In this document: positions 1 through 64,000 of the stretch, piece after piece | Layout: every line of letters begins with the position of its first letter | Numbering within the stretch: position 1 is the stretch's first letter | The notes under the pieces: generated by a model | What the model was told of the DNA's origin: nothing | Databases searched by the model: none | The model's input: the letters and a program-made list of their open reading frames with translations, nothing else | Translations under genes and position numbers: made by a program | DNA from: Thermoplasmatota archaeon | Lineage (GTDB): Archaea; Thermoplasmatota; Penumbrarchaeia; Penumbrarchaeales; Penumbrarchaeaceae | Reading direction: 5' to 3' | NCBI GenBank assembly: GCA_025457865.1 | Contig: JALOTP010000004.1 | Span: 7,684-71,683 of the forward strand | DNA: 64,000 bases

Positions 1-2012
1 TTGGCCGGTTTCATGACCCAGTGCCCTTCATCCGGGAAGTACAGGAGCCGAGACGGCACCTTCATGACCTGCAGGGCGGTGAACAGGGAGATCCCCTCCG
101 ACACCGGGCACCTGAAATCGAGCTCCCCCTGGACAACAAGCATGGGTGTCTTGAAGTTCTGGACGAACATGTGGGGGGAATATTTTAGGAAGCTCTCGTG
201 CCCCTCATGGGGCATCCCCTTGTGCTCCCATATATCGAACCAGAGCTCTTCCGTCATGTATGACATCGTCTCCTGGTTGAATATCCCGTCATGGGATACC
301 AGTGCTCTGAACCTGTCGGTATGTCCCTGCATCCAGTTGACCATGAACCCCCCGAAGGAAGCTCCTGCGGCGGCCATGTGCCGCTCATCTATGAAGGGAT
401 ACCTTTCAAGGACATGGTCCACCCCTTTCATGATGTCCTCATAGCACCTCCCCCCCCAGTCCCCGCTTATCTGGTCGGTGAACTCTTGGCCGTAGCCCGT
501 CGAGCCCCTTGGGTTCAACTGAACGACCACCCAGCCCCTTGCGGCGAAGAGCTGTGGGTTCCACCTGTAGTGGAAATTGTTGGAGAAAGCCGATTGGGGG
601 CCGCCGTGTATGAGGAGGACCATTGGGTATCTTTTCCCCTCTTTGAAGAAGGGAGGTTTGAAGATGAACCCGTGGACCGGGTCATCATCGGCCCCTTTGT
701 ACCAGAACTCCTCGGGTTCGCTCAGAACGACGCTATCCTTCAATATGTCGCCGAAGGAGGTGAGCTTCTTTGCCCTATCGTCTGTCCTCTTCCTGGTTGC
801 TGACCTTTCGAGCATGGGCTCCACCCCTTTTCCGGGTGACAGCAGGAAAAGGTCAATGGGTCTGGTCGCCGATTCCCTCCCGACAATGAGCTTACCTCCA
901 GGGACCGCCCTCAATAAGGAATTGTACTGGAAGCTCGTATGCTGTCTCACATCGCCTTCAAGGTCAACGCTGTAGAGTGAATTGTACCCCGTGTCGGCTG
1001 ACAGGAAGTAGAGCCTGTCGCTTTGCTCGGACCAAACGGGTTCAGCTGGAGATCTGTCAAAACCTTCTGTCAGTGTACTTACCTTACCTGACCTTCGGTC
1101 CAGAAGCTTGACCCTTAACCTGTCCGCTTCATACCCCTCCTTCTCTGCACCCAGGAACATCAGGCACTTTCCGTCGGGACTGTACCTCGGCTCAAGCTCC
1201 ATGGCCTTGCTCTTCGTGACCTGTTTCGGTCTTCCATCCGCTTGTATGCCCTTTAGCCTTTGGATGAAAACAGAATTGTTGGTGGATACGGCCACGACGG
1301 GGTCCGGGTTCATCACATATGCTATCTCGTTCCCCTCAGGGGAGAATACGAAGTCCTGAGTTCCCCCGAGCGATATGGGGGGAACATCAGCGTCGGCAGG
1401 AATGATATCGTTCATATCCCCTGTCCCGATATCCAGAACAAAAAGATGGGACCTCTTCATGTCCCTCCAGTTGTCCCAGTGCCTGAAAAGGAGGTCCTCC
1501 TCTATCCTTGCCGAAGAGCGCTCGTTCACAAGGCCGTAGGTCCTTGCGAGCTTGGTCCTCTCTTTTTCCTTATCGTCCCCAGTGATGCCTTCGCTGGAAC
1601 CGTCCCAGTGGTCGGAGACCACCACATTCCTGGAGAATGCCAACCTGCTCGAATCTGCGGCCCAGACCGGATTTGAGATCCCACCATCACCAGAGGTGAC
1701 CTTCCTGGCCTCCCCCCCGTTCTCGAAGGGGAGGAGCCACAACTGCTGGCCATCCTCCCTGTCGGAAACGAAAGAGAGCATCTTACCATCAGGGCTCCAT
1801 ACCGGCGATGTATCCTTGTGCTCCCCGGGGGTCAGGTCTCTGACCTCGAGCGTCCCCATGTCAAGTAGCTTGACGGTCGAACGGACCTTGTTACCCTTGT
1901 GGTCGTGCTTGGATACGACGAAGGCAACATACTTCCCGGAGGGATGGACAGATGGTGTTGAGACCCTTTCGATGGTCATCAGGTCGTCGAATGTGAAGGG
2001 GCGCTTGGGCAT
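1..2012 (-). CDS. S9-family serine peptidase (acylaminoacyl-peptidase / prolyl oligopeptidase type) with an N-terminal beta-propeller and a C-terminal alpha/beta hydrolase domain. The C-terminus is cut by the window edge.
   Basis: This gene is absent from the supplied ORF track because it has no stop inside the window. My translation of the minus strand from ATG 2012..2010 stays open to base 1: MPKRPFTFDDLMTIERVSTPSVHPSGKYVAF... ending ...LLYFPDEGHWVMKPA. The catalytic residues appear in S9 order: Ser (GASFGGF), Asp (QGELDFRCP), His (PDEGHW). The six mutually overlapping + strand ORFs at 1..2094 are antisense shadows. Confidence 0.85.
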   Translation of the reverse strand, partial: MPKRPFTFDDLMTIERVSTPSVHPSGKYVAFVVSKHDHKGNKVRSTVKLLDMGTLEVRDLTPGEHKDTSPVWSPDGKMLSFVSDREDGQQLWLLPFENGGEARKVTSGDGGISNPVWAADSSRLAFSRNVVVSDHWDGSSEGITGDDKEKERTKLARTYGLVNERSSARIEEDLLFRHWDNWRDMKRSHLFVLDIGTGDMNDIIPADADVPPISLGGTQDFVFSPEGNEIAYVMNPDPVVAVSTNNSVFIQRLKGIQADGRPKQVTKSKAMELEPRYSPDGKCLMFLGAEKEGYEADRLRVKLLDRRSGKVSTLTEGFDRSPAEPVWSEQSDRLYFLSADTGYNSLYSVDLEGDVRQHTSFQYNSLLRAVPGGKLIVGRESATRPIDLFLLSPGKGVEPMLERSATRKRTDDRAKKLTSFGDILKDSVVLSEPEEFWYKGADDDPVHGFIFKPPFFKEGKRYPMVLLIHGGPQSAFSNNFHYRWNPQLFAARGWVVVQLNPRGSTGYGQEFTDQISGDWGGRCYEDIMKGVDHVLERYPFIDERHMAAAGASFGGFMVNWMQGHTDRFRALVSHDGIFNQETMSYMTEELWFDIWEHKGMPHEGHESFLKYSPHMFVQNFKTPMLVVQGELDFRCPVSEGISLFTALQVMKVPSRLLYFPDEGHWVMKPA

Positions 2013-2180
2013 GGGCCATGGTAGGATGGATAGGTTTAAAACCCTTTGGCATAGGTTTGATGTAAATGGTTGGAACGTTGTCCTTCCATGGTAAGATGAT
2101 ATGGGTCCTGTTGTCGGACCATGGCAAGGACAGGGACCCTTTCAAAGGATGCTGTCGCTCATAGGTTCAGCTCTATTTTA

Positions 2181-2193
2181 GTTCAAGTTGAAC
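2181..2193. promoter_or_regulatory. Palindrome GTTCAA-G-TTGAAC, 23 nt upstream of the ATPase start codon. Candidate operator.
   Basis: Perfect 6-bp arms read directly from the sequence. The same half-site, GTTCAA(A)/(T)TTGAAC, recurs at 41620..41637 with different spacing. Confidence 0.2.
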
Positions 2194-2215
2194 GGAGAAA
2201 GGATTAATAACAATA

Positions 2216-3445
2216 ATGACCATTATACTAACTATGATTATTGAGCGTCCCGAACTGACCCGCAGGATCTCCTCCGGAAAATGGGTGATGGTCTACGGGA
2301 GGCGAAAGACAGGAAAGAGCTTCCTGGTCAGGAACTTCGAAAGGTACGACGAGTATTACTTCGTCAAGAGGGACAGGACAGTGATAACGACGGATGGATG
2401 GACCGAGGTCGGTCAAGACGTCCTCATCGACAGGCTCGGACGCGGTCTTAGAGACGGGAAGACCTATTGTATAGACGAGTTCCACAGATTGGGCGATGCT
2501 TTCCTGGACACGCTCCATTCAATGGAGGTCTCGGGAAGGCTGATACTCATCTCCTCAACCCAGCACCTCTCAAGGAGCCTGGTATCCAGGTCATCACCGC
2601 TGCTTGGAAAGGTGAAGGAAGTGAGGGTCCCGCCGATCGATTACACTGACCTGCTCGCCTCGACGGGTTGGACCGGAAAGGAAAGGTACGAGATGCTTGC
2701 GTTCATGAAAGAACCCTTAGTCATCGCGCAAGGCTATTCGGACCCTGTCGAGGTCCTCCTTGGGACCTTGCTTACGGTGCCTGCCCTCATAGGTGAGATA
2801 TTCACCGAAGAGGATAGGATGCTCTCATCGACCTATGAGGCCATACTCAGGTCATGTGCTGTCGGGAGGTCCACCTCAGGAGAGGTATCTTCGTACCTTT
2901 TCGCGCGAAAGATGATAATGAGGGACGATCCGTCGCTGGTGCAGCAGTATCTGAGGAACCTGACGGACATAGGGGTCCTGAGGAGATATGACGTCTGGGG
3001 AAAGAAACGGAACGTATTCAAGCACGCATCCCCCCTCATGGGCGCGTTCTATGCACTGGACGAGAGGTACGGCATCTCGGACAGGGAGCTGACAAGGAAA
3101 GAGGCGAGGCCGCTACTAGACGAGGTCATTCCGCGGACCATGGAGGATGTCCTGAGGGATTGCATCGCTGACAGGTTGGGTTCGGTCCCTTACCTGGACC
3201 TTTCAGCGGAAGGGGAGGTCGATGGTATCCTTATCCGGTTCAACAGACCTGTCGCATTAGTGGAAGTGAAGTGGAAGAAGAGACTGGATAAAAAGGATGT
3301 CTCGGAGATAGAACGGAAGTTCACATACAAGGAAGAAGAGTTCAAGAAGGTCAGGAAGGTCCTCATGGTCCCGGACAGGGATATGGTTGAACTCGAGGGT
3401 ATAGAGGTGATGGAACCGATGGACATCCTTAAAATGATAGATTGA
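2216..3445 (+). CDS. ATP-binding protein of the archaeal ATPase/DUF234 family
   Basis: Walker A motif in VMVYGRRKTGKSFLVRNF. The C-terminal segment is nuclease-like and DUF234-type (GEVDGILIRFNRPVALVEVKWKK). Both flanks are AT-rich. Confidence 0.7.
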   Translation: MTIILTMIIERPELTRRISSGKWVMVYGRRKTGKSFLVRNFERYDEYYFVKRDRTVITTDGWTEVGQDVLIDRLGRGLRDGKTYCIDEFHRLGDAFLDTLHSMEVSGRLILISSTQHLSRSLVSRSSPLLGKVKEVRVPPIDYTDLLASTGWTGKERYEMLAFMKEPLVIAQGYSDPVEVLLGTLLTVPALIGEIFTEEDRMLSSTYEAILRSCAVGRSTSGEVSSYLFARKMIMRDDPSLVQQYLRNLTDIGVLRRYDVWGKKRNVFKHASPLMGAFYALDERYGISDRELTRKEARPLLDEVIPRTMEDVLRDCIADRLGSVPYLDLSAEGEVDGILIRFNRPVALVEVKWKKRLDKKDVSEIERKFTYKEEEFKKVRKVLMVPDRDMVELEGIEVMEPMDILKMID

Positions 3446-3676
3446 ACCGTAGGATATCTGAAAAAAGAAAAAATTATACGGGATACATGAGTGGATCTCC
3501 TGACCGAAGCCTGATAATAAGCAATGGTCGATAAAAGGACCCCAAGCCAAGCAGACCTATTCGGAGGGGTTCCCACGAAAAGTGCGGACCGATGACCAGA
3601 ACCATTATGGTTCCAGCAAAAAAGAGATAAGGAACAAGGAATTGGCACAATAGCCAATAAGGAGCGTAAAGGGACG

Positions 3677-5167
3677 ATGCATCTTCCGAAGCCCAAATGC
3701 GAAATAAGGGAGGACGGACCCACCCTCGAGCGGTACTCCACGGACATGAGCAGGTATCATGTCAAACCGATGATGATCGTGACGCCGAGGACGGAACAGG
3801 ATATCCTGGAGATTATCGAATATGCAAGATCCATAGGTGCTCCCATAACAGCAAGAGCTGCCGGTTCCAATCTCTCCGGGAACGCGATTGGCCGGGGCAT
3901 CATAGTCCTCTTCAACGGTATGGACAGGCTTCTCTCGGAGAACGACAGCAGGGTCTGGGTCGAACCCGGCCTGGTCTATGACAGGCTCAACGAGATTATG
4001 AAGGACAAGGGTTTCTTCCTGCCTTATCATGTATCCTCGAGCAAGTACTGCTCTGTAGGCGGGAACGTCGCAACTAGGGCGAGCGGCCTTCGGAGCATCA
4101 AGTACGGGACCGTTGATACATCGGTCAGGAACATAAGGTTCGCAAGTCCGGTCTTCGGCATGGTCGATACCTCCAAGGGGCTGCCGGAAGCGCTTGCAAA
4201 AGGAATAATAGGGATAAAAGAAAGGCTCCTCTCGGACAAGGATGCCATGGAGGTGCTCCGGAGCAAGGAACACCTCAAGACCTCTATGGGATACAACCTG
4301 TGGTCCTTCAACAAGTATGACGACCCTGCGGAGATAGTTGCCCATCTGATGGTGGGTTCAGTTGGTACCTTGGGCCTGATGACAGGAATAGAGCTTGAGC
4401 TAAGGCCCATACCTGCAAAGAGGGTCATGCTCGTGGCCTTCTTCGACTCGCTCCCAACTGCCTCAAGGGTCGTTGCCTCCATCTCATTGCTCCATCCGTC
4501 GTTACTGGAAGTGATGGACGCTTTCGGGACGGATATGCTCAGGTCATCCTCGGCCGTACCCGTACCTGATGATGCATCAGCGACCCTCATGATAGAGTTC
4601 GACTCGGACTGGAAGGAAGGAGAGGCGGGGGCGCTCAAGGTACTTGGGGACCATGCTCTATCGTCCCGTGTCCTTCAGGACCCGAAGGAGCAGGAGACGA
4701 TATGGGGGCTCCGCTGGAAGATGCTCCTTGAGATAAAGAGGCGGAACGAGACAGCCGAAAAGAGATACCTTTCATTCGTTGACGATCTGGGGGTCCCCGT
4801 CGAGAACATCCACCCGTTCGTCATAGAGCTCGAGTCCATCTTCATAGAGGAGGGCGTACCGGTCATAATCTACGGCCACATAGGGGAGGGGAACCTTCAC
4901 GTTCGTCCGCTTATCGGTAAGGAACACTGGAAGGAGGACCTGCACCGCATCGGTGATAGATGCTTCAAGGCCGTTTTCAGGTACAACGGGACCGTGGCAG
5001 CGGAGCACGGGGCCGGGAGGAACAGGGCCGCTCTGATGAAGGAAGAATGGGGAGAGGCGGTCTACGGCCACTTCCTCGCCGTAAAGATGCTGTTCGATCC
5101 GGAGAACATCCTTAATCCCGACGTCATCTTCTCTGATGCCGATATCACGGAAGGACTTGATTTTTAA
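3677..5167 (+). CDS. FAD-linked oxidase / GlcD-like (D-lactate/glycolate-type) dehydrogenase
   Basis: N-terminal FAD-binding PCMH-type segment (IVTPRTEQDILEIIEYARSIGAPITARAAGSNLSGNAIG). C-terminal FAD-oxidase signature (GTVAAEHGAGRNRA ... FDPENILNP). Confidence 0.8.
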   Translation: MHLPKPKCEIREDGPTLERYSTDMSRYHVKPMMIVTPRTEQDILEIIEYARSIGAPITARAAGSNLSGNAIGRGIIVLFNGMDRLLSENDSRVWVEPGLVYDRLNEIMKDKGFFLPYHVSSSKYCSVGGNVATRASGLRSIKYGTVDTSVRNIRFASPVFGMVDTSKGLPEALAKGIIGIKERLLSDKDAMEVLRSKEHLKTSMGYNLWSFNKYDDPAEIVAHLMVGSVGTLGLMTGIELELRPIPAKRVMLVAFFDSLPTASRVVASISLLHPSLLEVMDAFGTDMLRSSSAVPVPDDASATLMIEFDSDWKEGEAGALKVLGDHALSSRVLQDPKEQETIWGLRWKMLLEIKRRNETAEKRYLSFVDDLGVPVENIHPFVIELESIFIEEGVPVIIYGHIGEGNLHVRPLIGKEHWKEDLHRIGDRCFKAVFRYNGTVAAEHGAGRNRAALMKEEWGEAVYGHFLAVKMLFDPENILNPDVIFSDADITEGLDF

Positions 5168-5253
5168 AGGGACCGATTTGGCAGTTACGAACAGGGCTTC
5201 GATTCGGGAATGCTCCGCAATAGTTATATCATAGACCCGGCCGTAAGCATACT

Positions 5254-8200
5254 ATGGGTGCTGCAAGGAGGGGCAGAGACCATATCCGTTGCCTAAGTAG
5301 GTTCATCGTTCTGACCATATTGGCCCTCCTCCTTCCTTCATCGATCGGTATTCTATCCCAAGGGGTCCCATCGTCATCACCATCCAAGGCAGATGTCCCT
5401 GCTGAGGCAGTTCAAGCCTTCTCGGGGATACATAAGGCCTCCGATTTTGCCTCCACCATAATCTACGGAGAGGACCTACCTGTCAGGGGGAGGCTGGGAC
5501 ACTACTCCTGGACAGGGGATGTTAACGGGGACGGCCTAAACGACCTAATAGTGGCCGCTCCGGGTGCACCTGGTGTCGGGGGATTCGAGGATGAAGGCAG
5601 GATATATGTCTTCTACGGCAACAGTGAAGGGCTACCTCAGGTCCTGGACCTGGATAAGGTCGAACCTGATATCCTGATAATCTCCAATAATACATGGTTC
5701 GTAAAGAGAGCCGTCGGAGCGAACCCCCTACCTTATCCCGTCCTTGCCTACCTTACCAATGAGTTCGATACGGGTGATTACGACGGCGATGGGTACAGGG
5801 ACATGGCGTTCTCCATCCCCGCGACAGATACCCCTACTTGGGGCGTCATCATCTATGGAAGAGAGGGAGGTTACCCGGGAAAGCTCGTGGTCCACCTTCA
5901 GAAGGCCAAGGTCTTCTCCGTTACACCCGGGGATATGCGGTACCTCTGGATATACAACAGATCGCTCGCCCCCGGGCAGGATAATATTGTCCTCCCCAGC
6001 TATATGGAGTCATCCGACCTCGACGGTGATGGAGCGGACGAACTGATATCCGGCGGTCGCTACGGGGTAAACATCCTTTGGGGAAGGTCGACCGAGTGGA
6101 CCACGATAAACGGGACCACCCCCAATGACCATTTCGGTTACGCACTCGACATTGGAGATATGGACGGGGACGGTCTCGATGACCTGCTGATCGGGGCCCC
6201 CCTTTCTGATGATCCGATGACCGGCAGGACCGATTGCGGTGCCGCTTACCTGATCTTCAACGCTTCGAGGATCAAGGGCAGTTCGACCTTGCTCATAGAT
6301 GAAATTGCTCGACCGGTCGTCTTCGGTGGGTCCGACCAGGACCACCTCGGCAGGACCGTGATGTTGACCGAAGTTGACGGGGACGGGTCTAAGGACATGA
6401 TGATCGCAGCCCCAGAAGCCGATGGCGGTCCGGGGGTCCAGGACTGCGGCAGGCTGTATACTTACAGGGGTGGGGAGGAGAACACGTTCCCCACGAGGAT
6501 GGTGGCGGACGAGACCGCTCACTGGACGGTCATAGGGAATTCAGGCAAGGTCAGCGGGACAACCGAATACCCCGGTGACAGATTGGGGGCAGTATTGGAT
6601 GCGGGTGATGTGGATGGAGACGGAAGCAGTGAGATCGTTCTGGGATTTTATTCTAGGACATCGGTCCTTTCCGAACCCAGTGTTGTGGACTCTGTCGGGA
6701 TGATAATGGTCTTCGAAGCCTCGGACCTATTTCCGACCGGGGGCGCCATCCAACGACTGGAGAGAACGGGTGGTTCCCTGGTGATAGAAGGGGACGAGAT
6801 GCGGGACACGCTCGGATGGCAGGTATTCGTGGGTGATGTCACAAACGACGGCGTCGATGACATCCTAGTTGGCGCTCCAGGGGCCGATGGGCCCGATAAC
6901 GACAGGATATCCGACGGCGAGGCGTACATCATCCAGGGGTGCAGCACCTTCATAGGCGATATCATGGGGTCCGGTGGTGGGTACAGCGCCCCCTATCTTC
7001 TGGCGGGGGGCATGGAGGTCCTGATCGAAGTGGGTTTCAGCCTGAGCGGAGCTGGGCGCAGCGCTACGGAATGTTCATTGCACCTGACCTCCGGAGCGCT
7101 CTCCTCCACGCTCCTGGTAGGACCCGGAGGTCTGATCTCAGTGGAAGGTCCTTCCGGTCTCGATCCCATAGCGGGCTCTTGCGGCCTTCAGCAGAAGGAC
7201 GGGACGGGCCAGGCCCGTTTCGCATTCTCCATGGACTGGAACTGCATGAGGGAAGGACCCATAGACCTGGTCATGGTCCTCAAGGACGGGTCCGGAGTCA
7301 TGTTCTACAGGGAGTATCCCATGGTATTGTCCATAACAAAGGATGTCATACTTGCGAACGAGCTCGAAGTAACGAGAGGAACAAGCCCTCTATCAGGCAT
7401 AGGTGAATGGGTATTGCCCGGTGACGAGCTCCATATGACTGGGTTGAAAGGGGTATATTCAAAGGCCACCAAGGTAGAGATTCCGGCCGGATCGTTAGAT
7501 CTGGTCCTGAAGGTGGGGTCCGATACCATAGGCAGAAAGGGATACACAACGGATTGGTCCCATACAATCGTCGTTCCCCAGAAACAGGGCTGGGACCTTT
7601 CCATCGGGCTCGAATACCCTATGGGAGCCGGCAGCAAACCCGTCGACATGGACATATCCGGGTCAAGGACGTTTCGTATCAACATAGACACAGCCCCGCC
7701 TTTTCCACCCGAAGGGGTCCGCGCCGTCTCCAGGACGACCGGTCTGCCTGAGTTCGACCGTACGGGTCTTTTCGACCTGTTCTGGAACGGTTCCGTGGGA
7801 CCAGAACTGGACCCGGCTGGGTCGGGAGTGAGGGAGTTCCAGGTCCAGGCTGAGGGCAAATGGCTCCCAGCGATCGCAGGGGGAGGCCTCATAGGGACCT
7901 ATTACAGGGGAAGGTCTTACCAGGAGGCTGCCTTCCAGAGGAAGGATGCATCTCTCAATTTCAGTTTGAAGGATTGGGGCCCATTCGGACCGGACCCCTC
8001 CTTGCTCAGGTACGATGATTTCTCCGTCAGATGGCACGGCTACCTTGTTCCAACGATAAACGGCAGCTACCTGGTCTCTATACGGGGCTCCGGTTCTGTA
8101 ATTATCAAGCTCGACGGTAGGGTCTTCCTTGGAAGGACCAGCATCCTGGAGGATGTCCAATTGACCCTCCCAGATATGAGGAAGGGGTCCATCCACTCCA

Positions 8201-9603
8201 TGGAGGTCTACTTCTCGAACGAACTGGTTTCTTCCTATCTCTCACTGGATATCTGGGACCCGACCTACAAGAGGCTTTCACATGATGAGATGCCTTTTTC
8301 CTACCCCTCCAATTCGACATCGGCGGTGCTGGGACAGGATGAGGGCCTTGGCATCGCTGTCCGTTCCATCGATTGGACCGGCAGGATCTCAAGTACTTCG
8401 ACGGCAAGAGCGTTCAAGGATACCCGGCCGCCGGTCATAGTCCCGGAATGGGGAAATGCATGGTTCAACTCGACCAGACCCCTGCTCCATGCAAGAGTGG
8501 TGGATACCGGAGGGGAGAACGTTTCAGGGATAGATATCGCATCCATTGCCTACTCTTTCGAGAGGGAGGGGACGACAAAACCCGTATGGCAGAACGAGGA
8601 CATGGGACACATCATAATAGAGCAGAGCAGGTCGGCCCCGTTGGATGTCGCCATTTCGTTGAGCCCCTATCTTGACGGAAGTTGGAGAGGGACCCTTAGG
8701 TTCACCGCCGTTGATATGTCCGGCAACAGGGCGATTTCGGACCCGATATGGATGGGGATGGACACGGAGCCTCCCGAGATATCCCTTCTCTCCCCGGTCG
8801 AGGGGGCCGTGCTTTACGGGGGGGTCCAGGACCTGACGGTATCCTTCTATGACGGTATTGGGTCCGGACCTGACATAGGATCGCTCCAGCTCAGGTCCAC
8901 ATCGGAGGACGGTAGCTGGTCCGAATGGATGTTATTTGAGGTGAATGCCACCTCTCGGCTAGATGTACTGACGGGAAAGGCGTCCCTAAGGCTCGGACGG
9001 TCAGAGGTCCAGTTCAGGGGATGGGACCTTGCCGGGAACCCGACTGTCTCGAGGACCTATGTCCTGGACATAATGGAGCCACCGGTGAACCTCCCCCCTA
9101 TCCCCAGGATAGCGCATCCCACCAACGGGACCCACTTCTACAAAGGCCAGCTCATCGAGCTCTCGGCAACAGGGACCTGGGACGACGGTCTGGGGCCAAA
9201 TGAGACGTTGGCATTGACATGGTTCTCTTCAAAGGATGGCCACCTTGGCTCTGGCCCCTTGATCAAGGCCCAGCTCTCACTTGGTGTCCACAACATCACA
9301 CTGTTCGCGGACGATGGTGCTCTGGGGCACAATAAGAGCACGAAAGTGACCATAGAGATGATAGACCATGATGGGACCGCATCGGACGATGACCGCCCAC
9401 CGGGAAGCGATGTGGTCGATCCCCTCTCGATATTCGCTGTGCTTGCTCTCCTTGGGGTGGTCCTGGTCCTTCTGGTCTTCGTCATAATAGAGAGGAAGAG
9501 AGCTCCAGAAGGTAGTGGGACCAAAGACATCTATACAGAAGGTCAGAAGGTGGACGGTCTGGATGAAGGACTGACAGAAGGACCGGACACGAGAGAGGAA
9601 TAA
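5254..9603 (+). CDS. Giant secreted surface protein (1449 aa) with a C-terminal membrane anchor: FG-GAP/integrin-alpha-like repeats, a PA14 domain and a PKD-like domain
   Basis: - Signal peptide: RFIVLTILALLLPSSIGIL.
- Repeated FG-GAP Ca-loops: GDVNGDGLNDLIVAAPGA, GDMDGDGLDDLLIGAPL, GDVDGDGSSEIVLG, GDVTNDGVDDILVGAPGADG.
- PA14-like block: GLIGTYYRGRSYQEAAFQRKDASLNF...FSVRWHGYLVPTINGSYLVSIRGSGSVIIKLDG.
- PKD-like block near the C-terminus.
- Single TM helix (IFAVLALLGVVLVLLVFVII), then a short tail ending ...DTREE. Confidence 0.8.
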   Translation: MGAARRGRDHIRCLSRFIVLTILALLLPSSIGILSQGVPSSSPSKADVPAEAVQAFSGIHKASDFASTIIYGEDLPVRGRLGHYSWTGDVNGDGLNDLIVAAPGAPGVGGFEDEGRIYVFYGNSEGLPQVLDLDKVEPDILIISNNTWFVKRAVGANPLPYPVLAYLTNEFDTGDYDGDGYRDMAFSIPATDTPTWGVIIYGREGGYPGKLVVHLQKAKVFSVTPGDMRYLWIYNRSLAPGQDNIVLPSYMESSDLDGDGADELISGGRYGVNILWGRSTEWTTINGTTPNDHFGYALDIGDMDGDGLDDLLIGAPLSDDPMTGRTDCGAAYLIFNASRIKGSSTLLIDEIARPVVFGGSDQDHLGRTVMLTEVDGDGSKDMMIAAPEADGGPGVQDCGRLYTYRGGEENTFPTRMVADETAHWTVIGNSGKVSGTTEYPGDRLGAVLDAGDVDGDGSSEIVLGFYSRTSVLSEPSVVDSVGMIMVFEASDLFPTGGAIQRLERTGGSLVIEGDEMRDTLGWQVFVGDVTNDGVDDILVGAPGADGPDNDRISDGEAYIIQGCSTFIGDIMGSGGGYSAPYLLAGGMEVLIEVGFSLSGAGRSATECSLHLTSGALSSTLLVGPGGLISVEGPSGLDPIAGSCGLQQKDGTGQARFAFSMDWNCMREGPIDLVMVLKDGSGVMFYREYPMVLSITKDVILANELEVTRGTSPLSGIGEWVLPGDELHMTGLKGVYSKATKVEIPAGSLDLVLKVGSDTIGRKGYTTDWSHTIVVPQKQGWDLSIGLEYPMGAGSKPVDMDISGSRTFRINIDTAPPFPPEGVRAVSRTTGLPEFDRTGLFDLFWNGSVGPELDPAGSGVREFQVQAEGKWLPAIAGGGLIGTYYRGRSYQEAAFQRKDASLNFSLKDWGPFGPDPSLLRYDDFSVRWHGYLVPTINGSYLVSIRGSGSVIIKLDGRVFLGRTSILEDVQLTLPDMRKGSIHSMEVYFSNELVSSYLSLDIWDPTYKRLSHDEMPFSYPSNSTSAVLGQDEGLGIAVRSIDWTGRISSTSTARAFKDTRPPVIVPEWGNAWFNSTRPLLHARVVDTGGENVSGIDIASIAYSFEREGTTKPVWQNEDMGHIIIEQSRSAPLDVAISLSPYLDGSWRGTLRFTAVDMSGNRAISDPIWMGMDTEPPEISLLSPVEGAVLYGGVQDLTVSFYDGIGSGPDIGSLQLRSTSEDGSWSEWMLFEVNATSRLDVLTGKASLRLGRSEVQFRGWDLAGNPTVSRTYVLDIMEPPVNLPPIPRIAHPTNGTHFYKGQLIELSATGTWDDGLGPNETLALTWFSSKDGHLGSGPLIKAQLSLGVHNITLFADDGALGHNKSTKVTIEMIDHDGTASDDDRPPGSDVVDPLSIFAVLALLGVVLVLLVFVIIERKRAPEGSGTKDIYTEGQKVDGLDEGLTEGPDTREE

Positions 9604-9645
9604 GGGGGGCATGGAGCGGTCAATAACCGCCCTCCATGGCACATA

Positions 9646-10113
9646 TCACCTCAATCTGTGCATCCTGACGGAACCTGAGGAAACGGTGCTCCAGTCCACC
9701 ATGAAATCGATGTCGTAAAGACCCCGAATGTCATCGAGGATGGATATCATAGTGCGCTTTAGGTCGATTGGGTCCCCATGCCCTATGCCTGGGCACATGG
9801 AGTGGACCTTGAGGACGGTCTCATCGCCAAATTTCATGAGCGTGAACGGGTGACCTCTGCATGCGATCGGGCGGGAAGAGTAGATGGTGCATTTCCTCTC
9901 CGACCTGTCGAAGTACCGGCAGTGGTTGTCAACTAGAGGACCCACCACCGGCACCACACAGTCATCGAGCCACTTGGTGGTGAAATTGTTGCCGCAGCAT
10001 TTGCCGCACCGGATGCACTCCCAACGCATCCGCTCTGTAACAGGGATGTAGTCCGTTTCGGATATGTCGTCCATTACCGGAGGGACCAAGGGTAGATAGG
10101 AACTATCGTTCAT
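9646..10113 (-). CDS. YkgJ-family Cys-cluster (zinc/iron-chelating) protein
   Basis: CxxCxxCC signature (CIRCGKCCGNNF) plus further conserved Cys/His residues (CRYF, CTIY, CRGHP, CPGIGHG). Confidence 0.6.
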   Translation of the reverse strand: MNDSSYLPLVPPVMDDISETDYIPVTERMRWECIRCGKCCGNNFTTKWLDDCVVPVVGPLVDNHCRYFDRSERKCTIYSSRPIACRGHPFTLMKFGDETVLKVHSMCPGIGHGDPIDLKRTMISILDDIRGLYDIDFMVDWSTVSSGSVRMHRLR

Positions 10114-10350
10114 TTACATGACTTCCTTACCAAAGCATTACCAAGGTCGGCGCAGTCTGGACCATATATATTTACTTTCTCTGAAAGAAGATTTTTTTTA
10201 ACCTATGGTCCATCGTTCCATTGTTCCAATCTGTCTCAACCAGTGGTCATACATGGTAGGTATTCTTGTTCAAAGTACCTTGTGGTGTAATAGAATAACT
10301 AATAAAATTTTTATACTAATCACATGTTGGATATAAAATGGGGTTTTTTC

Positions 10351-10773
10351 ATGAACGCGACTGGTAATGATATCAAATTGATACGTTCCAAGACCTACCT
10401 GAACACGTTCTGTCCCTTCTGCGGCAAGAGCCTGAACGAAAGCAATTCCGTCAGATTGAAGGTAGTGAACCATCTGGGCGAGGAGGGTGAACTGAGGATC
10501 AGTCCATATCTTAACGTCTTCACGAACGAATCGACGATAAAGGTGCCAGACCAGGTATCCGTCCGAGATATCAAGTGCGTTCACTGCGGAAAGAGCATGA
10601 TCGTTAAGGACAGAAGGTGTCCGGAATGCGAGTCCATGATAGCAGGGATAAAGATACTCGCCGTCAATAACAAGATAGATTTCTACATCTGCTCCAGGAA
10701 AGGCTGCTTTTGGCATGGTCTGAACGAGAGGGAGATACAGGATGTCATCCTAGAGGACAGCGAGGAATGGTAG
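10351..10773 (+). CDS. Small 8-Cys zinc-ribbon-type protein, paralogous to the N-terminal extension of the downstream NfnB/GltD-like subunit
   Basis: Cys pairs CPFC, CVHC, CPEC and C..C.WH. It aligns along its whole length with residues 1-135 of the 598-aa ORF, through shared blocks YLN..CP.C.KS, SPYL(N/D)VF, C..C.KS, F(Y/F)IC..KGC.WHGL. The track start is 10324, but ATG 10351 (MNATGNDIK) matches the paralogue's N-terminus. A TATA-like TTTTTATA sits at 10308..10315. Confidence 0.6.
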   Translation: MNATGNDIKLIRSKTYLNTFCPFCGKSLNESNSVRLKVVNHLGEEGELRISPYLNVFTNESTIKVPDQVSVRDIKCVHCGKSMIVKDRRCPECESMIAGIKILAVNNKIDFYICSRKGCFWHGLNEREIQDVILEDSEEW

Positions 10774-10774
10774 G

Positions 10775-11614
10775 ATGAACGAGATCGTCCGTAAGGAGGA
10801 GATGGCCAAAGGCTCCATCTACCGTTTTGACGTAAATGCCCCGGAGATAGCCCGAAAGATACTTCCGGGTCAATTCGTTATCCTCAGGGTGGTGGATGGC
10901 GGGGAGAGGATCCCCCTAACGGTTGCCGACAAAGACCCATCCAGAGGGACCATCTCCATAATCTTCCAGGTCGTGGGCAAGACCACAGCGCTCCTCAGGT
11001 CCCTTGAGGTCGGGGACAATATCAAGGACCTTGCTGGACCGCTCGGCAAGGAATCTGAGATCAAGAAGTTCGGGACTGTAGTGGTCATAGGTGGAGGTAC
11101 CGGGACCGCCATCCTTCACCACATAACAAAGGCCTTGAAAGGTGCCGGCAACGAGCTAATAGGGATCGTTGGGGCCAGGAGCAAGGACATCCTCATAATG
11201 GAGAAGGAGATGAGAGCCCTCTGCGACAGATTGATTATTACGACCGACGACGGAAGCCATGGGATGAGGGGTTTCGTCACGGATGCGCTCAAGCAGGTCC
11301 TGGATGAGAGAAAGGACATAGCATTGGTCCATGCCATAGGTCCCATAGTGATGATGAAGAACGTCTGCAGGATGACCAAGGAGTACGGGATAAGGACCAT
11401 GGTCAGCCTAAATCCGATAATGATAGATGGGACGGGTATGTGCGGTGGCTGCAGGGTCAAGGTCGATGGCAAGATGAAGTTCTGCTGCTGCGACGGTCCG
11501 GAGTTCGATGGCCATCAGGTCGATTTTGAGAACCTCGAGCTCAGGAACTCCATGTACATGAAGGAAGAGAGGGAGTCCCTGCTCCAATCCATAACACTGG
11601 AGAGAAGAAAATGA
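10775..11614 (+). CDS. NfnA/SudB-type subunit: ferredoxin-NADP reductase-like FAD/NAD(P) domain with a C-terminal 2Fe-2S Cys cluster
   Basis: Motifs GQFVILRV..GERIPLTVAD (FAD-binding barrel), VVIGGGTGTA (NAD(P) binding), and a C-terminal cluster MCGGCRVKVDGKMKFCCCDGPEF. The stop codon overlaps the next gene's start (ATGA). Confidence 0.8.
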   Translation: MNEIVRKEEMAKGSIYRFDVNAPEIARKILPGQFVILRVVDGGERIPLTVADKDPSRGTISIIFQVVGKTTALLRSLEVGDNIKDLAGPLGKESEIKKFGTVVVIGGGTGTAILHHITKALKGAGNELIGIVGARSKDILIMEKEMRALCDRLIITTDDGSHGMRGFVTDALKQVLDERKDIALVHAIGPIVMMKNVCRMTKEYGIRTMVSLNPIMIDGTGMCGGCRVKVDGKMKFCCCDGPEFDGHQVDFENLELRNSMYMKEERESLLQSITLERRK

Positions 11615-13407
11615 ACGCCCAGGACGTCAAGTACCTTAAGTTCGCCACATACCTTAACGCCTACTGCCCTCACTGCAGGAAATCCTTCAACGTCAAGACC
11701 ATGGACGAGGACGTCCTAGACTTCAGGGGGATGTATAAGGGACAGGAAGTGATGATCAAACTGAGCCCTTATCTTGACGTGTTCGACAAGTGGAGCTCCA
11801 TCCCCCTGGAGGATGGTATAGTTCTGGACGATTTCATCTGTTCCTATTGTAAGAAGAGCATCGTCGTCGGAGAGCCTAGATGCGGGATTTGCGGCTCTCC
11901 GGTAGCTGAGATGATAATATCCGCTTATGCAAAGCTCATCCCCTTCTTCATCTGTCTTAAGAAGGGGTGCGAATGGCACGGACTGACAAAGGCGGACGAG
12001 CATTACATCAAGCTCAAGATCCCGCGCCAGGACATGCCCGAACAGGACCACCGTATCCGTATCAAGAACTTCCAGGAGGTCCCTCACGGCCTTACATCGG
12101 AGCAGGCGCAACTTGAAGCGGGCAGGTGCCTTCAATGCAGGAAACCAGGCTGCGTGGACGGCTGCCCTGTGAACGTTGACATCCCGAATTTCATAAGGCT
12201 CATCAGGGAAGGGAGAACGGTAGAGGCGGCCATCAAGATCAAGGAGCGGAACATCCTCCCATCCGTCTGCGGCCGGGTCTGCCCTCAGGAGGACCAATGC
12301 GAGAAAGGTTGCGTCCTCGGAAAAAGGGACAAACCTGTGGCCATAGGGAACCTTGAGAGGTATGTTGCCGATTTCGAAAGGGCCATGGGCTCGGTCGATA
12401 TCCCGCAGGTGACCGAATGCATGGACAGGAAGGTGGCCGTTGTAGGTTCAGGTCCCGGCGGCCTGACCTGTGCTGCCGACCTGACAAGACTAGGCTACGA
12501 AGTCACCATCTTCGAGGCCTTTCATCAATCAGGGGGTGTCCTTGGCTATGGCATTCCTCAGTTCAGGCTCCCAAAGGAGATAATGGCAAAGGAGATAGAG
12601 TACCTCAAGGAGCTGGGATGCCAGATCAAGCTCAATGCGGTCATAGGCCGTCTCTACACGGTAGAAGAGCTCCTGAAGGACTACGAAGCGGTCTATCTGG
12701 GAGTCGGGGCAGGTCTGCCCAAGTTCCTTGACATTCCGGGAGAGGACCTCAACAACGTGGTCTCCGCAAATGAATACCTCACACGCATCAATCTGATGAG
12801 GGCCTACAGGTTTCCCGACACCGATACTCCTCTACCTCAGGGCGACAGGGTCGCAGTCATAGGGGGTGGGAACGTTGCCATGGACTCGGCCAGATGCGCC
12901 CTCAGGACCGGGGCCAAGAAGGTGACCGTAATATACAGGAGGACAAGGGGGGAACTACCTGCAAGGAAAGACGAGGTCGTGCATGCCGAGGATGAGGGCA
13001 TAGAGTTCATGTACCTCACGAATCCGGTCAAGTTCATAGGGGACAAGAGGAATTGGGTCAGGGGCATAGAATGCGAAAAGATGCAGTTGGGGGAACCGGA
13101 TGCATCAGGGAGGAGAAAACCAGTACCTGCCCCCGGTTCGAACTTCGTCTTTGATTGCGATGTCGTGATAGTGGCTGTGGGTACCGACGCAAATCCGCTG
13201 ATATTCGATACAACCCCCGACCTAAAGAGGGATAAGAAGGGCTATATCATCGTGGACCCGAAGACCATGGAAACCTCGAAGGAGTTCGTCTATGCGGGCG
13301 GTGATATCGTAACAGGTTCGGCCACGGTCATCCAGGCAATGGGGTCCGGGAGATTGGCCGCAAAGGCCATACATGAAAAGCTCTCAGGAAAGAAGAAGCG
13401 GACCTGA
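11611..13407 (+). CDS. NfnB/SudA/GltD-like NADPH-dependent oxidoreductase (glutamate synthase small-subunit family) with an extra ~135-aa N-terminal Cys-rich domain
   Basis: Core motifs: EAGRCLQCRKPGCVDGCPVNVDIPNFI, GRVCPQEDQCEKGC, two Rossmann motifs (VAVVGSGPGGL and VAVIGGGNVAMD), and YAGGDIVTG. Residues 1-135 duplicate the upstream 140-aa protein. Confidence 0.85.
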   Translation: MNAQDVKYLKFATYLNAYCPHCRKSFNVKTMDEDVLDFRGMYKGQEVMIKLSPYLDVFDKWSSIPLEDGIVLDDFICSYCKKSIVVGEPRCGICGSPVAEMIISAYAKLIPFFICLKKGCEWHGLTKADEHYIKLKIPRQDMPEQDHRIRIKNFQEVPHGLTSEQAQLEAGRCLQCRKPGCVDGCPVNVDIPNFIRLIREGRTVEAAIKIKERNILPSVCGRVCPQEDQCEKGCVLGKRDKPVAIGNLERYVADFERAMGSVDIPQVTECMDRKVAVVGSGPGGLTCAADLTRLGYEVTIFEAFHQSGGVLGYGIPQFRLPKEIMAKEIEYLKELGCQIKLNAVIGRLYTVEELLKDYEAVYLGVGAGLPKFLDIPGEDLNNVVSANEYLTRINLMRAYRFPDTDTPLPQGDRVAVIGGGNVAMDSARCALRTGAKKVTVIYRRTRGELPARKDEVVHAEDEGIEFMYLTNPVKFIGDKRNWVRGIECEKMQLGEPDASGRRKPVPAPGSNFVFDCDVVIVAVGTDANPLIFDTTPDLKRDKKGYIIVDPKTMETSKEFVYAGGDIVTGSATVIQAMGSGRLAAKAIHEKLSGKKKRT

Positions 13408-13436
13408 AGGCTTCTCATCGGACCACAGTTGGAACA

Positions 13437-14891
13437 TCAAAGCTTTCCTTTGATATCATAGGTGCCAAGGAGCATTCCATGCCCAGGTCTCTCCATGGAG
13501 CTCGAAGCGGTCACGACATGATCGATGCTGTCAAGGGCCCCGGCCCTCTTCGCGGTCCTGACCGCATCCATCATCCTTCCCTCTACGGACCCTTTGCCAT
13601 CGGCTCCTGAATGGATGGGCTCGACCCCCCAGACCAGTTCCATTTCCAGCGCCGTCCTCAATGAAGGCGTCACTGCCACTATGGCCATTCCGGGCCTGTA
13701 CTTCGATATCATCCTTGCGGTATGCCCCGTTCTTGTGTAGGCGACGATCTTACCTTTGAGCTCCCTTTCGTTCAGCTCCTTGACCAGGGTGAACACGGCA
13801 TGTCCCGAAGCCTCCACAAGCGAGCTCGAGCCGGAGTCGTAGTAATCCGGGTCCCTAGCCGGTAGCTCCTGCTCTGCCCTCGTGATGATGTCGGTCATGA
13901 AGCTGACAGCGGCGACGGGGTGCTTTCCCAACGACGTCTCGCCAGACAGCATGACCGCATCGGCGCCGTCGAGAACCGCATTGAAAACGTCGCTCGCCTC
14001 TGCCCTGGTCGGTCTCGAATGCTCGACCATGGACTCTAGCATCTGGGTCGCTACTATGACCGGTTTCCCTGCCTTGTTGCATTCCCTGCAGAGGGTCTTC
14101 TGGGCCACAGGGACCTCCTGCGGCGGTATCTCGACCCCGAGGTCCCCCCTTGCGACCATTATCCCGTCCGCCTTCTTGATTATGCTCGACATGTTCTCCA
14201 GGGCCTTTGGCCTTTCGATCTTTGCGATTATCTTTGGTCTATCGTTCCCGTTCTCTGCAAGGACCTTCCTTATTGCCGAGACATCGATCGATGAGCCGAT
14301 GAACGAACCGGCGACATATTCCGGGTCAAGCTCGGCTATGAGCGCGAGGTCTTTTCTGTCCTTCTCGGTGGGGAAATCCACCTCCACCTTGGTGCTGGGG
14401 ATATTGCATCCCTTACGGTCAGATACCATTCCCCCTGACCGGACCTCGCAGAGGAGGCCTCCCTCCTTCTTACCTGTGACCCTCAGCCTTATGATGCCGT
14501 CGTTGATGAAGACCTGGTCACCCTCTACCAGGTCCCTCTCCAGGCGGGGGTAGTCTATGGTGAACCTAGAGATGGTTCCCGTTATCTGCTTCGAGGTGAC
14601 CATTACCCTCTCCCCTTCCTTGAGCAGGAATGGGGCCCGCATCCTTCCGGTCCTGATCTTGGGACCCTGGATGTCGCAGAGGACAGCAAGGCCCCCGCAC
14701 TCCCTGGATACCTTCCTCAATGTCTTGAAGACCTTGCTGGTATGGGCATGGTCACCGTGCGAGAAGTTGAGCCTGGCAACGTTCATCCCTGCCTTGACCA
14801 TCTCCTTCAGGGTGCTCTCCTCCTCGGATGCCGGGCCTATGGTGCATACTATCTTCGTCCTCTTCCTTGGCCCTGTTCGCTTCACGGTCAT
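13437..14891 (-). CDS. pyk: Pyruvate kinase
   Basis: RKRTKIVCTIGPAS...MNVARLNFSHG...IIAKIERPKALEN...MVARGDLGVEIP...VATQMLESM. I trimmed the start to ATG 14891 (MTVKRTGP). The track's longer N-terminus has no homology-like content. Confidence 0.9.
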   Translation of the reverse strand: MTVKRTGPRKRTKIVCTIGPASEEESTLKEMVKAGMNVARLNFSHGDHAHTSKVFKTLRKVSRECGGLAVLCDIQGPKIRTGRMRAPFLLKEGERVMVTSKQITGTISRFTIDYPRLERDLVEGDQVFINDGIIRLRVTGKKEGGLLCEVRSGGMVSDRKGCNIPSTKVEVDFPTEKDRKDLALIAELDPEYVAGSFIGSSIDVSAIRKVLAENGNDRPKIIAKIERPKALENMSSIIKKADGIMVARGDLGVEIPPQEVPVAQKTLCRECNKAGKPVIVATQMLESMVEHSRPTRAEASDVFNAVLDGADAVMLSGETSLGKHPVAAVSFMTDIITRAEQELPARDPDYYDSGSSSLVEASGHAVFTLVKELNERELKGKIVAYTRTGHTARMISKYRPGMAIVAVTPSLRTALEMELVWGVEPIHSGADGKGSVEGRMMDAVRTAKRAGALDSIDHVVTASSSMERPGHGMLLGTYDIKGKL

Positions 14892-14992
14892 GGTACGTTC
14901 CCCTACTGTGATGTACGTTCCGTAATTCAAATTTCCCTTTGATGGGCAAGAGATATGTAGCCCATAGGTGCGTCCGAGGGAGCGTGTCAAGA

Positions 14993-15733
14993 GTGAGATG
15001 GAGGCTCATAGGGCCTGAAGTTATTGGACCCGAGCTTGCCCTTGCACTGGACGAGGTAGTGCTTGGTTCGGTCGCATCAGGTGCCTCTCCCCTTATCAGG
15101 TTCTGGACCTGGGAAAGGAGGGCGGTGACCCTGGGAAGCTTCCAGATGGCCTCGGACGAGATATATCTGGACCGGTGCAGGGATGATGGGGTCCCGGTCA
15201 TCAGGAGGATAACGGGTGGAGGATGCATGTTCCATGCTCCAGGAAAGGAGCTGATATATTCCGTCACCCTGCCCTCATCGGAGGTCCCGTCTAGCATCCC
15301 CGCATCCTACGCTGCGCTCCAGACCCCTGTGCTCCAAGCGGTCCAAGACCTAGGCGTCAAGGCATCGATCATAGAGAACAGCATCATGATAGGACCGAGG
15401 AAGGTGTCGGGCTCGTCCCAGAGGAGGGTGAAGGGAGCGGTCCTCCATCACGGGACGCTCCTCATTGATGTTGACGAGGAAGAGATGTTCCGCTATATCA
15501 AAGGCGACAAGGTGGTCCCCAGCGGGAAGGGGACATGTTCCACATACAGGCCGGTCACATCGCTGAGGGAGCACATAGACATCGATGTCGGTAGGCTGTC
15601 GAAGGCTATTGTCGAGAGGTTCATGGAGGGTAGGGAGTGGGAGCGGTCGGAATGGACCGAAGCGGAGTTGGACAGGGCCAGGGAGCTCGCCAGTAAGAAA
15701 TATTCGTCCGACGAATGGAATATTAAATTATGA
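14993..15733 (+). CDS. lplA: Lipoate-protein ligase A (catalytic domain type)
   Basis: Motifs RRITGGGCMFH and GPRKVSGSSQRR (lipoyl-AMP binding Lys region). The probable start is GTG 14993, giving (M)RWRLIGPEV. ATG 14939 is in frame and possible but adds a non-conserved leader. Confidence 0.8.
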   Translation: MRWRLIGPEVIGPELALALDEVVLGSVASGASPLIRFWTWERRAVTLGSFQMASDEIYLDRCRDDGVPVIRRITGGGCMFHAPGKELIYSVTLPSSEVPSSIPASYAALQTPVLQAVQDLGVKASIIENSIMIGPRKVSGSSQRRVKGAVLHHGTLLIDVDEEEMFRYIKGDKVVPSGKGTCSTYRPVTSLREHIDIDVGRLSKAIVERFMEGREWERSEWTEAELDRARELASKKYSSDEWNIKL

Positions 15734-15806
15734 TACTGTTTTTAATATAATATATTGAAAAAGATAAGAATAACAAAGTACGTGTTATTATAATATAAAT
15801 ATACCC

Positions 15807-16625
15807 TCACCTTTTTTTATTATCTTGTATTAATTTGAGCTCTAGAAGGTCGAATGTTGTGTCTATGAACGACCTCCATTCCGGCCTCCTATCTTTAAGG
15901 ATATAATGGTTGGTCCTCTTCATGATATCTATCCAATTCCCTCTGAATTGGTCCCTTCTCGTTAAAAGGTTCTCCATGAACTCATTTACCCCCAATTCAT
16001 CGTCCATTAGCTCCAATTGCATCGAAAGGGCTTTGAATATTCTATCTTTATCGACATCTTTTTCCATGGAGAATTTGATATCATAGATATCCTTACCTTC
16101 CAATCTATTACTAGCAGCGAGCAATTTCTGGGCGATAAGGTCCTCAAAGGAATAGACCGGTACAAGTGATGGGTCTGTTGGGGTCAGTGTGGACAAGACC
16201 ACCTTTCTCTCCACCTTTGATGAGCTAAAGGGTCTGTCCTTGCCTGTATTGAAATCTAGCATGACCCTATCCTTTTGATCGAACTCATTATTGTAAAAAG
16301 CATCGAACCTTGCGGTAGAGTACAACATCCTCGGTCCGGAAATTATGAACCCTTCTATCCCATCCATTTTTTTTCGAATGAGTCCTAACCTGTCCTTCAC
16401 CCTTCCTGGTCCGAATAGATCAGCATCTATATCCTCGGAGAACCTCTGGTCCTTTCCTAGGTACAACCTGTTGATGGCTGTTCCACCTTTGATCGCGAAC
16501 TCTACATCATCCCATTCTACCAGGGCACCAAGGAGCATAGATATCCTATGGTCCTTAGAGATGTAATTAAGACCAAGGCCAGTTCTCCTTGAGATCAATC
16601 TTATCATATCTCTGTCAAAATCCAT
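15807..16625 (-). CDS. AbiEii/AbiGii-family nucleotidyltransferase toxin (type IV TA / abortive infection)
   Basis: Hallmark block YISKDHRISMLLGALVEWDDVEFAIKGGTAINRLYLGKDQRFSEDIDADLFG. It lies directly downstream of, and overlaps, the AbiEi-like gene. The codon usage is AT-rich. The alternative start is 16679. Confidence 0.75.
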   Translation of the reverse strand: MDFDRDMIRLISRRTGLGLNYISKDHRISMLLGALVEWDDVEFAIKGGTAINRLYLGKDQRFSEDIDADLFGPGRVKDRLGLIRKKMDGIEGFIISGPRMLYSTARFDAFYNNEFDQKDRVMLDFNTGKDRPFSSSKVERKVVLSTLTPTDPSLVPVYSFEDLIAQKLLAASNRLEGKDIYDIKFSMEKDVDKDRIFKALSMQLELMDDELGVNEFMENLLTRRDQFRGNWIDIMKRTNHYILKDRRPEWRSFIDTTFDLLELKLIQDNKKR

Positions 16626-17406
16626 ATCTACCACCTCTCCAGACCTCAGGCCCGAGGTTGTCCTGGACCTTCCACTCACGGTCCATTTTACCTTTGAGCA
16701 TTAAGCTAGGGGCCAATCTCGTCGGGGTCCTCACAGATACCTTGAGTCTGGACAGAAAGGCATCCACATCCTCCGATGAACCTCTGTCGAAAATGTTAGA
16801 TACGATGAACCCCACCCTCTGACGCATCGGATCGGTCCCCATCTTATCTAGGTAAAAACCGAACTTCTCCCATGAGAAATTCCTCATCTGGAGCAATGCC
16901 TTCGTTAAGTTCTGATATCCCCCTGAGTGCTGGGGCTTGTAGAAGCAATCGAAGATGGTCTTTTCAAGGTCTGAAACCCAGATATCATCGATAATGATCT
17001 GACCGCGACATCTGGTCCCTATAGACACGTATTGGACCTCGTAGGCTCCTAATGCTATGATTCCTGACCTTTTTGGAGTTGCTACCATGATCGTGAATGT
17101 CTCATAGTCCAGAAGCTCATGGACCTTTAGGGCAGTATCGAACGCTATGTAACCTCCATAGACCTGGGGGGCTGCCTTGTAGATCAAGGTAGTATCTAAC
17201 CCTCTCTTTCCCGAGGCCACATAGAACCCGTTCTTTAGCCGGAGCAGTTCCCCCTTCATGATGAGACTGCTTATGCATTTATCAAGGTTCTTATCCTTGA
17301 CCTCTGGCAGGGTTTCCTTAAGTGATGCTTTATCAATGAACAAAGCCTCATCGATGACACTTACTATCTTCTGTTCTGTTGGGGTCAAGTAGTAATTTGT
17401 ATCCAT
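16615..17406 (-). CDS. AbiEi-family antitoxin / wHTH transcriptional regulator
   Basis: N-terminal winged-helix segment (LTPTEQKIVSVIDEALFIDKASLKE...LIMKGELLRLKNGFYV). The size and pairing with AbiEii are typical of AbiE modules. Confidence 0.7.
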   Translation of the reverse strand: MDTNYYLTPTEQKIVSVIDEALFIDKASLKETLPEVKDKNLDKCISSLIMKGELLRLKNGFYVASGKRGLDTTLIYKAAPQVYGGYIAFDTALKVHELLDYETFTIMVATPKRSGIIALGAYEVQYVSIGTRCRGQIIIDDIWVSDLEKTIFDCFYKPQHSGGYQNLTKALLQMRNFSWEKFGFYLDKMGTDPMRQRVGFIVSNIFDRGSSEDVDAFLSRLKVSVRTPTRLAPSLMLKGKMDREWKVQDNLGPEVWRGGRYGF

Positions 17407-17549
17407 ATATCCCCCTTAGGGCAGTATATGTTTATAAATTTTACTAATATTTTTTTTTAAAATGCCCATCATTTTATAAAAGAATTTAATAAACAATATT
17501 ATTGAGTAGTTATATGGCTAATATGTCCTTGAAAAAAAGCTTCAAACGC

Positions 17550-18791
17550 TCAGGCCATAAGTTTGCCTGGGTTCTCAAGGTATCCTTTTAGAGTGTTCAA
17601 GAACCTGGCCACCTCGGCTCCGTCAACTATCCTGTGGTCGAATGAGACGGAAATCCCCATGACCTTCCTCACAGCTATCTGGCCGTCAACGACCCTGGGA
17701 GCATCCCTTATCTGCCCCAGTCCCAGGATGGCCGCTTCGGGATAGTTGATTATTGGGACCCCGTAGATGCCCCCTATGGAACCGAAGTTGGAGATCGTAA
17801 AGGTCCCGCCCCTGAGGTCTGCAAGGTCTATGGTCCTCTCCCTTGTCATCTTGATGAGGTTGTCCATATCCTTCTGGACCTCGACGAGCCCCTTCTCCTC
17901 GCACCTCTTGACGACGGGTACTATGAGACCTTCGGACGTATCCGTTGCCACACCTATGTTGTAGTAGCTCTTCAGGACTATCTCCTGGTTCTCCTCGTCC
18001 AGTGTGGAATTCAGCGAGGGGTGCTTCATTAAAGATAGCATTACGGCCTTTATTATGAAAGGCATGAAGGTGAGCTTTTCGCCCTTTGGCTCGAGCTCTT
18101 CGTTCATTCCCTTCCTGAAGTCCCATAAGGCCGTCATGTCCACATCGTCCATGGCCGTCGCATGCGGGGCCGTGAACTTCGATGTTGTGAGCTTTCCGCC
18201 TATGATCTCCCTCAGGCCCTTGTAAGGGGCATAGGATATGTGTCCGTAGAAATCATAGTTCAATCTCACTCGGATAGCTGGCTTCTTCTCCTGTCCGGGG
18301 ACGGGTGTTGGTCCGGCAACCTTCCTCTGGTCCTGAGAATAGGAATTGACATCCTCCTCGGTTATCCTCCCGCCGGGACCGGTCCCTATGACGAGAGCGA
18401 GGTCAACTCCCTTGTCCTTGGCGAGCTTCCTGACCTTGGGGAGGGCAATGACCTTCTCACTGGTTGAGGCCTGCGGGGACTCCGCTTTAGGTTCGGATGC
18501 TCCCACAGTGTTAATGGACGCAGCGGTAGTTGCAGGGACCTTCGCAGCATCCCCCTCGCCGCCTATCGTTATCATCACCTGACCGACCTTCACTTTCTCT
18601 CCTGCAGGTACCATTATCGAGAGGACCTTGCCCCCTACGGGCGATGGCATATCGACTATGGCCTTGTCGGTCTCGACCTCCGCAAGGTTCTCGTCCTCCT
18701 TGACCATGTCCCCTTCCTTCACGAGCCATCTCTTGATCCTGCCCTCGGTTATTCCCTCCCCGACGTCGGGGAACTTGAACTCCGTCACCAT
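17550..18791 (-). CDS. 2-oxoacid dehydrogenase E2 (dihydrolipoamide acyltransferase)
   Basis: Lipoyl domain (LAEVETDKAIVDMPSP), peripheral-subunit-binding domain (LPKVRKLAKDKGVDLALVIGTGPGGRITEEDV), and catalytic SFDHRIVDGAEVARFL. Confidence 0.9.
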   Translation of the reverse strand: MVTEFKFPDVGEGITEGRIKRWLVKEGDMVKEDENLAEVETDKAIVDMPSPVGGKVLSIMVPAGEKVKVGQVMITIGGEGDAAKVPATTAASINTVGASEPKAESPQASTSEKVIALPKVRKLAKDKGVDLALVIGTGPGGRITEEDVNSYSQDQRKVAGPTPVPGQEKKPAIRVRLNYDFYGHISYAPYKGLREIIGGKLTTSKFTAPHATAMDDVDMTALWDFRKGMNEELEPKGEKLTFMPFIIKAVMLSLMKHPSLNSTLDEENQEIVLKSYYNIGVATDTSEGLIVPVVKRCEEKGLVEVQKDMDNLIKMTRERTIDLADLRGGTFTISNFGSIGGIYGVPIINYPEAAILGLGQIRDAPRVVDGQIAVRKVMGISVSFDHRIVDGAEVARFLNTLKGYLENPGKLMA

Positions 18792-19762
18792 GTGAGGACC
18801 TCCCTCATGCCCTTGACTATCCTGTCAACATCGGGCAGCGCCCAATGCTCCATCTTGTAGAACGGGAACGGTATATCGAACCCTGTGACCCTCTTCGGGG
18901 GTGCCTCCATGCTGTCAAGCAGGTCCTCCGATACCCTTGTGATGACCTCGGAGGCGAACCCTGTCATCCTTGGCGCCTCTTGAACCACGACCAACCTGCC
19001 TGTCCTCTTCACCGATGCATTGACGGTCGTCTCGTCGTAGGGTGAGATGGACCTGATGTCTATCACCTCGGTCGAGGTACCCTTCTTGCTGACCAGTTCA
19101 GCGGCCTTCAGGAGCTTGGGTATCATCGCCCCCCATCCGACAAGTGTCAGGTCCGTCCCTTCCCTAAGGACCTTGGCCTTCCCCAGTTCCACCGTGTAGG
19201 CGTCCTCCGGGACAGGCTCCCTGTAGGCCCTGTAGAGCCTTGTGGATTCGAGGAACACCACCGGGTCCGGGTCCCTTATGGACGATATCAGAAGTCCTTT
19301 GGCGTCATAGGGCGTTGAGGGAACGACGACCTTCAGGCCAGGAATGTGGGCCAGTATGGATTCGAAGCTCTCGGCATGATGCTCCAGCGCCCTAATCCCC
19401 CCGCCGTAGGGGGTCCTTATGACCATGGGGACCGTGTGCCTGCCCATGGTCCTGTTCCTGAGCCTTGAGGCATGGTTCGAGAGCTGGTCCAGGGCAGGCC
19501 AGAGGAAACCCATGAACTGGACCTCGGCAACTGGTCTGAACCCGGCAAGGGCCATTCCTATCGAGAACCCCATGATCCCGGACTCGGCAAGGGGTGTGTC
19601 AACGACCCTGTCCGGACCGAACCTCTTCTGCAGGCCTTCGGTTATCCTGAAGACACCACCGTTGACCCCCACGTCCTCTCCAAGGACCAGGACCCTCTCG
19701 TCAAGGTCCATCTCGTTCAGGAGCGCACTGTTCAGCGCTTCTGCCATGTTCATCTCCTTCAT
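18785..19762 (-). CDS. 2-oxoacid dehydrogenase E1 beta subunit
   Basis: MKEMNMAEALNSALLNEMDLDERVLVLGEDVG...DTPLAESGIMGFSIGMA. I trimmed the start to ATG 19762, which forms an ATGA overlap with the E1alpha stop. The track's extra 75 aa overlap E1alpha. Confidence 0.9.
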   Translation of the reverse strand: MKEMNMAEALNSALLNEMDLDERVLVLGEDVGVNGGVFRITEGLQKRFGPDRVVDTPLAESGIMGFSIGMALAGFRPVAEVQFMGFLWPALDQLSNHASRLRNRTMGRHTVPMVIRTPYGGGIRALEHHAESFESILAHIPGLKVVVPSTPYDAKGLLISSIRDPDPVVFLESTRLYRAYREPVPEDAYTVELGKAKVLREGTDLTLVGWGAMIPKLLKAAELVSKKGTSTEVIDIRSISPYDETTVNASVKRTGRLVVVQEAPRMTGFASEVITRVSEDLLDSMEAPPKRVTGFDIPFPFYKMEHWALPDVDRIVKGMREVLTW

Positions 19763-20874
19763 GGGAATCCCCCCTTGAGCTCGACGGCGTCCTCCTCTAT
19801 CTCCTTGCCCTCCAAAGCTTTTTTGAGGTATCCGAGCTGGTCCTTTAAGTCCGGTGTCATCTCGGAGTAGATGTGTTCGAACATCTCCTCGGGTCTCAAA
19901 TTTCCAATGCTCTCTGCCTTTTCTACCGAGGTCTTGATGAGGTCCTGGGCCTTCAAAGTGAGATCGTCCTCCCAGGCCTGGGTCCATACGCCCTTGTTCT
20001 TGAGGTAGAGCCTGAAACGCTTGAGTGGGTCCTTGTCCTCCCAGTCCTTCTGCTCCTCATCGGTCCTGTACCTCTTGGGATCGTCAGCAGTAGTATGCAT
20101 CAGTCGCCTGTAGGTGAAGGCCTCTATGAGGCTAGGTCCCTCACCTTTCTTTGCCGCATCCAACGCCCTCTTGGTCGCAATATAGACCGCCATCACATCG
20201 TTACCGTCAACATAGATGCCTGGGAATCCGTAGGCCTCACCTTTCTGGGCTATGGTCCTGGATGCGGTCTGCCTCTTCCTCGAGACACTTATGGCCCATT
20301 GATTGTTCTGGACCAGGAAGACCACAGGGGCCCCGAAGACGCCTGCGAAGTTCATGCCCTCGTGGAAGTCGCCTTCCGACGTTCCGCCGTCCCCGAGGTA
20401 GCAGAGGACCGCGCACCCCTCTTTCTGGAGCTTCTTGGCCCAGGCGAATCCCGCAGCGATGGGGACCTGGGTGGAGACCGGGACGAATATCGGAAAGCTC
20501 TTGATCCCCGCTGGGGGGATATTTCCCCTTGGGTCCCCCATGAAATAGAGGAGGATGTTCTCGAAGGGCAGGTCCCTTATCATGTAGGACGATAGCTCCC
20601 TGAACGCGGGGAAGAGCCAATCGTCCCTGTCCATGGCAAGAGCGCTGCCTACCTGGGCAGCTTCCTGGCCTGTGCTGGGAGCATAGGTCCCGAGCCTCCC
20701 CTGCCTCTGGAGCTTTATCGCCTTGTCATCGGCAAGCCTTCCGTAGAGCATCCACCAGAACATATCTTTGAGGAGCGCCTCGTCGAGGCCTGGGTCTTCG
20801 CCAACAAGGTTCCCGTCCTTGTCAATGGTCTGATAGAACTCGCAATCCTGTGGAAGACATTCCCTTATTTCCAT
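19759..20874 (-). CDS. 2-oxoacid dehydrogenase E1 alpha subunit (TPP-dependent)
   Basis: TPP-binding region YLGDGGTSEGDFHEGMNFAGVFGAPVVFLVQNNQWAIS and the phospho-loop-like YRRLMHTTADD. Confidence 0.9.
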   Translation of the reverse strand: MEIRECLPQDCEFYQTIDKDGNLVGEDPGLDEALLKDMFWWMLYGRLADDKAIKLQRQGRLGTYAPSTGQEAAQVGSALAMDRDDWLFPAFRELSSYMIRDLPFENILLYFMGDPRGNIPPAGIKSFPIFVPVSTQVPIAAGFAWAKKLQKEGCAVLCYLGDGGTSEGDFHEGMNFAGVFGAPVVFLVQNNQWAISVSRKRQTASRTIAQKGEAYGFPGIYVDGNDVMAVYIATKRALDAAKKGEGPSLIEAFTYRRLMHTTADDPKRYRTDEEQKDWEDKDPLKRFRLYLKNKGVWTQAWEDDLTLKAQDLIKTSVEKAESIGNLRPEEMFEHIYSEMTPDLKDQLGYLKKALEGKEIEEDAVELKGGFP

Positions 20875-20919
20875 GTGAAATACCTCCTGATTGAAGGCCG
20901 ATAGGACCGGAAGGAAGCA

Positions 20920-21192
20920 TCACTGCTTCTTGGCCCAGTCCCTTAGCTGCTCGTACGTCACGGCCCCGCAGAGGAACTGGTCGTTCCTTTTGTTGTAAAG
21001 GAAGGGCACACCGTTGCATCTGCCCTTGGAATACTTCATCATGAGGCTCTGGTTGGCGCTGTTGTGCCAGACCTCATACCTCGTTATGGATATACCTTCA
21101 TCTTCCTTGAGCCTGTTTATCATCATCTCCAGCTGCTTGCATGGCGGGCATTCGGCCCCGTAGAAGTCCAGTAGGTGCGATTCCTCTTCCAT
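20920..21192 (-). CDS. Thioredoxin/glutaredoxin-like small protein (CPPC active site)
   Basis: LLDFYGAECPPCKQL ... GVPFLY arrangement, typical of the thioredoxin fold. It lies 45 nt upstream of E1alpha on the same strand. Confidence 0.6.
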   Translation of the reverse strand: MEEESHLLDFYGAECPPCKQLEMMINRLKEDEGISITRYEVWHNSANQSLMMKYSKGRCNGVPFLYNKRNDQFLCGAVTYEQLRDWAKKQ

Positions 21193-21258
21193 CTTTGGTC
21201 ACCACCACTTTTTTCCCTGCCTCTTTATAGCAGGTATATGATGGAACCACTAGTCGGG

Positions 21259-21290
21259 CATTGAAATACTTTGTCATTGATATTTCAATG
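21259..21290. promoter_or_regulatory. Perfect 10-bp inverted repeat CATTGAAATA-N12-TATTTCAATG, upstream of the thioredoxin-like/OADH gene string
   Basis: Read directly from the sequence. A nested palindrome TCATTGA-TATT-TCAATGA lies inside it. On the minus strand, a TATAAAGA-like box and GGTGGTGA follow it before the ATG at 21192. Confidence 0.3.
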
Positions 21291-21308
21291 ATGAGGTGAA
21301 GGTGGAAG

Positions 21309-21590
21309 TCAATCGTGGTCGGGGTCAATGTCCTTTTTGATATCATCTATGGCCTTGTTGACGCTTTCGAGGACCTTGGCAGCATCCTTCCTGACCGTCC
21401 TCTCTACCCCCCGGTCCTCCATCTCCCTTCTCTTCTTTTCGATAGTGTCCGACAGGGTATCCAGACCTTCCTCGGTCTCTTTCAGGAGCTTTACGGTCTC
21501 TCTGTCCACATCAAGGTCTTTTATGCTGTCCACTATCTCACCAAGCTTCCTCTTGATATCCTTTGACAGGTCGTTAAGGTCCGTAGGCAT
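21309..21590 (-). CDS. Small, highly charged coiled-coil protein (hypothetical)
   Basis: A 93-aa ORF with regular heptad-like charged composition. No recognisable motif. Confidence 0.4.
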   Translation of the reverse strand: MPTDLNDLSKDIKRKLGEIVDSIKDLDVDRETVKLLKETEEGLDTLSDTIEKKRREMEDRGVERTVRKDAAKVLESVNKAIDDIKKDIDPDHD

Positions 21591-21608
21591 TGTATCAGCT
21601 CCTCTGTA

Positions 21609-22067
21609 TCAAATTAAGTGTAGGTCCATAGTACCACGGACCTCGTTAATCTTCCTTGTCATACCAATATCAAGGACAAGGAGAACGGATTCGGCGGTCA
21701 AACCCACGGTTGCTTCCAGCAGGTGCCCACCAGAGACCCGTTTGTCCTTATCACCGACCATGGCATGGAGGTGTGGGAACGGTCCCTCTCTCTCCTTTGA
21801 GATGATGCCGGAGACGTTCAAGAGCTCCAGAGGGCCTTCTATGACCTTGGGAGAGTAGTCCCCTTTACCTCGGTAATAACCAAGGGACGCTCTCTGGAAC
21901 TGCCCTATCGACGAAACGACCACCACCCCTGTCCCAGGGAGTTGTGAGCAGGCCTCTTTCAGTGAGGTGATATAATCCTCGCCCATGTTCATCTTCACGA
22001 CGGCAGTTCCGTCCTTCACCCTCATTTCCAGATCGGGTCCCTCCGCATCCGTTGCAGGATAGGCCAT
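21609..22067 (-). CDS. PPC/DUF296-domain protein (putative DNA-binding)
   Basis: GEDYITSLKEACSQL...VVSSIGQFQRASLGYY...GPLELLNVSGIIS...PHLHAMVGD...GGHLLEATV matches the DUF296 pattern. I trimmed the start to ATG 22067. The track start at 22241 adds a basic leader that overlaps the divergent gene. Confidence 0.6.
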   Translation of the reverse strand: MAYPATDAEGPDLEMRVKDGTAVVKMNMGEDYITSLKEACSQLPGTGVVVVSSIGQFQRASLGYYRGKGDYSPKVIEGPLELLNVSGIISKEREGPFPHLHAMVGDKDKRVSGGHLLEATVGLTAESVLLVLDIGMTRKINEVRGTMDLHLI

Positions 22068-22201
22068 TGGGTTAATAAAACATGTTTTCAAAGGAGTACC
22101 GTAAATGTTATGTAGTATCCGTCGCAGATGGTATTCTTGCGGGAAATCAAGCAAACATCTGGCAGGGGATGACCCCCTTTTTTTAAAAACATCCTTCCTT
22201 C

Positions 22202-23917
22202 TTGCCATTCCCCTGCCCCTCCCCTTTCTGGACCCATTCACTCAAGGCCTGTGGTGCTCAGTTCCGCGGAAAAGACCCTTCAGAAAAATGGATTATTCAG
22301 AATGTTGTTGGAAGGTTCAAAGCTACGGGTCGAAAGGATGCGGTGAAACGGCCCCAAGACCCGTTACGGAAGGTGTGGTCCTTGCCCAGGTCTATCCATA
22401 TCAGAACATTGGTCCCGGTCGTTCTTGCCGTTCTGGTAGCGTGCCTGATGGTCGATACACCTCCGGTTCGGGGTGATGCCAAGGACATAACCGTCCCTGC
22501 CGGCGGCTCCCGCAGCGTTGCCCTGGGATTCATGTACACCGGTTCTTCGGTCCAGTACTCTTGGATCACCGGGAGCGAGCTCGAACTGACCGATTTCTAT
22601 ATTGAGGATACGGCAGGAAGGAAATATCAGGAACTGACTGAGACGTTCCAGGGAGGGAACACCTTCTCGGTGACCCTCGATGGGAGCTATCTCCTTACAT
22701 GGGATTGCAAGAAGTACCCCTACGGAGTTCAGGTGAGCTACAGCTTCAAGGTCACGGCGGTCACTATAACGTCCGACCTCACTGTTGACATCTCCATAGA
22801 TAACAACATGTGCCCACAAGGGCAGTCGACCGATTTCGACATCAAGATAACCAATCCCAACAGCGGTCAGATAAAACTGGGCATGGTCGGGCTCCATCTG
22901 GACTGGATGGAGGCGGGGCAGTACCTGAAGAACAGGACCGTGGACCTTCAGGTCACGACGGTCCAGAGCAAAGAACAGCTGACGGTGACCATCAAAGTGG
23001 ATGTTGCCGATGATGCGAACCTCGGGCTCCATTTCTACGAGGTCAATGTTACTTACGACCTCCTGGCCAATAGCAACTGGCATACATTCTACTGGAACAG
23101 TGGGAACCTGTCAAATTTCTATGTGGTCCCCATGGACTCCGACGGGGACAGTACACCGGACGTAGAGGATGCATTCCCCAATGACCCCAACGAACAGAAG
23201 GACACTGATGGGGACAAGGTCGGGGACAAGGCAGATGCTTTCCTGAACGACCCTGCCGCATCCAAGGATGCTGACAAGGACGGTCACCCGGATGTGTGGA
23301 ACCTCGGGTATTCCGAATCGAACTCGACAACGGGACTGCGATCCGATGCTTTCCCCCAAGACCCCGCCGCTAGCAATGATACGGACGGGGACGGTTACCC
23401 CAACGAGTGGAACGTAGGGAAGACGCAGCTCGACTCAACGACGGGACTGGTGCTTGATAGATACCCTGATGACCCCTACAAGTGGAAGGAAGTGAAGGTG
23501 AGCCATACCAAGACCTACATCATATTGGCTACGGTTGTCGTGGGCCTCATCATGCTCATGTTCATAGCTGCGCTCGTCGTCGTTAGAGTGAAGAAGAGCA
23601 TGGAGAGCGCCAAGAAGGAAGCGGATAAGGAAGCTGAGAGGGTAAGGAAGGAGATGGAGGAACATAAGAAGGCCAAGGAGTTCGAGAGGAGCGGCGGTAG
23701 AGGGGAGGGGTCCGACAGCAATGTTTCGATCCTTGGGGGGGAGGGTGAAACGGTCGTATCGGCAGTCCCTACAACGCTGGCCGAGGCCCATGCACTGGAT
23801 GGTCAGACCAAGAAACCGGTTACTTACGAGGACCTCTACGGGAAGAAAGAGGAACCCGCAAGGGATGGGGATGAGAACGAAATAACCGAGATCGATGAGA
23901 CCACGAAAGAGGAATAG
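22202..23917 (+). CDS. Membrane-anchored surface protein with thrombospondin-type-3-like Ca-binding repeats
   Basis: - Signal-like IRTLVPVVLAVLVACLMV.
- Asp-rich repeats: DSDGDSTPDVEDAFPNDPNEQKDTDGDKVGDKADAFLNDPAASKDADKDGHPD...DAFPQDPAASNDTDGDGYPNEW.
- One TM helix (IILATVVVGLIMLMFIAALVVV), then a charged tail ending ...ETTKEE.
- The true start is probably an in-frame GTG at 22343 or 22373, just before the signal peptide. Confidence 0.65.
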   Translation: MPFPCPSPFWTHSLKACGAQFRGKDPSEKWIIQNVVGRFKATGRKDAVKRPQDPLRKVWSLPRSIHIRTLVPVVLAVLVACLMVDTPPVRGDAKDITVPAGGSRSVALGFMYTGSSVQYSWITGSELELTDFYIEDTAGRKYQELTETFQGGNTFSVTLDGSYLLTWDCKKYPYGVQVSYSFKVTAVTITSDLTVDISIDNNMCPQGQSTDFDIKITNPNSGQIKLGMVGLHLDWMEAGQYLKNRTVDLQVTTVQSKEQLTVTIKVDVADDANLGLHFYEVNVTYDLLANSNWHTFYWNSGNLSNFYVVPMDSDGDSTPDVEDAFPNDPNEQKDTDGDKVGDKADAFLNDPAASKDADKDGHPDVWNLGYSESNSTTGLRSDAFPQDPAASNDTDGDGYPNEWNVGKTQLDSTTGLVLDRYPDDPYKWKEVKVSHTKTYIILATVVVGLIMLMFIAALVVVRVKKSMESAKKEADKEAERVRKEMEEHKKAKEFERSGGRGEGSDSNVSILGGEGETVVSAVPTTLAEAHALDGQTKKPVTYEDLYGKKEEPARDGDENEITEIDETTKEE

Positions 23918-24243
23918 TGCAGGGGAAGGGACAGCTGGAGAGTCTATCAATCGACGACAAGCCAACTCCAGATGTCCAGCCCAAAAACGGTTATGATTAT
24001 TATTTCATTATTTTTGGGCGTCTTGAATCAATGTCACGCACCATTTTCCGTGAACATATAATAATTGACGAAAGAGAAAAAGTGCAGGGGAAGGGACCTT
24101 TGATGTGTCCATAAAGCGACGAGAATCCAACATCAAAGGGCCAGCTAAAAAGCTGGAATTAAAATAAAAACCCTTTTTAGCGTATTAAATTAATGTCACG
24201 CACCATTTTTCATGTATTATATTAAATCGACGTGAGAAAAATG
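23917..24243. repeat. Two tandem units of ~162-165 nt. Each begins with a 15-16 nt copy of the tRNA-Leu 3' end and ends with a conserved ~55-nt block.
   Basis: GTGCAGGGGAAGGGA(C) occurs at 23917, at 24082, and inside the tRNA at 24244. The extended match ACGAAAGAG(G/A)AA(T/A)AGTGCAGGGGAAGGGAC occurs at 23903..23932 and 24068..24097. A second conserved block, AATGTCACGCACCATTTT plus an AT-rich stretch, occurs at 24030 and 24192. Confidence 0.8.
24234..24241 (-). terminator. Oligo-T tract (TTTTTCTC on the minus strand) immediately 3' of tRNA-Leu
   Basis: A run of five T's starts directly after the encoded CCA. Archaeal RNA polymerase terminates at oligo-T tracts. Confidence 0.4.
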
Positions 24244-24328
24244 GTGCAGGGGAAGGGATTTGAACCCTCGTACCACTAAGGACCAGACCCTGAATCTGGC
24301 GCTTTTAACCTGGCTGAGCTACCCCTGC
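24242..24328 (-). tRNA. tRNA-Leu (anticodon CAG), class II with a long variable arm; CCA is encoded
   Basis: Folded by hand from GCAGGGGTAGCTCAGCCAGGTTAAAAGCGCCAGATTCAGGGTCTGGTCCTTAGTGGTACGAGGGTTCAAATCCCTTCCCCTGCACCA.
- Acceptor stem GCAGGGG/CCCCTGC.
- Anticodon stem CCAGA/TCTGG.
- Anticodon loop TTCAGGG.
- T arm GAGGG-TTCAAAT-CCCTT.
- Discriminator base A. Confidence 0.9.
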
Positions 24329-24350
24329 TGTTCGTTGGCGTTTGATACAA

Positions 24351-24462
24351 GGGTAGCGAAGCCAGGTCCGCTCCATAGGGAGCGCAAGACCAGGTAGGAC
24401 CATCGAAGATGGTCCCTTTCCGCGAACGCTCTGGCCATGGGCCAAAGGGTTCTGAGCTACCC
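24351..24462 (-). ncRNA. Unassigned structured element of ~112 nt, 22 nt upstream of tRNA-Leu on the same strand (cloverleaf-like, but not a canonical tRNA)
   Basis: - Terminal helix GGGTAGC/GCTACCC.
- Three internal hairpins: CTTTGGCC-CAT-GGCCAGAG, GGACCATC-TTC-GATGGTCC, CGCTCC-CTAT-GGAGCG.
- The 5' end, CAGGGGTAGCTCAG, copies the tRNA-Leu acceptor/D-arm start.
- There is no TTCRANN T-loop.
- No TATA-like box lies between it and the tRNA, so co-transcription is plausible. Confidence 0.3.
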
Positions 24463-24558
24463 CTGTGAAGGATCATAAGGGTTCAGGGCGGGGGTGCTAT
24501 AGCGTTCTTATTTTAATCCTTTTTCATTCCCATACCATAAAGTTCAGTGCAAGGTCCG

Positions 24559-25758
24559 TCAGTTTATAGGTCTTGCACCTATCAGGTCAATATCGCAGAC
24601 AGTCACCTTCCCCCTCTTCCTCCAGGTCTCGACCACGTTCTTAACCTGCTCCAACCCAGAGGTACCCCCGACAAAAGCGAAAACCGAGTTCCCTATCATT
24701 ATCTGGGAGGCCTTGGTGAGCTTTCCCACCTCACCTATTGCAGCCCTAACTAAGAAGCTCTGCAGGGTGGACCCCATGCTGAACTGGTTAGCCTCCTTCA
24801 TGAGCGTGTCCAGATTAGGGTCCACCAGCAGGTTCTTCAAGGCGGCCTCACCGGCCTCGTTTATCTTTGCCCTCCTGGCGGGATTGTCAAGGATGGTCTT
24901 CGTTTCTATGGGCTGTCCAACGACCATCATTGCCACCGATGGCGGGGCATGTATCTCCACCGGGACCGTGTGGACCTCGCCGAAGGGCGGGATCCCGGGT
25001 GCAAGCCTCATCTCTATCCCGCCCCTGGCCGCGGCAACGACATCCCCCAGGCCGCCCTTTGCCAGGATATCCGCCCTATGGGCGGCGGCTATGCAGTCGC
25101 TGTATGAGGGCAGGCCTATTGATGAATCAGCCTGGCTCTCACCCAGCCATCTGGTGGGGGTCCTAATACTGCCTCCCGTCTCCAGCATCCCGGAGGCCTT
25201 CCCCGAGGAAGGAACGGGCTCTAGCTGCTCCTCACGTTTCATGTAGAGCTGCATGGGGGAGATGAGCCGCCGTTTTATCGGTTTGATCCTGAACTCGGAG
25301 GTCTTCATGGAGAAGTACCTCTCCTGCTGCGCCTTGAACCTCAATCTCCTGTCCCACCCAGGGATGTTACAGTAACATGCCTCCCAGACGGCTATCGCAG
25401 TCGAGAGGGCCCCCGCGGCGGACATGCCGAAACCCTGGGAAACAGGGAGCTGGAGCCTCACCTTCAAGGAAGCTTTCCAACCGGTCCCGTTCTCGGGAAG
25501 GACCGCATGGAGGACGTTCTCGTAGAGGGAACGGTCGACCTCGAAAGCGTCCAGACCAACGACATCGAGCTTGAGCTCAAGAGGTATTCTCGATCCACCC
25601 TCCTTAGGAGGTTCGAGCGCTACCGTTGTGAATGCGCCAAGGCTCAGATTGACGCCTGCGCCCCTCGACCCCTTCATTAGAATATTATCCGTCGAATCAT
25701 GGATGGAGAAGAAGGCGGTGATATGACCAGGGCAGAACGCATTGCCTCTTAGGACCAT
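24559..25758 (-). CDS. Pantoate kinase (archaeal CoA pathway, GHMP kinase superfamily) with a large internal insertion
   Basis: N-terminal FCPGHITAFFSI, GHMP motif GFGMSAAGALSTAIAV, and a later GGLGDVVAAARGGIE. An extra ~90 aa separate the GHMP motif from the GLGDV block. The gene overlaps coaBC by 10 nt. Confidence 0.7.
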   Translation of the reverse strand: MVLRGNAFCPGHITAFFSIHDSTDNILMKGSRGAGVNLSLGAFTTVALEPPKEGGSRIPLELKLDVVGLDAFEVDRSLYENVLHAVLPENGTGWKASLKVRLQLPVSQGFGMSAAGALSTAIAVWEACYCNIPGWDRRLRFKAQQERYFSMKTSEFRIKPIKRRLISPMQLYMKREEQLEPVPSSGKASGMLETGGSIRTPTRWLGESQADSSIGLPSYSDCIAAAHRADILAKGGLGDVVAAARGGIEMRLAPGIPPFGEVHTVPVEIHAPPSVAMMVVGQPIETKTILDNPARRAKINEAGEAALKNLLVDPNLDTLMKEANQFSMGSTLQSFLVRAAIGEVGKLTKASQIMIGNSVFAFVGGTSGLEQVKNVVETWRKRGKVTVCDIDLIGARPIN

Positions 25759-26996
25759 GGAACCTTTTTTCCCCCGTTTTTCTTACTATCAAGCAGTTTC
25801 TCGATTATAAAACCAGCGAGCTCCATCTTCGGTCCGGAGAACCTGAAAGCGGTGCTGTCCCTCATTATCACAAGGCAGGTCGTTGCGTCCTGGGTGACGC
25901 CTGAAAGGGCATTTGCCACTATCATGTCAAGTGAAGCGTTCTTAAGCTTCCTGAAGGCCCGCCTGGCAATTTCAGGTTCATCATCCAAGGATTCGGCCTT
26001 CCAACCGACCATGAGGCAATCAGGGTTCTCCCTCCTGTAGGCATCTATCAGCTTGGGGGTGGGGAGCATCCTGATGAGAAGCTCCTCCTTCCCTGAAGGG
26101 ATCTTTCCCTCTTCCACCTGCGGAGCATAGTCGGATATACCCGCGCAGAAGAAGGCTACGGTCGGCACCCCCCAGCGCTCCCCGGGAGATGAGAGCTTCC
26201 TCTGAAGGTCGGTAGTGGTGGAGAACCTCAGGGTCCTTATATGCTGCGGGACCTTCTCGACGTTCTCTCCCGCAAGCATAAGGACATCGGCCCCCTCGCG
26301 GTAGCATTCGATGGCAAGATGGATGCCGGTGGCCCCGGACGCTCTGTTCGTTATGAACCTCATATCGTCAATGGGCTCCCTGGTGGCTCCTGTGACAATA
26401 AGGACCCTATCTCCCCTGAGACGGCCCCTACCGAGCTTTCTCAGGACCCTCTCGACTATCATGGGGACCGGTGCCATCTTGGCCTTGTTCTCCTCTATCG
26501 ATGGGTCCACCACTTCGACACCCATGGCAACTGCCTTGGACAGGTTCTCCCTCACGGTAGGGTGTTCGTACATGGTGCTGTGCATGGCCGGGACCAATAA
26601 GACGGGTATACCCGTCCCAATAGCCGTCGTCAGGAAGGTGGTCACCGGGGTGTCGTCAACAGCATGGACCATCTTTCCCAGTGTGTTTGCGGTGCATGGA
26701 GCAAGTAGGACAAGGTCCGCCCTGCCCTGGACATTGCCGCAGAGGGAAACATGTTCCACCCCTCCGGTCAGTTCGGTTATGACCGGGTTCCCTGTGGCGA
26801 AACCCATGGCATAGGGGTGGATTATATCGCAGGCCTTGGGGCTCATGACCGCATGGACATCGGCCCCGTGGCGTACTAGCTCCCTTGAGAGCTTGACGCA
26901 CTCCACAGCGCCTATGGAACCGGTGATGGCCAGGACTATCCTCTTGCCCGATAGCAGGCTGGACCTGACACCCCTTATGTCGTTCACCGGGTGCAT
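25749..26996 (-). CDS. coaBC: Bifunctional phosphopantothenoylcysteine decarboxylase / phosphopantothenate-cysteine ligase
   Basis: Flavoprotein N-domain (KRIVLAITGSIGAVECVKLSRELVRHGADVHAVMS...PCTANTLGKM) and the CoaB domain (VLIVTGATREPIDDMRFITNRASGATG). ATG 26996 is preferred over the TTG at 27017. Confidence 0.9.
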   Translation of the reverse strand: MHPVNDIRGVRSSLLSGKRIVLAITGSIGAVECVKLSRELVRHGADVHAVMSPKACDIIHPYAMGFATGNPVITELTGGVEHVSLCGNVQGRADLVLLAPCTANTLGKMVHAVDDTPVTTFLTTAIGTGIPVLLVPAMHSTMYEHPTVRENLSKAVAMGVEVVDPSIEENKAKMAPVPMIVERVLRKLGRGRLRGDRVLIVTGATREPIDDMRFITNRASGATGIHLAIECYREGADVLMLAGENVEKVPQHIRTLRFSTTTDLQRKLSSPGERWGVPTVAFFCAGISDYAPQVEEGKIPSGKEELLIRMLPTPKLIDAYRRENPDCLMVGWKAESLDDEPEIARRAFRKLKNASLDMIVANALSGVTQDATTCLVIMRDSTAFRFSGPKMELAGFIIEKLLDSKKNGGKKVPWS

Positions 26997-27120
26997 GTGG
27001 GTGGAACCCCGAATCAAGTTATTATGTTTTCTTGGTCCTATGCACGGATGTAGGATAGATTAATAGTCTAAGATGTTCATATTATTGCACATTAGGGGAA
27101 GCTCTGATAGAGGTGGTTCC

Positions 27121-30100
27121 ATGCTATTTAAAGGGTTAATGAAGGTTCGGGAGGTCCTATGGCCCCTAACGACGGTAGCGGTCGTTCTGCTTGCATCTTT
27201 CTCAGTGCTGATCCTGGTAGAGCAGGCCAGGAGCGCAGAGGGGGCCATCCTCTTCGTTGGCAAGACCTCGACCTACTCTTCCATAGGCGATGCATTGAGC
27301 GCTGCAAAGGCTGGGGATACCATCGTTATTGGGCCTGGCCAGTACAACGAATCCATTTCGATCGATAAGGACAAGGTCACCATTCTCGGCAATGGATCTG
27401 CCCAGACCACGATAAGAGGTCAGGCTGGCCTTCCCACGATGGAAATCAGGTCGGATGATGTCACCATATCTGGACTGAGGATAGAGGACGGGGCCATAAT
27501 AAGCTCCTCCAGAAACCTGACCCTTGTCAACCTGACCATAGATTGCAGCACGGACCCGGCGGTGGACCTGACCAATACCGAGAACTGCACCATAACGGAC
27601 ACCACATTTCTGAGCACTCTCGGCAAAGCGATATCGTCCACCGGAACGAAGTACACCCGACTTAACAGGGTCAGTTCGGTGGCCGGGACGCTCCTATATT
27701 CGACCAATAGCCTCTCAACCTATGTGACGGATTGCGTGTTCGGTTCGGAGGACACAGGCCTGGTCATATTGTCGTCAAAACGGGTGCAGGTGGAACTCAG
27801 AAGCTCGATGACCATCAAAGGCAGCCCTGCTGCGTCCTTCCAAACCGTATCCGACATCATCTTTGGCGGCGGGACCCTGGTCCAGGACGCTGACGGGCAG
27901 TGCCCCATCATCTTTAGCGCATGCGATAACGTATCCGTGATCGACCTAGACCTCTCGTACCTTCGGACCATGGTTGAGGGGTTGACATTCACAGGTTGCA
28001 GCAGGATCAAGGTTGAGGACCTGTCCTTTGCAGCGGGGTCGTCCATCTGGGCGATAGGCCTTACCGACACAGATGGTGTCCTTGTCGAGAACAGCACCTT
28101 CATTTCGAACCAGGAGGCCTCCACTCACATCAAGGTCAGTGGCATCGTCACTGATATGTCGGTCAAGAACTGCTCGTTCACGTTGAAAGGGAGCGGTTCA
28201 ACGGCGGTCAACATCGGTCAGAACAGCAAGGTGGAGGTCATAAAGAGCTCTTTTTTCATAGAGTCGGAATGGTCCATAGGGATAACATTGGGCGGAAAAG
28301 GGTGCATGCTCAGAGGGAACACCTACTATGTGAGCGATGACCTATCCATAGGGGCGAACATAACCGGTTGGAAAAACCATCTCAAAGGTGAGGTCATGTT
28401 CGTATCAGGGACCTCATCAGTAGGCATCTTCTCAGAGAACGCCGTCTATCTGGACATAAATGGAGCAAGGATAAGGGTGACCGGGACGTCCGCTGTCGGT
28501 ATGGACCTGAAGACCCCTGTGACCTGCCTAATAAACGCGACCATCGTCAACGTCACTGAGGACGGTGGTCCGTGCCTCTCTGCCAATAATAGTGACCTGG
28601 TCGTAAGTAACTCGACGTTCAATACAAGGTCCGACTCCCCATCTGTCCTTCTGAACAATGGGAGAGGAACAATTTCTGATACTTGGTTCCATGGCAGCGC
28701 ACGCGGATTGAACATTTTGAACTGCAATGGTGTCAATATCCACCGTTCGACAATGAACGGATTGGTCCCATGCTCGGTCAGCGGGTCCGACAACGTTAGG
28801 ATATCCAACAGTGACCTTTTCGACCTGTTCCTACCCGTGGATGGTGTCAGGGCAGGTGTTGGGAGCAATGTGTTCCTCCATGATTCCCATTTCGAAGGGC
28901 TCTACTGCGATGGTACCTCCGAGATAACGGTCTCGAACTCCATCATCATCAGGACCCTGACAAAGGAGTTGGTCCCGCTACCCGGGGTGGATATTGAGGC
29001 CATATCGGACGGTAGCACCATCTATCAGACCGGACATTTCACACAGTGGGCCGAGCCTAGGACAGACGATGATGGTCTCATAAGGCCACTGAGCATGACC
29101 TATGCCAAGTACATCCGTTCGGACCACCCTATGCATCCGGTGAACACTGTCGAGGTCTTCAAAGAGGGAACGGCACCTGAAAAATGGTCGATGACCTATC
29201 CGGTGAACGCTTCGGAGATAAGGACCATTGACCTCATCTCCCCGGATATCGACCTGCCCCAGGTCCCGAAGAACCTGACAGTGACGCATTTGGTTACAAG
29301 AGAGGCGTTGTTCCTCAACTGGGAGCTTAACCAGGACGATACGACGGAATACTGGGTCCATAAGCTTGACGAAGGTACTGGCAATATGGTGCTCGTGGAA
29401 AAGGTTGACGGGAACACAGCCTCTTACACGACCGATGACCTGGGGGAGAGGGTTAACGCCACGTTCGAACTGAGGGCGTGGGACGGGACCTATCTCTCCG
29501 CGCCCTCGAACAGGGCATTCGCCATCACAGTGGACCTGACCCCTCCCCCCACCCCCACCGGACTGATCGCCGGGACCATCACCGACTCGACCGTCCAGTT
29601 TTCATGGGAGCATCCTGGCAGTGACGACCTCTCCCACTTCGAGGTCCAAATGAACAAGACCAGCACGAGCGCGCTCTTCCAGGTCGTTGGAACGGCCAGC
29701 CCAGTAGAAAGGACAATTACCATCCCAGGGCTCACATGGAACACCTGGTACTACTTCAGGGTCAGGGCCTATGACCTATCAGGGAACGGTTCGCCTTCCT
29801 CAACCTCACTGCCGGTCCTGACAGAGTACCCGCCACTTGAGGTCATCGTCCAGGTCAACTTCGCTGACGAAGGCCCTTATGCTGGTGAGCCTGCGAACGA
29901 TTCCGCAGTGAGGATGTACCTATCCTCCGGTACGCTCTATGGCACTTTCTCCACGGATGGCCTTGGAAGGTGCAGTATCATTGGATTGGTCCCGGACCAG
30001 GACTATTATATTGAAGCCCTCCCGCCTGTTGGCACCGAAGGCGTGGAAAGGACAAGACCCGGATATCTGAGAGCGACCTCGATGGTCTTTTCCATGGCCG

Positions 30101-31053
30101 CAGGGAGTCCCACTGAGGAGCTTGAGCTGGTCCTTCCATATCAAAGACCGATCGTCATAGGCCTCATAAAGGTCAGGGTGGAGTTCGGGCAGGGACCTAG
30201 GACCGGACCTGTGCACCTGTCGAGGATATCACTTATCGATGGTAACGGTGCGGTGCTTCGCACCGTCCTTGGGTCCGGAGAGGGCACTGCATCGTTCTCG
30301 ATATCCGACCTCCCCTTCTCCGGGAAGGTGAGCGCAAGACCACCGGAGGACCTTGAGGGGAACCCATCGATGAACGTGGCTGGTTATCTGGAGGCGATCT
30401 CAGGGCAGCTCAACATCACATCTGAGGCACCAACACCGGACACGGTCCTGCTTTCGTTGACATATTACGAAGGCTTCGTACCTCCAAGGTATCTCTACAT
30501 TTCCAGGAAGATGCCGACCGGTTCATCTGTCAATCTGGACGCTCCCCTTTCCATCACCTTCGACCAGCCCGTCAACAGGACCTCCATAGAGGCGGCTTTG
30601 AGTGTGGACCCACCCCTTTCCACGCCACTGATCACTTGGTCGAAGGACGGTACGACCATCGTCATAGACCATGCAGGTCTGCTGCCCATAACATCATACC
30701 AGGTATCCGTAGGGACCAAAGCGGTATCCCTGAACGGAACGTCATTCCCTGTGGGCTATACAGAGAACACCTGGACCTTCAGGACCACTGGCGAACCGGG
30801 GAAGGACCACCCTGATGGACCGGACCTATTGATGGTCCTTCTGATAGCCATAGCCGTCACTGCGCTCCTGGTCGGGGCTGTCATATGGATAATGTCCATC
30901 AGGAACAAAGAGGAGGCCGATTACCAGGACGATGAGCTCATGGAGGAAGCATTGAAGGAACCCGATGGTCTAACAATCCAGGAATATCCGTCCGACCTCG
31001 TTGACGGTATGGTGACCGGTATGCCAAGGGGCTCCGAGACGCTCGAGGAATGA
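27121..31053 (+). CDS. Giant secreted, C-terminally anchored protein with a right-handed beta-helix (PbH1/NosD-like) region, two fibronectin-III-like domains and Ig-like (SbsA/Big_5-type) domains
   Basis: - Signal/anchor: VLWPLTTVAVVLLASFSVLILV.
- Start of the NosD-like region: TYSSIGDALSAAKAGDTIVIGPGQYNESISI, followed by many N.S/T-rich beta-helix turns.
- FN3-like blocks: PKNLTVTHLV...LNWELN, and PPTPTGLIAGTITDSTVQFSWEHP...WYYFRVRAYDLSGNGSP.
- TM helix LLMVLLIAIAVTALLVGAVIWIM, with a tail ending ...SETLEE.
- AGGTGG lies 4 nt upstream of ATG 27121. Confidence 0.8.
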   Translation: MLFKGLMKVREVLWPLTTVAVVLLASFSVLILVEQARSAEGAILFVGKTSTYSSIGDALSAAKAGDTIVIGPGQYNESISIDKDKVTILGNGSAQTTIRGQAGLPTMEIRSDDVTISGLRIEDGAIISSSRNLTLVNLTIDCSTDPAVDLTNTENCTITDTTFLSTLGKAISSTGTKYTRLNRVSSVAGTLLYSTNSLSTYVTDCVFGSEDTGLVILSSKRVQVELRSSMTIKGSPAASFQTVSDIIFGGGTLVQDADGQCPIIFSACDNVSVIDLDLSYLRTMVEGLTFTGCSRIKVEDLSFAAGSSIWAIGLTDTDGVLVENSTFISNQEASTHIKVSGIVTDMSVKNCSFTLKGSGSTAVNIGQNSKVEVIKSSFFIESEWSIGITLGGKGCMLRGNTYYVSDDLSIGANITGWKNHLKGEVMFVSGTSSVGIFSENAVYLDINGARIRVTGTSAVGMDLKTPVTCLINATIVNVTEDGGPCLSANNSDLVVSNSTFNTRSDSPSVLLNNGRGTISDTWFHGSARGLNILNCNGVNIHRSTMNGLVPCSVSGSDNVRISNSDLFDLFLPVDGVRAGVGSNVFLHDSHFEGLYCDGTSEITVSNSIIIRTLTKELVPLPGVDIEAISDGSTIYQTGHFTQWAEPRTDDDGLIRPLSMTYAKYIRSDHPMHPVNTVEVFKEGTAPEKWSMTYPVNASEIRTIDLISPDIDLPQVPKNLTVTHLVTREALFLNWELNQDDTTEYWVHKLDEGTGNMVLVEKVDGNTASYTTDDLGERVNATFELRAWDGTYLSAPSNRAFAITVDLTPPPTPTGLIAGTITDSTVQFSWEHPGSDDLSHFEVQMNKTSTSALFQVVGTASPVERTITIPGLTWNTWYYFRVRAYDLSGNGSPSSTSLPVLTEYPPLEVIVQVNFADEGPYAGEPANDSAVRMYLSSGTLYGTFSTDGLGRCSIIGLVPDQDYYIEALPPVGTEGVERTRPGYLRATSMVFSMAAGSPTEELELVLPYQRPIVIGLIKVRVEFGQGPRTGPVHLSRISLIDGNGAVLRTVLGSGEGTASFSISDLPFSGKVSARPPEDLEGNPSMNVAGYLEAISGQLNITSEAPTPDTVLLSLTYYEGFVPPRYLYISRKMPTGSSVNLDAPLSITFDQPVNRTSIEAALSVDPPLSTPLITWSKDGTTIVIDHAGLLPITSYQVSVGTKAVSLNGTSFPVGYTENTWTFRTTGEPGKDHPDGPDLLMVLLIAIAVTALLVGAVIWIMSIRNKEEADYQDDELMEEALKEPDGLTIQEYPSDLVDGMVTGMPRGSETLEE

Positions 31054-31068
31054 TCAAGTACCGATACC

Positions 31069-31635
31069 TCAGGGCCTCTCCTTGGACGGGTCCTCGAGAA
31101 CTATAAGGTCCAGATGGACCAGGTAGGCTAGGAACTTGGTAAGTCTTGGATAGAGAGGTTCGGCCCTCCTCCCGAACCTTGCCTTGAGCCCCTCTCCTAC
31201 GGACATGACGTCCCTTTTTCCGTCGCAAAGCTCCCAAACGGCCCATCCGAACGTATCCAGGCGGACCTTTCTCTCCTTCCTGAGGCGAAGGAGCGAAGCG
31301 AACCTGTTGCCCATCCTGCTCTTGTAGATCGGGACGAGGAGGAACTTGCCCTTCCTGCCGAACCTCCCGGTCCTTGCCGGTACCATGTCCAAGAGGTTCC
31401 GGTACATGGGATCGTTGGATGCCTCATCGAAGGCCTCTTCCACTTCCTTATCTCCGGGTGGAGGGCCTTTCAGTCCCTTCAAGAGGCCACCGACCTCTTT
31501 CACCCTGCCAGATACGAGCTCATCGTCGGAGGACCTCCACCAGCCTCTGTTCACTTTCTGTCCATCGGCCCCTTCAGTTCCTTGGTCCGCAGGCTTGGAG
31601 GTCCTTTCCCTGGCGAGAGGGGGCATGGAGGTCAT
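31069..31635 (-). CDS. PqqD-family (RRE-like) protein with a basic, disordered N-terminal half
   Basis: The C-terminal ~90 aa (KFLLVPIYKSRMGN...VRLDTFGWAVWELCDGKRDVMSVGEGLKARFGRRAEPLYPRLTKFLAYLVHLDLIVLED) fit the PqqD pattern. I trimmed the start to ATG 31635, directly after the OPT stop codon. Confidence 0.5.
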   Translation of the reverse strand: MTSMPPLARERTSKPADQGTEGADGQKVNRGWWRSSDDELVSGRVKEVGGLLKGLKGPPPGDKEVEEAFDEASNDPMYRNLLDMVPARTGRFGRKGKFLLVPIYKSRMGNRFASLLRLRKERKVRLDTFGWAVWELCDGKRDVMSVGEGLKARFGRRAEPLYPRLTKFLAYLVHLDLIVLEDPSKERP

Positions 31636-31636
31636 C

Positions 31637-33655
31637 TCACTTCCTGAACATGCCCTTGATAACTGCCATTGTCTGACCACCGCTGAGTTCGCCCAGGTGG
31701 TCCCTGATGACAAGGTAGAGGATCAATCCCATCAAATAGATGAATGCCAGAAGCCCAGGTATCATGGAGGGGTCGCTGAAGAAGGCGAAGACGCCCGGGC
31801 CGCCAACGATGATGATGACGGCAACGACAACACCCATTATCGCCTCGCCGGCAACGAGACCTGCGGCGAAGAGCAGGCCTTTGTTGTAGACCTCCTCCTT
31901 AGTGGAATTGATCCTGGCCTCCACATCCTTCTCAGGCAGTCCCTTCGTATCAAAGAGCCTCACCTTCCTGGCGATGAAGCGTTCGGTCAGGAGCCCTATG
32001 ACACCCCCAAGGAATATGGGGGTCGTCAGGGTGAACGGAAGGTATATGCCTATGGCGACGGCCATCACGGGCAGCTTCATTATGATGAGGACGACGGCCA
32101 GAACCACACCTATGGCAAGCATTATGATATTGAAATCACCGTTGAATATCGCATGGACCGTCGAGCCCATTATGACGGCCTGCGGGGAAGGCAGCGATGG
32201 CGTTCCTATCCCGTAGGCCTTGGCAAGCAGGGCGACTATGATCGGGATGGAAACGGCGCCCACGATGACCCCTATGAACCTGCCCCACTGTATCCTGATG
32301 GGTGTGGCACCGAGGATCTGTGCGGTCTTGAGCTCCTGCATCGAATCACCGGCTATGGCCGCACTGCAGCAGACGACGGCAGCGACCAGGATGGTGGCGG
32401 TCATCCCAAGGCTTATGCCCAGGTGAGCGAATCCGATGGCATCCAATCCCATAAGGAGAAGGGCAGTGATGACAAGGGTCGTGATGGTCACCGAGGAGAT
32501 GGGATTGTTGGAGGAGCCTACTATGCCCGCAAGGTATCCTGCAACGGCAGTGAACACGAAAGTGGCGATCACCATTATGATGGTCAGGACCGGTGATGCG
32601 ACCGGTTCGAACCCTGTGACGTAGAGGTAGAGCCCAAGGACACCGAGCCCTATGATGACCAGATAGACCATGGAGACCCTGAAGTCCCTCTCCGTCCGGA
32701 GCGGGGCCGGTGCCGATTCGTCCTTCTTCTTGCCCGAAAGGGTCTGTTTGATGGACTGGAGCAGGGTCTTCCTAAGCTTCCATAAGGTGAACATTCCACC
32801 GGTCAGGACGGCACCGATGCCTATCCATTTCGTCTCATCGAACCATATAGTATAGATCGCTCCTATGGGGTCACCCGCGGGCCATCCCTTTATGAGCCCC
32901 ACAAGCGGGATGGCGATGACCCATCCCAGTATTCCACCGGCAAAGACGATGAGGGATATCTTGAAACCTATGATGTACCCGACACCGAGCAGGGCGGGAG
33001 AGACATTGACCCCGCCGAAGAACCTGATCCGGCCTCTGGGGAAGACCGTTTCAACCCTCTCCTTCCAGAGGGAGAGGCCCGATTCGGCCGCGAACTTCAT
33101 GAAAGCGCCTATGCCGGCGGCTATGATGATGTAGTTCATACCCCTGCCCCTCTTCTCCATGACCTTTAGGACCTCCGCGGCCGCTACACCTTCAGGGTAT
33201 GGTAGGTCTAGGTCCTGGATGAAGACCTTGCGGAGAGGGATGGTGAAGAGGATGCCGAAGAGGCCGCCAATGAGGGCTATTGCCACCATTATTAGCAGCC
33301 TCTCCATTGACATCATCTCGTCCCATCCGGCGCTGCCTCCCGTGATGCTGTTGATGACTATGAGCGCAGGGAAGGTGAAGATGATGCCCGCAGCCAGGGC
33401 CTCGCCGGCCACACCTATGTTCTTGGACATGTTTATCTCGAGGATGGTCCCCTTGAACGCCTTGAGTATGACCAGGGCGAAAACAAGTGAGGGAATAGTA
33501 GCGGAAACCGTCATACCGACGAAAAGGCCCAGGTAAGCGTTGGCGGCACCCATCACGATGGTGATTATTATGCCGACAAGGATCGCCTTGAAGGTGAACT
33601 CCGGGACATCGCTCTCGGGAGGGATGTAAGGTACGAACGGTTTTGACATCTTCAT
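31637..33655 (-). CDS. OPT-superfamily oligopeptide transporter
   Basis: PEFTFKAILVGIIITIVMGAANAYLGLFVGMTVSATIPS...GVAGEALAAGIIFTFPAL. It is polytopic throughout its 672 aa, characteristic of the OPT family. Confidence 0.85.
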   Translation of the reverse strand: MKMSKPFVPYIPPESDVPEFTFKAILVGIIITIVMGAANAYLGLFVGMTVSATIPSLVFALVILKAFKGTILEINMSKNIGVAGEALAAGIIFTFPALIVINSITGGSAGWDEMMSMERLLIMVAIALIGGLFGILFTIPLRKVFIQDLDLPYPEGVAAAEVLKVMEKRGRGMNYIIIAAGIGAFMKFAAESGLSLWKERVETVFPRGRIRFFGGVNVSPALLGVGYIIGFKISLIVFAGGILGWVIAIPLVGLIKGWPAGDPIGAIYTIWFDETKWIGIGAVLTGGMFTLWKLRKTLLQSIKQTLSGKKKDESAPAPLRTERDFRVSMVYLVIIGLGVLGLYLYVTGFEPVASPVLTIIMVIATFVFTAVAGYLAGIVGSSNNPISSVTITTLVITALLLMGLDAIGFAHLGISLGMTATILVAAVVCCSAAIAGDSMQELKTAQILGATPIRIQWGRFIGVIVGAVSIPIIVALLAKAYGIGTPSLPSPQAVIMGSTVHAIFNGDFNIIMLAIGVVLAVVLIIMKLPVMAVAIGIYLPFTLTTPIFLGGVIGLLTERFIARKVRLFDTKGLPEKDVEARINSTKEEVYNKGLLFAAGLVAGEAIMGVVVAVIIIVGGPGVFAFFSDPSMIPGLLAFIYLMGLILYLVIRDHLGELSGGQTMAVIKGMFRK

Positions 33656-33660
33656 CCCTC

Positions 33661-34272
33661 CTATCCCTGTTCTTCCTTGGCAGGGCTTCCCATCTGGTAG
33701 TAGTCGTAATCTATCATCAGATCATAGACATTGCCGTCATCCCTCAGGCCTATGGCCCCTATACCAATATTGGGGACCCACATACCAGCAGAGTCCATCG
33801 TTACTGTGATGCTTATGTTCTGGGCCCCACCCATGACCATCAGTTCCTCATCGGTGAATGTTATTGTAAGGTCTATCCTGCCCTCGCCACCCTGCGGATT
33901 GGAGCCAGATCCAGTAACGGTCCTATTGGCACTCTCGATGATAAGAGTGAAGGCATCTGGCTGGTTCTCGTGCCTCCGCACCCTCCTTGCAGGGGGATTG
34001 GTCTCGTCCGTCCATGTGATGGTTGCGTTGATTGTCCGGATGACCTTGTCCGGAGATTCCAGTTCCTTTGTCCGGCTGGTCCCAACTGTAAGTTCGCCTG
34101 AGTCGCTATCTGTCCCCTTTACAAGTATCTGGTCCACCCACCAACCATCTCCATCCACTGGGGTAGAAGGGCCGACGATATCGGCCCCTCCGACGAAGGC
34201 TGCGACCATCATGACCAGAAAGACCCCCGCACCCATAGAGCCCACGATGGTATCGTTCCTTTTAAGGGACAT
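33661..34272 (-). CDS. N-terminally anchored extracytoplasmic protein (hypothetical)
   Basis: MSLKRNDTIVGSMGAGVFLVMMVAAFVGG is a signal-anchor. The rest is beta-rich with no motif I recognise. I trimmed the start to ATG 34272, downstream of the preceding gene's stop at 34364. Confidence 0.5.
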   Translation of the reverse strand: MSLKRNDTIVGSMGAGVFLVMMVAAFVGGADIVGPSTPVDGDGWWVDQILVKGTDSDSGELTVGTSRTKELESPDKVIRTINATITWTDETNPPARRVRRHENQPDAFTLIIESANRTVTGSGSNPQGGEGRIDLTITFTDEELMVMGGAQNISITVTMDSAGMWVPNIGIGAIGLRDDGNVYDLMIDYDYYQMGSPAKEEQG

Positions 34273-34363
34273 GCCAGAACCTCCGAGCAAGAAGGCATAA
34301 CAGGAGCACCCACAGGCCCCAAGGGGGGTAGAACGACTATCCAGATATAAATGTTGAGAGTAC

Positions 34364-37300
34364 TCACTCTTCGTCTGCCCAGTCGGCATCCACATCGCTG
34401 TAATCGATGTCCGGCCTCTCTTCGAGCCTCCTCCTCTGGGCCCTCATGTAGAGGAACCCCCCGACCATGATGGCCAGTATGATGAGGATGAGCACGACTG
34501 CTATAGCGATCATCAACGGGTCCAGGCCATCATCTCCGTCCTGACCCTGTTCGGATTTCACCTTGACGTCGTATGTCCGCTCGTATGCTGCCGGTCCGCC
34601 CGGGATGCCTATGGCAACGATAACCTGATGATCGCCTGTCACATCAGGAGCATCGAAGGTGAGGTTGAAGCTGCCGTCAGGGAGCACCGTTGTACTGTGG
34701 ACGACGGATGACCCGCCCTTCATAACAGTGACCACCACCTCATATCCGATGGAGTTTGGGGACGATCCCGTGATCCTGACCTGGGAGCCCTTGACCCAGT
34801 TCATTTCGGGCAGCATCTGGAAACTTTCGGGGGCATGGGACAGAGAATAGTTCGATCCTATCCTGTAATCGAGGGAGAACGAGGTCCTCAGGGGTTCGCC
34901 ACCAGTTCCGTACTGGCCGACGGGCAGGCCCAGTTCGAAGGACTGCCCTGACCTGTAGAGGGCGGAAACCCAGAGCTCGCTCGAACTGGGCCAGTCGTAC
35001 CTGATGCCTGTCGGTAAGGGCGTTATCTGCAAAGAGGCCACAAGTAGAGTTATGTTGACCCTTGTGCTGAACTCGAGCTTGATTATACCATCGAGTGGCA
35101 TCGAGGACAGCTGAGAGTCGGCTGGCCCTTTCAATGTTACGAGCAGCGCGGGAGGTCTGACCGTGAACAACGTTATGTTCCCTACAGGTAGGACAGGCCC
35201 GCCCGAGCGGAGAAGGAGATTGTTGGAGACCTCTATCCTGTAGGCCTCACCCTCCGTTAGATCGTTCGCCGGGTCAAAGACGATGGTCCTGTTGTCGGCG
35301 CTGACCGTATGGGCTCCGTTCACAGGGGCGCTCGAACCGGAAGGGATGACCTTCAGGAGCTTCCCCCATCCGTCACCCGGGTCCATGACGGGTTCGGCGA
35401 AGCTGTAAGTGATGTTCGTCCCAGGTTCTGCTCCGGTCATCCCCCCGCCTGGCGTGACGCTGTACCAGCCCGGGATCAGGTATAGGACCGTTGTTCCTGC
35501 CTCAATTATCTTCCCTGCGGTAAAGGTGAGCTCTTTTAAGACATCCTGGTATCCCATGCCAGAGAGGTTGGTCCTGAGCGTATGGGAGACTGAGGCCGTT
35601 GAGAGGTCCACTGTGATATTGAACGCGCCCGATGCATCGGTCCTTCCCGAGAAGGGTCCAAGGGTCAGGACAAGGTCCTTGTAGGGCTTCCCTTCAAGGA
35701 GCACCGATCCCCTGACGTAGGAAAGTGGATGGTCCGGTGTCCTGAAACCGTAGACCAGGTCCCTCCATAGGACAGGTGCAAGGTCGTCCAAGGCCTGGAG
35801 TGCATCGTCTATGACAAGCTCGAACCCGGTCTCCATGGGGAGCTTACCGGGTATGTTCACGACATAGGTGAGGGCCTCGGACCCCTTGGTGGGTGCTGCG
35901 AGCTCTATGATGGCATCCCTCTCACCGGACCCGTCCAGGGTCCAGAGCTTCACGTCAAGGGATTGGAACTTGATCTCCTCTGGAACACTTATTATGAGGT
36001 CCGTGTCGGGATCGACCAGACCGTTACCAAGAGGCAGGGTCGGTGTCACCGTTACCGGCAAAGGGTCCGCGATCAACCGGAGGGTGAACTCGTTCATCTT
36101 CCCCGCCTTGACAATAGCTATATCGATCCGTGAGCTGTGCCGAAGGGCGGAACCCTTGAGGTTGACGTTCCCTGCCCTTACCCTTGGAAAGAGGACCTTC
36201 CCGTCCGGCCCTGTCGTCATGTTGAGCTCGTCATCGTTAAGGAGAGATGAAAGAACCTTCACAGTTGCACCCGGTATGGCCCCAGCCTCCGATACGATGG
36301 TGACCTCCAGAGAGCCCCTTGGCTTCGGGTCCACCGGAAGGGACCCGAGCTCTGACGAGGTACCTTTGGCCACGCTGATGCCAGGGATGGAGGTCGCATT
36401 GAAAAGGTAGCTGTCAAGGACCTCGAGCCTGTAGGTGCCTTTAGGCACCAGTGGGAAGCGGAAATGACCCGTCTCATTGGCGGTCAGCCTCTGGTCGGAG
36501 AGGAGGAGCTTGGCCCCCCAGGCGCCTTCGCCGGTGATGGAATCCACGAGCCTGCCAGAAACTGAACCGGGGGGAAGCTCGGTCCTGAACCTCACTTCCA
36601 TGGCCCTCCATAGGGGCCTTCCCCCGCCCTTGGTCTGGAGCGATGTGTCCAGTCTGAGGAAATGGTTCGTATCGTATGCCAGGTCCTCCGTCATCACTAT
36701 GGATACGGTCCTGTCATCCGGTGCGGGTGTAAGAGATATGGGCAAAGGCGTGGTCCCGTCCGTTGAAAGCCTGTAATTCGAGGGGTCCGTGATGGATGCC
36801 CTGTCCATGACCGTTCCGAAATCCACCTTGATACCGTTCGACACGTTCACGTCGTAGGCCCCGTCGATGGGGTCGGTCGTAAATGGCCAGGGGTCCTCCG
36901 TAAGGTCGAAGGTGACAAGGGTCGTACCGCCTTTATGGACGATCACATAGTTCTTCGGTTCTGTAGTGGAGAGGTCCTGGAAATGGAGCTTTTTTGCCTC
37001 CAAGGATGTGTTGACAGTCCTCACGTCCGTCCATGTCGCCTCACCCTTCACGTCCGTCAACTTTGAAAGCTCGAAGGGTGGCGTAAGGGGGTGATTGATA
37101 TGTTTTATGGTCACCACCGCGTTCTGTATGGGTGTCCCACCGGATGCGTTCATGATCCTCAAGGTAAGGTTCCCTATATCCTCTGTGAAGGCTTCGAGCC
37201 CCTTGTAGGGGATGTGATAGGTCTCTCCCGAAGAGATGTAATGGGGAACGAAGTAGGAGCCGGTGGTCATCCCAAGATAATAGGTCGGAGGGACCGAGAT

Positions 37301-37642
37301 CATATACTTGCTATTGAAGAGGTATTCTTTGGGATCGGTCGTGGAATTGGAATCGACCGTGATATTGAACGACCCGCTACTATCGGTGGACCCGTTGAAG
37401 TACTTCGGTTTGGTGTTCCAAGGGTCCTGAAACTCGGTAGGGGTGAGATCGACTATGATCTTGATCTCGACATGCATACCGGCTGTTCCGTTCACCAAGG
37501 TCCCCGCTATGTGAGCGTCCAGCAGGGGGAGGGGTGAATCCCCATCCACCTCTGCCTGCAGCGGAGAGAATGGTACCACCGCTAGGACCAGTGCGGTCAA
37601 GACCAACAGAGCAGTAATCGAGCTATACCTTGTTCCATGCAT
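34364..37642 (-). CDS. Giant surface (S-layer-like) protein with carboxypeptidase-regulatory-like and Ig-like (SbsA/Big_5-type) domains and a C-terminal anchor
   Basis: - Signal peptide: SITALLVLTALVLAVVPFSPLQA.
- Repeated G.V.D...G.P..GA.V-type beta-sandwich starts.
- Many N-x-S/T sequons.
- TM helix LMIAIAVVLILIILAIMVGGFLY, with a tail ending ...DADWADEE. Confidence 0.75.
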   Translation of the reverse strand: MHGTRYSSITALLVLTALVLAVVPFSPLQAEVDGDSPLPLLDAHIAGTLVNGTAGMHVEIKIIVDLTPTEFQDPWNTKPKYFNGSTDSSGSFNITVDSNSTTDPKEYLFNSKYMISVPPTYYLGMTTGSYFVPHYISSGETYHIPYKGLEAFTEDIGNLTLRIMNASGGTPIQNAVVTIKHINHPLTPPFELSKLTDVKGEATWTDVRTVNTSLEAKKLHFQDLSTTEPKNYVIVHKGGTTLVTFDLTEDPWPFTTDPIDGAYDVNVSNGIKVDFGTVMDRASITDPSNYRLSTDGTTPLPISLTPAPDDRTVSIVMTEDLAYDTNHFLRLDTSLQTKGGGRPLWRAMEVRFRTELPPGSVSGRLVDSITGEGAWGAKLLLSDQRLTANETGHFRFPLVPKGTYRLEVLDSYLFNATSIPGISVAKGTSSELGSLPVDPKPRGSLEVTIVSEAGAIPGATVKVLSSLLNDDELNMTTGPDGKVLFPRVRAGNVNLKGSALRHSSRIDIAIVKAGKMNEFTLRLIADPLPVTVTPTLPLGNGLVDPDTDLIISVPEEIKFQSLDVKLWTLDGSGERDAIIELAAPTKGSEALTYVVNIPGKLPMETGFELVIDDALQALDDLAPVLWRDLVYGFRTPDHPLSYVRGSVLLEGKPYKDLVLTLGPFSGRTDASGAFNITVDLSTASVSHTLRTNLSGMGYQDVLKELTFTAGKIIEAGTTVLYLIPGWYSVTPGGGMTGAEPGTNITYSFAEPVMDPGDGWGKLLKVIPSGSSAPVNGAHTVSADNRTIVFDPANDLTEGEAYRIEVSNNLLLRSGGPVLPVGNITLFTVRPPALLVTLKGPADSQLSSMPLDGIIKLEFSTRVNITLLVASLQITPLPTGIRYDWPSSSELWVSALYRSGQSFELGLPVGQYGTGGEPLRTSFSLDYRIGSNYSLSHAPESFQMLPEMNWVKGSQVRITGSSPNSIGYEVVVTVMKGGSSVVHSTTVLPDGSFNLTFDAPDVTGDHQVIVAIGIPGGPAAYERTYDVKVKSEQGQDGDDGLDPLMIAIAVVLILIILAIMVGGFLYMRAQRRRLEERPDIDYSDVDADWADEE

Positions 37643-37749
37643 GCCATTGCACCTTCCCGGTTCCGGGCGGCCCTGAAGGCCGTCCGTTTTGAAGCCCTTG
37701 GATAGGACCCGTTCCCATGAGATCGATCGATAGTTGAATTACCTGGAGA

Positions 37750-40700
37750 TCAGTCCTCTTCTTCCTCTTCGTCGTCCTCGTCCTCTTCTATCTCCTCGAC
37801 GTCCTCATCATCTTCCTCCTCGTACATCTCGGAGATGTCCTCGTCCTCTTCTTCCTCTTCCACATCTTCCTCGTCGTCCTCGTCCAGGTCCATCTTGTCC
37901 TGGTCCGAGAAGTCGTAGCCGCATTCGGAGCATTCGTCCGCCTCATGGTCCAGCATGGCCCCGCACTTGGGGCACTTGTATGCGGACTCCTCGAACTCCG
38001 CGCCGCAGTGCGGGCAGACGACATCTTCCACGCTTACGACGTTGTGGCACTCGGGGCATTCGAACTCCTCCTTCAGCTCCTCATCTATCTCCTTCTTCCT
38101 GCTCTGTGTGAAGAGATAGACGCCCAGTATGATTATCACGATTATGATGATCGCAAGGACGATCCATATCCATATCAATAGCGCTGGCGTACCATTGTCC
38201 TTCTTCGTGACCTGGAAGTTGAGGGTCTGTTCGTCCAGCAGGGCACCGGTGGTGGGATCTATGGACCTTACCCTGAGCTGGTACTCGCCCTTCTTGAGGT
38301 CACTGACGTTCAGGGATACGACCTTGTCCACTTCAAGAGGGAGCAATGTGAAGTTCACAAGGACCTCCCAATCGCTCGACTGGTCGTTCTTCCTGACCTC
38401 GACTACCATGTTAAGTGGCCTTGCGACCCTGTTCGAGACCTGAAGTGTGAACTTCTTCCCCTCCTCGACCTTGACAGGGAGCTTAAGTTCCGGTATGTCC
38501 TGCGGGTCCAGCCGGCTCTCCTCGGTTGTGAAGACGAAAAGGAAATCCTCCCTTATCAAGGCCCCTTTGGCCCCGTACTGGTCCTTGGGGATGAAGAGCT
38601 CATATTCGGTCTTGATGTCGAAGATGGGGTGACCTATCTCAAGGGTCCTCCCGTTCTGGTCCCATGTGAAGGTGAGGTTCCCCATGGTCGTTGTGTCCAA
38701 CGCCTTCTTCAGGACCAGTTTTGGCTGGAGCTTTGAGGCATCTATGGAGTAGTTGGTGAAGTATATCACCAACGTATCTGTCCTGCTCACATTGTAGTCC
38801 TTTGAGGGCTTGGAGACCAGTACATCTATGGGCTTCAAGGTCGTATTTATCAGGAGCTTCTCGCCGCCAAGGAGTGCTGGCAGCCCGGAAGCGAACTTAA
38901 GCTCCCTCTGTGCCTCGCCGTCGGGATAGAAAGATACTGACAGCTCGTAGGTCCTGTCATATTCAAGGTCGTGCGTAGGGTCGATAATGACCGACCGCTT
39001 GTCCGTGGACAGGGAAATGCCTATGTCCGTGACACCTCTGATGGTGAAGTTCTGCGAGAAGGTCCCAATATCGCTTGACTGGAGCGGGTCATTGAAGCCT
39101 AAGGTGATCGTAGCTCCCAGTTCCATGAGACCTAGGTGGTCCTTGGGATAGAAGACCGTCATCCATCCCGGGACCCTTATCAATTCGAAATCGGTGTTGT
39201 TCACGCTTCCGCCCGCCCTGAGGACCAGTCCTGTTATGTTCGAGGCCGTAAGTCCGTAAGTTGCCCCGTCCACCTCTACGCGGACGTTCAAGATCTCCCT
39301 CTGGGTAAGCCCGATATCGAGTATGTAGAAACCATTGGGGCCGCTGGTCGTGGACCTAAGGAGCATATCTCCCTGATAGGCCCTTACAGGTATGCCTTCC
39401 ACACCCCTTTCCCTGATGGTCACCTTGCCGTTGATGGAGGCAGGGTCAAGTCCCTCGGTCCTCAATTGGACCGTGTAGTCCCTCCAGAAGGGGTTGTTGC
39501 CGAACTGGTCCGCGACACCTTCTTTGATCACCAGGGTATAGTTCGTCGAGTAGGAGAGTTCGATCCTGGGTGTGATGGTCCAGGTGCTCATATCACCTGC
39601 CTCATGTTCTATATCGATAGTGATGGCGGTCTTATCATCCCTTAAGAGCCTGAGATTGTCAGTTGTCATGGTCTGCGGGTCCATATTGATCTTGTTACCG
39701 GCATCATCGAACTCCAATCGGAAGTAGGCCTCAGCGGATATTATGTTCCTTTCCGTCGGGACGAGCTCCTGTGCTGAATCGGTCCAGGCCTTGATGATGA
39801 CGGGGAACTCGTTCTCGATGAGGGTAATATTGACCACAGCGGTGTTCTCCCAGCCAGCAGGTACCGGGTAGGAGGTAAGGACGTAGAAGTGCTCCAGGCT
39901 CAATCTGAACCTGGTGGTCCTCTCCTTGAGAACGTTCTCAAGTATTGCGACACCGGAGGCATCCGTGGTGACGACCTCATTGGTTATCGCATGGGTGATG
40001 TCAACCCCTTCCAGCATCTTTCCCGCCTCATCGGAGATCTTGAAAATGACGGTCCTTGTGGGCCTCTTCTCAACGTACAGGCCGGTCAGGTCCACTATAT
40101 CGCCCCTGTTGACCGTTATACCTGCCTTCCAATTTCCGAAGTACAGGTACTGCTGCTCATCACCGATCGTTGGACCCAGAGCGGTCACATTATGACCCCC
40201 GGTAGTAGGCAGTACGTTCGATAGATTGAACGCCCCGTTCACAAGGAGGATAGGGGGGTTGCCGCCCAATCTCACCATCGAACCTTCGGGGGCCGGGTCC
40301 GTTGTCCCCTTGATGAATATGGTCCCTCTTATGATCGCAGGCCTCTTGTGTGTCGTGAAGGTCGTCGTGAAGGTCCTCCAGAGCGATTCAACCCCGGTCA
40401 CGTTATGCACCCTTGGTGTGACGACCATGGTGTACTGGGTGTTGAACTCAAGGTCGGAAGCGGGCTGAAGGTTCACGTATTGGTCCGTTACGTCCCATTC
40501 GTATGTTACAGGGACCTTGGCACCACCGACCTTCTTAAGGTATACCGTATCCTGGTTCACGCTGCTCCTGTCCATATTATCGAAGAACCTCACGAAGAGG
40601 GAGCTCTTCACCTTGGTCTTGTTGGTCTCGACATCAATAGCCCCATTACTGGGGGAGTATTGGGAGACCAGAGGGTCCTCTACGAGAGTGATCTGATAGT

Positions 40701-41460
40701 TAGATTGGACAGTCCTTCTCAAGGGGAAATAACCGACACCGGTCTCGTCGGCCGTGTTGAAGTGCTCCTTGATGAACCTTACTTTCATAAGGTTGTTCTG
40801 GTCCCTTCCTAGCTGCATGTTCTTGAAAAGGACCACGCCGATACCGTCTGTGACGTTCCCCCTATCAAGGCTGCCTGATATGTTCCATACCGTATTGTAG
40901 AGCGGGTGTTTATCGAAAGAGAAACCAACGCCTGGAAGTGGGTCCCCGGACGAGCCGTTCTTCACTGTGAACATCATATCCCCAATGACACCTGTCAGGT
41001 ACTGCATAGTGTCCGGTGCAAGCTCGTAGTTGGGCGTTACACCCGAATACCAGCTATTGTCAGGGCTGATCGGTATGCTGCCACCATTGGTCCGGTTCCA
41101 ACCGTACCTGTCCGCAAAGCGGAGGATCCACGGCTTAATCGTATCGTGGTTCTGGATATCCACTTCTAGGGTCCACTGGAAGGTTATAGGGTCCCAATCC
41201 CCAGGCTTTGTCCAGAACGGTCCGACAACATTGTTACTGGAGTCACTTCCCTCAGCGGATACGTTCTTTTCACTGTTGAAGTTCCCCACGGTCGCGGCAT
41301 CGAGGTTGGTGATCTTTCCGCTGAAATACCTTGAGACCGCCCTTGAGGGTGGTTCTTCGGCATCGACCGATGGGGCGCCAATGAAAAGAGCACCCATTGA
41401 CGATAACAGCAGTACTAGCATCAGTAGCATGGCATTGAGTCCTGGATTTTTCATCTGCAC
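37750..41460 (-). CDS. Giant surface protein with a C-terminal anchor. Its cytoplasmic tail carries two zinc ribbons and a ~50-residue poly-Asp/Glu run.
   Basis: - Signal peptide: LNAMLLMLVLLLSSMGALFIGAPSVDA.
- Ig-like and carboxypeptidase-regulatory-like modules.
- TM helix LLIWIWIVLAIIIIVIIILGVYLF.
- Tail: ...FECPECHNVVSVEDVVCPHCGAEFEESAYKCPKCGAMLDHEADECSECGYDF...DEDDEEDVEEEEEDEDISEMYEEEDDEDVEEIEEDEDDEEEEED. Confidence 0.75.
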   Translation of the reverse strand: MQMKNPGLNAMLLMLVLLLSSMGALFIGAPSVDAEEPPSRAVSRYFSGKITNLDAATVGNFNSEKNVSAEGSDSSNNVVGPFWTKPGDWDPITFQWTLEVDIQNHDTIKPWILRFADRYGWNRTNGGSIPISPDNSWYSGVTPNYELAPDTMQYLTGVIGDMMFTVKNGSSGDPLPGVGFSFDKHPLYNTVWNISGSLDRGNVTDGIGVVLFKNMQLGRDQNNLMKVRFIKEHFNTADETGVGYFPLRRTVQSNYQITLVEDPLVSQYSPSNGAIDVETNKTKVKSSLFVRFFDNMDRSSVNQDTVYLKKVGGAKVPVTYEWDVTDQYVNLQPASDLEFNTQYTMVVTPRVHNVTGVESLWRTFTTTFTTHKRPAIIRGTIFIKGTTDPAPEGSMVRLGGNPPILLVNGAFNLSNVLPTTGGHNVTALGPTIGDEQQYLYFGNWKAGITVNRGDIVDLTGLYVEKRPTRTVIFKISDEAGKMLEGVDITHAITNEVVTTDASGVAILENVLKERTTRFRLSLEHFYVLTSYPVPAGWENTAVVNITLIENEFPVIIKAWTDSAQELVPTERNIISAEAYFRLEFDDAGNKINMDPQTMTTDNLRLLRDDKTAITIDIEHEAGDMSTWTITPRIELSYSTNYTLVIKEGVADQFGNNPFWRDYTVQLRTEGLDPASINGKVTIRERGVEGIPVRAYQGDMLLRSTTSGPNGFYILDIGLTQREILNVRVEVDGATYGLTASNITGLVLRAGGSVNNTDFELIRVPGWMTVFYPKDHLGLMELGATITLGFNDPLQSSDIGTFSQNFTIRGVTDIGISLSTDKRSVIIDPTHDLEYDRTYELSVSFYPDGEAQRELKFASGLPALLGGEKLLINTTLKPIDVLVSKPSKDYNVSRTDTLVIYFTNYSIDASKLQPKLVLKKALDTTTMGNLTFTWDQNGRTLEIGHPIFDIKTEYELFIPKDQYGAKGALIREDFLFVFTTEESRLDPQDIPELKLPVKVEEGKKFTLQVSNRVARPLNMVVEVRKNDQSSDWEVLVNFTLLPLEVDKVVSLNVSDLKKGEYQLRVRSIDPTTGALLDEQTLNFQVTKKDNGTPALLIWIWIVLAIIIIVIIILGVYLFTQSRKKEIDEELKEEFECPECHNVVSVEDVVCPHCGAEFEESAYKCPKCGAMLDHEADECSECGYDFSDQDKMDLDEDDEEDVEEEEEDEDISEMYEEEDDEDVEEIEEDEDDEEEEED

Positions 41461-41619
41461 ACCTGCCTCTATTGTTCGGAGTGGAAGGACATTGTTCTTC
41501 CAGGACCTATACTGTAAGGAGGCGGTATAAATAATTTATTGGGGAATTCACCCTATTATAGAAAATTATCGTGACTTTTTCACCTTTGAATCCACTTATC
41601 CTTGGAGCCTTACCGCAAT

Positions 41620-41637
41620 GTTCAAATATCTTTGAAC
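41620..41637. promoter_or_regulatory. Palindrome GTTCAAA-TATC-TTTGAAC, 14 nt upstream of the ArsR-like start. Candidate autoregulatory operator overlapping an AT-rich TATA-like stretch.
   Basis: Perfect 7-bp arms read directly from the sequence. Confidence 0.3.
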
Positions 41638-41650
41638 TTATTCAATATTT

Positions 41651-42076
41651 ATGGAACTCGAACAGTCCAGTGATCCAGGTCCAATTGACGCTTCGGTTTT
41701 GAACGGGCTTCTCAAGGAAGGACCCAGAAAAAAGGTGTTATTTCTTCTCTCCCGATCGGGAAAAGATGGAGCAAGCTTCAAGGAGATCGCTCAAGGGACA
41801 GGTATTCCCCCCACTACCCTTGCGTACCATCTCAAGGTGCTATCCTCTTCGTCCCTGATAAAAAGGGGACTGAAGGAGAGGACTGGTAGAAGGGACTATT
41901 CGGCATACGCCCTTACAGATTCGGGACTTGCTTTGATCGAGCTCATCGCATCCTTAATGGGCCTGGGGGCCCCCCAGAAAGGTCCCGAGTTCGGCCCATT
42001 GGAAATGCCAGGACTGCTGGTCACCTATATGACCATAGGGCCGAGATGTCTGGTCATCCCGGGATTGGGGAGGTGA
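41651..42076 (+). CDS. ArsR-like winged-helix transcriptional regulator
   Basis: KKVLFLLSRSGKDGASFKEIAQGTGIPPTTLAYHLKVLSSSSLIKRG is an HTH plus wing pattern. Confidence 0.65.
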   Translation: MELEQSSDPGPIDASVLNGLLKEGPRKKVLFLLSRSGKDGASFKEIAQGTGIPPTTLAYHLKVLSSSSLIKRGLKERTGRRDYSAYALTDSGLALIELIASLMGLGAPQKGPEFGPLEMPGLLVTYMTIGPRCLVIPGLGR

Positions 42077-42082
42077 GGTACA

Positions 42083-42454
42083 ATGGAGAAAGAGAGCACC
42101 GACAAGGGAGAAAAGGAGGAGATGAAGGTCGTAAGGACAGCGGACCACAGGAGCCATTATGCCATAGGTGTCGTCCCGCAGTGGTCAGAGGACGATCTCA
42201 GGCTGCACCTCTACAACGAGGTGATAGAGGGGCAGGGAGGACCATATCACATATCGACCGCCCAACTCATCATACCCAAAGGCGCCCTTCCCAGGTTGAT
42301 AGAGGTCCTTGAGGCCGTTTCCAGGTCCGAAGGCAAAGCAATGGTCCCAAAGGTGGCATCGATCCCAAAGGAACTGGCGTTCATGTCGAAAAAACCATTG
42401 AAGGAGCTTGGGACCGCTGGAAAGAGGAAGGTGATGAAGATCCGCAAAGCTTGA
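42083..42454 (+). CDS. Hypothetical protein (123 aa), probably co-transcribed with the ArsR-like gene
   Basis: The ORF starts 7 nt after the regulator's stop codon. No motif could be assigned confidently. Confidence 0.4.
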   Translation: MEKESTDKGEKEEMKVVRTADHRSHYAIGVVPQWSEDDLRLHLYNEVIEGQGGPYHISTAQLIIPKGALPRLIEVLEAVSRSEGKAMVPKVASIPKELAFMSKKPLKELGTAGKRKVMKIRKA

Positions 42455-42459
42455 ACGTG

Positions 42460-42825
42460 TCACTTTGGGCCAAGCGAGTCCGTTACGGCCTTCCGTATGG
42501 TCTTCAGGTCGGAGGGTTTCTCCAAGAAATGGCCAACACCTAGGGAGAGGACCTCATCCCTGACGGAGTCGTCAGCCGAGAGGAACAGTATCCTCTGTTC
42601 TGGATTGGTGCGCAGTATCTCCTTGGTAAGGTCCAGTCCGGACAATAGCGGCATCCGGTGGTCGATTATGATAAGATCGGGCTTCCTCTCCATTGAATTG
42701 TAATAATTGAGCGCAGCCTCTCCGTTAGGGCTCTGCTCGATGACCCTGTGCCCCATCCCCTCGAGTATCATGGCCATCAATTGCTGGATGGTCGGTTCGT
42801 CATCGACAATGATAATATCGGCCAT
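42460..42825 (-). CDS. Stand-alone response-regulator receiver (CheY-like) protein
   Basis: ADIIIVDDEP...PDLIIIDHRMPLLSGLDLTKEI...ILFLSAD contains the acidic pocket, the phospho-acceptor Asp and the conserved Ser/Lys region. ATG 42825 is preferred over GTG 42834. Confidence 0.8.
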   Translation of the reverse strand: MADIIIVDDEPTIQQLMAMILEGMGHRVIEQSPNGEAALNYYNSMERKPDLIIIDHRMPLLSGLDLTKEILRTNPEQRILFLSADDSVRDEVLSLGVGHFLEKPSDLKTIRKAVTDSLGPK

Positions 42826-42891
42826 GCGGTCCACCGCACCGGTCCAACCGGTACCATGCTTCCAAGTCGGTCTATATAGATAAAGGTATTT

Positions 42892-42923
42892 TTATCATTA
42901 TCAATGATTATCATTATCAATGG
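42892..42923. repeat. Tandem 16-nt direct repeat TTATCATTATCAATG(A/G) x2, between the atpA stop and the response-regulator promoter region
   Basis: 15 of 16 positions are identical between the copies. Each copy contains the small palindrome TCATT-ATC-AATGA. On the minus strand the repeat lies just upstream of a TTTATCTATATA box. Confidence 0.6.
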
Positions 42924-42925
42924 GT

Positions 42926-44701
42926 TCAACGCATGGAGGTGAGCTCCCTGCGGACCTCTTCCCTGATGGAATCGAAGGTCCGCTTGTAGTCCTTGTTGAC
43001 CACCCTTGCCATCCTCGAGATGGAGATCCTGCACCTAGCCTGTCTGAGCCTGTCCACTGAAACTCCCCTTGCGACGGCCTGCTGGCAGAGGTCCCCGAAC
43101 TCGAGCATTATTGTGAGCATGTCGAACTGCTTGTCCTGGGGGCAGAACGAGTCCACAGCATGGAATGCGTTCTGCTGAAGGAAGTCCTCCCTGAGCATCC
43201 TAGTGGTCTCCAGGACCATCTGCTGCGACGGGGGCAGGGCATCTGGACCGACCAGCTGGATGATCTCCTGCAGCTCCGATTCCTGCTGGAGCAGCGCCAT
43301 CGCCTTGTTCCGCCTGTCGAGCCATTCTGGCGACACTTTGTTCCTATACCATTCCTCCACCTTTTCCAGGTAGAGGGAGTAGGATTTCAACCAGTTTATG
43401 GATGGGAAGTGCCTCTTATCCGCCAGGTTGGAATCCAGGGCCCAGAACACCTTGACTATACGGAGCGTGTTCTGGGTGACGGGTTCCGAGAAATCACCTC
43501 CAGGTGGGGATACGGCGCCTATGACCGAGATGGAACCCTTCCTTGTACCTGTGGAAACGCATTCCACGACCCCTGCCCTCTCATAGAAGTTCGCGAGCCT
43601 GCTTGCGAGATAGGCAGGATAACCCTCTTCACCGGGCATCTCCTCCAGCCTGCCAGATATCTCCCTCAATGCCTCAGCCCACCTCGATGTGGAATCGGCC
43701 ATCAGGGCAACGTCGTAGCCCATGTCCCTGTAATATTCGGCCAGGGTGATACCAGTATAGATCGAGGCCTCCCTGGCGGCGACCGGCATGTTGGAAGTGT
43801 TGGCTATGAGGACCGTCCTTGACATGAGAGGCTCCCCTGTCCTCGGGTCCTCCAGATGCGGGAACTCCCTCAGGACATCGGTCATCTCGTTACCCCTCTC
43901 GCCACACCCGATATAGACGATTATGTCGGCATCGCTCCACTTTGCGAGCTGGTGCTGTGTCACTGTCTTTCCTGTCCCGAAACCGCCCGGGATGGCCGCT
44001 GTTCCACCCTTTGCTATAGGGAAGAAGGTATCCAGGATCCTCTGGCCGGTTATCAACGGCACATCGGGGTCGTACTTGACCTTGAACGGCCGGCCTATCC
44101 TTACCGGCCATTTCTGGAGCATGGACAGGCGTCTGGTCCCGTTAGTGGTCCTGATCTCGCAGATGACCTCGTCGATGGTCCTCTCGCTCTCCGGCACCAC
44201 CATGGTCACTATACCCTCCTCACCAGGAGGGACCAGGACCCTGTGCTTGACGGTCGGCGTTTCCTGGACCCAGCCTATGACATCACCGCCGCCTATGTGG
44301 GCCCCTGCTTCGATATCGGGATGGAAGGTCCATCTACGGGCGTGGTCAAGGGGCGGGACCCTTATCCCCCTGGCAATGAAATCACCGCTCTTCTCCATGA
44401 TGGCCTTCAGAGGTCTCTGGATGCCGTCATAGATCATGGACATGAGCCCAGGAGCGAGTTCGACGGAGAGCGGTTCCCCAAGCATAACGACCGTCTCCCC
44501 GGGTGTGATGCCCGCGGTCTCCTCGTAGACCTGGATGGTCGCCGAGTCACCTTCCAGCCCTATGATCTCCCCTATCAGCGCGGAACTGCCGACACTGACC
44601 ACGTCGTACATCTTGGCCCCCCTCATTCCGATGGCCTTGACGACGGGTCCGGCTATCATCTCTATCTTTCCATGTCCAAGTTCGTGCCCTTCAAACCCCA
44701 T
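42926..44701 (-). CDS. atpA: A-type ATP synthase catalytic subunit A
   Basis: P-loop [11 protein letters not shown], plus ...[15 protein letters not shown]...[30 protein letters not shown]... The length of 591 aa indicates no intein. Confidence 0.95.
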
Positions 44702-44770
44702 TCAAAGACCCCCCTCTAACGATAGTGACCTCGCTTGAGGCCCTCAGATGATCGTGATATCGTCCCTCCA

Positions 44771-45106
44771 TCAGGACCGCCCCCCCTTGACAGTTCCATG
44801 GTCTAGGCCCACAGCCCTTCTCATCATCTCCCTGGTCCGCCTGTCCTCCTCTTCACCGGGGAGTACGACCACAACGGGGGTGACCCGTCCAGAGGCCCTC
44901 TTCTCTAGCAGTTCCGCCGAAAGTTGCTCTGCGGCCTGGGAAGATAGCACCATGACCCCCATTCCGGACCTGTTCATGGTCCGGAACCAATCCCTCAGCC
45001 TTGGGGCATCATCTCCCTTGGTCCAGGTCATGACATCCCCAACCCCGGCGAGCTTGAGCCCAAGGGCCGACGAAGCATCAACGGCAGCGCAGATGTTACC
45101 CTTCAA
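44771..45106 (-). CDS. atpF: A-type ATP synthase subunit F
   Basis: ICAAVDASSALGLKLAGVGDV...VVVVLPGE pattern. The start is reassigned to TTG 45106, which has GGAGGA 6 nt upstream and forms a TTGA overlap with the atpC stop. Confidence 0.8.
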   Translation of the reverse strand: MKGNICAAVDASSALGLKLAGVGDVMTWTKGDDAPRLRDWFRTMNRSGMGVMVLSSQAAEQLSAELLEKRASGRVTPVVVVLPGEEEDRRTREMMRRAVGLDHGTVKGGRS

Positions 45107-46209
45107 GGCAGGTCCTCCATTATCAGCATGGACCTGGTCCTCTCCTCTCTCCACAGCCCGAACTTTGAGACATAGAGGGTCCTTAGGTTCTTGAGCTCCA
45201 GCTCCCTGGCTATCAGGAACCTGATGGTCGGGCCGACAGTGGACCAGTATCTCTGTGCCAGCGACCCCGAGGAGGAGAGAAGCATCCTGTCAAGCGCCAT
45301 CTCGATGTCCGGCCCTTTCCTCGGGTCTGTGAGGTCCTTGAAGAAAGGCTCAATGTAGGAGCCAGAGAGCAGGGAGACCGCCTCTTTCCTGGTACTGGCC
45401 TCCGCCATGGTCTCAAGGAGGGGTCTGCCCAGAAACCCAGTGTCGGGCAGCAGCTTCTCCAGGGTCCTCTCCCTGTCAAGACCCGTGGCCAAGGACCTTA
45501 GGATGATATTGAGGTTGTAACGGTCGCATAGGACCCTGTGGAGCTCTGAGACCCCCTTCCGTCCGCTCCCGGAGAGCCCAATGGGAGAGGAGAACGCATC
45601 AAGGGAGAACTTATCCAGAGCAGAATCGACTGCCGGCAGGTCGATATCCCCCCCTTTCAGTTCGGGCGAGACATATGAGTAGCTAGGGTGCACTTCCAGG
45701 ACCTCCAGGAAATTGGCCAGGTCCTTGCTGGCAAGGAGATGCCTTTCGAGCTCTTCCGTCAGCAGGCCGACCGGGTTCAGAGGTTCGTTTCCCTTTCCGA
45801 CCCTCCTTATCAGCCGCTTGAGCTCCTCGGATTCGTACCTTCTGATGAAAGGGACAAGGACAGGTCTTGCGGCCTTGGGGGTCTCCCTGGTGAGGTTCTC
45901 CAAAAAGGCATGGAACGATGAGGTCAGGTCCCTGTCCATCTCCCTTAGGGTAGTGGAGCTTGGCTGCACCGTAAGGTCCCCTTGGACCAATTTGGATAGG
46001 GCCTCGGGGGTCGGTGCTTCGATCAGTGGCTGCAGCTCATCCTTGGCAAGCAACGGGTTCCCTATGGTCGTAAGCCTTGAATTGTGGAACGAGAACTGTC
46101 CGTGCCTGATCAGCCATCTGAGACCGAATATCGTACCACCTGCGACCGATGCGATACCGGCCGCCCCAAGGGCGGCGGTCGTTCCCATGGACATGGCCAC
46201 TTCGAGCAA
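45103..46209 (-). CDS. atpC: A-type ATP synthase subunit C (V-type d homologue)
   Basis: The position between E and F, the ~360-aa all-helical sequence, and the C-terminal ...LARELELKNLRTLYVSK are typical of the AtpC/Vma6 family. Confidence 0.85.
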   Translation of the reverse strand: MLEVAMSMGTTAALGAAGIASVAGGTIFGLRWLIRHGQFSFHNSRLTTIGNPLLAKDELQPLIEAPTPEALSKLVQGDLTVQPSSTTLREMDRDLTSSFHAFLENLTRETPKAARPVLVPFIRRYESEELKRLIRRVGKGNEPLNPVGLLTEELERHLLASKDLANFLEVLEVHPSYSYVSPELKGGDIDLPAVDSALDKFSLDAFSSPIGLSGSGRKGVSELHRVLCDRYNLNIILRSLATGLDRERTLEKLLPDTGFLGRPLLETMAEASTRKEAVSLLSGSYIEPFFKDLTDPRKGPDIEMALDRMLLSSSGSLAQRYWSTVGPTIRFLIARELELKNLRTLYVSKFGLWREERTRSMLIMEDLP

Positions 46210-46221
46210 GCTCTTTGCACC

Positions 46222-46845
46222 TCATTCCTCGAAAAGGGTCCTCGATATCACTTCCCTTATGGATTCCTCGTTCTTTTCCAGGATGCCCTGGAAGGTCATG
46301 TCCATGACCCGGGCCCCATCCAATGAGACCGAAATGAAACCTCCAATGAGGTCGCGGCCATGGAACCTCCTCAGCAGGGGGGGAAGCTCGCTCGCTCCCA
46401 CGATGGTGGTCCCCACCGTTCCCCTGCCGGTGAGCGCACTAGCATCCATTCCCCTGACAGGGTAGATGGTCATGTTCCTGCCAAGGACCTTGTTGGCTGC
46501 ATCAAGGAGGGGTACGAGCCTACGCGCAAGCTCCTCCCCCTCAATGCCTCTTAGCCTGTTCCTGAGCGCTGACATCGTCTCCCAAATGAGCTCCTCCTTG
46601 GCACTGAGGATCACATTCCTTGAACGCCTTCTTCCCTCGGAGATGTACATGTTCCATAAAGCTCTCTTCTCCTTGGCGAGCTTGATCTCCATATCATCCA
46701 TGGTTGCCTTAAGCTCCCTGGTGGAGGCCTCTTTCATCTTGGCTATCTGCACCCTGGCATCGGTCATGTACCTCTCCGATTCCAGGTTCGCCTCCTCCTG
46801 TATCCTCTTCACTATGTCCGGCAAGCTCATCTGAACCACCTCCAA
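46222..46845 (-). CDS. atpE: A-type ATP synthase subunit E (peripheral stalk)
   Basis: N-terminal long helix (IVKRIQEEANLESERYMTDARVQIAKMKEAS...) and a C-terminal globular part. It sits between K and C. Confidence 0.8.
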   Translation of the reverse strand: MEVVQMSLPDIVKRIQEEANLESERYMTDARVQIAKMKEASTRELKATMDDMEIKLAKEKRALWNMYISEGRRRSRNVILSAKEELIWETMSALRNRLRGIEGEELARRLVPLLDAANKVLGRNMTIYPVRGMDASALTGRGTVGTTIVGASELPPLLRRFHGRDLIGGFISVSLDGARVMDMTFQGILEKNEESIREVISRTLFEE

Positions 46846-46851
46846 AACGTT

Positions 46852-47586
46852 CTATAGCATACCGGACGCGAGCAGAAGGAAGATGGCCACAAGCACGCCG
46901 AAGATGGCCATGGTCTCTGACATGACCGCATAGATAACACCCTTGCCGAAGACCGAATTGTTACGCCCGAACGCGGCACCGGCTGATTCCGCAGTTATCC
47001 CCTGAGCGATAGCGGAAACGCTGGATAGGGCAATGACGATACCTATGGCAAGTGCGCCCCAACCCACATAGGGGCTCTTGAGAACGGCAATTTCAGGACC
47101 CGCCAATCCTGTGAAGTTGAGCATGAGGATTGCAAGGAGCAATCCGTAGATGCCCTGGGTCATAGGGATGGCCTGGTAGATAATGAGCCTTCCGAACTTG
47201 TCAGGTCTCTCGGCGGTCACTCCAGCTGCGCCGGCTCCCACTATCCCTATCCCTATGGAAGATGAGATGGCAGCTATACCCATGCAAAGCGCCACTCCGA
47301 TGAAGACCAATGCCCTGTTGTCCCTGACGACCTTTGAATCGGTCTCATCGTTGGGGTTGTCATAATGATGGAATTCCTCTATGTTCGTGGAACCGTCGTT
47401 GTCAAGGTCCCCGTTCGCATCATTGGTCGTGTTGTCAAGACCGTTGGCCCCTTCCCAGTCATCGTCCATTCCGTCGAAGTCCAGGTCCCGTTTTGGTTCC
47501 CGGACGGCATCGGCATTTGCTCCTGTTAGCAGCAGCAAGGCGTTCAGACCAGCTATCAAGGGTACGATCCAAGCTTTTCCGTTCAT
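46852..47586 (-). CDS. atpK: A-type ATP synthase proteolipid subunit K/c. It has a duplicated (4-TM) hairpin core, preceded by a signal peptide and an acidic domain with two EF-type loops.
   Basis: - Core: GIAAISSSIGIGIVGAGAAGVTAERPDKFGRLIIYQAIPMTQGIYGLL... and ...ALSSVSAIAQGITAESAGAAFGRNNSVFGKGVIYAVMSETMAIFGVLVAIFLLL.
- N-terminus: MNGKAWIVPLIAGLNALLLLTGANA, then DLDFDGMDDDWE ... DLDNDGSTNIEE.
- GGAGG lies 8 nt upstream of ATG 47586. The track start at 47622 is a TTG. Confidence 0.85.
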   Translation of the reverse strand: MNGKAWIVPLIAGLNALLLLTGANADAVREPKRDLDFDGMDDDWEGANGLDNTTNDANGDLDNDGSTNIEEFHHYDNPNDETDSKVVRDNRALVFIGVALCMGIAAISSSIGIGIVGAGAAGVTAERPDKFGRLIIYQAIPMTQGIYGLLLAILMLNFTGLAGPEIAVLKSPYVGWGALAIGIVIALSSVSAIAQGITAESAGAAFGRNNSVFGKGVIYAVMSETMAIFGVLVAIFLLLASGML

Positions 47587-47677
47587 CGGCCATTCCTCCG
47601 GTCGTTCTTTAGATTTATCCAATTCGGTTCGGATGAGATGCAGGGCCCTCTATGGAGCTCATGTGGAGAACAGACGG

Positions 47678-49708
47678 TCAAACGCAGTCAACCTCCTTAA
47701 GGCATTCCGGGTCCGATACCTTTGTTAGGACCCTTTCCCGGCCGAAGGGTGTGAAGAGAGTCCCCCCCCCGGAATAGAACTTGCCGAAGAACTCCACGTA
47801 CTGTAACCTGAGGCTGTGGACGAACCCGCCCAGTATCTGGATGAGGAAATTGAATATATGAAGGAAGACGAGCAGGACCACGGCCACAGGGATGAGCAAA
47901 CTGCCAAGGTCCATGACCATCTCTGCTATGATGTTGAAGGCCATAGCAAGTCCGAAGGTGGAAAGTCCTAGCGCTAGGATCCTTGTGTAGGAGATCACAT
48001 CGCCGAGAAGGCCTTCCATGGAGAAGAACACCATCCCCTTCACCTCAATTATTAAAAGGACCGTCCCTGTCAGGAAGGTGACGAGAGCAATTATGGACAG
48101 CATCCCGTCCATCTCCCATGCTTTGAGCAGGAAGTCACCGATGAAGATGATGGCCCCGGTCTGGACCAGGAACCAGGAGATCGTCCCCTTGACGAACCCG
48201 AAGACGCTCCCGTTTTTCACCCTGTCCGCGCCAAGGAGGACGAAGCCAAGATTGAGCTGGAGGAGACCTATGACCATGGACATCATGAACAGGAACATGG
48301 GGTCCCTCAATGAATCGTATGGCAATTGGTATCCGAGAACGGTCAGGGCATATAATGGCCTGGTCGGGTCCCCATAGATGAGCCTCGGGACAAGGTCACC
48401 GAAGAAAGCGCCCATCCACAGGCCTGCTAGAATGCTGGAAATGCCCAGAATGGTCACAAGGTACCCAATGTCCCGCATGGACCTGCTCCTCCTGACCTTG
48501 AGGATGATGAAGAGGCCGGCAAGGGCGAACATGAGACCATAGCCGATATCGCCCAGCATCAGACCGAATATGATGATGAAGGGTACAGATATCCATGAGC
48601 TGGGATCTATCTCGTTGTACCTGGGAGCGGCAAAGGTCACGGCAAGTGGCTCGAAGAGCCTTCCCAGGAAACGGTTCTTCATCTTGATGGGGACCTTGTC
48701 CTCGCCCGTCTCAGAACTGGTAGGGGCCCTTGCAGTTATATGGAAGACGCCCCCTGTGGCAGACCCCACAAGGTCATTGAGCTCCTTTAGCCTATCCTTC
48801 TCCGCCCAGCCCGTTATGACATTAGTGTATCGGGTTGACCTAAGAGAGATAGCCACCTTCTCCCGCTCTAGGTCCAATTCTAGCTGCTCCCTGCTGCTCC
48901 TAGCCCTTGGCAGGAGCTTAAGGGAGAGGTTTGAGGCCTCTTTGGACAGGTGTGCCTTCTTCGCCAATAAGCTTTGGCTGAGGTCCTCGAGCTTTGATAG
49001 GACCTTAGGTACAGGGTAGGAGAGCAGGTCATCACCCATCTTGTTCCTTTCGGAAAGGGCCTTCATCCGATCGGTATTTATCGTTAGCTCCGAGAAGAGC
49101 TTCCCCTTCAAATGCTCCTCGAGAGGTCCTGCAGATGACCGGGGATAGATTATGCGGACGGCATGTAGCCCTTCCTTTCGGTCCAGAAGGGACCCTATGA
49201 TGTCACCACTTGCGTTCTGGACCGCTCGATCGAGCTCATCATACCTCCTGGTCAGGCCAACTTTGACCCTGACCATCGAGAGATGGCCAAGACCTGAGAG
49301 GACCAGGTCCAGTCCAGATAGCGGCCTCAACCTATCGGTCAGGTCCCTGCTAGCTTCCAGCTCATCATCCAGCGATCCCATGGACGAGCGGAGTGGATGG
49401 AGCGACCTCTCGGCCCCGGCAAGCCACCCCTTGAGGTCGTGATAGAAAACCCTAGATACCTCCATGGGCTCGGGTCCGTTGAGGGCGGCCGAAAGCCCTT
49501 TTACCGAAGGTTCGAAAGGCTCCAGGAAAGATATCATATCATCGATCCTGGACCTAAGGATGGTCAGTTCCTTGTTCGACATGGGCTCCCTTGCGGTCTG
49601 ATCGGCAATGACCTGAACGAGCCTGGACGTCTGCAGTTTGGATAGTACCTTCTGAAGGTCCTTCTTTAAGAGGTATATGTCAACTTTGACCATTCTCTCT
49701 GGATACAA
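47678..49708 (-). CDS. atpI: A-type ATP synthase subunit I (a-subunit: stator/ion channel)
   Basis: A soluble ~330-aa coiled N-domain is followed by a polytopic C-domain containing the conserved ...SYTRILALGLS... Arg-bearing helix. Confidence 0.9.
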   Translation of the reverse strand: MYPERMVKVDIYLLKKDLQKVLSKLQTSRLVQVIADQTAREPMSNKELTILRSRIDDMISFLEPFEPSVKGLSAALNGPEPMEVSRVFYHDLKGWLAGAERSLHPLRSSMGSLDDELEASRDLTDRLRPLSGLDLVLSGLGHLSMVRVKVGLTRRYDELDRAVQNASGDIIGSLLDRKEGLHAVRIIYPRSSAGPLEEHLKGKLFSELTINTDRMKALSERNKMGDDLLSYPVPKVLSKLEDLSQSLLAKKAHLSKEASNLSLKLLPRARSSREQLELDLEREKVAISLRSTRYTNVITGWAEKDRLKELNDLVGSATGGVFHITARAPTSSETGEDKVPIKMKNRFLGRLFEPLAVTFAAPRYNEIDPSSWISVPFIIIFGLMLGDIGYGLMFALAGLFIILKVRRSRSMRDIGYLVTILGISSILAGLWMGAFFGDLVPRLIYGDPTRPLYALTVLGYQLPYDSLRDPMFLFMMSMVIGLLQLNLGFVLLGADRVKNGSVFGFVKGTISWFLVQTGAIIFIGDFLLKAWEMDGMLSIIALVTFLTGTVLLIIEVKGMVFFSMEGLLGDVISYTRILALGLSTFGLAMAFNIIAEMVMDLGSLLIPVAVVLLVFLHIFNFLIQILGGFVHSLRLQYVEFFGKFYSGGGTLFTPFGRERVLTKVSDPECLKEVDCV

Positions 49709-49739
49709 GGTATTGCACCTTCGTTACCTGTTGGAAGTC

Positions 49740-50051
49740 CTATCCGAAGACCACGTCCAATGCCCTTTCGACCGCTGGTCCTATCCTGGACCTTGCCCTT
49801 CCGCTCAGACCCTTTGCTATCTCAGCACCATCGTTCCTGATCTTTGCCGCCTCAGCGCCCGCAGCCGTCCTTGCAGATCCCATTTCCGAGACGGACCTTG
49901 CACGGATCTGTTCAAGTGCCCTTTCCCTGCTGCTCTCTAGGTCCGATGAGGCATCCTTCACGGCCCTCTCAGCCCTCTCTTTCCATAGGGCCATCGTCCG
50001 TTGGGCGTCCTTCTCGGCCTCCAGGAGCCTATCGAAATCGTCTCTGCTCAT
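49740..50051 (-). CDS. atpH: A-type ATP synthase subunit H (peripheral stalk)
   Basis: A 103-aa all-helical charged protein (LLEAEKDAQRTMALWKERAERAVKDA...). It is the first gene of the operon, upstream of atpI. Confidence 0.7.
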   Translation of the reverse strand: MSRDDFDRLLEAEKDAQRTMALWKERAERAVKDASSDLESSRERALEQIRARSVSEMGSARTAAGAEAAKIRNDGAEIAKGLSGRARSRIGPAVERALDVVFG

Positions 50052-50337
50052 TCGAACACACCGACCAGCGGCATAACCGGTTGGACCTAATATTTCTTCA
50101 TACTTAACACTTGTTCCTACTATCCTGCATGCCTATGTATCCAACGGTGAGAAAAAAAGATTAAAAAGAACTAAAATGGTGTAAATAATCGTTAAAATGT
50201 AACATGGATGTCACTACGGTTACATCGCAAGGGACAGAGCGTCCATGATTATTAAAAAAGGATATTAGGAAGGAAATTTTAAAAGAGCGTTCCTGGATTG
50301 GGTAGAAGGATATCGTAGAAAAGGAGGCCTGTAAGGC

Positions 50338-53043
50338 TTGAGCGTTGAGGGCCAGGTAGCAGACGCCAACAGACAGAAGCTAGAGATGGTCATCCAGAAG
50401 GGTGACCAGATAATCTCTATGCTGGAGAAGCAGGGGATCAATACGGATGAGTGCCGCCTGAGGATGAAGGAGGCCAAGGACCATTTCTCATCCGGTGACC
50501 TGGGGGGGGCCTACAAGCTCGCCCAGCATTGCATAGGGGACCTGATGAAGCTCAAGGAAAGGGCAGGGCCAGAAAGAAAGGATGACAAGGGGTCGGTCCA
50601 GAAGAAGGGAAAAGGGGTATTTGCCCTGATAAGGGACAACAACGTAGAGATCCTTAAAAAGGTCGAGGAATGGAAGATCATCGTCAAGGGGTGGAGGGAC
50701 AAGGGTTATGACTTCGAAAAGGATGAGAGCCTGTTCACCAGGGAGTTCGAAGAGATAGAGAAGAGGTTCATTTCCATAGGGGAACAGATAGAGAGGGCGG
50801 AATCCATCAGAGCACAGCTGAACAGGGTCAGGGGTGAGTACTCCGAGATAGGATCTGTCCACAGGAACAAGCTCATCGAGATAGAGGCCTCCGTTTTCAA
50901 GTTGGACAGGCTCGATGACCTGGACCGTCGGGTCAGGGGGGTGAACCAGACCTTCAAGGTCCTGAAAGAGCGTTACACCAATCTCCGCAATAGGCTGGGG
51001 AGGTACGGAAGGAGCGGTCTTAAGACAAGGTTCCTCGAGGAGATACTCGAGAACGACGAGGATGTGGATTACATAGAGAGGCAGTTCAATCTGTTCGATT
51101 CCAACCTCGAGTACCTGTTGAAGGAAAAGCAGAAGCTGCAGACCTTCAGGGAGGAGGCTGTCATAGATGACTTCAAGGACCGGATCGCGGAGATAGAGAT
51201 GGTGATGGACGATCCTATGATGCTCGATCGGGTCGTCGAGAAGATGATAGCACTCGAGAAGCTCATCCGGTCGGAGAAGGACAATCAGAAGAGAAGGGAT
51301 GAAGAGCGGAAGAGGCGGCTGGAGATAAGGAAGAGCCTGGACAAATACTCCTCCGAAGGGTTCAAGGTCACGACGGTGGAGCAGCTGCTAGATGAGAACA
51401 TGAACCTGCTGGAGGAGGAGTTCGATATCTTCATCAGACAGGTCGCTAGGCTCAAGTCCCTGAAGGAGAAGCTGTTCAAGATGGATGCCACTGGGTTCGA
51501 GGAGGAGGTCTCCAAGCTCTCCGATAAGCTCAACGACCCCGAGAACCTGGACCAGGTCGAAAAAGAGCTCGATGAGCTCAAGGACAGCATCCTGAGCCAG
51601 AGGATGAGGTTGCAGAAACTGGAGAACGCCCTGAAGGAATGGAGCGGTATGGGCTTCAAAGTGACCAAGCTCGAAATGGCGCTGAAGAAGGATATCGCCG
51701 AGGCCGAAAAGGTCTATACCGATTACAAGGCCAGGATAGAGGAATTGAGCGATTACCAGACAAAGCTGCAGGACATGGGCCACAAGGATATTGCTGACCA
51801 GGTCCACAAGATCACGATGATGATAAAGAACCCGGAGCTTTTAGACACGGTAAGGAAGGAGATGGCCCGGGTCCAGAAGACGGTAACTGATATTGAGACG
51901 ATAAAGGCGAAGCGCAAGGAGCTCAACGAGCTCCTCAAGGTATGGAAGACCCAAGGTTACAGGATAGACCGGATCCTCGAGCTGATGAGAGAGGAGAGCA
52001 CATATTCAGGGCTCGAGGAGATAGTCCTTCACTATACAAGGTCGATAGCTGCCCTGGAATCCTTCAGGGCGGAACTCGTGGTCGAAGAGCGGGGTTGGTT
52101 CCCCCAGACCGAATCCTTCATAAGGGAGAACATGAACGACCCCGATCGGTCCCAAGAGATACTTCAGAGGTTCGATGAGCTGAAGGAGCTCAATAAGAAG
52201 GAGGAGAAGAGGCGGGGGGAGATACAGAGGAAGCTCAAGGAGCTGGAGTCGCGTGGGATAGATATCTCCAGGATAGAGCCGCTTCTGATGGGCGACTCCC
52301 AGTACCTCACGACCGAGTACGAGGTCTTCAAGGAGAACGTCAAAAGGCTCCTAAAGCTCAAGGCGACGTTGCTGAAGGACGCTCACAGGAGGTCTGACCA
52401 GGACCTGGAGATGCATGCCAAGTCCATGAACGACCCCTATTCAATAGATGTTTACGAGCAGGTGCAGGACGGAGGCAAGAAGCAGGCCACAGGGACCCAG
52501 CAAGCCGCTGCCACCTCGACTCCTGTGAGCCAAGGACAACCTGATCAGTTGAACCCAGCCCAGAGCGTGGACCAGATCAAGGAAGCCGCAAAGCGTTTGT
52601 TCAGGGAGAACAATTACGAGGAAGCTTTGAAGCTCTTCGAGCTGGTGCTCGATGTCGATCCGAACCAAAAAGAAAGCCTCTTCTACAGAAAGAAGATAAT
52701 GGCAAAGATAAGGCTACCATCGGTCGCACCCGTCGCAGGACAGGAAGGCCCGTCATTGGTGGCTCCAGGCATCTCGGAGGCATCAGGTCCCGATGCAAAG
52801 GAAGATGGGCCTCAAGCTAGGACAGAAGTAGGCAAGAACACGAAACTGGAAGGAAAGACACCGAACCCCCACTGCCTCTCCTGCAAGGGCTCCGGGAGCT
52901 GCATCTGGTGCCAGGGTTCGGGAAAATGCTCGACCTGCAATGGGGTAGGACTTTCCTTCGGCTCCACCTGCACGACATGCAAGGGCTCCGGGAGCTGTTC
53001 CGTATGCAAGGGGACAGGGGTATGCAGCTGGTGCATATCCTGA
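50338..53043 (+). CDS. 901-aa cytoplasmic repeat protein: about six ~100-aa coiled-coil modules, a TPR-like segment, a low-complexity linker and a C-terminal DnaJ-type CxxCxGxG zinc-finger array
   Basis: - TTG start with GGAGG 10 nt upstream.
- Recurring module motifs: (N/D)(D/N)P..(L)D.V.KE(L/M), then W...G(F/Y).(V/I)..LE. Examples are KLNDPENLDQVEKEL...WSGMGFKVTKLEMAL and MIKNPELLDTVRKEM...WKTQGYRIDRILELM.
- TPR-like segment: AAKRLFRENNYEEALKLFELVLDVDPNQKESLFYRKK.
- C-terminus: CLSCKGSGSCIWCQGSGKCSTCNGVG...CTTCKGSGSCSVCKGTGVCSWC.
- No TM helix and no signal peptide. Confidence 0.6.
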   Translation: MSVEGQVADANRQKLEMVIQKGDQIISMLEKQGINTDECRLRMKEAKDHFSSGDLGGAYKLAQHCIGDLMKLKERAGPERKDDKGSVQKKGKGVFALIRDNNVEILKKVEEWKIIVKGWRDKGYDFEKDESLFTREFEEIEKRFISIGEQIERAESIRAQLNRVRGEYSEIGSVHRNKLIEIEASVFKLDRLDDLDRRVRGVNQTFKVLKERYTNLRNRLGRYGRSGLKTRFLEEILENDEDVDYIERQFNLFDSNLEYLLKEKQKLQTFREEAVIDDFKDRIAEIEMVMDDPMMLDRVVEKMIALEKLIRSEKDNQKRRDEERKRRLEIRKSLDKYSSEGFKVTTVEQLLDENMNLLEEEFDIFIRQVARLKSLKEKLFKMDATGFEEEVSKLSDKLNDPENLDQVEKELDELKDSILSQRMRLQKLENALKEWSGMGFKVTKLEMALKKDIAEAEKVYTDYKARIEELSDYQTKLQDMGHKDIADQVHKITMMIKNPELLDTVRKEMARVQKTVTDIETIKAKRKELNELLKVWKTQGYRIDRILELMREESTYSGLEEIVLHYTRSIAALESFRAELVVEERGWFPQTESFIRENMNDPDRSQEILQRFDELKELNKKEEKRRGEIQRKLKELESRGIDISRIEPLLMGDSQYLTTEYEVFKENVKRLLKLKATLLKDAHRRSDQDLEMHAKSMNDPYSIDVYEQVQDGGKKQATGTQQAAATSTPVSQGQPDQLNPAQSVDQIKEAAKRLFRENNYEEALKLFELVLDVDPNQKESLFYRKKIMAKIRLPSVAPVAGQEGPSLVAPGISEASGPDAKEDGPQARTEVGKNTKLEGKTPNPHCLSCKGSGSCIWCQGSGKCSTCNGVGLSFGSTCTTCKGSGSCSVCKGTGVCSWCIS

Positions 53044-53075
53044 AATGAACAAGGATGAAAAAAGAGGTGTAAATC

Positions 53076-54932
53076 ATGTTCGATCTGAAGATAGCGTTCC
53101 TGCTGTTATTACCATTGGTGATGTCAACGTTCGTTGCAGGACAGTGCTGCGATGTCCCTCCGATACATATTCTGAGCAATGAGATGGTCCTAATTTCGAC
53201 CAAAGAGGTCTGGACAACGGATGTGTTCGTCAACGGTACCCTGGTCGTGGACGACGAGCTCATGATAACGGGCGCGGAAGTGGTCATGGGGGGAGCTGGG
53301 ATCAGTGTGACCGAGAACGGCACGCTCATTCTGACGGATTCGAGGGTATCACCCCACCCCAACAACACCGGGTTCTACCTGGAGAACAGGGGAAGGCTGG
53401 AGCTGAATGGAGCGGTGCTTGAGGGATGTTCCGACCCTGGCAATTCGCTCATAGGATTATATCTGGTATCAAGCTCGCTCATCATGGACGATTCGATGAT
53501 GATCTCATCCGGGCTCATCCATTGCCAGAGCAGCTCGGTCAGGATAAGGGACAGCAGCATCTCCGGTCTGGTATCGTCCGAGAGCGATTGCACCCTTAAG
53601 GGAGGCAATGTCACCTCCATGGGGCTCACCCAGTACGGGAAGGGCAAGATGGAAGTGATGGATGTCGATGTCACCTCCTCCATATCGTTCTCCTCGCCAA
53701 TATCCGCCATCTCTTCGCTGGATGGAGGGGAGTTGGTCCTGGAGGACGTCAGGATAGAGGGGTCATATGATGGTGGCATCTATGCAAGGAACGGGGTGCT
53801 TTCCGTTTCGAGGGTGTCCATCTCTCTTCAGGACGGCCTTTACGGGCTCAGGTCGGAGAACACCTCCGTCGTGCTGCTTGATGAGATGGAGATAGATGGG
53901 ACCCTCGAGGGAATGACCCTCCTTGGAACTGATTCCGATGTCGTGGCCAGGAACTGCATCGTCCATGCCAATTACACAGGGCTTCTGTACGGGGGCATGG
54001 GAACGTTGACGGCATACACAAGCAAGTTCCAAGGGTCCACATATGGGGCCATAGTCAAAGGCCCAACGATCCTTGAGCGCATCATCTTCGAGGACAATCT
54101 GATAGGCATCATGGCTGAAGAAGGTTCCCTCAAGAAGGTGGAGAGATGCATTTTCACGGACTTTGAAAAATGGGGGATAGAGGAGGAGGCATGGAGCATT
54201 AGGATATGGCCAGACAACAGCTTCGAGCCGGGGCAGGAGGCCAAGGGAACCTATGCTTGGTGGGGAAGGGTCAACGTCTCTGCCAGGTCCGAGGAAGGGT
54301 TCGAGGTTGAAGGGGCTGAGCTTAAGCTTGGGACGATGGGGGAAGTACCGGTCCGCATATCAGCCGGCGAGGTCGGAATGGTCTGGGGCTACTCGAATGA
54401 TGGGGATACTGTCGCCGCTCCACTTATCAATGTATCCGCAAGGTGGGGTACGTCATCTGCGTTCAGGACCGCCCGACCCATGGAAATGGTGGTCCATTCC
54501 CTTGTGCTCACCCTACGGCTCTCTGACATATCGGTCACCGATATCAGGATGATCGACCACACTCTGGAGGTGGACGTGGCCGTCCGTGGACCCGGGGTCA
54601 GGGACGTCCGTGCCACCATCTACGTCGATGGCTCCTACAGGACCTCCGAGCTCTTCGACCTTGGCCCCAACGGGACCGTTACCCTCTCGTTCACGCTTAG
54701 AGGATTGGATGGAGGGGAGCGAAATTTCACTGCGAGCGTTCTCTCTAGGGACGAGTACAGCGGGGCTGATGGGGCTTTGACGGCCAATAACGAGATGTCG
54801 ATCACGTTCATGGTCAAGGTGGACAAGGATAGTGACGTCCTGTACGTTCCGCTGGCACTTTGCATCATGTTCGTCTCCATTGCCTTTGTTGTTATCGTTG
54901 GTTATGTTAAAAAGAGCGGTCCTAAAGTTTAA
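53076..54932 (+). CDS. Secreted right-handed beta-helix (PbH1-like) protein with a C-terminal membrane anchor
   Basis: Signal peptide ([18 protein letters not shown]), repetitive beta-helix turns rich in G/S/N/V, and a C-terminal TM helix ([23 protein letters not shown]) followed by KKSGPKV. Confidence 0.6.
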
Positions 54933-54957
54933 TAGGGTCCTTTGCTTCCCAAAGACC

Positions 54958-56346
54958 ATGGCCATTGCATCGTCCAAGGACATCGAGTACATGACCGTAT
55001 CCGAGGTCTCGGGCCCTCTAATGGTGGTCGAAGGGATAGAGGGCGCATCCTACGGCGAGGTCGTCAGGATAAGGTCTCCGGACGGAAGGATGAGGCTGGG
55101 GCAGGTGCTCGAAGCCCATACCAACAAGGCCATAGTCCAGGTCTTCGAGGGAACCAAGGGCTTGGACACGAAGGCTACCTCGGTCAGGTTCACCGGGGAG
55201 ACCATGAAGATACCGGTGACCATAGAGATGCTCGGCAGGGTCTTCTCAGGGACGGGAAGACCCATAGACGACGGACCGGGACTGATACCTGATGAGCGGC
55301 GTGACATAAACGGGGAGCCCATAAACCCGACGGCAAGGGAGTACCCCAAGGAGTTCATCCAGACCGGTATCTCGACCATTGACGGCATGAACACCCTTGT
55401 AAGGGGTCAGAAGCTCCCTATATTCTCAGCCTCCGGTCTACCGCACAACGAGCTCGCCGCCCAGATAGCAAGGCAGGCGAAGGTGCTGGGCTCGAGCGAA
55501 GAGTTCGCTGTCGTCTTCTGCGCCATGGGGATAACGGCCGAAGAGGCCAATTTCTTCAAGAGGTCCTTCGAGAGGTCCGGGGCACTGGAGCGAACGGTCC
55601 TCTTCCTGAACCTCGCAGATGACCCGACCATAGAACGGATAATAATCCCCAGGATGGCCTTGACGACAGCGGAGTACCTTGCATTCAAGAAGGGCATGCA
55701 TATACTTGTCATCCTGACGGACATGACCAACTACTGCGAGGCCCTCCGTGAGATAGCGGCGGCCAGGGAAGAGGTCCCGGGAAGGAGGGGCTACCCCGGA
55801 TACATGTACACCGACCTGGCCCAGATATACGAGAGGGCGGGAAGGATAATCAACAACAAGGGCTCCATCACCCAGATCCCCATCCTGACGATGCCGGATG
55901 ACGATATCACCCACCCCATACCGGACCTGACTGGCTACATCACTGAAGGGCAGATCGTGCTATCAAGGGACCTCCACAGGAAAGCGATAAGGCCGCCGGT
56001 CGACCCCCTGCCATGCCTATCAAGGTTGATGAAGCAGGGCATAGGCAAGGGCAGGACAAGGGAGGATCACGACCAGGTCTCCAACCAGCTCTACGCAGGA
56101 TATGCCGAAGGCGTGAACCTGAGGGACCTGGTTGCAGTCGTGGGCGAGGAGGCTCTGACCGATAGGGACAGGTCCTACCTTCACTTCTCCGAGCTGTTCG
56201 AGAAGCAGTTCATCAACCAGGGCCCGGAGGAGGACCGGACCATACAGGATACCCTTACGCTCGCTTGGAAGCTCCTCAGGACGGTTCCCAAAGAGGAGCT
56301 GAAAAGGATAGATGAGGCCAATATACAGAAGTACTATCCCGCCTGA
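54958..56346 (+). CDS. atpB: A-type ATP synthase subunit B (non-catalytic/regulatory)
   Basis: [26 protein letters not shown]...[25 protein letters not shown]...[22 protein letters not shown]... I trimmed the start to ATG 54958. The track ORF begins inside the upstream gene. Confidence 0.95.
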
Positions 56347-56350
56347 TGGT

Positions 56351-57178
56351 TCAGACCCTGTTCACGCCGTATAGGACAGAGGCGACCACGGTAGGTCTCT
56401 TGGTTCCCAGGACCTCAGAATAATCGGTCATTTCGCAAGAGAAGACCCTATGTTCAAGGGGAGAGCCCAATAATGTGCCCGCCACTATGCCGGTGACGGC
56501 CTGGTCGTTCATGTTCTTCCTGGCGGACAGTAGGTAACCCAGATGGTCCTTCCTTTCGTAGAGGAGCTCCAGGTCGGATCCTATCATCCTGTCGATGATG
56601 CCCAGGTCCTCTGCCACCTCGGTCATGCTGTACCCATGGCCGTAATGGACCAGGTCACCGGTTATGAGGAGCGCGGTGTCGTCGTCCAGCTCTTTCATCA
56701 GAGCATTCCCCTTCGACTCAATGTCCTTGACCATGAGCTCAGGTTCGGTCAAGGACCTGTCCCTTACGACGAAACGCCTTTTAAGTCCGATTTTTGGCTG
56801 CCCCAATGCACTTTCGACAAGGTCGAGCATGAAGCTAAGTCCGTCCAGGGAGAATTCCTCTTTTTCCGGGTCGTAATCGAAGCTATGGACAACACCCAGG
56901 GCGAGCACCTTGTCCCTACCGGACCTGTGGACCGCCCTGACCGTCCTCAGGAGCGGCATGAAGGACGAATCGATATAGGTATGGGGGAACGAGAGCGCAC
57001 CGCCTCTTTTCAGGACCGCGTCAACGTCCGGGTCCGGATCATCCCACATCGACCTTACCCTGGCCTCGAGCTCGCCCCTCCGCCTCTCACGCTCCTCGCT
57101 GTAATAGGCCTTCCATGTCCTATCGCCAAGCATTTCCATACGGTCACGACCTTGAAGGGGAACGATGGTATCTATCAA
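56351..57178 (-). CDS. Divergent MEMO1/AmmeMemoRadiSam-B-like (class III extradiol dioxygenase fold) protein (tentative)
   Basis: The spacing of FPHTYIDSS, LALGVVHSF and LITGDLVHYGHGYS resembles the His-rich metal-site motifs of the MEMO family. The similarity is weak. Confidence 0.35.
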   Translation of the reverse strand: MIDTIVPLQGRDRMEMLGDRTWKAYYSEERERRRGELEARVRSMWDDPDPDVDAVLKRGGALSFPHTYIDSSFMPLLRTVRAVHRSGRDKVLALGVVHSFDYDPEKEEFSLDGLSFMLDLVESALGQPKIGLKRRFVVRDRSLTEPELMVKDIESKGNALMKELDDDTALLITGDLVHYGHGYSMTEVAEDLGIIDRMIGSDLELLYERKDHLGYLLSARKNMNDQAVTGIVAGTLLGSPLEHRVFSCEMTDYSEVLGTKRPTVVASVLYGVNRV

Positions 57179-57295
57179 TCATTATCGCGCCTCCCGTTCC
57201 TTACATAGGTGGATTGGTCTTATGCTATGTATTCTTTTTTATCTTATCCACTGCCCGACAGCGTTCAAGGTGACATTACCATTGGTCCCTGCGTT

Positions 57296-59917
57296 TCAGC
57301 TTATGATCTCACCCTTTCTCCCGCACTCGGGACAGACGATGTTCTCGAGGGCCCCCTTCTTCATCGCATCCTTGTCCACATGTTCTTTGAATATCCCACC
57401 GCAGAACGGGCATTCCAGGGTCACCTTGATCATTTCCCTACCTCGTGGTGGAGATGGTGGTGGGGTGGGCTCCAATACCAATGGGATCGCCCTGGTGGAA
57501 GCCATCTTTGCTTCTGCCCGGGGGGGAGGTGAAGGTCTTGCAAGGGGGGTCTTCGGAACAGGTTTGGGTCTGACAGGGAGCGTCGAGGGTACCTTGGCAG
57601 GTCTTTTTGCGGGTACCAGGTCCAGGACCCTTTGTCGGTCGGGCACTTTACCAACCTTGCCTGTCGGTCCCGGAAGAGGTCTGGAGGCATCTTTAGGTCC
57701 CACGATCTCTATACCGGCCTCCTTGAGCCTTTCCCTGAGCCGGTACATCCTACTTTTCCTCAGGAGTATCAGGATGATGACTATCAAGAACACGATCAGG
57801 AGGAGCGGCAGGAGGCATATCAGGAACTGCGCAAGGTCCCCGGTCTGTATCAGGTCCCCATCCTCCGGTAGGACATCTATGGTGATGGACACGTTCGAAG
57901 AGGCTCCCTTGCTGTCTGTCACGGTCAATCTGACGATCAGACCTGTCCCTTCGGAAGCGCTCCTCCATCTGGTCCTGGCACCCCTGTCCGAACTCCCGTC
58001 GGGAAATTTCCATAGAAAAGTGAGATGGTCGTTGTCAGGGTCGGAGGACCTGGAACCATCGAAGATGAAATCCTCCCCAAGACGCCTTTGCGTCCCGTAC
58101 TGTGAGTCTATGATGGCGACAGGGGGTCGGTTCTGGGTGGTCAAGGCCGGGGTGAAGCTGATGGTATTTACGTTCCTGTCCTCGTTACCGGTAAGGTCAA
58201 CAGCTGTCACAGCCGCCCAATGCAAGACCTTGGGATCAAGCCCGGTCAATAGCGCGCTCGTTTCATAGGACGGGACCTCGAGCTGGGGGTCCAGACCATC
58301 GAGCCCGCCGAAGGTGCCAGTGCCTGCATAGACCCTGTAAAGCATCAGATCATCGGCCTCCGAAGGGTCCCAAGAAAAGGATACCCTGCCATCGCCCGTT
58401 ACGCTGAACTCGAGTCCCGAGACCTGTGGTGGTGGGGTGGTATCATTTTGAGCTGCCTCACCCCATAACAGAATATCGTCCAGGAACAGTCCGCCACCCT
58501 TTCCGTCCTTCCCAGATGTCAATGAGACCCTGAGCTTCGTTCTGCCTTCCGTTAACCCCTCCAGGGCAAAGACCGTCTCTTTCCAATCATATGGCCCGGT
58601 GAAGCCCCTCTTTCCGGCCAGTGGGCCTGTATTTGCGCCTAGTTCATCATATGCCGTATCGTCCCCAATGGGTGCTATCAGGACCCAATCCAGGCCATCC
58701 TCCATAAGCTCGAGCACAGCCCCGCAGGTTGAGGCCGGTCCAGAGCTTTCCAGGGCATGGTGGATGGAAAGGAAGGCGGTCCCGAGCCCCGCCAGGTCGA
58801 GCCAGTCAGACTCGACCGTCGTGAGGCATATTCCGCTGAATCCCTCAGTGGAGGAGGTCCCGCTCCCTGCCTTAAGGACCTGACCGCGGGAAAGCGACAG
58901 ACAACCCGTTACGGAATTCGGGGAGGACCAGGAGGCATTGCCCTGTTCGGTCCGTAAGGTGTAGGGCCCCGTCCCTTTGGCCATGTCATCATAGGTCAGG
59001 GCATCGACGGCGTAAGCGATGAAATACTCCTCAGAGCCCTCGGTCCCCGCTCCCAGGAGTACGATCTCCACCCAGAATTGGCCCACCTCATCAGGGGTCC
59101 AGCGGATGGTGTTCTCTCCAAGCATGGAAGGTGTCACCGTCATCGTCCTGTCCAGCAGGACCCGTTCACCGGTAGTGGAGATCATTATCCGGACACTTGC
59201 CTCCCCTATCCTATCCAGGGGTCCCCCTGCAAGGAAGAAGGAAAAATATGCGGTGTCGAAAGCGCTCAGATAGGTAGGATATGCGCTTTGTCTCGAGAAA
59301 TGGACCGGTACAGGACCGCTTGCGGCCCCATAGAGCACTATGTCATCCAGAACGACACCTCTTCCCTGGAGGCCGTCAGGAAGGTCTGTCAGATGGAACC
59401 TGATAGTGAGGGCCCCCCCGATATGGTCCTCAAGGGAGATGTTGAGCTCTTCCCATACCCCTTCAGAGCTGCCACTAAGCTCTTGAAGGACGTGCCAATC
59501 CTCCTCAGGTGTTCTAGTCATGACCTTGAGACCGTCATGCCCGAGCGTCTGTCCAGATGAGGACAGGTCGTACCAGATATGGAAGGAGATATGGAGCGAT
59601 GAGAGCAGTGTGGTATCCATCTCGGGCAGTTCCAGATAGGCATCGGTCCCGTTGGGATAGGTGCCGTTGAGAGGGGCTCCCCATGCCCCGCCCATCGCAC
59701 TCCCCGGCCAAGGTTCCTCCGGATTTCCCTCACCGGGGACCCCCCATTCCCAGGGGTCGTTCGTCCCGCCATGGACGAAACCCCCATCGTCGGTATCAAG
59801 ATCGAACCTGACCGTCTGTTCGAACCCCTCGGCCGAACAGAGGAGGTCACCATGAGGTATGGCAAGGACCGTGATGAGAAGGAGGACGGATGGAAGCAAT
59901 GCTCTGTGAATGTTCAT
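57296..59917 (-). CDS. Surface protein with FN3-like and PKD domains, a TM anchor, and a long Pro/Lys-rich cytoplasmic tail ending in a zinc ribbon
   Basis: - Signal peptide: MNIHRALLPSVLLLITVLAI.
- FN3-like block: PPPQVSGLEFSVTGDGRVSFSWDPSEADDLMLYRVYAG.
- PKD block: NRPPVAIIDSQYG...FDGSRSSDPDNDHLTFLWKFPDGS...LTVTDSKGASS.
- TM helix FLICLLPLLLIVFLIVIILILL.
- The tail ends ...TLECPFCGGIF...IVCPECGRKGEIIS. Confidence 0.7.
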   Translation of the reverse strand: MNIHRALLPSVLLLITVLAIPHGDLLCSAEGFEQTVRFDLDTDDGGFVHGGTNDPWEWGVPGEGNPEEPWPGSAMGGAWGAPLNGTYPNGTDAYLELPEMDTTLLSSLHISFHIWYDLSSSGQTLGHDGLKVMTRTPEEDWHVLQELSGSSEGVWEELNISLEDHIGGALTIRFHLTDLPDGLQGRGVVLDDIVLYGAASGPVPVHFSRQSAYPTYLSAFDTAYFSFFLAGGPLDRIGEASVRIMISTTGERVLLDRTMTVTPSMLGENTIRWTPDEVGQFWVEIVLLGAGTEGSEEYFIAYAVDALTYDDMAKGTGPYTLRTEQGNASWSSPNSVTGCLSLSRGQVLKAGSGTSSTEGFSGICLTTVESDWLDLAGLGTAFLSIHHALESSGPASTCGAVLELMEDGLDWVLIAPIGDDTAYDELGANTGPLAGKRGFTGPYDWKETVFALEGLTEGRTKLRVSLTSGKDGKGGGLFLDDILLWGEAAQNDTTPPPQVSGLEFSVTGDGRVSFSWDPSEADDLMLYRVYAGTGTFGGLDGLDPQLEVPSYETSALLTGLDPKVLHWAAVTAVDLTGNEDRNVNTISFTPALTTQNRPPVAIIDSQYGTQRRLGEDFIFDGSRSSDPDNDHLTFLWKFPDGSSDRGARTRWRSASEGTGLIVRLTVTDSKGASSNVSITIDVLPEDGDLIQTGDLAQFLICLLPLLLIVFLIVIILILLRKSRMYRLRERLKEAGIEIVGPKDASRPLPGPTGKVGKVPDRQRVLDLVPAKRPAKVPSTLPVRPKPVPKTPLARPSPPPRAEAKMASTRAIPLVLEPTPPPSPPRGREMIKVTLECPFCGGIFKEHVDKDAMKKGALENIVCPECGRKGEIIS

Positions 59918-59972
59918 ACTATCTTTCAGGCTCCTTGGGTCGGGATGGGTGGAGTAGGCCTTCAAGGTTTTT

Positions 59973-60779
59973 TTAAACTATCTGTTCCGAGCCCTCCGGA
60001 CCACCTTTCAACAGCTCGATGAAGGCCCTTTCCAGGGCTGGGACCGCCTCTGAGGCTCTGGCCTGTATGAAATGGTCGGTTAGGGAGAGGGAGTGTTCCG
60101 AATGCTCCGGATTGACCTCTATTATGGTCGCACCCGATGACCTTGCGATATGCGGGAGCATTGCCGCAGGGTGGACGACACCAGATGTTCCGATTATCAA
60201 CAGGGGTTGGCCCGAACCAGCAGCGTCGAAGGCCCTCCTCATGGACCTTTCGGGGAGGTTCTCCCCGAAGAAGACTATGTCCGGTCTCTTCACAGCTCCA
60301 CAGGTGCATCGCCTATCGAAGGAGGGATATGTCTCCGGCGTCAGGACCTCCCTTGCTCCGCACGAAGGGCAGAGGATGCGTCTAGCATTACCATGGAGCT
60401 CCACCACTTCCTTTGACCCTGCGAGCATGTGGAGGCCGTCCACGTTCTGGGTGGCTATGAGGCCTACCAGGCCCATCTGCTCCATCCTTGATAGGGCCAG
60501 ATGAGCTTCGTTGGGCATGGCTCCAAGGGAGGAGCCAATGATATCATCGAGCATCTTCCACGATAGCTCAGGCTCCCTCCTGAAGGTATCTATGTGTCCG
60601 TAGAGGTCGGCATCATACCTGCTCCATAGGCCTCCCGGGCCCCTGAAAGGCGGAATGCCAGATTCCACCGAGATACCAGCCCCGGTCACAACGAGCAAGG
60701 GCTTACCGCCCAGAACGGCCTTCACGGCCTTCAAGCAGGACCTTCCCAGTTCGTCCAACCCATCACCCGGCATCAGCAC
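59973..60779 (-). CDS. cobB: NAD-dependent protein deacylase (Sir2 family)
   Basis: LLVVTGAGISVESGIPPFRGPGGLW, TQNVDGLH, the zinc module CPSCG...CTCG, and IIGTSGVVHPAA. Confidence 0.9.
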   Translation of the reverse strand: MLMPGDGLDELGRSCLKAVKAVLGGKPLLVVTGAGISVESGIPPFRGPGGLWSRYDADLYGHIDTFRREPELSWKMLDDIIGSSLGAMPNEAHLALSRMEQMGLVGLIATQNVDGLHMLAGSKEVVELHGNARRILCPSCGAREVLTPETYPSFDRRCTCGAVKRPDIVFFGENLPERSMRRAFDAAGSGQPLLIIGTSGVVHPAAMLPHIARSSGATIIEVNPEHSEHSLSLTDHFIQARASEAVPALERAFIELLKGGPEGSEQIV

Positions 60780-60854
60780 TCATAGGGCTCATCACTTCTT
60801 TCAGCCCATGGATGCATCATCATCTGCCGCTGCCGGATTGCGCAACCAGGTTAT

Positions 60855-61340
60855 CTATTTGTCCGAATATGCGGTGGCATAGACGAGAACGCTGGTCATG
60901 AGGGTCTTCTTCTTGGGGTTGTACGCACCCAGGTTCATTGAGGTAATCCTAATATTCCCGACCTCCGTGAAACCCTGGCTATAAGCTTGCTCCAGGGCGC
61001 GGAGGGTCGCCTCCCTCCTTGCCCGCTCCAGGATAGGGAGGAGCGAGCCCATCCTCCCTCCGACCAGCTGCCTCCATTGGGCGAGCCAGGTCTTGAAGGC
61101 ATCCGCACCTATCGTAACGCTCCCGTAGACAATACCTGCCCTCTTGGGGTCCATCATAATAGGTCTCTTCCTGTTATGGAAGAATACCTTGCTCTTGATA
61201 GCCTCTTCCCTTCTGCTAAGGTCCTCCAGGTGCCTCTTCTCGATGATGGTCCCGGAGATGACTGGTATTATAAAGAAGAGTAATGATATCATCAAGGGTA
61301 GTATGATAAAGCAACAAAAAAGGAGTCCTTCACCACCCAT
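60855..61340 (-). CDS. YbjQ/UPF0145-family protein with an N-terminal TM helix
   Basis: TM helix LLFCCFIILPLMISLLFFIIPVI, then YGSVTIGADAFKTWLAQWRQLVGGRMGSLLPILERARREATLRALEQAYSQGF, which matches the YbjQ pattern. Confidence 0.6.
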   Translation of the reverse strand: MGGEGLLFCCFIILPLMISLLFFIIPVISGTIIEKRHLEDLSRREEAIKSKVFFHNRKRPIMMDPKRAGIVYGSVTIGADAFKTWLAQWRQLVGGRMGSLLPILERARREATLRALEQAYSQGFTEVGNIRITSMNLGAYNPKKKTLMTSVLVYATAYSDK

Positions 61341-61352
61341 TAAACCACATCC

Positions 61353-61667
61353 TCACTCTGCCACTACGGCTGTACCATAGACATAGACCTCTGCTGCACC
61401 CTGCATTAGGGAGGCCGTGGAAAGCCTTACATTGGTTATGGCATTGGCCCCCATCGCCTGGGCGTTGGCGACCATCCTGTTGGTGGCCTCTGTCCTGGCC
61501 TCCTCCATCATCTCGGTGTAGCCCTTGAGCTCACCCCCGACTATGTTCTTGAGCCCGGCCATTATGTCCTTGCCTATATGTTTGGCCCGGATGGTCGTTC
61601 CGCTCACAAGCCCCATCACCTTGACTATCTTCTTACCCGGTATCTCTTCGGTCGTCACCATGAGCAT
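61353..61667 (-). CDS. YbjQ/UPF0145-family protein (soluble paralogue)
   Basis: MLMVTTEEIPGKKIVKVMGLVSGTTIRAKHIGKDIMAGLKNIVGGELKGYTEMMEEARTEATNRMVANAQAMGANAITNVRL is canonical YbjQ. I trimmed the start from 61724. Confidence 0.7.
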   Translation of the reverse strand: MLMVTTEEIPGKKIVKVMGLVSGTTIRAKHIGKDIMAGLKNIVGGELKGYTEMMEEARTEATNRMVANAQAMGANAITNVRLSTASLMQGAAEVYVYGTAVVAE

Positions 61668-61787
61668 TTCCAAACCCCATCCTGCTGAAATGGCCAGAAC
61701 TATAAAAATCTCACTGGCCTCCAAAGGTTCATCCCAAATGCTTTAAGAGCTTTCGATGATGATACGGGGCGGTCAGGGGCGCGACAG

Positions 61788-62438
61788 ATGGGCAGGTCCA
61801 AGTTCGAGATAGAACTTCTTTCCATGTACGGGGACGTGAGAGCGGACATAGAGGGGAGGATTCAAGAGTTCCTCTCCATCTGGGAGGCCAGGGACGAGGA
61901 GAGGGTGTTATCGGAACTGAAGTTCTGCCTTCTAACGCCCCAGTCGAAAGCGCTCTCCTGCTGGGCTGCTGTGGAGAGGTTAGGTTCCGAGGGGGTTTGT
62001 AGTAGGACCGCAAAGGAAAAGGTCGAGGAGTGCCTCAAAGGGGTCCGATTCCATCATAACAAAGCGAAATACCTCCTCGATGCAATGGAGAGGTTCGAAG
62101 ACGAGGAAGGCGGGATCATTGCCCTGCTCGAGGGGTTCGGGAGCAGCCAGGAAGCAAGGGATTGGCTGGTCGGGAACATCAAGGGACTTGGATTGAAGGA
62201 AGCCTCCCATTTCCTCAGGAACATAGGTCTGGGCGAGGACCTTGCTATACTTGACCGGCACATACTCAGGAACCTTGCGCTCGCAGGAGCGATCCCGGAG
62301 GTCCCCAGGTCACTGCCAAGGGGCCATTACTTGGAGATAGAGGAGAGGATGAAGGCGTTCTCATCGAAGCTCGGGGTCCCATTATCCCACCTGGACCTAT
62401 TGCTCTGGTACAAGCAGACAGGGTGCGTGTTCAAATGA
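61788..62438 (+). CDS. ogg: Archaeal 8-oxoguanine DNA glycosylase / N-glycosylase-DNA lyase (Ogg2-type, HhH-GPD)
   Basis: The HhH-GPD region IKGLGLKEASHFLRNIGLGEDLAILDRHIL contains the catalytic Lys/Asp spacing. The size of ~215 aa is typical of archaeal Ogg. Confidence 0.75.
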   Translation: MGRSKFEIELLSMYGDVRADIEGRIQEFLSIWEARDEERVLSELKFCLLTPQSKALSCWAAVERLGSEGVCSRTAKEKVEECLKGVRFHHNKAKYLLDAMERFEDEEGGIIALLEGFGSSQEARDWLVGNIKGLGLKEASHFLRNIGLGEDLAILDRHILRNLALAGAIPEVPRSLPRGHYLEIEERMKAFSSKLGVPLSHLDLLLWYKQTGCVFK

Positions 62439-62935
62439 AGGTCGATGGTCCTTTCATGAAGACCCCCTCTCTGAGAGGAGATGTCCTCTCGAGGATAGGG
62501 GCCATACTCCAAAAGGATGAGGGATTGGATTCCAAGCTGCTTTCGGTCTGCAAAGTGCTGTCGGGGACGGTTCCCCATTACGATTGGGTCGGCTTCTATC
62601 TCGTAGACCCGGAAAAGGACAGGGAGCTGGTCCTGGGTCCGTTCGTGGGCGCACCGACAGAGCATGTGAGGATACCGTTCGGCAAGGGCATCTGCGGACA
62701 GGCAGCTGCGACAGGTATGCTCTTTTTGGTCCCTGATGTCCTGAAGGAAGGGAACTACCTCTCATGCAGCCCCGACGTCAGGTCGGAGATAGTGGTCCCC
62801 ATCCTGGACGGGGACAGGGTCCTTGGCGAGCTGGACATAGATTCCCATATGATGGACCCCTTCGATGGATGGGACAGAGAGCTGCTTGGATCGGTCTGTC
62901 ACATGGTGGGACCATCGATCATCTTGGGAAAATGA
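62435..62935 (+). CDS. GAF-domain protein of the free methionine-(R)-sulfoxide reductase (fRMsr/YebR) type
   Basis: YDWVGFYLVDPEKDRELVLGPFVGAPTEHVRIPFGKGICGQAAATG...SCSPDVRSEIVVPIL..GRVLGELDIDS. ATG 62435 forms an ATGA overlap with the ogg stop. Confidence 0.7.
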   Translation: MKVDGPFMKTPSLRGDVLSRIGAILQKDEGLDSKLLSVCKVLSGTVPHYDWVGFYLVDPEKDRELVLGPFVGAPTEHVRIPFGKGICGQAAATGMLFLVPDVLKEGNYLSCSPDVRSEIVVPILDGDRVLGELDIDSHMMDPFDGWDRELLGSVCHMVGPSIILGK

Positions 62936-63007
62936 AGTAAGGGGTAAAAGTTAAATCACGACCCTTGGTGGACAGTCATCAATAAATAACCCTTATCGCA
63001 TCGAACG

Positions 63008-63715
63008 ATGCCATGGTCAGGAGTCGATAGAATGGAGGAAGCTGCCCTCTTCAAGGTCACTTACGGGATGTACATAGTCGCCTCAAGGGACGGGGACAAT
63101 TTCAACGGGCTCATAATAAACACTGCCACCCAGGTGACCGCCAAACCCCCATTCATATCCATTTTTATCAGCAGGAACAGCCTGACGCATGAGCATATCA
63201 TGAAGAGCGGGGTATTCTCCATATCCATACTGAAGAAGGACACACCGCTGAAGTTCATCGGTAAGTGGGGGTTCAAGAGCGGGAGGGAATTGGACAAGTT
63301 CCAGGACACAAAGTTCAAGGTGGGGGCCTCAGGGGCCCCTATAGTCCTTGACCACGCCCTTGGATATCTGGAGGTGCGGCTCAAGGACCATTTCGATGTG
63401 GGGACGCATACCATCTTCATAGGCGAGGTCGTCGGGACCGAGCTCCTGGAGGAAGGAGAACCTCTGACATATTCGCATTACAGGGACGTTAAGGGCGGCA
63501 GGTCCTCGCAGAACGCCCCAACCTATGACGGATGGGCTGACAAGGTGAAGGAGAGGATGAGGTACAGGTGCACATCCTGCCATTATATCTATGACCCTGC
63601 CTCCGGGGACAAGTTCCCGGGCATAGCTCCCGGAACACCGTTCTCTGGACTGCCCGAGCGCTGGTGCTGTCCAGCATGCGGGACAGGCAAGGAAGGCTTC
63701 AAAGAGGCTGAATGA
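63008..63715 (+). CDS. Flavin reductase-like domain fused to a C-terminal rubredoxin (high-molecular-weight rubredoxin type)
   Basis: FMN-binding split-barrel pattern (YGMYIVASRDGDNFNGLIINTATQVTAKPP...), then the rubredoxin YRCTSCHYIYDPASGD...WCCPACGTGKEGF. An alternative start is ATG 63032. Confidence 0.8.
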   Translation: MPWSGVDRMEEAALFKVTYGMYIVASRDGDNFNGLIINTATQVTAKPPFISIFISRNSLTHEHIMKSGVFSISILKKDTPLKFIGKWGFKSGRELDKFQDTKFKVGASGAPIVLDHALGYLEVRLKDHFDVGTHTIFIGEVVGTELLEEGEPLTYSHYRDVKGGRSSQNAPTYDGWADKVKERMRYRCTSCHYIYDPASGDKFPGIAPGTPFSGLPERWCCPACGTGKEGFKEAE

Positions 63716-63770
63716 TAAAGGATAAATTACTAATAGGATGTATGTTAAGGAACAGATGGAGGGCAGAACG

Positions 63771-64000
63771 ATGCTCGGAAAAAAGATGATGGAAGAACTC
63801 AACAAGCAGATCAACGAGGAGCTGGCCTCAGCCTACATATATCAGGCCATGGCGGCATACTTCGAGAGCGAGGGATGGAAGGGCATGGCTCTATGGATGG
63901 AGAAGCAGGCCGGAGAGGAGCAGGTGCACGCAAAGAAGTTCTATGATTACATCAACGCAAGGGGTGGCAGGGTCAGGTTCCAGGCCATTCAGGAGCCCCC
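63771..64000 (+). CDS. Ferritin (non-haem, Ftn-type). The 3' end is cut by the window edge.
   Basis: This gene is not in the ORF track because it has no stop in the window. My translation is MLGKKMMEELNKQINEELASAYIYQAMAAYFESEGWKGMALWMEKQAGEEQVHAKKFYDYINARGGRV..., with ferroxidase-centre Glu/His positions. In-frame ATGs also occur at 63738 and 63756. Confidence 0.8.
   Translation, partial: MLGKKMMEELNKQINEELASAYIYQAMAAYFESEGWKGMALWMEKQAGEEQVHAKKFYDYINARGGRVRFQAIQEP

Follow-up and report, generated by a model that had tools for sequence, protein, structure and literature searches.

The rings of rotary ATPases are usually bare hairpins, and we know of no domains carried on the outside face of a prokaryotic ring. 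The window analysed here, a stretch of 64,000 nt from a Thermoplasmatota archaeon, encodes an A/V-type ATP synthase rotor subunit in which an acidic segment with two Ca-type loops precedes the proteolipid. This raises the questions of whether the segment is truly part of the protein, what it is related to, and where it would reside once the ring has been assembled. The explanation favoured here, which we hold to be slightly better than an even bet, is that the K subunit is made as a precursor with a cleaved signal peptide and places an exported collar of Ca-type loops on a Na+-type ring.

The K gene and its operon

The K (c) subunit is encoded on the minus strand, and the operon order around it, by Pfam assignment, is H-I-K-E-C-F-A. 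The K gene lies between the genes for subunits I and E, and related loci share this order. The features of the locus are as follows.

47678–49708, minus strand: subunit I (a), the stator partner of the ring, directly upstream of K (Pfam V_ATPase_I, E 6e-22)
47595–47599, minus strand: Shine-Dalgarno-like GGAGG, read straight from the sequence, with a spacer of 8 nt to the start codon
46852–47586, minus strand: ORF of the A/V-type ATP synthase K (c) rotor subunit, 244 aa; start codon ATG at 47586–47584, stop codon at 46852–46854
42926–46845, minus strand: downstream operon genes E, C, F and A (Pfam), individually:
46222–46845, minus strand: subunit E (Pfam vATP-synt_E)
45103–46209, minus strand: subunit C (Pfam vATP-synt_AC39)
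44771–45154, minus strand: subunit F (Pfam ATP-synt_F)
42926–44701, minus strand: subunit A (Pfam ATP-synt_ab)

The position of GGAGG relative to the ATG at 47586 is as an earlier note on this DNA had described it. A longer ORF of 256 aa can be drawn mechanically from a TTG at 47622; the ATG-initiated product of 244 aa is identical to the database protein P0001, present in NCBI, JGI and Logan assemblies.

Conservation of the N-terminal extension

The whole extension is kept in 49 homologues of 57–91 % identity from independent assemblies, and more distant lineages at 43–46 % identity retain it too. In total, ~60 K subunits spread over several Thermoplasmatota lineages conserve it, at identities as low as 43 %. 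Conservation among relatives had been named at the outset as a check on the reading, and these homologues supply it. An assembly or frameshift artefact, which had been put forward as a possible refutation, is excluded by the identical protein in three sources and by the ~60 conserved homologues from independent assemblies.

Sixteen residues of the extension are invariant (R29, D34, D36, D38, M40, D42, W44, E45, D60, D62, D64, G65, E71, P78, N90 and R91). Values of pN across the extension are 0.24–0.40 while synonymous sites are saturated (pS 0.77–0.93), a pattern that places the extension under purifying selection. Translation that begins only at helix 1 is rejected because of this selection and because a Met just before helix 1 (position 92) is found in only 31 of the 49 homologues; it is absent from the window protein and from L006 and L007. 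An additional short K isoform may nevertheless be produced from an internal start.

Proteolipid core and ion site

The C-terminal part of the protein is a four-helix V-type proteolipid. Its features, with the NtpK ligand list taken from PMC2359735, are given below.

46855–47310, minus strand: four-helix V-type proteolipid core, residues 93–244, two ATP-synt_C hairpins (Pfam, PDB, Foldseek)
47155–47160, minus strand: T143 and Q144 in helix 2, aligned with the NtpK Na+ ligands T64 and Q65
47002–47004, minus strand: Q195 in helix 3, aligned with NtpK Q110
46915–46917, minus strand: E224 in helix 4, the single ion-binding carboxylate, aligned with NtpK E139

Pfam ATP-synt_C (PF00137) matches the core twice (E 1.9e-27) and AF2 predicts long helices over residues 85–241, which bears out the four transmembrane helices originally proposed. 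The best match in both sequence and fold is Enterococcus hirae NtpK (PDB 2BL2), at E 4e-15 by sequence and a target-normalised Foldseek TM of 0.83 against 2bl2_A. The window protein does not reach the NCBIfam ‘V-type ATP synthase subunit K’ equivalog (best NF004913, 125 bits against a cut-off of 211), and all other NCBIfam K models are likewise below cut-off; these scores reflect divergence and the extension, not another fold.

Na+ in E. hirae NtpK is liganded by T64, Q65, Q110 and E139, with Y68 as the stabilising Tyr (PMC2359735). The complete set of ligands is present in the window K subunit, and Y147 aligns with Y68. E224, within MSETMAIFGV, is invariant in the 49 homologues, confirming that helix 4 keeps the ion-binding Glu. 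Helix 2 had been described as a site without a carboxylate. This part of the description stands, with M142 (IPMTQGIYGL), just before T143 and invariant in the 49 homologues, occupying the place of the lost carboxylate; however, the site is not merely degenerate, since PMTQ supplies the Thr and Gln Na+ ligands. Judged from these aligned residues, the ATP synthase is probably Na+-coupled.

V-type c subunits are already known to consist of a duplicated hairpin with a single carboxylate (PMC9171764). The c subunits of Pyrococcus furiosus, Thermococcus onnurineus and Eubacterium callanderi share the two hairpins and one ion site, and the A1AO enzymes of these species are Na+-dependent and still synthesise ATP (PMC9171764). 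Ion coupling in the window protein is as in known V-type c subunits, its architecture is one already known, and a full Na+ ligand set is ordinary in such a subunit; the locus adds one more lineage predicted to use Na+. The unusual part of the K subunit is the extension.

The acidic module is a TSP3-type unit

Between the signal peptide and helix 1 lies a segment of 67 aa with 21 acidic and 6 basic residues, in agreement with the very acidic stretch of ~65 aa first reported.

47311–47511, minus strand: putatively exported acidic module, residues 26–92, one two-loop bacterial-type TSP3 unit and a lead-in to helix 1 (DS..V.DNR) (profile search, Pfam on relatives, AF2)
47452–47487, minus strand: Ca-type loop 1, DLDFDGMDDDWE, residues 34–45 (invariant residues, n=49 homologues)
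47425–47433, minus strand: N-T-T sequon, residues 52–54, in the linker between the loops, candidate N-glycosylation site (sequon conservation)
47374–47409, minus strand: Ca-type loop 2, DLDNDGSTNIEE, residues 60–71 (invariant residues, n=49 homologues)

Both loops have the form D1-x-D3-x-D5-G6...E12 and start 26 residues apart, as had been seen before. Among the 49 homologues, loop 1 has D34, D36, D38, M40, D42, W44 and E45 invariant and G39 nearly so, and loop 2 has D60, D62, D64, G65 and E71 invariant. A short exiting helix is predicted by AF2 after each loop, at residues 42–47 and 68–73, respectively. The AF2 pLDDT of the module is ~80; together with the sixteen invariant residues and low pN, this indicates that the module is folded and under selection.

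The loop pair had been likened to either dockerins or TSP3 repeats, of which the TSP3 likeness is supported by profile matches and the dockerin likeness is not, there being no Pfam match. A profile of the module matches 31,558 representative proteins, the best of which carry 8–48 tandem copies with E values to 1e-242. Six of the seven multi-copy matches that were scanned contain PF18884 (TSP3_bac), five of them above the Pfam cut-off. Among the sister K subunits, P0316 scores 27.9 bits and P0317 scores 30.0 bits, both above the TSP3_bac cut-off of 25, and others reach 12–22 bits. The window K protein itself has no match to Pfam TSP3_bac even at E <= 10, whether the full protein or the extension alone is scanned, its copy being too divergent for a direct match. 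It is thus short of the PF18884 gathering score, and its homology is established through reciprocal profiles and intermediate sequences. These profile relationships identify the module as a single two-loop unit of the bacterial TSP3 repeat (PF18884).

Other searches with the isolated extension return little. A direct scan against Pfam gives no match at E <= 10, and a word-indexed protein search with the extension alone as query gives a single match. PDB sequence searches with the module and its profile find only sub-threshold EF-hand loops (calmodulin, calcineurin) at E 0.1–10, among them the likeness of loop 2 to calmodulin EF4 DIDGDGQVNYEEF, and Foldseek finds no matches of the module model in the PDB. 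No significant relative of solved structure is therefore found by PDB sequence, profile or Foldseek searches.

The module shares with EF-hands and dockerin F-hands the paired 12-residue D1-x-D3-x-D5-G6 ... E12 loops with an exiting helix. A canonical EF-hand is rejected, however, as no entering helix is predicted, Pfam EF-hand models do not match and the PDB matches are sub-threshold (E > 0.1); the hydrophobic residue is also at loop position 7, as opposed to 8 in the EF-hand. A type I dockerin is likewise rejected, with no Pfam dockerin match at E <= 10 and no cohesin domain in the larger window ORFs scanned. The Dx[DN]xDG motif is described as binding Ca2+ in a wide range of structural contexts (PMC3123361). 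By its loops, the module would bind two or more Ca2+ per subunit.

The linker sequon is present in 45 of 49 clade-1 proteins and in 53 of 58 K-subunit modules, compared with 11.8 % of generic TSP3 units, and sequons in K-subunit appendages number 142 where shuffles give 65 +/- 7; the sequences behind these counts, and behind the conservation counts, are not phylogenetically independent. The middle residue is variable (NTT, NST, NIT, NQT, NTS, NSS and NAT). The sequon replaces the GLDP linker usual in TSP3 and may carry one N-glycan.

Predicted signal peptide

47512–47586, minus strand: predicted signal peptide, residues 1–25 (MNGKAWIVPLIAGLNALLLLTGANA) (homologue alignment, −1/−3 pattern)

The N-terminus has the sequence characteristics of a Sec-type (signal peptidase I) signal peptide, namely a charged n-region, a hydrophobic h-region and small −3/−1 residues. 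Across homologues the n-region has a net charge of +1 to +3 (median +2) and is followed by a long uncharged stretch, and the median length of the signal peptide is 28. Among 44 complete homologues, position −1 is occupied by A, G or S in all 44 (A37/G6/S1) and position −3 by A, V, G or S in 43 (A26/V11/G4/S2/D1), so that the signal peptide first recognised in the window protein alone is supported in its sequence features. Cleavage after A27 instead of A25 is also suggested by the homologue alignment. Apart from the small-x-small site, the segment drifts almost freely (pN 0.52–0.64). A precedent for an N-terminal presequence is provided by Thermus subunit K, whose PDB chains are 99–102 aa or 73–74 aa long, with a 26-residue offset. 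These patterns point to a Sec-type signal peptide that would be cleaved at the conserved small-x-small site.

Alternatively, the N-terminal segment may remain uncleaved as a fifth transmembrane helix inside the ring, in which case the TSP3 pair would be an extracellular strap from helix 0 to helix 1 and ten such helices would help to fill the wide pore. Wide V-type rings need some pore filling, and helix 1 of eukaryotic c′′ and the Voa1/Ac45 helices sit inside the ring. Five-helix c′′ subunits occur among the PDB matches, AF2 predicts a helix at residues 7–20, and the uncharged stretch including the c-region (median 24 residues, range 18–27) is long enough for a membrane anchor; the topology fits equally well. 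Against a retained helix are the small-x-small motif, kept in all or all but one of the complete homologues, the near-neutral remainder of the segment, which is what a cleaved signal peptide would typically show and a contact-making helix would not, and the absence of the similar Thermus segment from the shorter PDB chains. A fifth helix is accordingly regarded as unlikely.

Variant appendages

The extension varies among related K subunits. The two-loop module is duplicated in L004 and P0032, and in other K subunits the place of the TSP3 module is taken by a PKD domain, by a low-complexity acidic linker or by no more than a short tail. The simplest relatives (P0331, P0341 and P0362) have only a signal peptide and ~12 acidic residues. 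All appendage variants (TSP3, acidic linker, PKD and short tail) are acidic and sequon-enriched.

The simplest forms suggest insertion as the ancestral role, and in a second alternative the whole extension would target the precursor, force an N-out topology, perhaps chaperone ring assembly, and then be removed to leave a bare ring. Mitochondrial c subunits carry long presequences that are removed. Additionally, the invariant N90 and R91 immediately ahead of helix 1 could represent a second site of processing, and a Met follows at position 92 in the 31 homologues mentioned above. However, the two Ca-type loops and the sequon are under strong selection, module duplication and replacement by a folded PKD domain are hard to square with a disposable leader, and neither a protease site nor a gene for a dedicated protease was seen. 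Removal of the entire extension is thus rather improbable.

A probable collar on the rotor ring

In the NtpK decamer, helix 1 belongs to the inner wall and the two termini point to the outside (PMC4047407). If the cleaved-precursor explanation is followed, the Sec-type signal peptide would direct membrane insertion and then be cut at the small-x-small site, and the signal peptide and acidic tail would together enforce N-out topology. The mature N-terminus would be outside the cell and consist of the ~65-residue acidic module, with two Dx[DN]xDG Ca-type loops each followed by a short exiting helix, and the chain would run straight on into helix 1 of the proteolipid, whose four helices share one Na+ site (T143, Q144, Q195 and E224). 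The earlier note had put the module on the outer face, and the topology agrees, at the N-terminus of helix 1. Because NtpK helix 1 lines the inner wall and the termini point outward, ~ten modules would by analogy form a rotating collar round the outer mouth of the central pore of the ring, within the ring footprint and clear of the stator. From the sequence features described, the collar is most likely Ca2+-stiffened, glycosylated and rotating.

The module is also found outside ATP synthases. In L025 and L058, from the same MAGs, it forms the juxtamembrane stalk of surface proteins, directly before the membrane anchor. Of 15 archaeal ORFs with the module, 8 have a membrane helix after it, against 0 of 69 bacterial ones. 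Because the module is a membrane-proximal stalk elsewhere and related K subunits have interchangeable acidic, sequon-rich appendages, its role is probably generic and structural. As a layer of charged, hydrated glycoprotein stiffened by Ca2+, the collar could cap the ring and stabilise it along with its lipid plug, and it could keep the outer face of the rotor free of the cell envelope; such capping or shielding is suggested by the anatomy only.

Strong acidity is the one property common to all appendage types, and the modules may instead serve as an antenna for cations. With about 15 net negative charges on each subunit, or ~150 on the ring, they would raise local Na+/H+ at the outer half-channel and help a few-ion enzyme at low driving force; a V-type c core with half the ion sites is a design linked to low driving force (PMC9171764). 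Bound Ca2+ would neutralise much of this charge, however, the N-termini leave the ring on its inner side, at a distance from the a/c ion-entry interface (PMC4047407), and a simple charge cloud needs neither conserved loop geometry nor a sequon. We consider an antenna very unlikely.

A broader proposal than the structural collar is that an extracellular crown (TSP3 pair, PKD or acidic glycosylated linker) is kept on every ring subunit of the working enzyme across broad uncultured archaea (Thermoplasmatota and relatives) and does more than stabilise, e.g. by setting ATP synthase activity as an external brake or clutch dependent on Ca2+ or glycan, or by engaging a co-rotating extracellular partner. 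As a whole this proposal is a long shot.

Dockerins show that paired Ca-type loops with exiting helices can mediate protein docking, and surface proteins are encoded within the window. The suggestion in the earlier note that the crown docks to nearby Ca-repeat surface or S-layer proteins, tethering the ATP synthase to the envelope, is nonetheless highly improbable, because a profile search finds the module in no other ORF of the 64-kb window and a static partner would stall the rotor, as the inhibitor PA1b, a static ligand on the c-ring outer face, blocks V-ATPase rotation (PMC4047407); in addition, the neighbouring surface proteins are of unrelated families (FG-GAP/PA14, Big_5, CarboxypepD_reg and fn3 domains), neither a dockerin (Pfam) nor a cohesin signal is found, and related K subunits swap the module for unrelated appendages.

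Comparison with known systems

Literature searches for published c or K subunits with a signal peptide or exported domain like the collar returned nothing relevant, in line with the initial impression that no rotary-ATPase c subunit with an exported Ca-binding domain had been described. NtpK, which has the same duplicated hairpin, four transmembrane helices, single helix-4 carboxylate and identical Na+ ligands, differs in its length of 156 aa, in having few residues ahead of helix 1 and in lacking both a signal peptide and an ectodomain. For the archaeal and bacterial A1AO V-type c subunits, no exported N-terminal domain is described in the literature searched. Subunit K (L) of the Thermus thermophilus V/A-ATPase is made with a signal-like N-terminal segment that the mature protein lacks, and the F-type c subunit of Aquifex aeolicus reportedly has a presequence that is likewise absent from its mature form. 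After processing, however, both have few residues outside and no folded or Ca-binding module.

In the cryo-EM structures of 2020, eukaryotic Ac45/ATP6AP1, ATP6AP2 and c′′ occupy the interior or the luminal side of the ring and turn together with it, and they contribute a glycosylated luminal domain. These Vo subunits, with Ac45/ATP6AP1 corresponding to yeast Voa1 and c′′ having five helices, are associated with the c-ring (PMC10352029), but are separate single-copy polypeptides with no Ca-loop module and no sequence relationship to the K extension.

The bacterial TSP3 repeat (PF18884) of giant bacterial and archaeal surface proteins shares with the module a two-loop unit of ~50 residues, DxDxDG(L/M)xDxWE ... 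DxDxDGx(T/S)NxxEY..(T)DP. In archaea it is often found directly before a membrane anchor. TSP3 units are in tandem in adhesin-like proteins, whereas a single unit is fused to a rotary-motor subunit here. Domain shuffling can thus bring modules of surface proteins into rotor subunits.

The organisms considered here are all uncultured and represented by MAGs. A ring with ~ten folded, probably Ca2+-loaded and glycosylated modules would be a new structural class of rotor, into which relatives with ten PKD domains would also fall, and such a collar raises questions of sealing, assembly and envelope clearance in wide V-type rings. The extension can also be used as a sequence marker of a sizeable group of uncultured Thermoplasmatota.

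The gene and its rotor core

The minus-strand ORF read in the earlier note (46852..47622) is real, and the start proposed there was confirmed, with GGAGG (47599–47595) lying 8 nt 5′ of ATG 47586.

46852–47586, minus strand: A/V-type ATP synthase K (c) subunit of 244 aa, with a putative signal peptide and an acidic two-loop module (residues 26–92) ahead of a four-helix core (residues 93–244)

The product is identical to the deposited protein of a Candidatus Thermoplasmatota MAG (MUC62_01745, 90.9-kb contig), and the same 244-aa protein was found in NCBI, JGI and Logan assemblies. The gene lies within an A/V-type ATP synthase operon of order H?-I-K-E-C-F-A. Five neighbours match Pfam (V_ATPase_I, vATP-synt_E, vATP-synt_AC39, ATP-synt_F and ATP-synt_ab), and the small first ORF (H?) has no Pfam match. 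The operon ends after subunit A, genes B and D not being next, in the window (42460–44701) and in the related loci L001 (8790–11038) and L006 (8845–10614); in the window, subunit A is followed by a response-regulator receiver gene (42460–42834). Database entries for related K subunits name them 'hypothetical protein' or give a generic K subunit.

Pfam ATP-synt_C matches the protein twice. The best solved relative of the core is the K subunit of the Enterococcus hirae Na+ V-ATPase (NtpK, PDB 2BL2; sequence match E 4e-15), on which the AlphaFold model of K aligns with a target-normalised TM-score of 0.83. The Na+ ligands of NtpK are Glu139, Gln110, Thr64, Gln65 and the Leu61 carbonyl, with Tyr68 as a stabilising residue (PMC2359735). 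E224, Q195, T143, Q144, I140 and Y147 align with Glu139, Gln110, Thr64, Gln65, Leu61 and Tyr68, respectively; the NtpK sequence used matches the alignment from the PDB sequence search. The helix-2 and helix-4 motifs read exactly as first described, and the helix-2 carboxylate is indeed lost, with M142 in its place. However, helix 2 is not a dead site, since T143 and Q144 of its IPMTQ motif are two of the ligands at the one Na+ site. A duplicated hairpin with one ion site is not new: V-type c subunits with two hairpins and one site are known from anaerobic archaea and from Eubacterium callanderi, where they are Na+-dependent and ATP is still synthesised (PMC9171764).

The N-terminal extension

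Across 44 complete homologues, the median net charge of the n-region is +2; position −1 is always occupied by A, G or S, position −3 by A, V, G or S in 43 of the 44, and position +1 mostly by E or D. The rest of the signal peptide drifts almost neutrally in codon alignments. The conserved small residues and charged n-region bear out the signal peptide first proposed, and the N-terminus appears to behave like a cleaved one; by homology, cleavage in the window protein could fall at A25|D26, as originally suggested, or at A27|V28. Beside these features, an uncleaved N-terminal segment forming a fifth helix inside the ring seems unlikely. The PDB holds a precedent for the proposed presequence in subunit K of Thermus thermophilus, the longer form of which starts with a signal-like segment. 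Its chains are of 99–102 aa (5gar, 8ywt) or 73–74 aa (6qum, 8yy1), and between the two the homologous region is shifted by 26 residues, consistent with removal of an N-terminal presequence from a V/A-type rotor subunit. In contrast to the window protein, K of Methanosarcina mazei, a canonical archaeal form, lacks a signal-like N-terminal segment and carries its N-acetyl group on Met1 or Val2 (PMC4350412).

Relatives share the entire extension: it is kept in 49 close homologues (233–280 aa, 57–91 % identity) from many independent assemblies. Sixteen of its residues are invariant in these, including all loop aspartates, G65, W44, E45 and E71. In species-representative genomes, seven Thermoplasmatota or Thermoplasmata loci have the same architecture, which the L006 and L007 loci show at an overall identity of only 43–45 %, and the module was also found, by another search, in K subunits of greater divergence (P0316, P0317, P0310, P0318, P0332 and P0350). 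Codon alignments show saturation at synonymous sites (pS 0.77–0.93), with non-synonymous divergence of 0.24–0.40 in the extension, 0.10–0.14 in the core and 0.52–0.64 in the signal peptide. Homologue conservation and low non-synonymous divergence thus exclude, as sole explanations, both an assembly or frameshift artefact and translation from helix 1 only. A Met directly ahead of helix 1 is present in 31/49 homologues and absent in the window protein (A92), L006 and L007; an extra short isoform is possible in some species. On these alignments the extension is judged to be real, translated and selected. That it serves as a disposable pro-region, a reading to be set against its 16 invariant residues, is improbable.

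Identity of the module

The two 12-residue loops (residues 34–45 and 60–71) and the acidity seen from the outset are both present, the 67-residue segment having 21 acidic and 6 basic residues. The window extension has no direct Pfam match. At E ≤ 0.001 a module profile built from 23 extension sequences reached 31,558 representative proteins, of which 7,082 remained at E ≤ 1e-10; its top matches were proteins of 800–6,400 aa with 8–48 tandem copies of a ~50-residue two-loop unit. Of seven tandem-copy proteins scanned, six matched PF18884 ('Bacterial TSP3 repeat') and five of these exceeded its cut-off. The sister K subunits P0316 (27.9 bits) and P0317 (30.0 bits) exceed the curated cut-off of 25, and others form a graded series at 12–22 bits. 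Because the profile reaches PF18884 repeat proteins and sister K subunits pass the PF18884 cut-off, the module is assigned by sequence as one unit of the bacterial TSP3 repeat. Of the affinities originally suggested, TSP3 is therefore retained, whereas a canonical EF-hand or dockerin is ruled out by the profile searches, which gave no significant match to either. Both halves are calcium-type loops with the Dx[DN]xDG motif, which binds Ca2+ near-identically in at least a dozen families (PMC3123361). AlphaFold predicts two loops (pLDDT ~80), each followed by a short helix from loop position 9, with no entering helix; a structural search of the PDB with the module model gave no match.

The module also stands directly before a C-terminal membrane anchor in L025 (2335–6354, a 1,339-aa surface protein from the MAG of L002) and L058 (5590–6444, a 284-aa protein from the MAG of L007). 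L025 shares the 'ERIP' lead-in; across 72 aligned positions, which extend into the hydrophobic helix, identity is 44 %. Of 15 archaeal ORFs, 8 have a membrane helix no more than 70 residues after the last module, as against 0/69 bacterial ORFs. This placement indicates that the TSP3 unit acts in these archaea as a juxtamembrane stalk, and a protein of that kind is the most likely source of the K-subunit module. Many bacterial ORFs carry the module at the extreme C-terminus.

Appendages and sequons among K homologues

Appendage types among 204 retrieved K homologues
TSP3 pair: 61
Other N-terminal appendage behind a signal-like peptide: 79
No appendage (bacterial NtpK-like or multi-hairpin archaeal forms): 64

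The TSP3 pair is doubled in tandem in L004 (5992–6873, 293 aa) and P0032 (280 aa). The non-TSP3 appendages are a ~12-residue acidic tail, a 30–50-residue acidic linker or a PKD domain. Tails or sequon-rich linkers behind a signal-like peptide characterize a large group (P0056–P0091, P0331–P0365, and loci L081 6001–6693 and L083 4902–5507); the acidic-linker type occupies the same operon position, and at L081 the operon goes on with subunit B. A PKD domain (PF00801/PF18911) lies between signal-like peptide and helix 1 in K subunits of 265–295 aa (P0092, P0324, P0327, P0328, P0330, P0334 and P0336), a ring of which would carry about ten Ig-like domains. Export signal, acidity and glycosylation sequons are common to the appendage types; no specific binding motif is.

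An N-x-S/T sequon occurs in the inter-loop linker of 45/49 close homologues, and in 53/58 K-subunit modules versus 11.8 % of 1,078 generic TSP3 units, a comparison whose nominal p-value is inflated because the sequences are related. Variation at the middle position suggests that the sequon itself is under selection. Across all appendage types 142 sequons were observed against 65 ± 7 expected from composition-preserving shuffles, about twofold (maximum 89 in 500 shuffles), and 94/100 ectodomains of 25 residues or more have at least one.

Possible role on the rotor

In the NtpK ring both termini are on the luminal/extracellular side, with helices 1 and 3 forming the inner ring (PMC4047407). The charged loops AERPDKFGR and FGRNNSVFGK fit a cytoplasmic position. 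Given the NtpK topology, about ten modules would, after signal-peptide cleavage, emerge at the inner wall of the ring's outer mouth. They would co-rotate with the ring and clear the stator partner, subunit I, provided they keep within the ring footprint. The NtpK decamer has widths of about 83 Å (outer) and 54 Å (inner). At the inner radius there would be no room for ten compact 67-residue globules side by side, and the modules would need to stand upright or staggered.

The sequence-level facts on the extension are robust; we infer export, Ca2+ binding, glycosylation and retention of the module on a working ring. The role is most likely generic and structural: a Ca2+-stiffened, glycosylated, negatively charged collar could act as a cap that stabilises the ring with its lipid plug, and could hold the envelope away from the rotor face, while signal peptide and acidic tail would enforce N-out topology. 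The acidity might alternatively make the module a cation antenna, which is doubtful. The earlier suggestion that the crown docks to Ca-repeat surface proteins encoded nearby is very improbable, because the module matches no other ORF in the window, the neighbours have unrelated FG-GAP/PA14, Big_5, CarboxypepD_reg and fn3 domains, and a ligand on the c-ring outer face that meets the stator blocks rotation (PMC4047407).

As the earlier note supposed, literature searches found no rotary-ATPase c or K subunit described as carrying a folded, exported domain. Functionally, the nearest counterparts are the accessory subunits Ac45/ATP6AP1 and ATP6AP2 of the eukaryotic V-ATPase (PMC10352029), which, unlike a domain fused to K, are separate single-copy polypeptides.

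Other proteins encoded in the window include the following, of which the 1,449-aa and 571-aa proteins do not match the K-subunit module profile.

5254–9603, plus strand: 1,449-aa protein with DxDxDG loops as FG-GAP repeats, plus a PA14 domain
22202–23917, plus strand: 571-aa protein with two DxDxDG loops (DADKDGHPDVWN, DTDGDGYPNEWN) and no Pfam match
37750–41460, minus strand: surface protein of 1,236 aa carrying Big_5 Ig-like domains and, towards its C-terminus, a membrane helix
50338–53043, plus strand: 901-aa protein, mostly Lys/Glu/Arg-rich and apparently coiled-coil by eye, without Pfam match

After its helix, on the would-be cytoplasmic side, the 1,236-aa protein has double zinc ribbons and a ~60-residue poly-Asp/Glu tail. 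The C-terminal end of the 901-aa protein has Cys-rich CxxCxGxG-type repeats (CLSCKGSGSCIWCQGSGKCSTCNG...) that resemble the zinc fingers of DnaJ.

Follow-up and report, generated by a model that had tools for sequence, protein, structure and literature searches.

A gene for a 901-aa protein and a second gene next to it separate atpB from the divergent atpH in a Thermoplasmatota archaeon, which raises the question of what kind of protein lies between the two halves of the ATPase locus and whether it has a part in the ATP synthase. The stretch of DNA analysed, hereafter the window, is 64,000 nucleotides long, and all positions are given on it. We refer to the 901-aa protein as the scaffold. The genes and signals of the locus are as follows.

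42926..50051, − strand: divergent atpH-I-K-E-C-F-A operon, given as context (ORFs; Pfam families of orthologous genes)
50272..50285, + strand: predicted BRE/TATA element ggaaattttaaaag of the scaffold gene, ~55 nt before the start codon
50324..50328, + strand: Shine-Dalgarno (SD) sequence GGAGG of the scaffold gene, 9 nt upstream of the TTG start
50338..53043, + strand: gene for the 901-aa helical-repeat scaffold (ORF translation)
53076..54932, + strand: gene for a 618-aa right-handed beta-helix protein, exported and held by a C-terminal TM helix (Pfam, topology)
54929..54934, + strand: TTAATA, a TATA-like hexamer that shares bases with the beta-helix stop codon and starts 29 nt upstream of the atpB ATG; predicted atpB promoter
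54958..56346, + strand: atpB, A-type ATPase subunit B (ORF; Pfam domains of orthologues)

The scaffold is a real, conserved archaeal protein with 32 full-length homologues (40–88% identity), and its orthologues are confined to one order of Thermoplasmatota (lineage EX4484-6). Orthologous loci share a GGAAAnnTTTAWA-like element equally far upstream of the gene, and a GGAGG/GGGGG-like stretch precedes the start in most of the 25 loci examined, where the start codon is TTG (19/25) or GTG (6/25) and in no case ATG. These signals predict that the gene is transcribed from its own promoter and translated from a weak TTG codon behind a strong SD sequence. No hydrophobic stretch was found in the protein (maximum KD19 0.63), in agreement with the initial annotation, which had seen no TM helix. 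Searches of Pfam, NCBIfam and PDB sequences matched it to no family, catalytic or otherwise, and Foldseek returned no informative structural relatives (best query-normalised TM-score 0.30, to PRC1, E 4). Homology searches place it in no well-characterised family; the earlier views that its architecture is not recognisable as a described family and that it is a cytoplasmic scaffold both hold, and a cytoplasmic, non-enzymatic repeat protein of an undescribed family is supported. Its parts can be delimited as follows.

50338..50565, + strand: N-terminal three-helix domain, residues 1-76 (helices 9-31, 37-51 and 55-76; pLDDT 83-90)
50599..50637, + strand: peptide QKKGKGVFALIRD, residues 88-100, invariant, in a disordered linker; candidate ParA-binding-type motif
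50638..52473, + strand: six tandem ~100-aa helical modules, residues ~101-712 (hhalign, HMM, landmarks, conservation)
52561..52713, + strand: single TPR hairpin with capping helix, residues 742-792, flanked by two disordered linkers
52867..53040, + strand: Cys12 tail, residues 844-901, five CxxCxGxG units and a CxxC

The three-helix domain, which includes a half-module-like LEKQGINT turn, is followed by a disordered linker with the basic/aliphatic peptide KKGKGVFALIRD, the six modules, a linker, the TPR hairpin, a second linker and the Cys tail. The initial annotation had placed the modules ahead of the hairpin, one linker and the tail, and its order is corrected by a further linker between modules and hairpin. 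The repeats, which it counted as about six ~100-aa modules, are confirmed by two routes. Comparison of the orthologue alignment with itself using hhalign gives off-diagonal matches at offsets of ~106, 218, 316 and 417 residues (E 7.5e-18 to 3e-5). An HMM trained solely on paralogue modules from other families detects six copies at residues 116-167 (partial), 223-325, 335-429, 432-528, 534-632 and 634-705, with a total of 210.5 bits (E 1.5e-67) against 8.6 bits for the best of 500 shuffles, so the repeats have statistical support. The module consensus reads WxxEGYxVxxLE ... LDxxGFExEV ... L.DP, and [W/Y/L]xxxG[F/Y/L/I] landmarks occur at residues 119, 223, 337, 435, 536 and 636; the D/N-P cap precedes the landmark by 35-45 residues, not ~25 as first described. 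Modules share only ~20% identity with each other, and across the orthologues every one is conserved separately (0.63-0.73).

The AlphaFold2 model is all-helical with pLDDT ~85-93 across the modules (fragment 274-540: pLDDT 88, pTM 0.56). In the TPR region it places helices at 744-756, 760-773 and 778-791, and the family profile matches designed TPR proteins in the PDB (E 4.9e-7), which bears out the TPR-like hairpin proposed earlier. Spectrin-type repeats are ~106-aa three-helix units and resemble the scaffold module in their period, in the all-helical unit with a conserved Trp and in their tandem arrays. However, the helix pattern of the scaffold differs (long, short, 27-residue, then 12-residue), Foldseek gives no significant match and no membership is claimed. 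The scaffold repeat is an undescribed ~100-residue helical module.

This module is widespread, and in other lineages it is found fused to KaiC, DUF835, DnaA-type (Bac_DnaA) and ParA ATPase domains; it also adjoins KaiC, and in three genomes of other families ParA is fused to two modules. KaiC-like ATPases have been proposed as signalling hubs. DUF835 is an inactivated KaiC (iKaiC; PMC5847659). The module forms the helical part of such archaeal KaiC-like, DUF835 and DnaA-type proteins, whereas the scaffold has no ATPase domain of its own.

The genome from which the window comes encodes a shorter relative, P0193 (409 aa), directly after a Soj-type ParA on contig C57, its start overlapping the ParA stop by 8 nt. 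In P0193 the N-terminal peptide LGKGMRDLI is followed by two modules, then by a Pro-rich linker and a closing TPR hairpin. Profile alignment of its residues 29-409 with scaffold residues 321-791 gives E 5e-20, terminal TPR hairpin included, and a second alignment (8-283 with 91-416, E 6.7e-12) starts exactly at GKGMRDLI of P0193 and GKGVFALI of the scaffold. The scaffold is an order-specific long paralogue of P0193. In 11 genomes of two families ParA and P0193 stay paired and the N-terminal motif G[KR]G[MIL][KR][DE]L[IL] is retained, and two further proteins of the genome combine an N-terminal LGRGLxxLI peptide with a helical part, a Pro-rich linker and TPRs. No ParB_N domain or canonical ParB was found in the source genome. 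In the scaffold, the peptide GKGVFALIRD is 97% conserved, the linker before it 0.32, and pLDDT stays below 50 up to residue 93 (AlphaFold2). Both scaffold-bearing families (f1 and its sister f2) also carry ParA, which is missing from 4 of 24 f1 assemblies, two of these being 62-68% complete.

The N-terminal peptide of ParB binds ParA through key positions L11, R/K13, L15, L18 and I19 (M. xanthus ParB 11-19, PMC12462528), with aliphatic residues around a central Lys/Arg in an unstructured region. P0193, encoded right after the ParA, fits five of the five positions (L-G-K-G-M-x-x-L-I) and the scaffold four of five (PMC12462528). Unlike ParB, neither protein has a ParB/Srx CTPase domain, an HTH or any sign of DNA binding. 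Several observations speak against docking of the scaffold to ParA. Its peptide is internal (residues 88-100) and not N-terminal, and where the ParB motif has its first hydrophobic residue the scaffold has a basic one and its orthologues K, R, A or P. The motif pattern alone is not rare, with 10 loose matches in the genome against ~6 expected by chance. The scaffold gene is not adjacent to parA, and ParA is also present in families that have no scaffold (f8, f9). A second kind of comparison is offered by PomX and PomY of Myxococcus xanthus and by McdB, helical or disordered scaffolds that activate ParA/MinD-type ATPases (PMC7993993, PMC13170346, PMC12139897). Like the scaffold, they are long, non-enzymatic and largely helical; they carry a short ATPase-activating peptide, for which the scaffold has a candidate, and more than one such partner serves a single ParA-type ATPase. 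No sequence or fold relationship to the scaffold was found, and the repeat module, TPR hairpin and Cys12 tail are specific to the scaffold family.

One alternative is that the scaffold is an accessory of the A-type ATP synthase, acting in assembly, tethering or regulation by binding subunit B or the A3B3 head; such a role would account for its persistence beside atpB. All orthologues adjoin atp genes, as the initial annotation had proposed to check: among all f1 loci with enough flank (seven genera) and both f2 genomes, every one lies between atpH and atpB. Genes downstream of atpB vary even inside f1, families outside the order lack the scaffold gene and keep atpA-atpB contiguous, and elsewhere the module accompanies oligomeric P-loop ATPases. 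The split of the atp operon and the arrival of the scaffold gene are dated to the ancestor of the order; atpB itself is 84-97% identical within f1 loci, 80-81% in f2 and, apart from one fragmentary copy, 66-80% in further families of the class. However, the scaffold's link to the ATP synthase is gene position only. A complete set of ATPase subunits is present without it, and no similarity to stalk subunits E or H was found. The conserved promoter-like element belongs to atpB: of 13 non-redundant loci, 12 have TT[TA]A[AT]A beginning 28 to 30 nt before the atpB ATG; elsewhere the spacer shows no conservation and contains no SD sequence. These features predict a separate leaderless atpB mRNA from its own promoter and make the single transcription unit with atpB suggested earlier doubtful. 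In f1, left-flank synteny with unrelated genes is equally conserved, so part of the atp linkage may be inertia, and we consider an accessory role rather unlikely. That synteny, together with the lack of any identified enzymatic or binding domain and of informative Foldseek relatives, would also suit a generic structural spacer or rod without a specific ATPase partner, whose location is a frozen accident dating from the inversion behind the split operon. Yet in each of the six modules and in the short peptide, conservation among orthologues (40-88% identity) is position-specific, which points to specific surfaces rather than a spacer and makes such a rod improbable.

The neighbouring gene and the Cys tail suggest two other roles. 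As first described, the product of the gene following the scaffold is a beta-helix protein, exported and anchored at its C-terminus, and the next gene is atpB (spacers of 32 and 25 nt): Pfam detects Beta_helix (1.4e-12) and NosD (1.4e-5) behind a signal-like N-terminus, with a TM helix at ~590-612 and 10 N-glycosylation sequons, and orthologues are 26-68% identical. The 32-nt spacer holds a GAGGTG SD-like stretch and no TATA was found in it; in all f1 loci the two genes lie 8-35 nt apart, mostly with an SD-like G-rich stretch and without TATA, so that they are likely bicistronic and the scaffold gene would be co-transcribed with that of the surface protein. Beta-helix gene and Cys tail both occur in f1 and neither in f2, and surface proteins with zinc-ribbon tails are encoded nearby; the scaffold could then be a cytoplasmic partner whose Cys tail or TPR holds the beta-helix ectoprotein or other surface-protein tails. 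This partnership is also improbable: the beta-helix protein reaches into the cytoplasm with only 3-8 basic residues that are not conserved, the co-gain of tail and gene is a single evolutionary event, and in f2 the scaffold gene stands directly before atpB with no beta-helix gene, so the pairing proposed earlier is not ancestral, though the two genes look coupled. The Cys tail itself, with five CxxCxGxG units and a final CxxC (residues 846-899, nt 52873-53034) and all 12 Cys invariant in 24 orthologues, probably binds zinc in three Zn(Cys)4 sites, although its pLDDT is only ~50. Its 5.5 units were correctly noted, and their pairing to give Zn(Cys)4 sites would be shared with the DnaJ central zinc-finger domain (DnaJ_CXXCXGXG, PF00684), against which one small relative of the cassette scores 20.9 bits. 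A DnaJ-like holdase gripping unfolded clients is nevertheless very improbable, and the resemblance to DnaJ stays at motif level. The scaffold scores 12.1 bits against a Pfam cut-off of 32.7, its 9-residue repeats are contiguous where DnaJ has four spaced units, and it lacks a J domain, G/F region and C-terminal client-binding domain (none by Pfam; no DnaJ match in the PDB search). Since f2 orthologues lack the tail, it is not the core function.

An ATPase-recruited scaffold is more likely than a part of the ATP synthase or a DnaJ-type chaperone, because the closest relative is a ParB stand-in beside a ParA ATPase, and the connection to a ParA-type ATPase is better supported than the ATPase or envelope role first suggested. 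A ParA-only reading does not explain why the gene keeps strictly to the atp locus in two families. We tentatively regard the protein as a non-enzymatic docking scaffold, probably engaged by ParA. Its exposed peptide may engage a P-loop ATPase dimer, most likely that of ParA, in the manner of the ParB N-terminal peptide, while the TPR/Cys end together with the six modules, each conserved individually, would form a multivalent platform for other partners.

All three forward-strand open reading frames first described at this locus are present. They code for the helical-repeat protein (referred to here as the scaffold protein), a beta-helix protein and AtpB, and are arranged as follows:

Genes of the scaffold locus (window coordinates)
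50338-53043, forward strand: scaffold gene, ORF of 901 aa
53076-54932, forward strand: beta-helix gene, ORF of 618 aa
54958-56346, forward strand: atpB, ORF
42926-50051, reverse strand: atpH, I, K, E, C, F and A, divergent from the scaffold gene

Spacers of 32 nt and 25 nt separate the scaffold gene from the beta-helix gene and the beta-helix gene from atpB, respectively. atpD is located on a different contig, behind a TyrRS-like gene, and all nine subunits of the A-type ATPase are encoded by genes other than the scaffold gene. Identity of the scaffold protein with any of these subunits (A-F, H, I, K) was rejected, as no ATP-synthase family of Pfam or NCBIfam matches it; the stalk subunits E and H were also rejected as relatives (hhalign probability below 1%). 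Two other products of the window have unusual features. AtpK (46852-47622, reverse strand; 256 aa) has a signal-like N-terminus and acidic DxDxDG-type repeats ahead of the proteolipid helices. In an 889-aa surface protein (57296-59965, reverse strand), a TM helix leads into a long cytoplasmic tail that is rich in Pro and Lys and has a CPFC...CPEC zinc ribbon at its end.

Analysis of the scaffold sequence confirms the repeats reported in the initial annotation. Self-comparison of A1, the alignment of 24 full-length orthologues, yields off-diagonal matches that are offset by about 106, 218, 316 and 417 residues (E 7.5e-18 to 3e-5). An independent HMM, built from 23 modules taken exclusively from paralogues of other families, scores 210.5 bits in total on the scaffold protein, whereas none of 500 shuffles exceeds 8.6 bits, and it finds exactly six modules:

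Modules of the scaffold protein located by the paralogue-module HMM
Residues 116-167 (partial)
Residues 223-325
Residues 335-429
Residues 432-528
Residues 534-632
Residues 634-705

The module consensus is IEEWKEEGYNVDRLEELLDEDLEEAEKEFEEFEKRIEKLKELEEELEKLDTSGFEEEVEEIRKLLKDPDKISEIEEEIQALEKKIE. Both motifs noted earlier are indeed conserved turns of the module, but their spacing is not about 25 residues: the D/N-P cap lies 35-45 residues upstream of the W...G(F/Y) turn. Identity between modules is only about 20%, yet among orthologues all six are conserved position by position (0.63-0.73 per module), a pattern that favours specific surfaces over a passive rod.

The AlphaFold2 model computed on A1 is an all-helical chain with a mean pLDDT of 79 (85-93 in the modules) and a pTM of 0.33; a fragment ranging from residues 274 to 540, modelled alone, gave a pLDDT of 88 and a pTM of 0.56. 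Each module opens with a long helix (37-47 residues) that ends at a tight G(F/Y) turn; after it come a short helix, a 27-residue helix, the GFE loop, a helix of 10-14 residues and the D/N-P cap. Residues 744-791 form three helices, which makes one probable TPR hairpin and not an array. The stretches 77-93, 713-741 and 793-840 are disordered and the Cys tail is ill-defined (pLDDT about 50). Neither the full model nor the 274-540 fragment, which covers two and a half modules (267 residues), had a match below E 1 in Foldseek searches of the PDB, and a spectrin-like three-helix-bundle fold was rejected on this basis.

Searches of the whole protein against Pfam and NCBIfam gave nothing above threshold, only sub-threshold TPR and spurious coiled-coil matches, and found no ATPase domain. 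TPR_1 scores 16.6 bits on the single sequence, under its cut-off of 27.8. The family profile, searched against PDB sequences, returns only designed TPR proteins at the hairpin (E 4.9e-7). The label 'chromosome segregation ATPase', which some sources give to relatives, was rejected along with an SMC assignment (TIGR02168, 16 bits against a cut-off of 567). The view that the module architecture is not a described family is thus borne out by the Pfam, NCBIfam, PDB sequence and Foldseek searches, which have no match beyond the TPR hairpin. The module defines a large, unannotated helical-repeat family with no Pfam model and no structural relative.

A search of 1.84 billion representative proteins with the module profile gave 1272 matches up to E 1e-3, of which 249 representative clusters reach E <= 1e-10. 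Only three clusters are orthologues of the scaffold protein. The other matches comprise module arrays of up to 3143 aa and also small proteins with a cassette of TPR and Cys tail. They come mostly from Thermoplasmatota, but the occurrence of two arrays in the bacterium Candidatus Wallbacteria means that the module is not confined to archaea. These two, P0043 (3143 aa, PKK89407.1) and P0184 (2360 aa, PKK88762.1), belong to Candidatus Wallbacteria HGW-Wallbacteria-1 and contain up to 15 matched stretches.

Partners of the module include a Bac_DnaA ATPase domain together with a double zinc ribbon, KaiC (either fused or encoded 4 nt away), and DUF835, which is listed as an inactivated KaiC in PMC5847659. 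The module family recurs beside or fused to P-loop ATPases. In the KaiC-, DUF835- and DnaA-type proteins examined, the module makes up the long helical part. Five archaeal DnaA-fused proteins of about 1250-1420 aa (L036 8024-12295, forward strand; L037 5859-9866, reverse strand; P0041; P0044; P0047) each have a small N-terminal domain, seven to eight modules and a bacterial DnaA-type AAA+ domain (E about 1e-70). A double zinc ribbon is present in four of the five, a sub-threshold Hda-lid match in two, and one ends in a poly-Lys tail.

The genome of the window encodes two module proteins besides the scaffold protein. One of them, of 933 aa and at least five modules, is encoded on contig C6 (L072 8924-11725, reverse strand), where its gene adjoins those of an RNB-domain RNase and a 1953-aa PKD/beta-propeller surface protein; its N-terminal domain resembles that of the DnaA-fused proteins. 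The other, P0193, is encoded directly after a ParA gene. This pair and, from three genomes belonging to two other families of the Thermoplasmatota, single ORFs that fuse a ParA domain to two modules are located as follows:

ParA genes associated with the module
Contig C57, L073 3088-3849, reverse strand: Soj-type ParA gene (AAA_31 1.4e-67; KGGVGKTT)
Contig C57, L073 1866-3095, reverse strand: P0193 gene, 409 aa, starting 8 nt inside the end of the ParA gene
L088 1-2292, reverse strand: Soj-type ParA-module fusion, Walker A at residues 21-25
L090 382-2280, reverse strand: Soj-type ParA-module fusion, Walker A at residues 21-25
L091 1468-3513, forward strand: Soj-type ParA-module fusion, Walker A at residues 21-25

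P0193 has MGKPALGKGMRDLIAKNFG at its N-terminus; two modules follow, then a Pro-rich linker and finally one TPR hairpin. Its N-terminal peptide ALGKGMRDLI is canonically ParB-like. In Myxococcus xanthus ParB, the key positions of the peptide are L11, R13, L15, L18 and I19, and the peptide alone suffices for ParA stimulation (PMC12462528). Scored against the corresponding pattern (hydrophobic-x-[R/K]-x-hydrophobic-x-x-hydrophobic-hydrophobic), L-G-K-G-M-R-D-L-I of P0193 matches at all five key positions. The pair of ParA and P0193, with an N-terminal G[KR]G[MIL][KR][DE]L[IL] motif, is conserved in 11 genomes of the window's family and a sister family of the same order, the latter having the form GRGLKELL. 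No ParB_N domain was matched anywhere in the window's genome (89% complete), the scaffold protein included. These observations point to an archaeal ParA system whose canonical ParA-binding peptide sits on a non-ParB protein. Two other proteins of the genome (C76:13764-15278 and C107:22304-23533, both reverse strand) carry an N-terminal LGRGLKALI or IGRGIEALI peptide. In both, a helical segment comes next, and a long linker rich in Pro joins it to TPR repeats at the C-terminus; both might be additional partners of ParA. Genes for a response regulator and for a protein of 1134 aa lie upstream of the C107 gene.

The scaffold protein carries a related peptide. Its K-G-K-G-V-F-A-L-I matches four of the five key positions, a pattern that by itself is not rare in the genome (10 matches against about 6 expected). 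No stretch of the protein is more conserved than KGKGVFALI (0.97); the preceding linker, with a pLDDT below 50 up to residue 93, is at 0.32. Profile-profile comparison of the P0193 family with A1 aligns P0193 residues 29-409 with scaffold residues 321-791 (E 5e-20), TPR hairpin included, and residues 8-283 with 91-416 (E 6.7e-12), the latter alignment starting exactly at both peptides. phmmer searches of the PDB were uninformative, as the peptides are too short. The scaffold peptide is placed in a low-pLDDT linker, though internally (residues 88-100), behind a folded domain of 76 residues. There are also differences from ParB. Neither the ParB/Srx CTPase domain nor an HTH domain was found for the scaffold protein. 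The scaffold gene is not adjacent to parA, being located by the atp genes on the window's contig (C97) while the only Soj-type parA is on C57. An identical distribution of ParA and the scaffold protein was rejected, since ParA also occurs without it in the Thermoplasmatota families f8 and f9.

Full-length homologues of the scaffold protein (n=32, 40-88% identity) are all from Thermoplasmatota MAGs of the EX4484-6 lineage and all annotated as hypothetical; a literature search for EX4484-6 yielded nothing about the locus. In a survey of 401 Thermoplasmatota genomes, the full-length protein is present in all sampled genomes (seven genera) of the window's family except one 62%-complete assembly, which has only a weak partial match. 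The sister family has a version of 772-775 aa without the Cys tail, and the protein was not found outside these two families. In line with the link to the atp genes first proposed, the scaffold gene lies beside them wherever the flanks are long enough to tell. In the window's family the arrangement is always atpI/atpH (reverse strand), scaffold gene, beta-helix gene and atpB; in the sister family the scaffold gene directly precedes atpB, with no beta-helix gene between. An apparent exception lacking atpH/atpI upstream (locus L053, one MAG) carries tyrosine-recombinase-like integrase and AAA ATPase genes at 590-3211, between the scaffold gene and the usual place of atpH/atpI, which are probably an integrated element. 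In other families of the same class, atpA and atpB are adjacent on one strand and the scaffold gene is absent, so that the order shares, as a derived trait, both the divided operon and the acquired scaffold gene. A lineage-specific operon split is thereby documented for the ATP synthase. Genes 3' of atpB vary even within the window's family, but the left flank, made up of unrelated genes, is conserved too, and part of the linkage may therefore be inertia.

The start codon of the scaffold gene is TTG and lies 9 nt behind GGAGG; in all 25 loci examined it is TTG or GTG, never ATG, with a GGAGG/GGGGG-like stretch upstream in most. Such a start behind a strong Shine-Dalgarno-like stretch suggests selection for a modest translation rate. 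About 55 nt before the start is a GGAAAnnTTTAWA-like element, followed by the Shine-Dalgarno-like stretch. The 8-35 nt upstream of the beta-helix gene mostly contain a Shine-Dalgarno-like G-rich stretch and no TATA. Ahead of atpB, 12 of the 13 non-redundant loci have a TT[TA]A[AT]A hexamer with its first base at -28 to -30, in a spacer that is otherwise unconserved and has no Shine-Dalgarno; this geometry is compatible with a leaderless archaeal mRNA. Taken together, these upstream signals make the scaffold and beta-helix genes look bicistronic, whereas atpB probably has its own promoter and is predicted to yield an independent, leaderless transcript. The single transcription unit proposed in the initial annotation would accordingly hold for the first two genes but probably not for atpB. 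A search for RNA-seq runs yielded only two wetland metagenomes, both of DNA.

We tentatively read the scaffold protein as a docking scaffold of a family of P-loop-ATPase partners, most likely a second ParA partner; of the readings considered this is the one we favour, while giving it slightly less than even odds. An accessory role in the ATP synthase, for which the position of the gene is the one argument, appears unlikely. Slightly less likely again is a coupling to the envelope through the beta-helix protein. The latter is a right-handed parallel beta-helix (PF13229, Beta_helix, 48 bits against 25.9, E 1.4e-12; NosD, 25.1 bits against 23.6) that carries 10 glycosylation sequons; its N-terminus is signal-like, a TM helix lies near its C-terminus, and its gene looks co-transcribed with the scaffold gene; however, its cytoplasmic tail has just 3-8 basic, non-conserved residues in 16 orthologues, which makes binding of the scaffold protein to this tail unlikely. 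To an equally small degree, the protein might be a spacer, its gene being kept in place as a frozen accident. The inertia of the linkage would fit such a reading, but the position-by-position conservation of six such divergent modules speaks against it.

A DnaJ-like chaperone role seems very improbable. The Cys tail (residues 846-899) does consist of five CxxCxGxG units and a terminal CxxC, all 12 Cys being invariant in the 24 orthologues, and to this extent the likeness to the DnaJ zinc finger first noted is genuine. However, DnaJ_CXXCXGXG (PF00684) scores 12.1 bits on the isolated tail, and 9.7 and 7.9 bits on paralogue tails, against a Pfam gathering threshold of 32.7; on the whole protein it has no match at E <= 1, and no J domain, DnaJ or DnaJ_C match was found in Pfam or NCBIfam. 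With a score below the cut-off and no J domain, the likeness holds at the level of the motif only.

A broader extension of the favoured reading, in which we place little confidence, is that the order runs a ParB-less ParA positioning system with several TPR-tailed adaptors bearing the ParB peptide, that the scaffold protein places or partitions a membrane machine, and that the module is a general docking rod and a new fold class. If so, several of these adaptors, each with a ParB-type peptide, would work with a single Soj-type ParA. The scaffold protein, whose gene keeps its place at the atp locus and would be expressed together with that of a surface protein, would act along the ParA gradient, and the membrane machine that it positions would be the A1AO ATP synthase or envelope complexes. 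The module of about 100 aa would then be a docking rod for oligomeric P-loop ATPases, namely ParA, KaiC and those of DnaA type.
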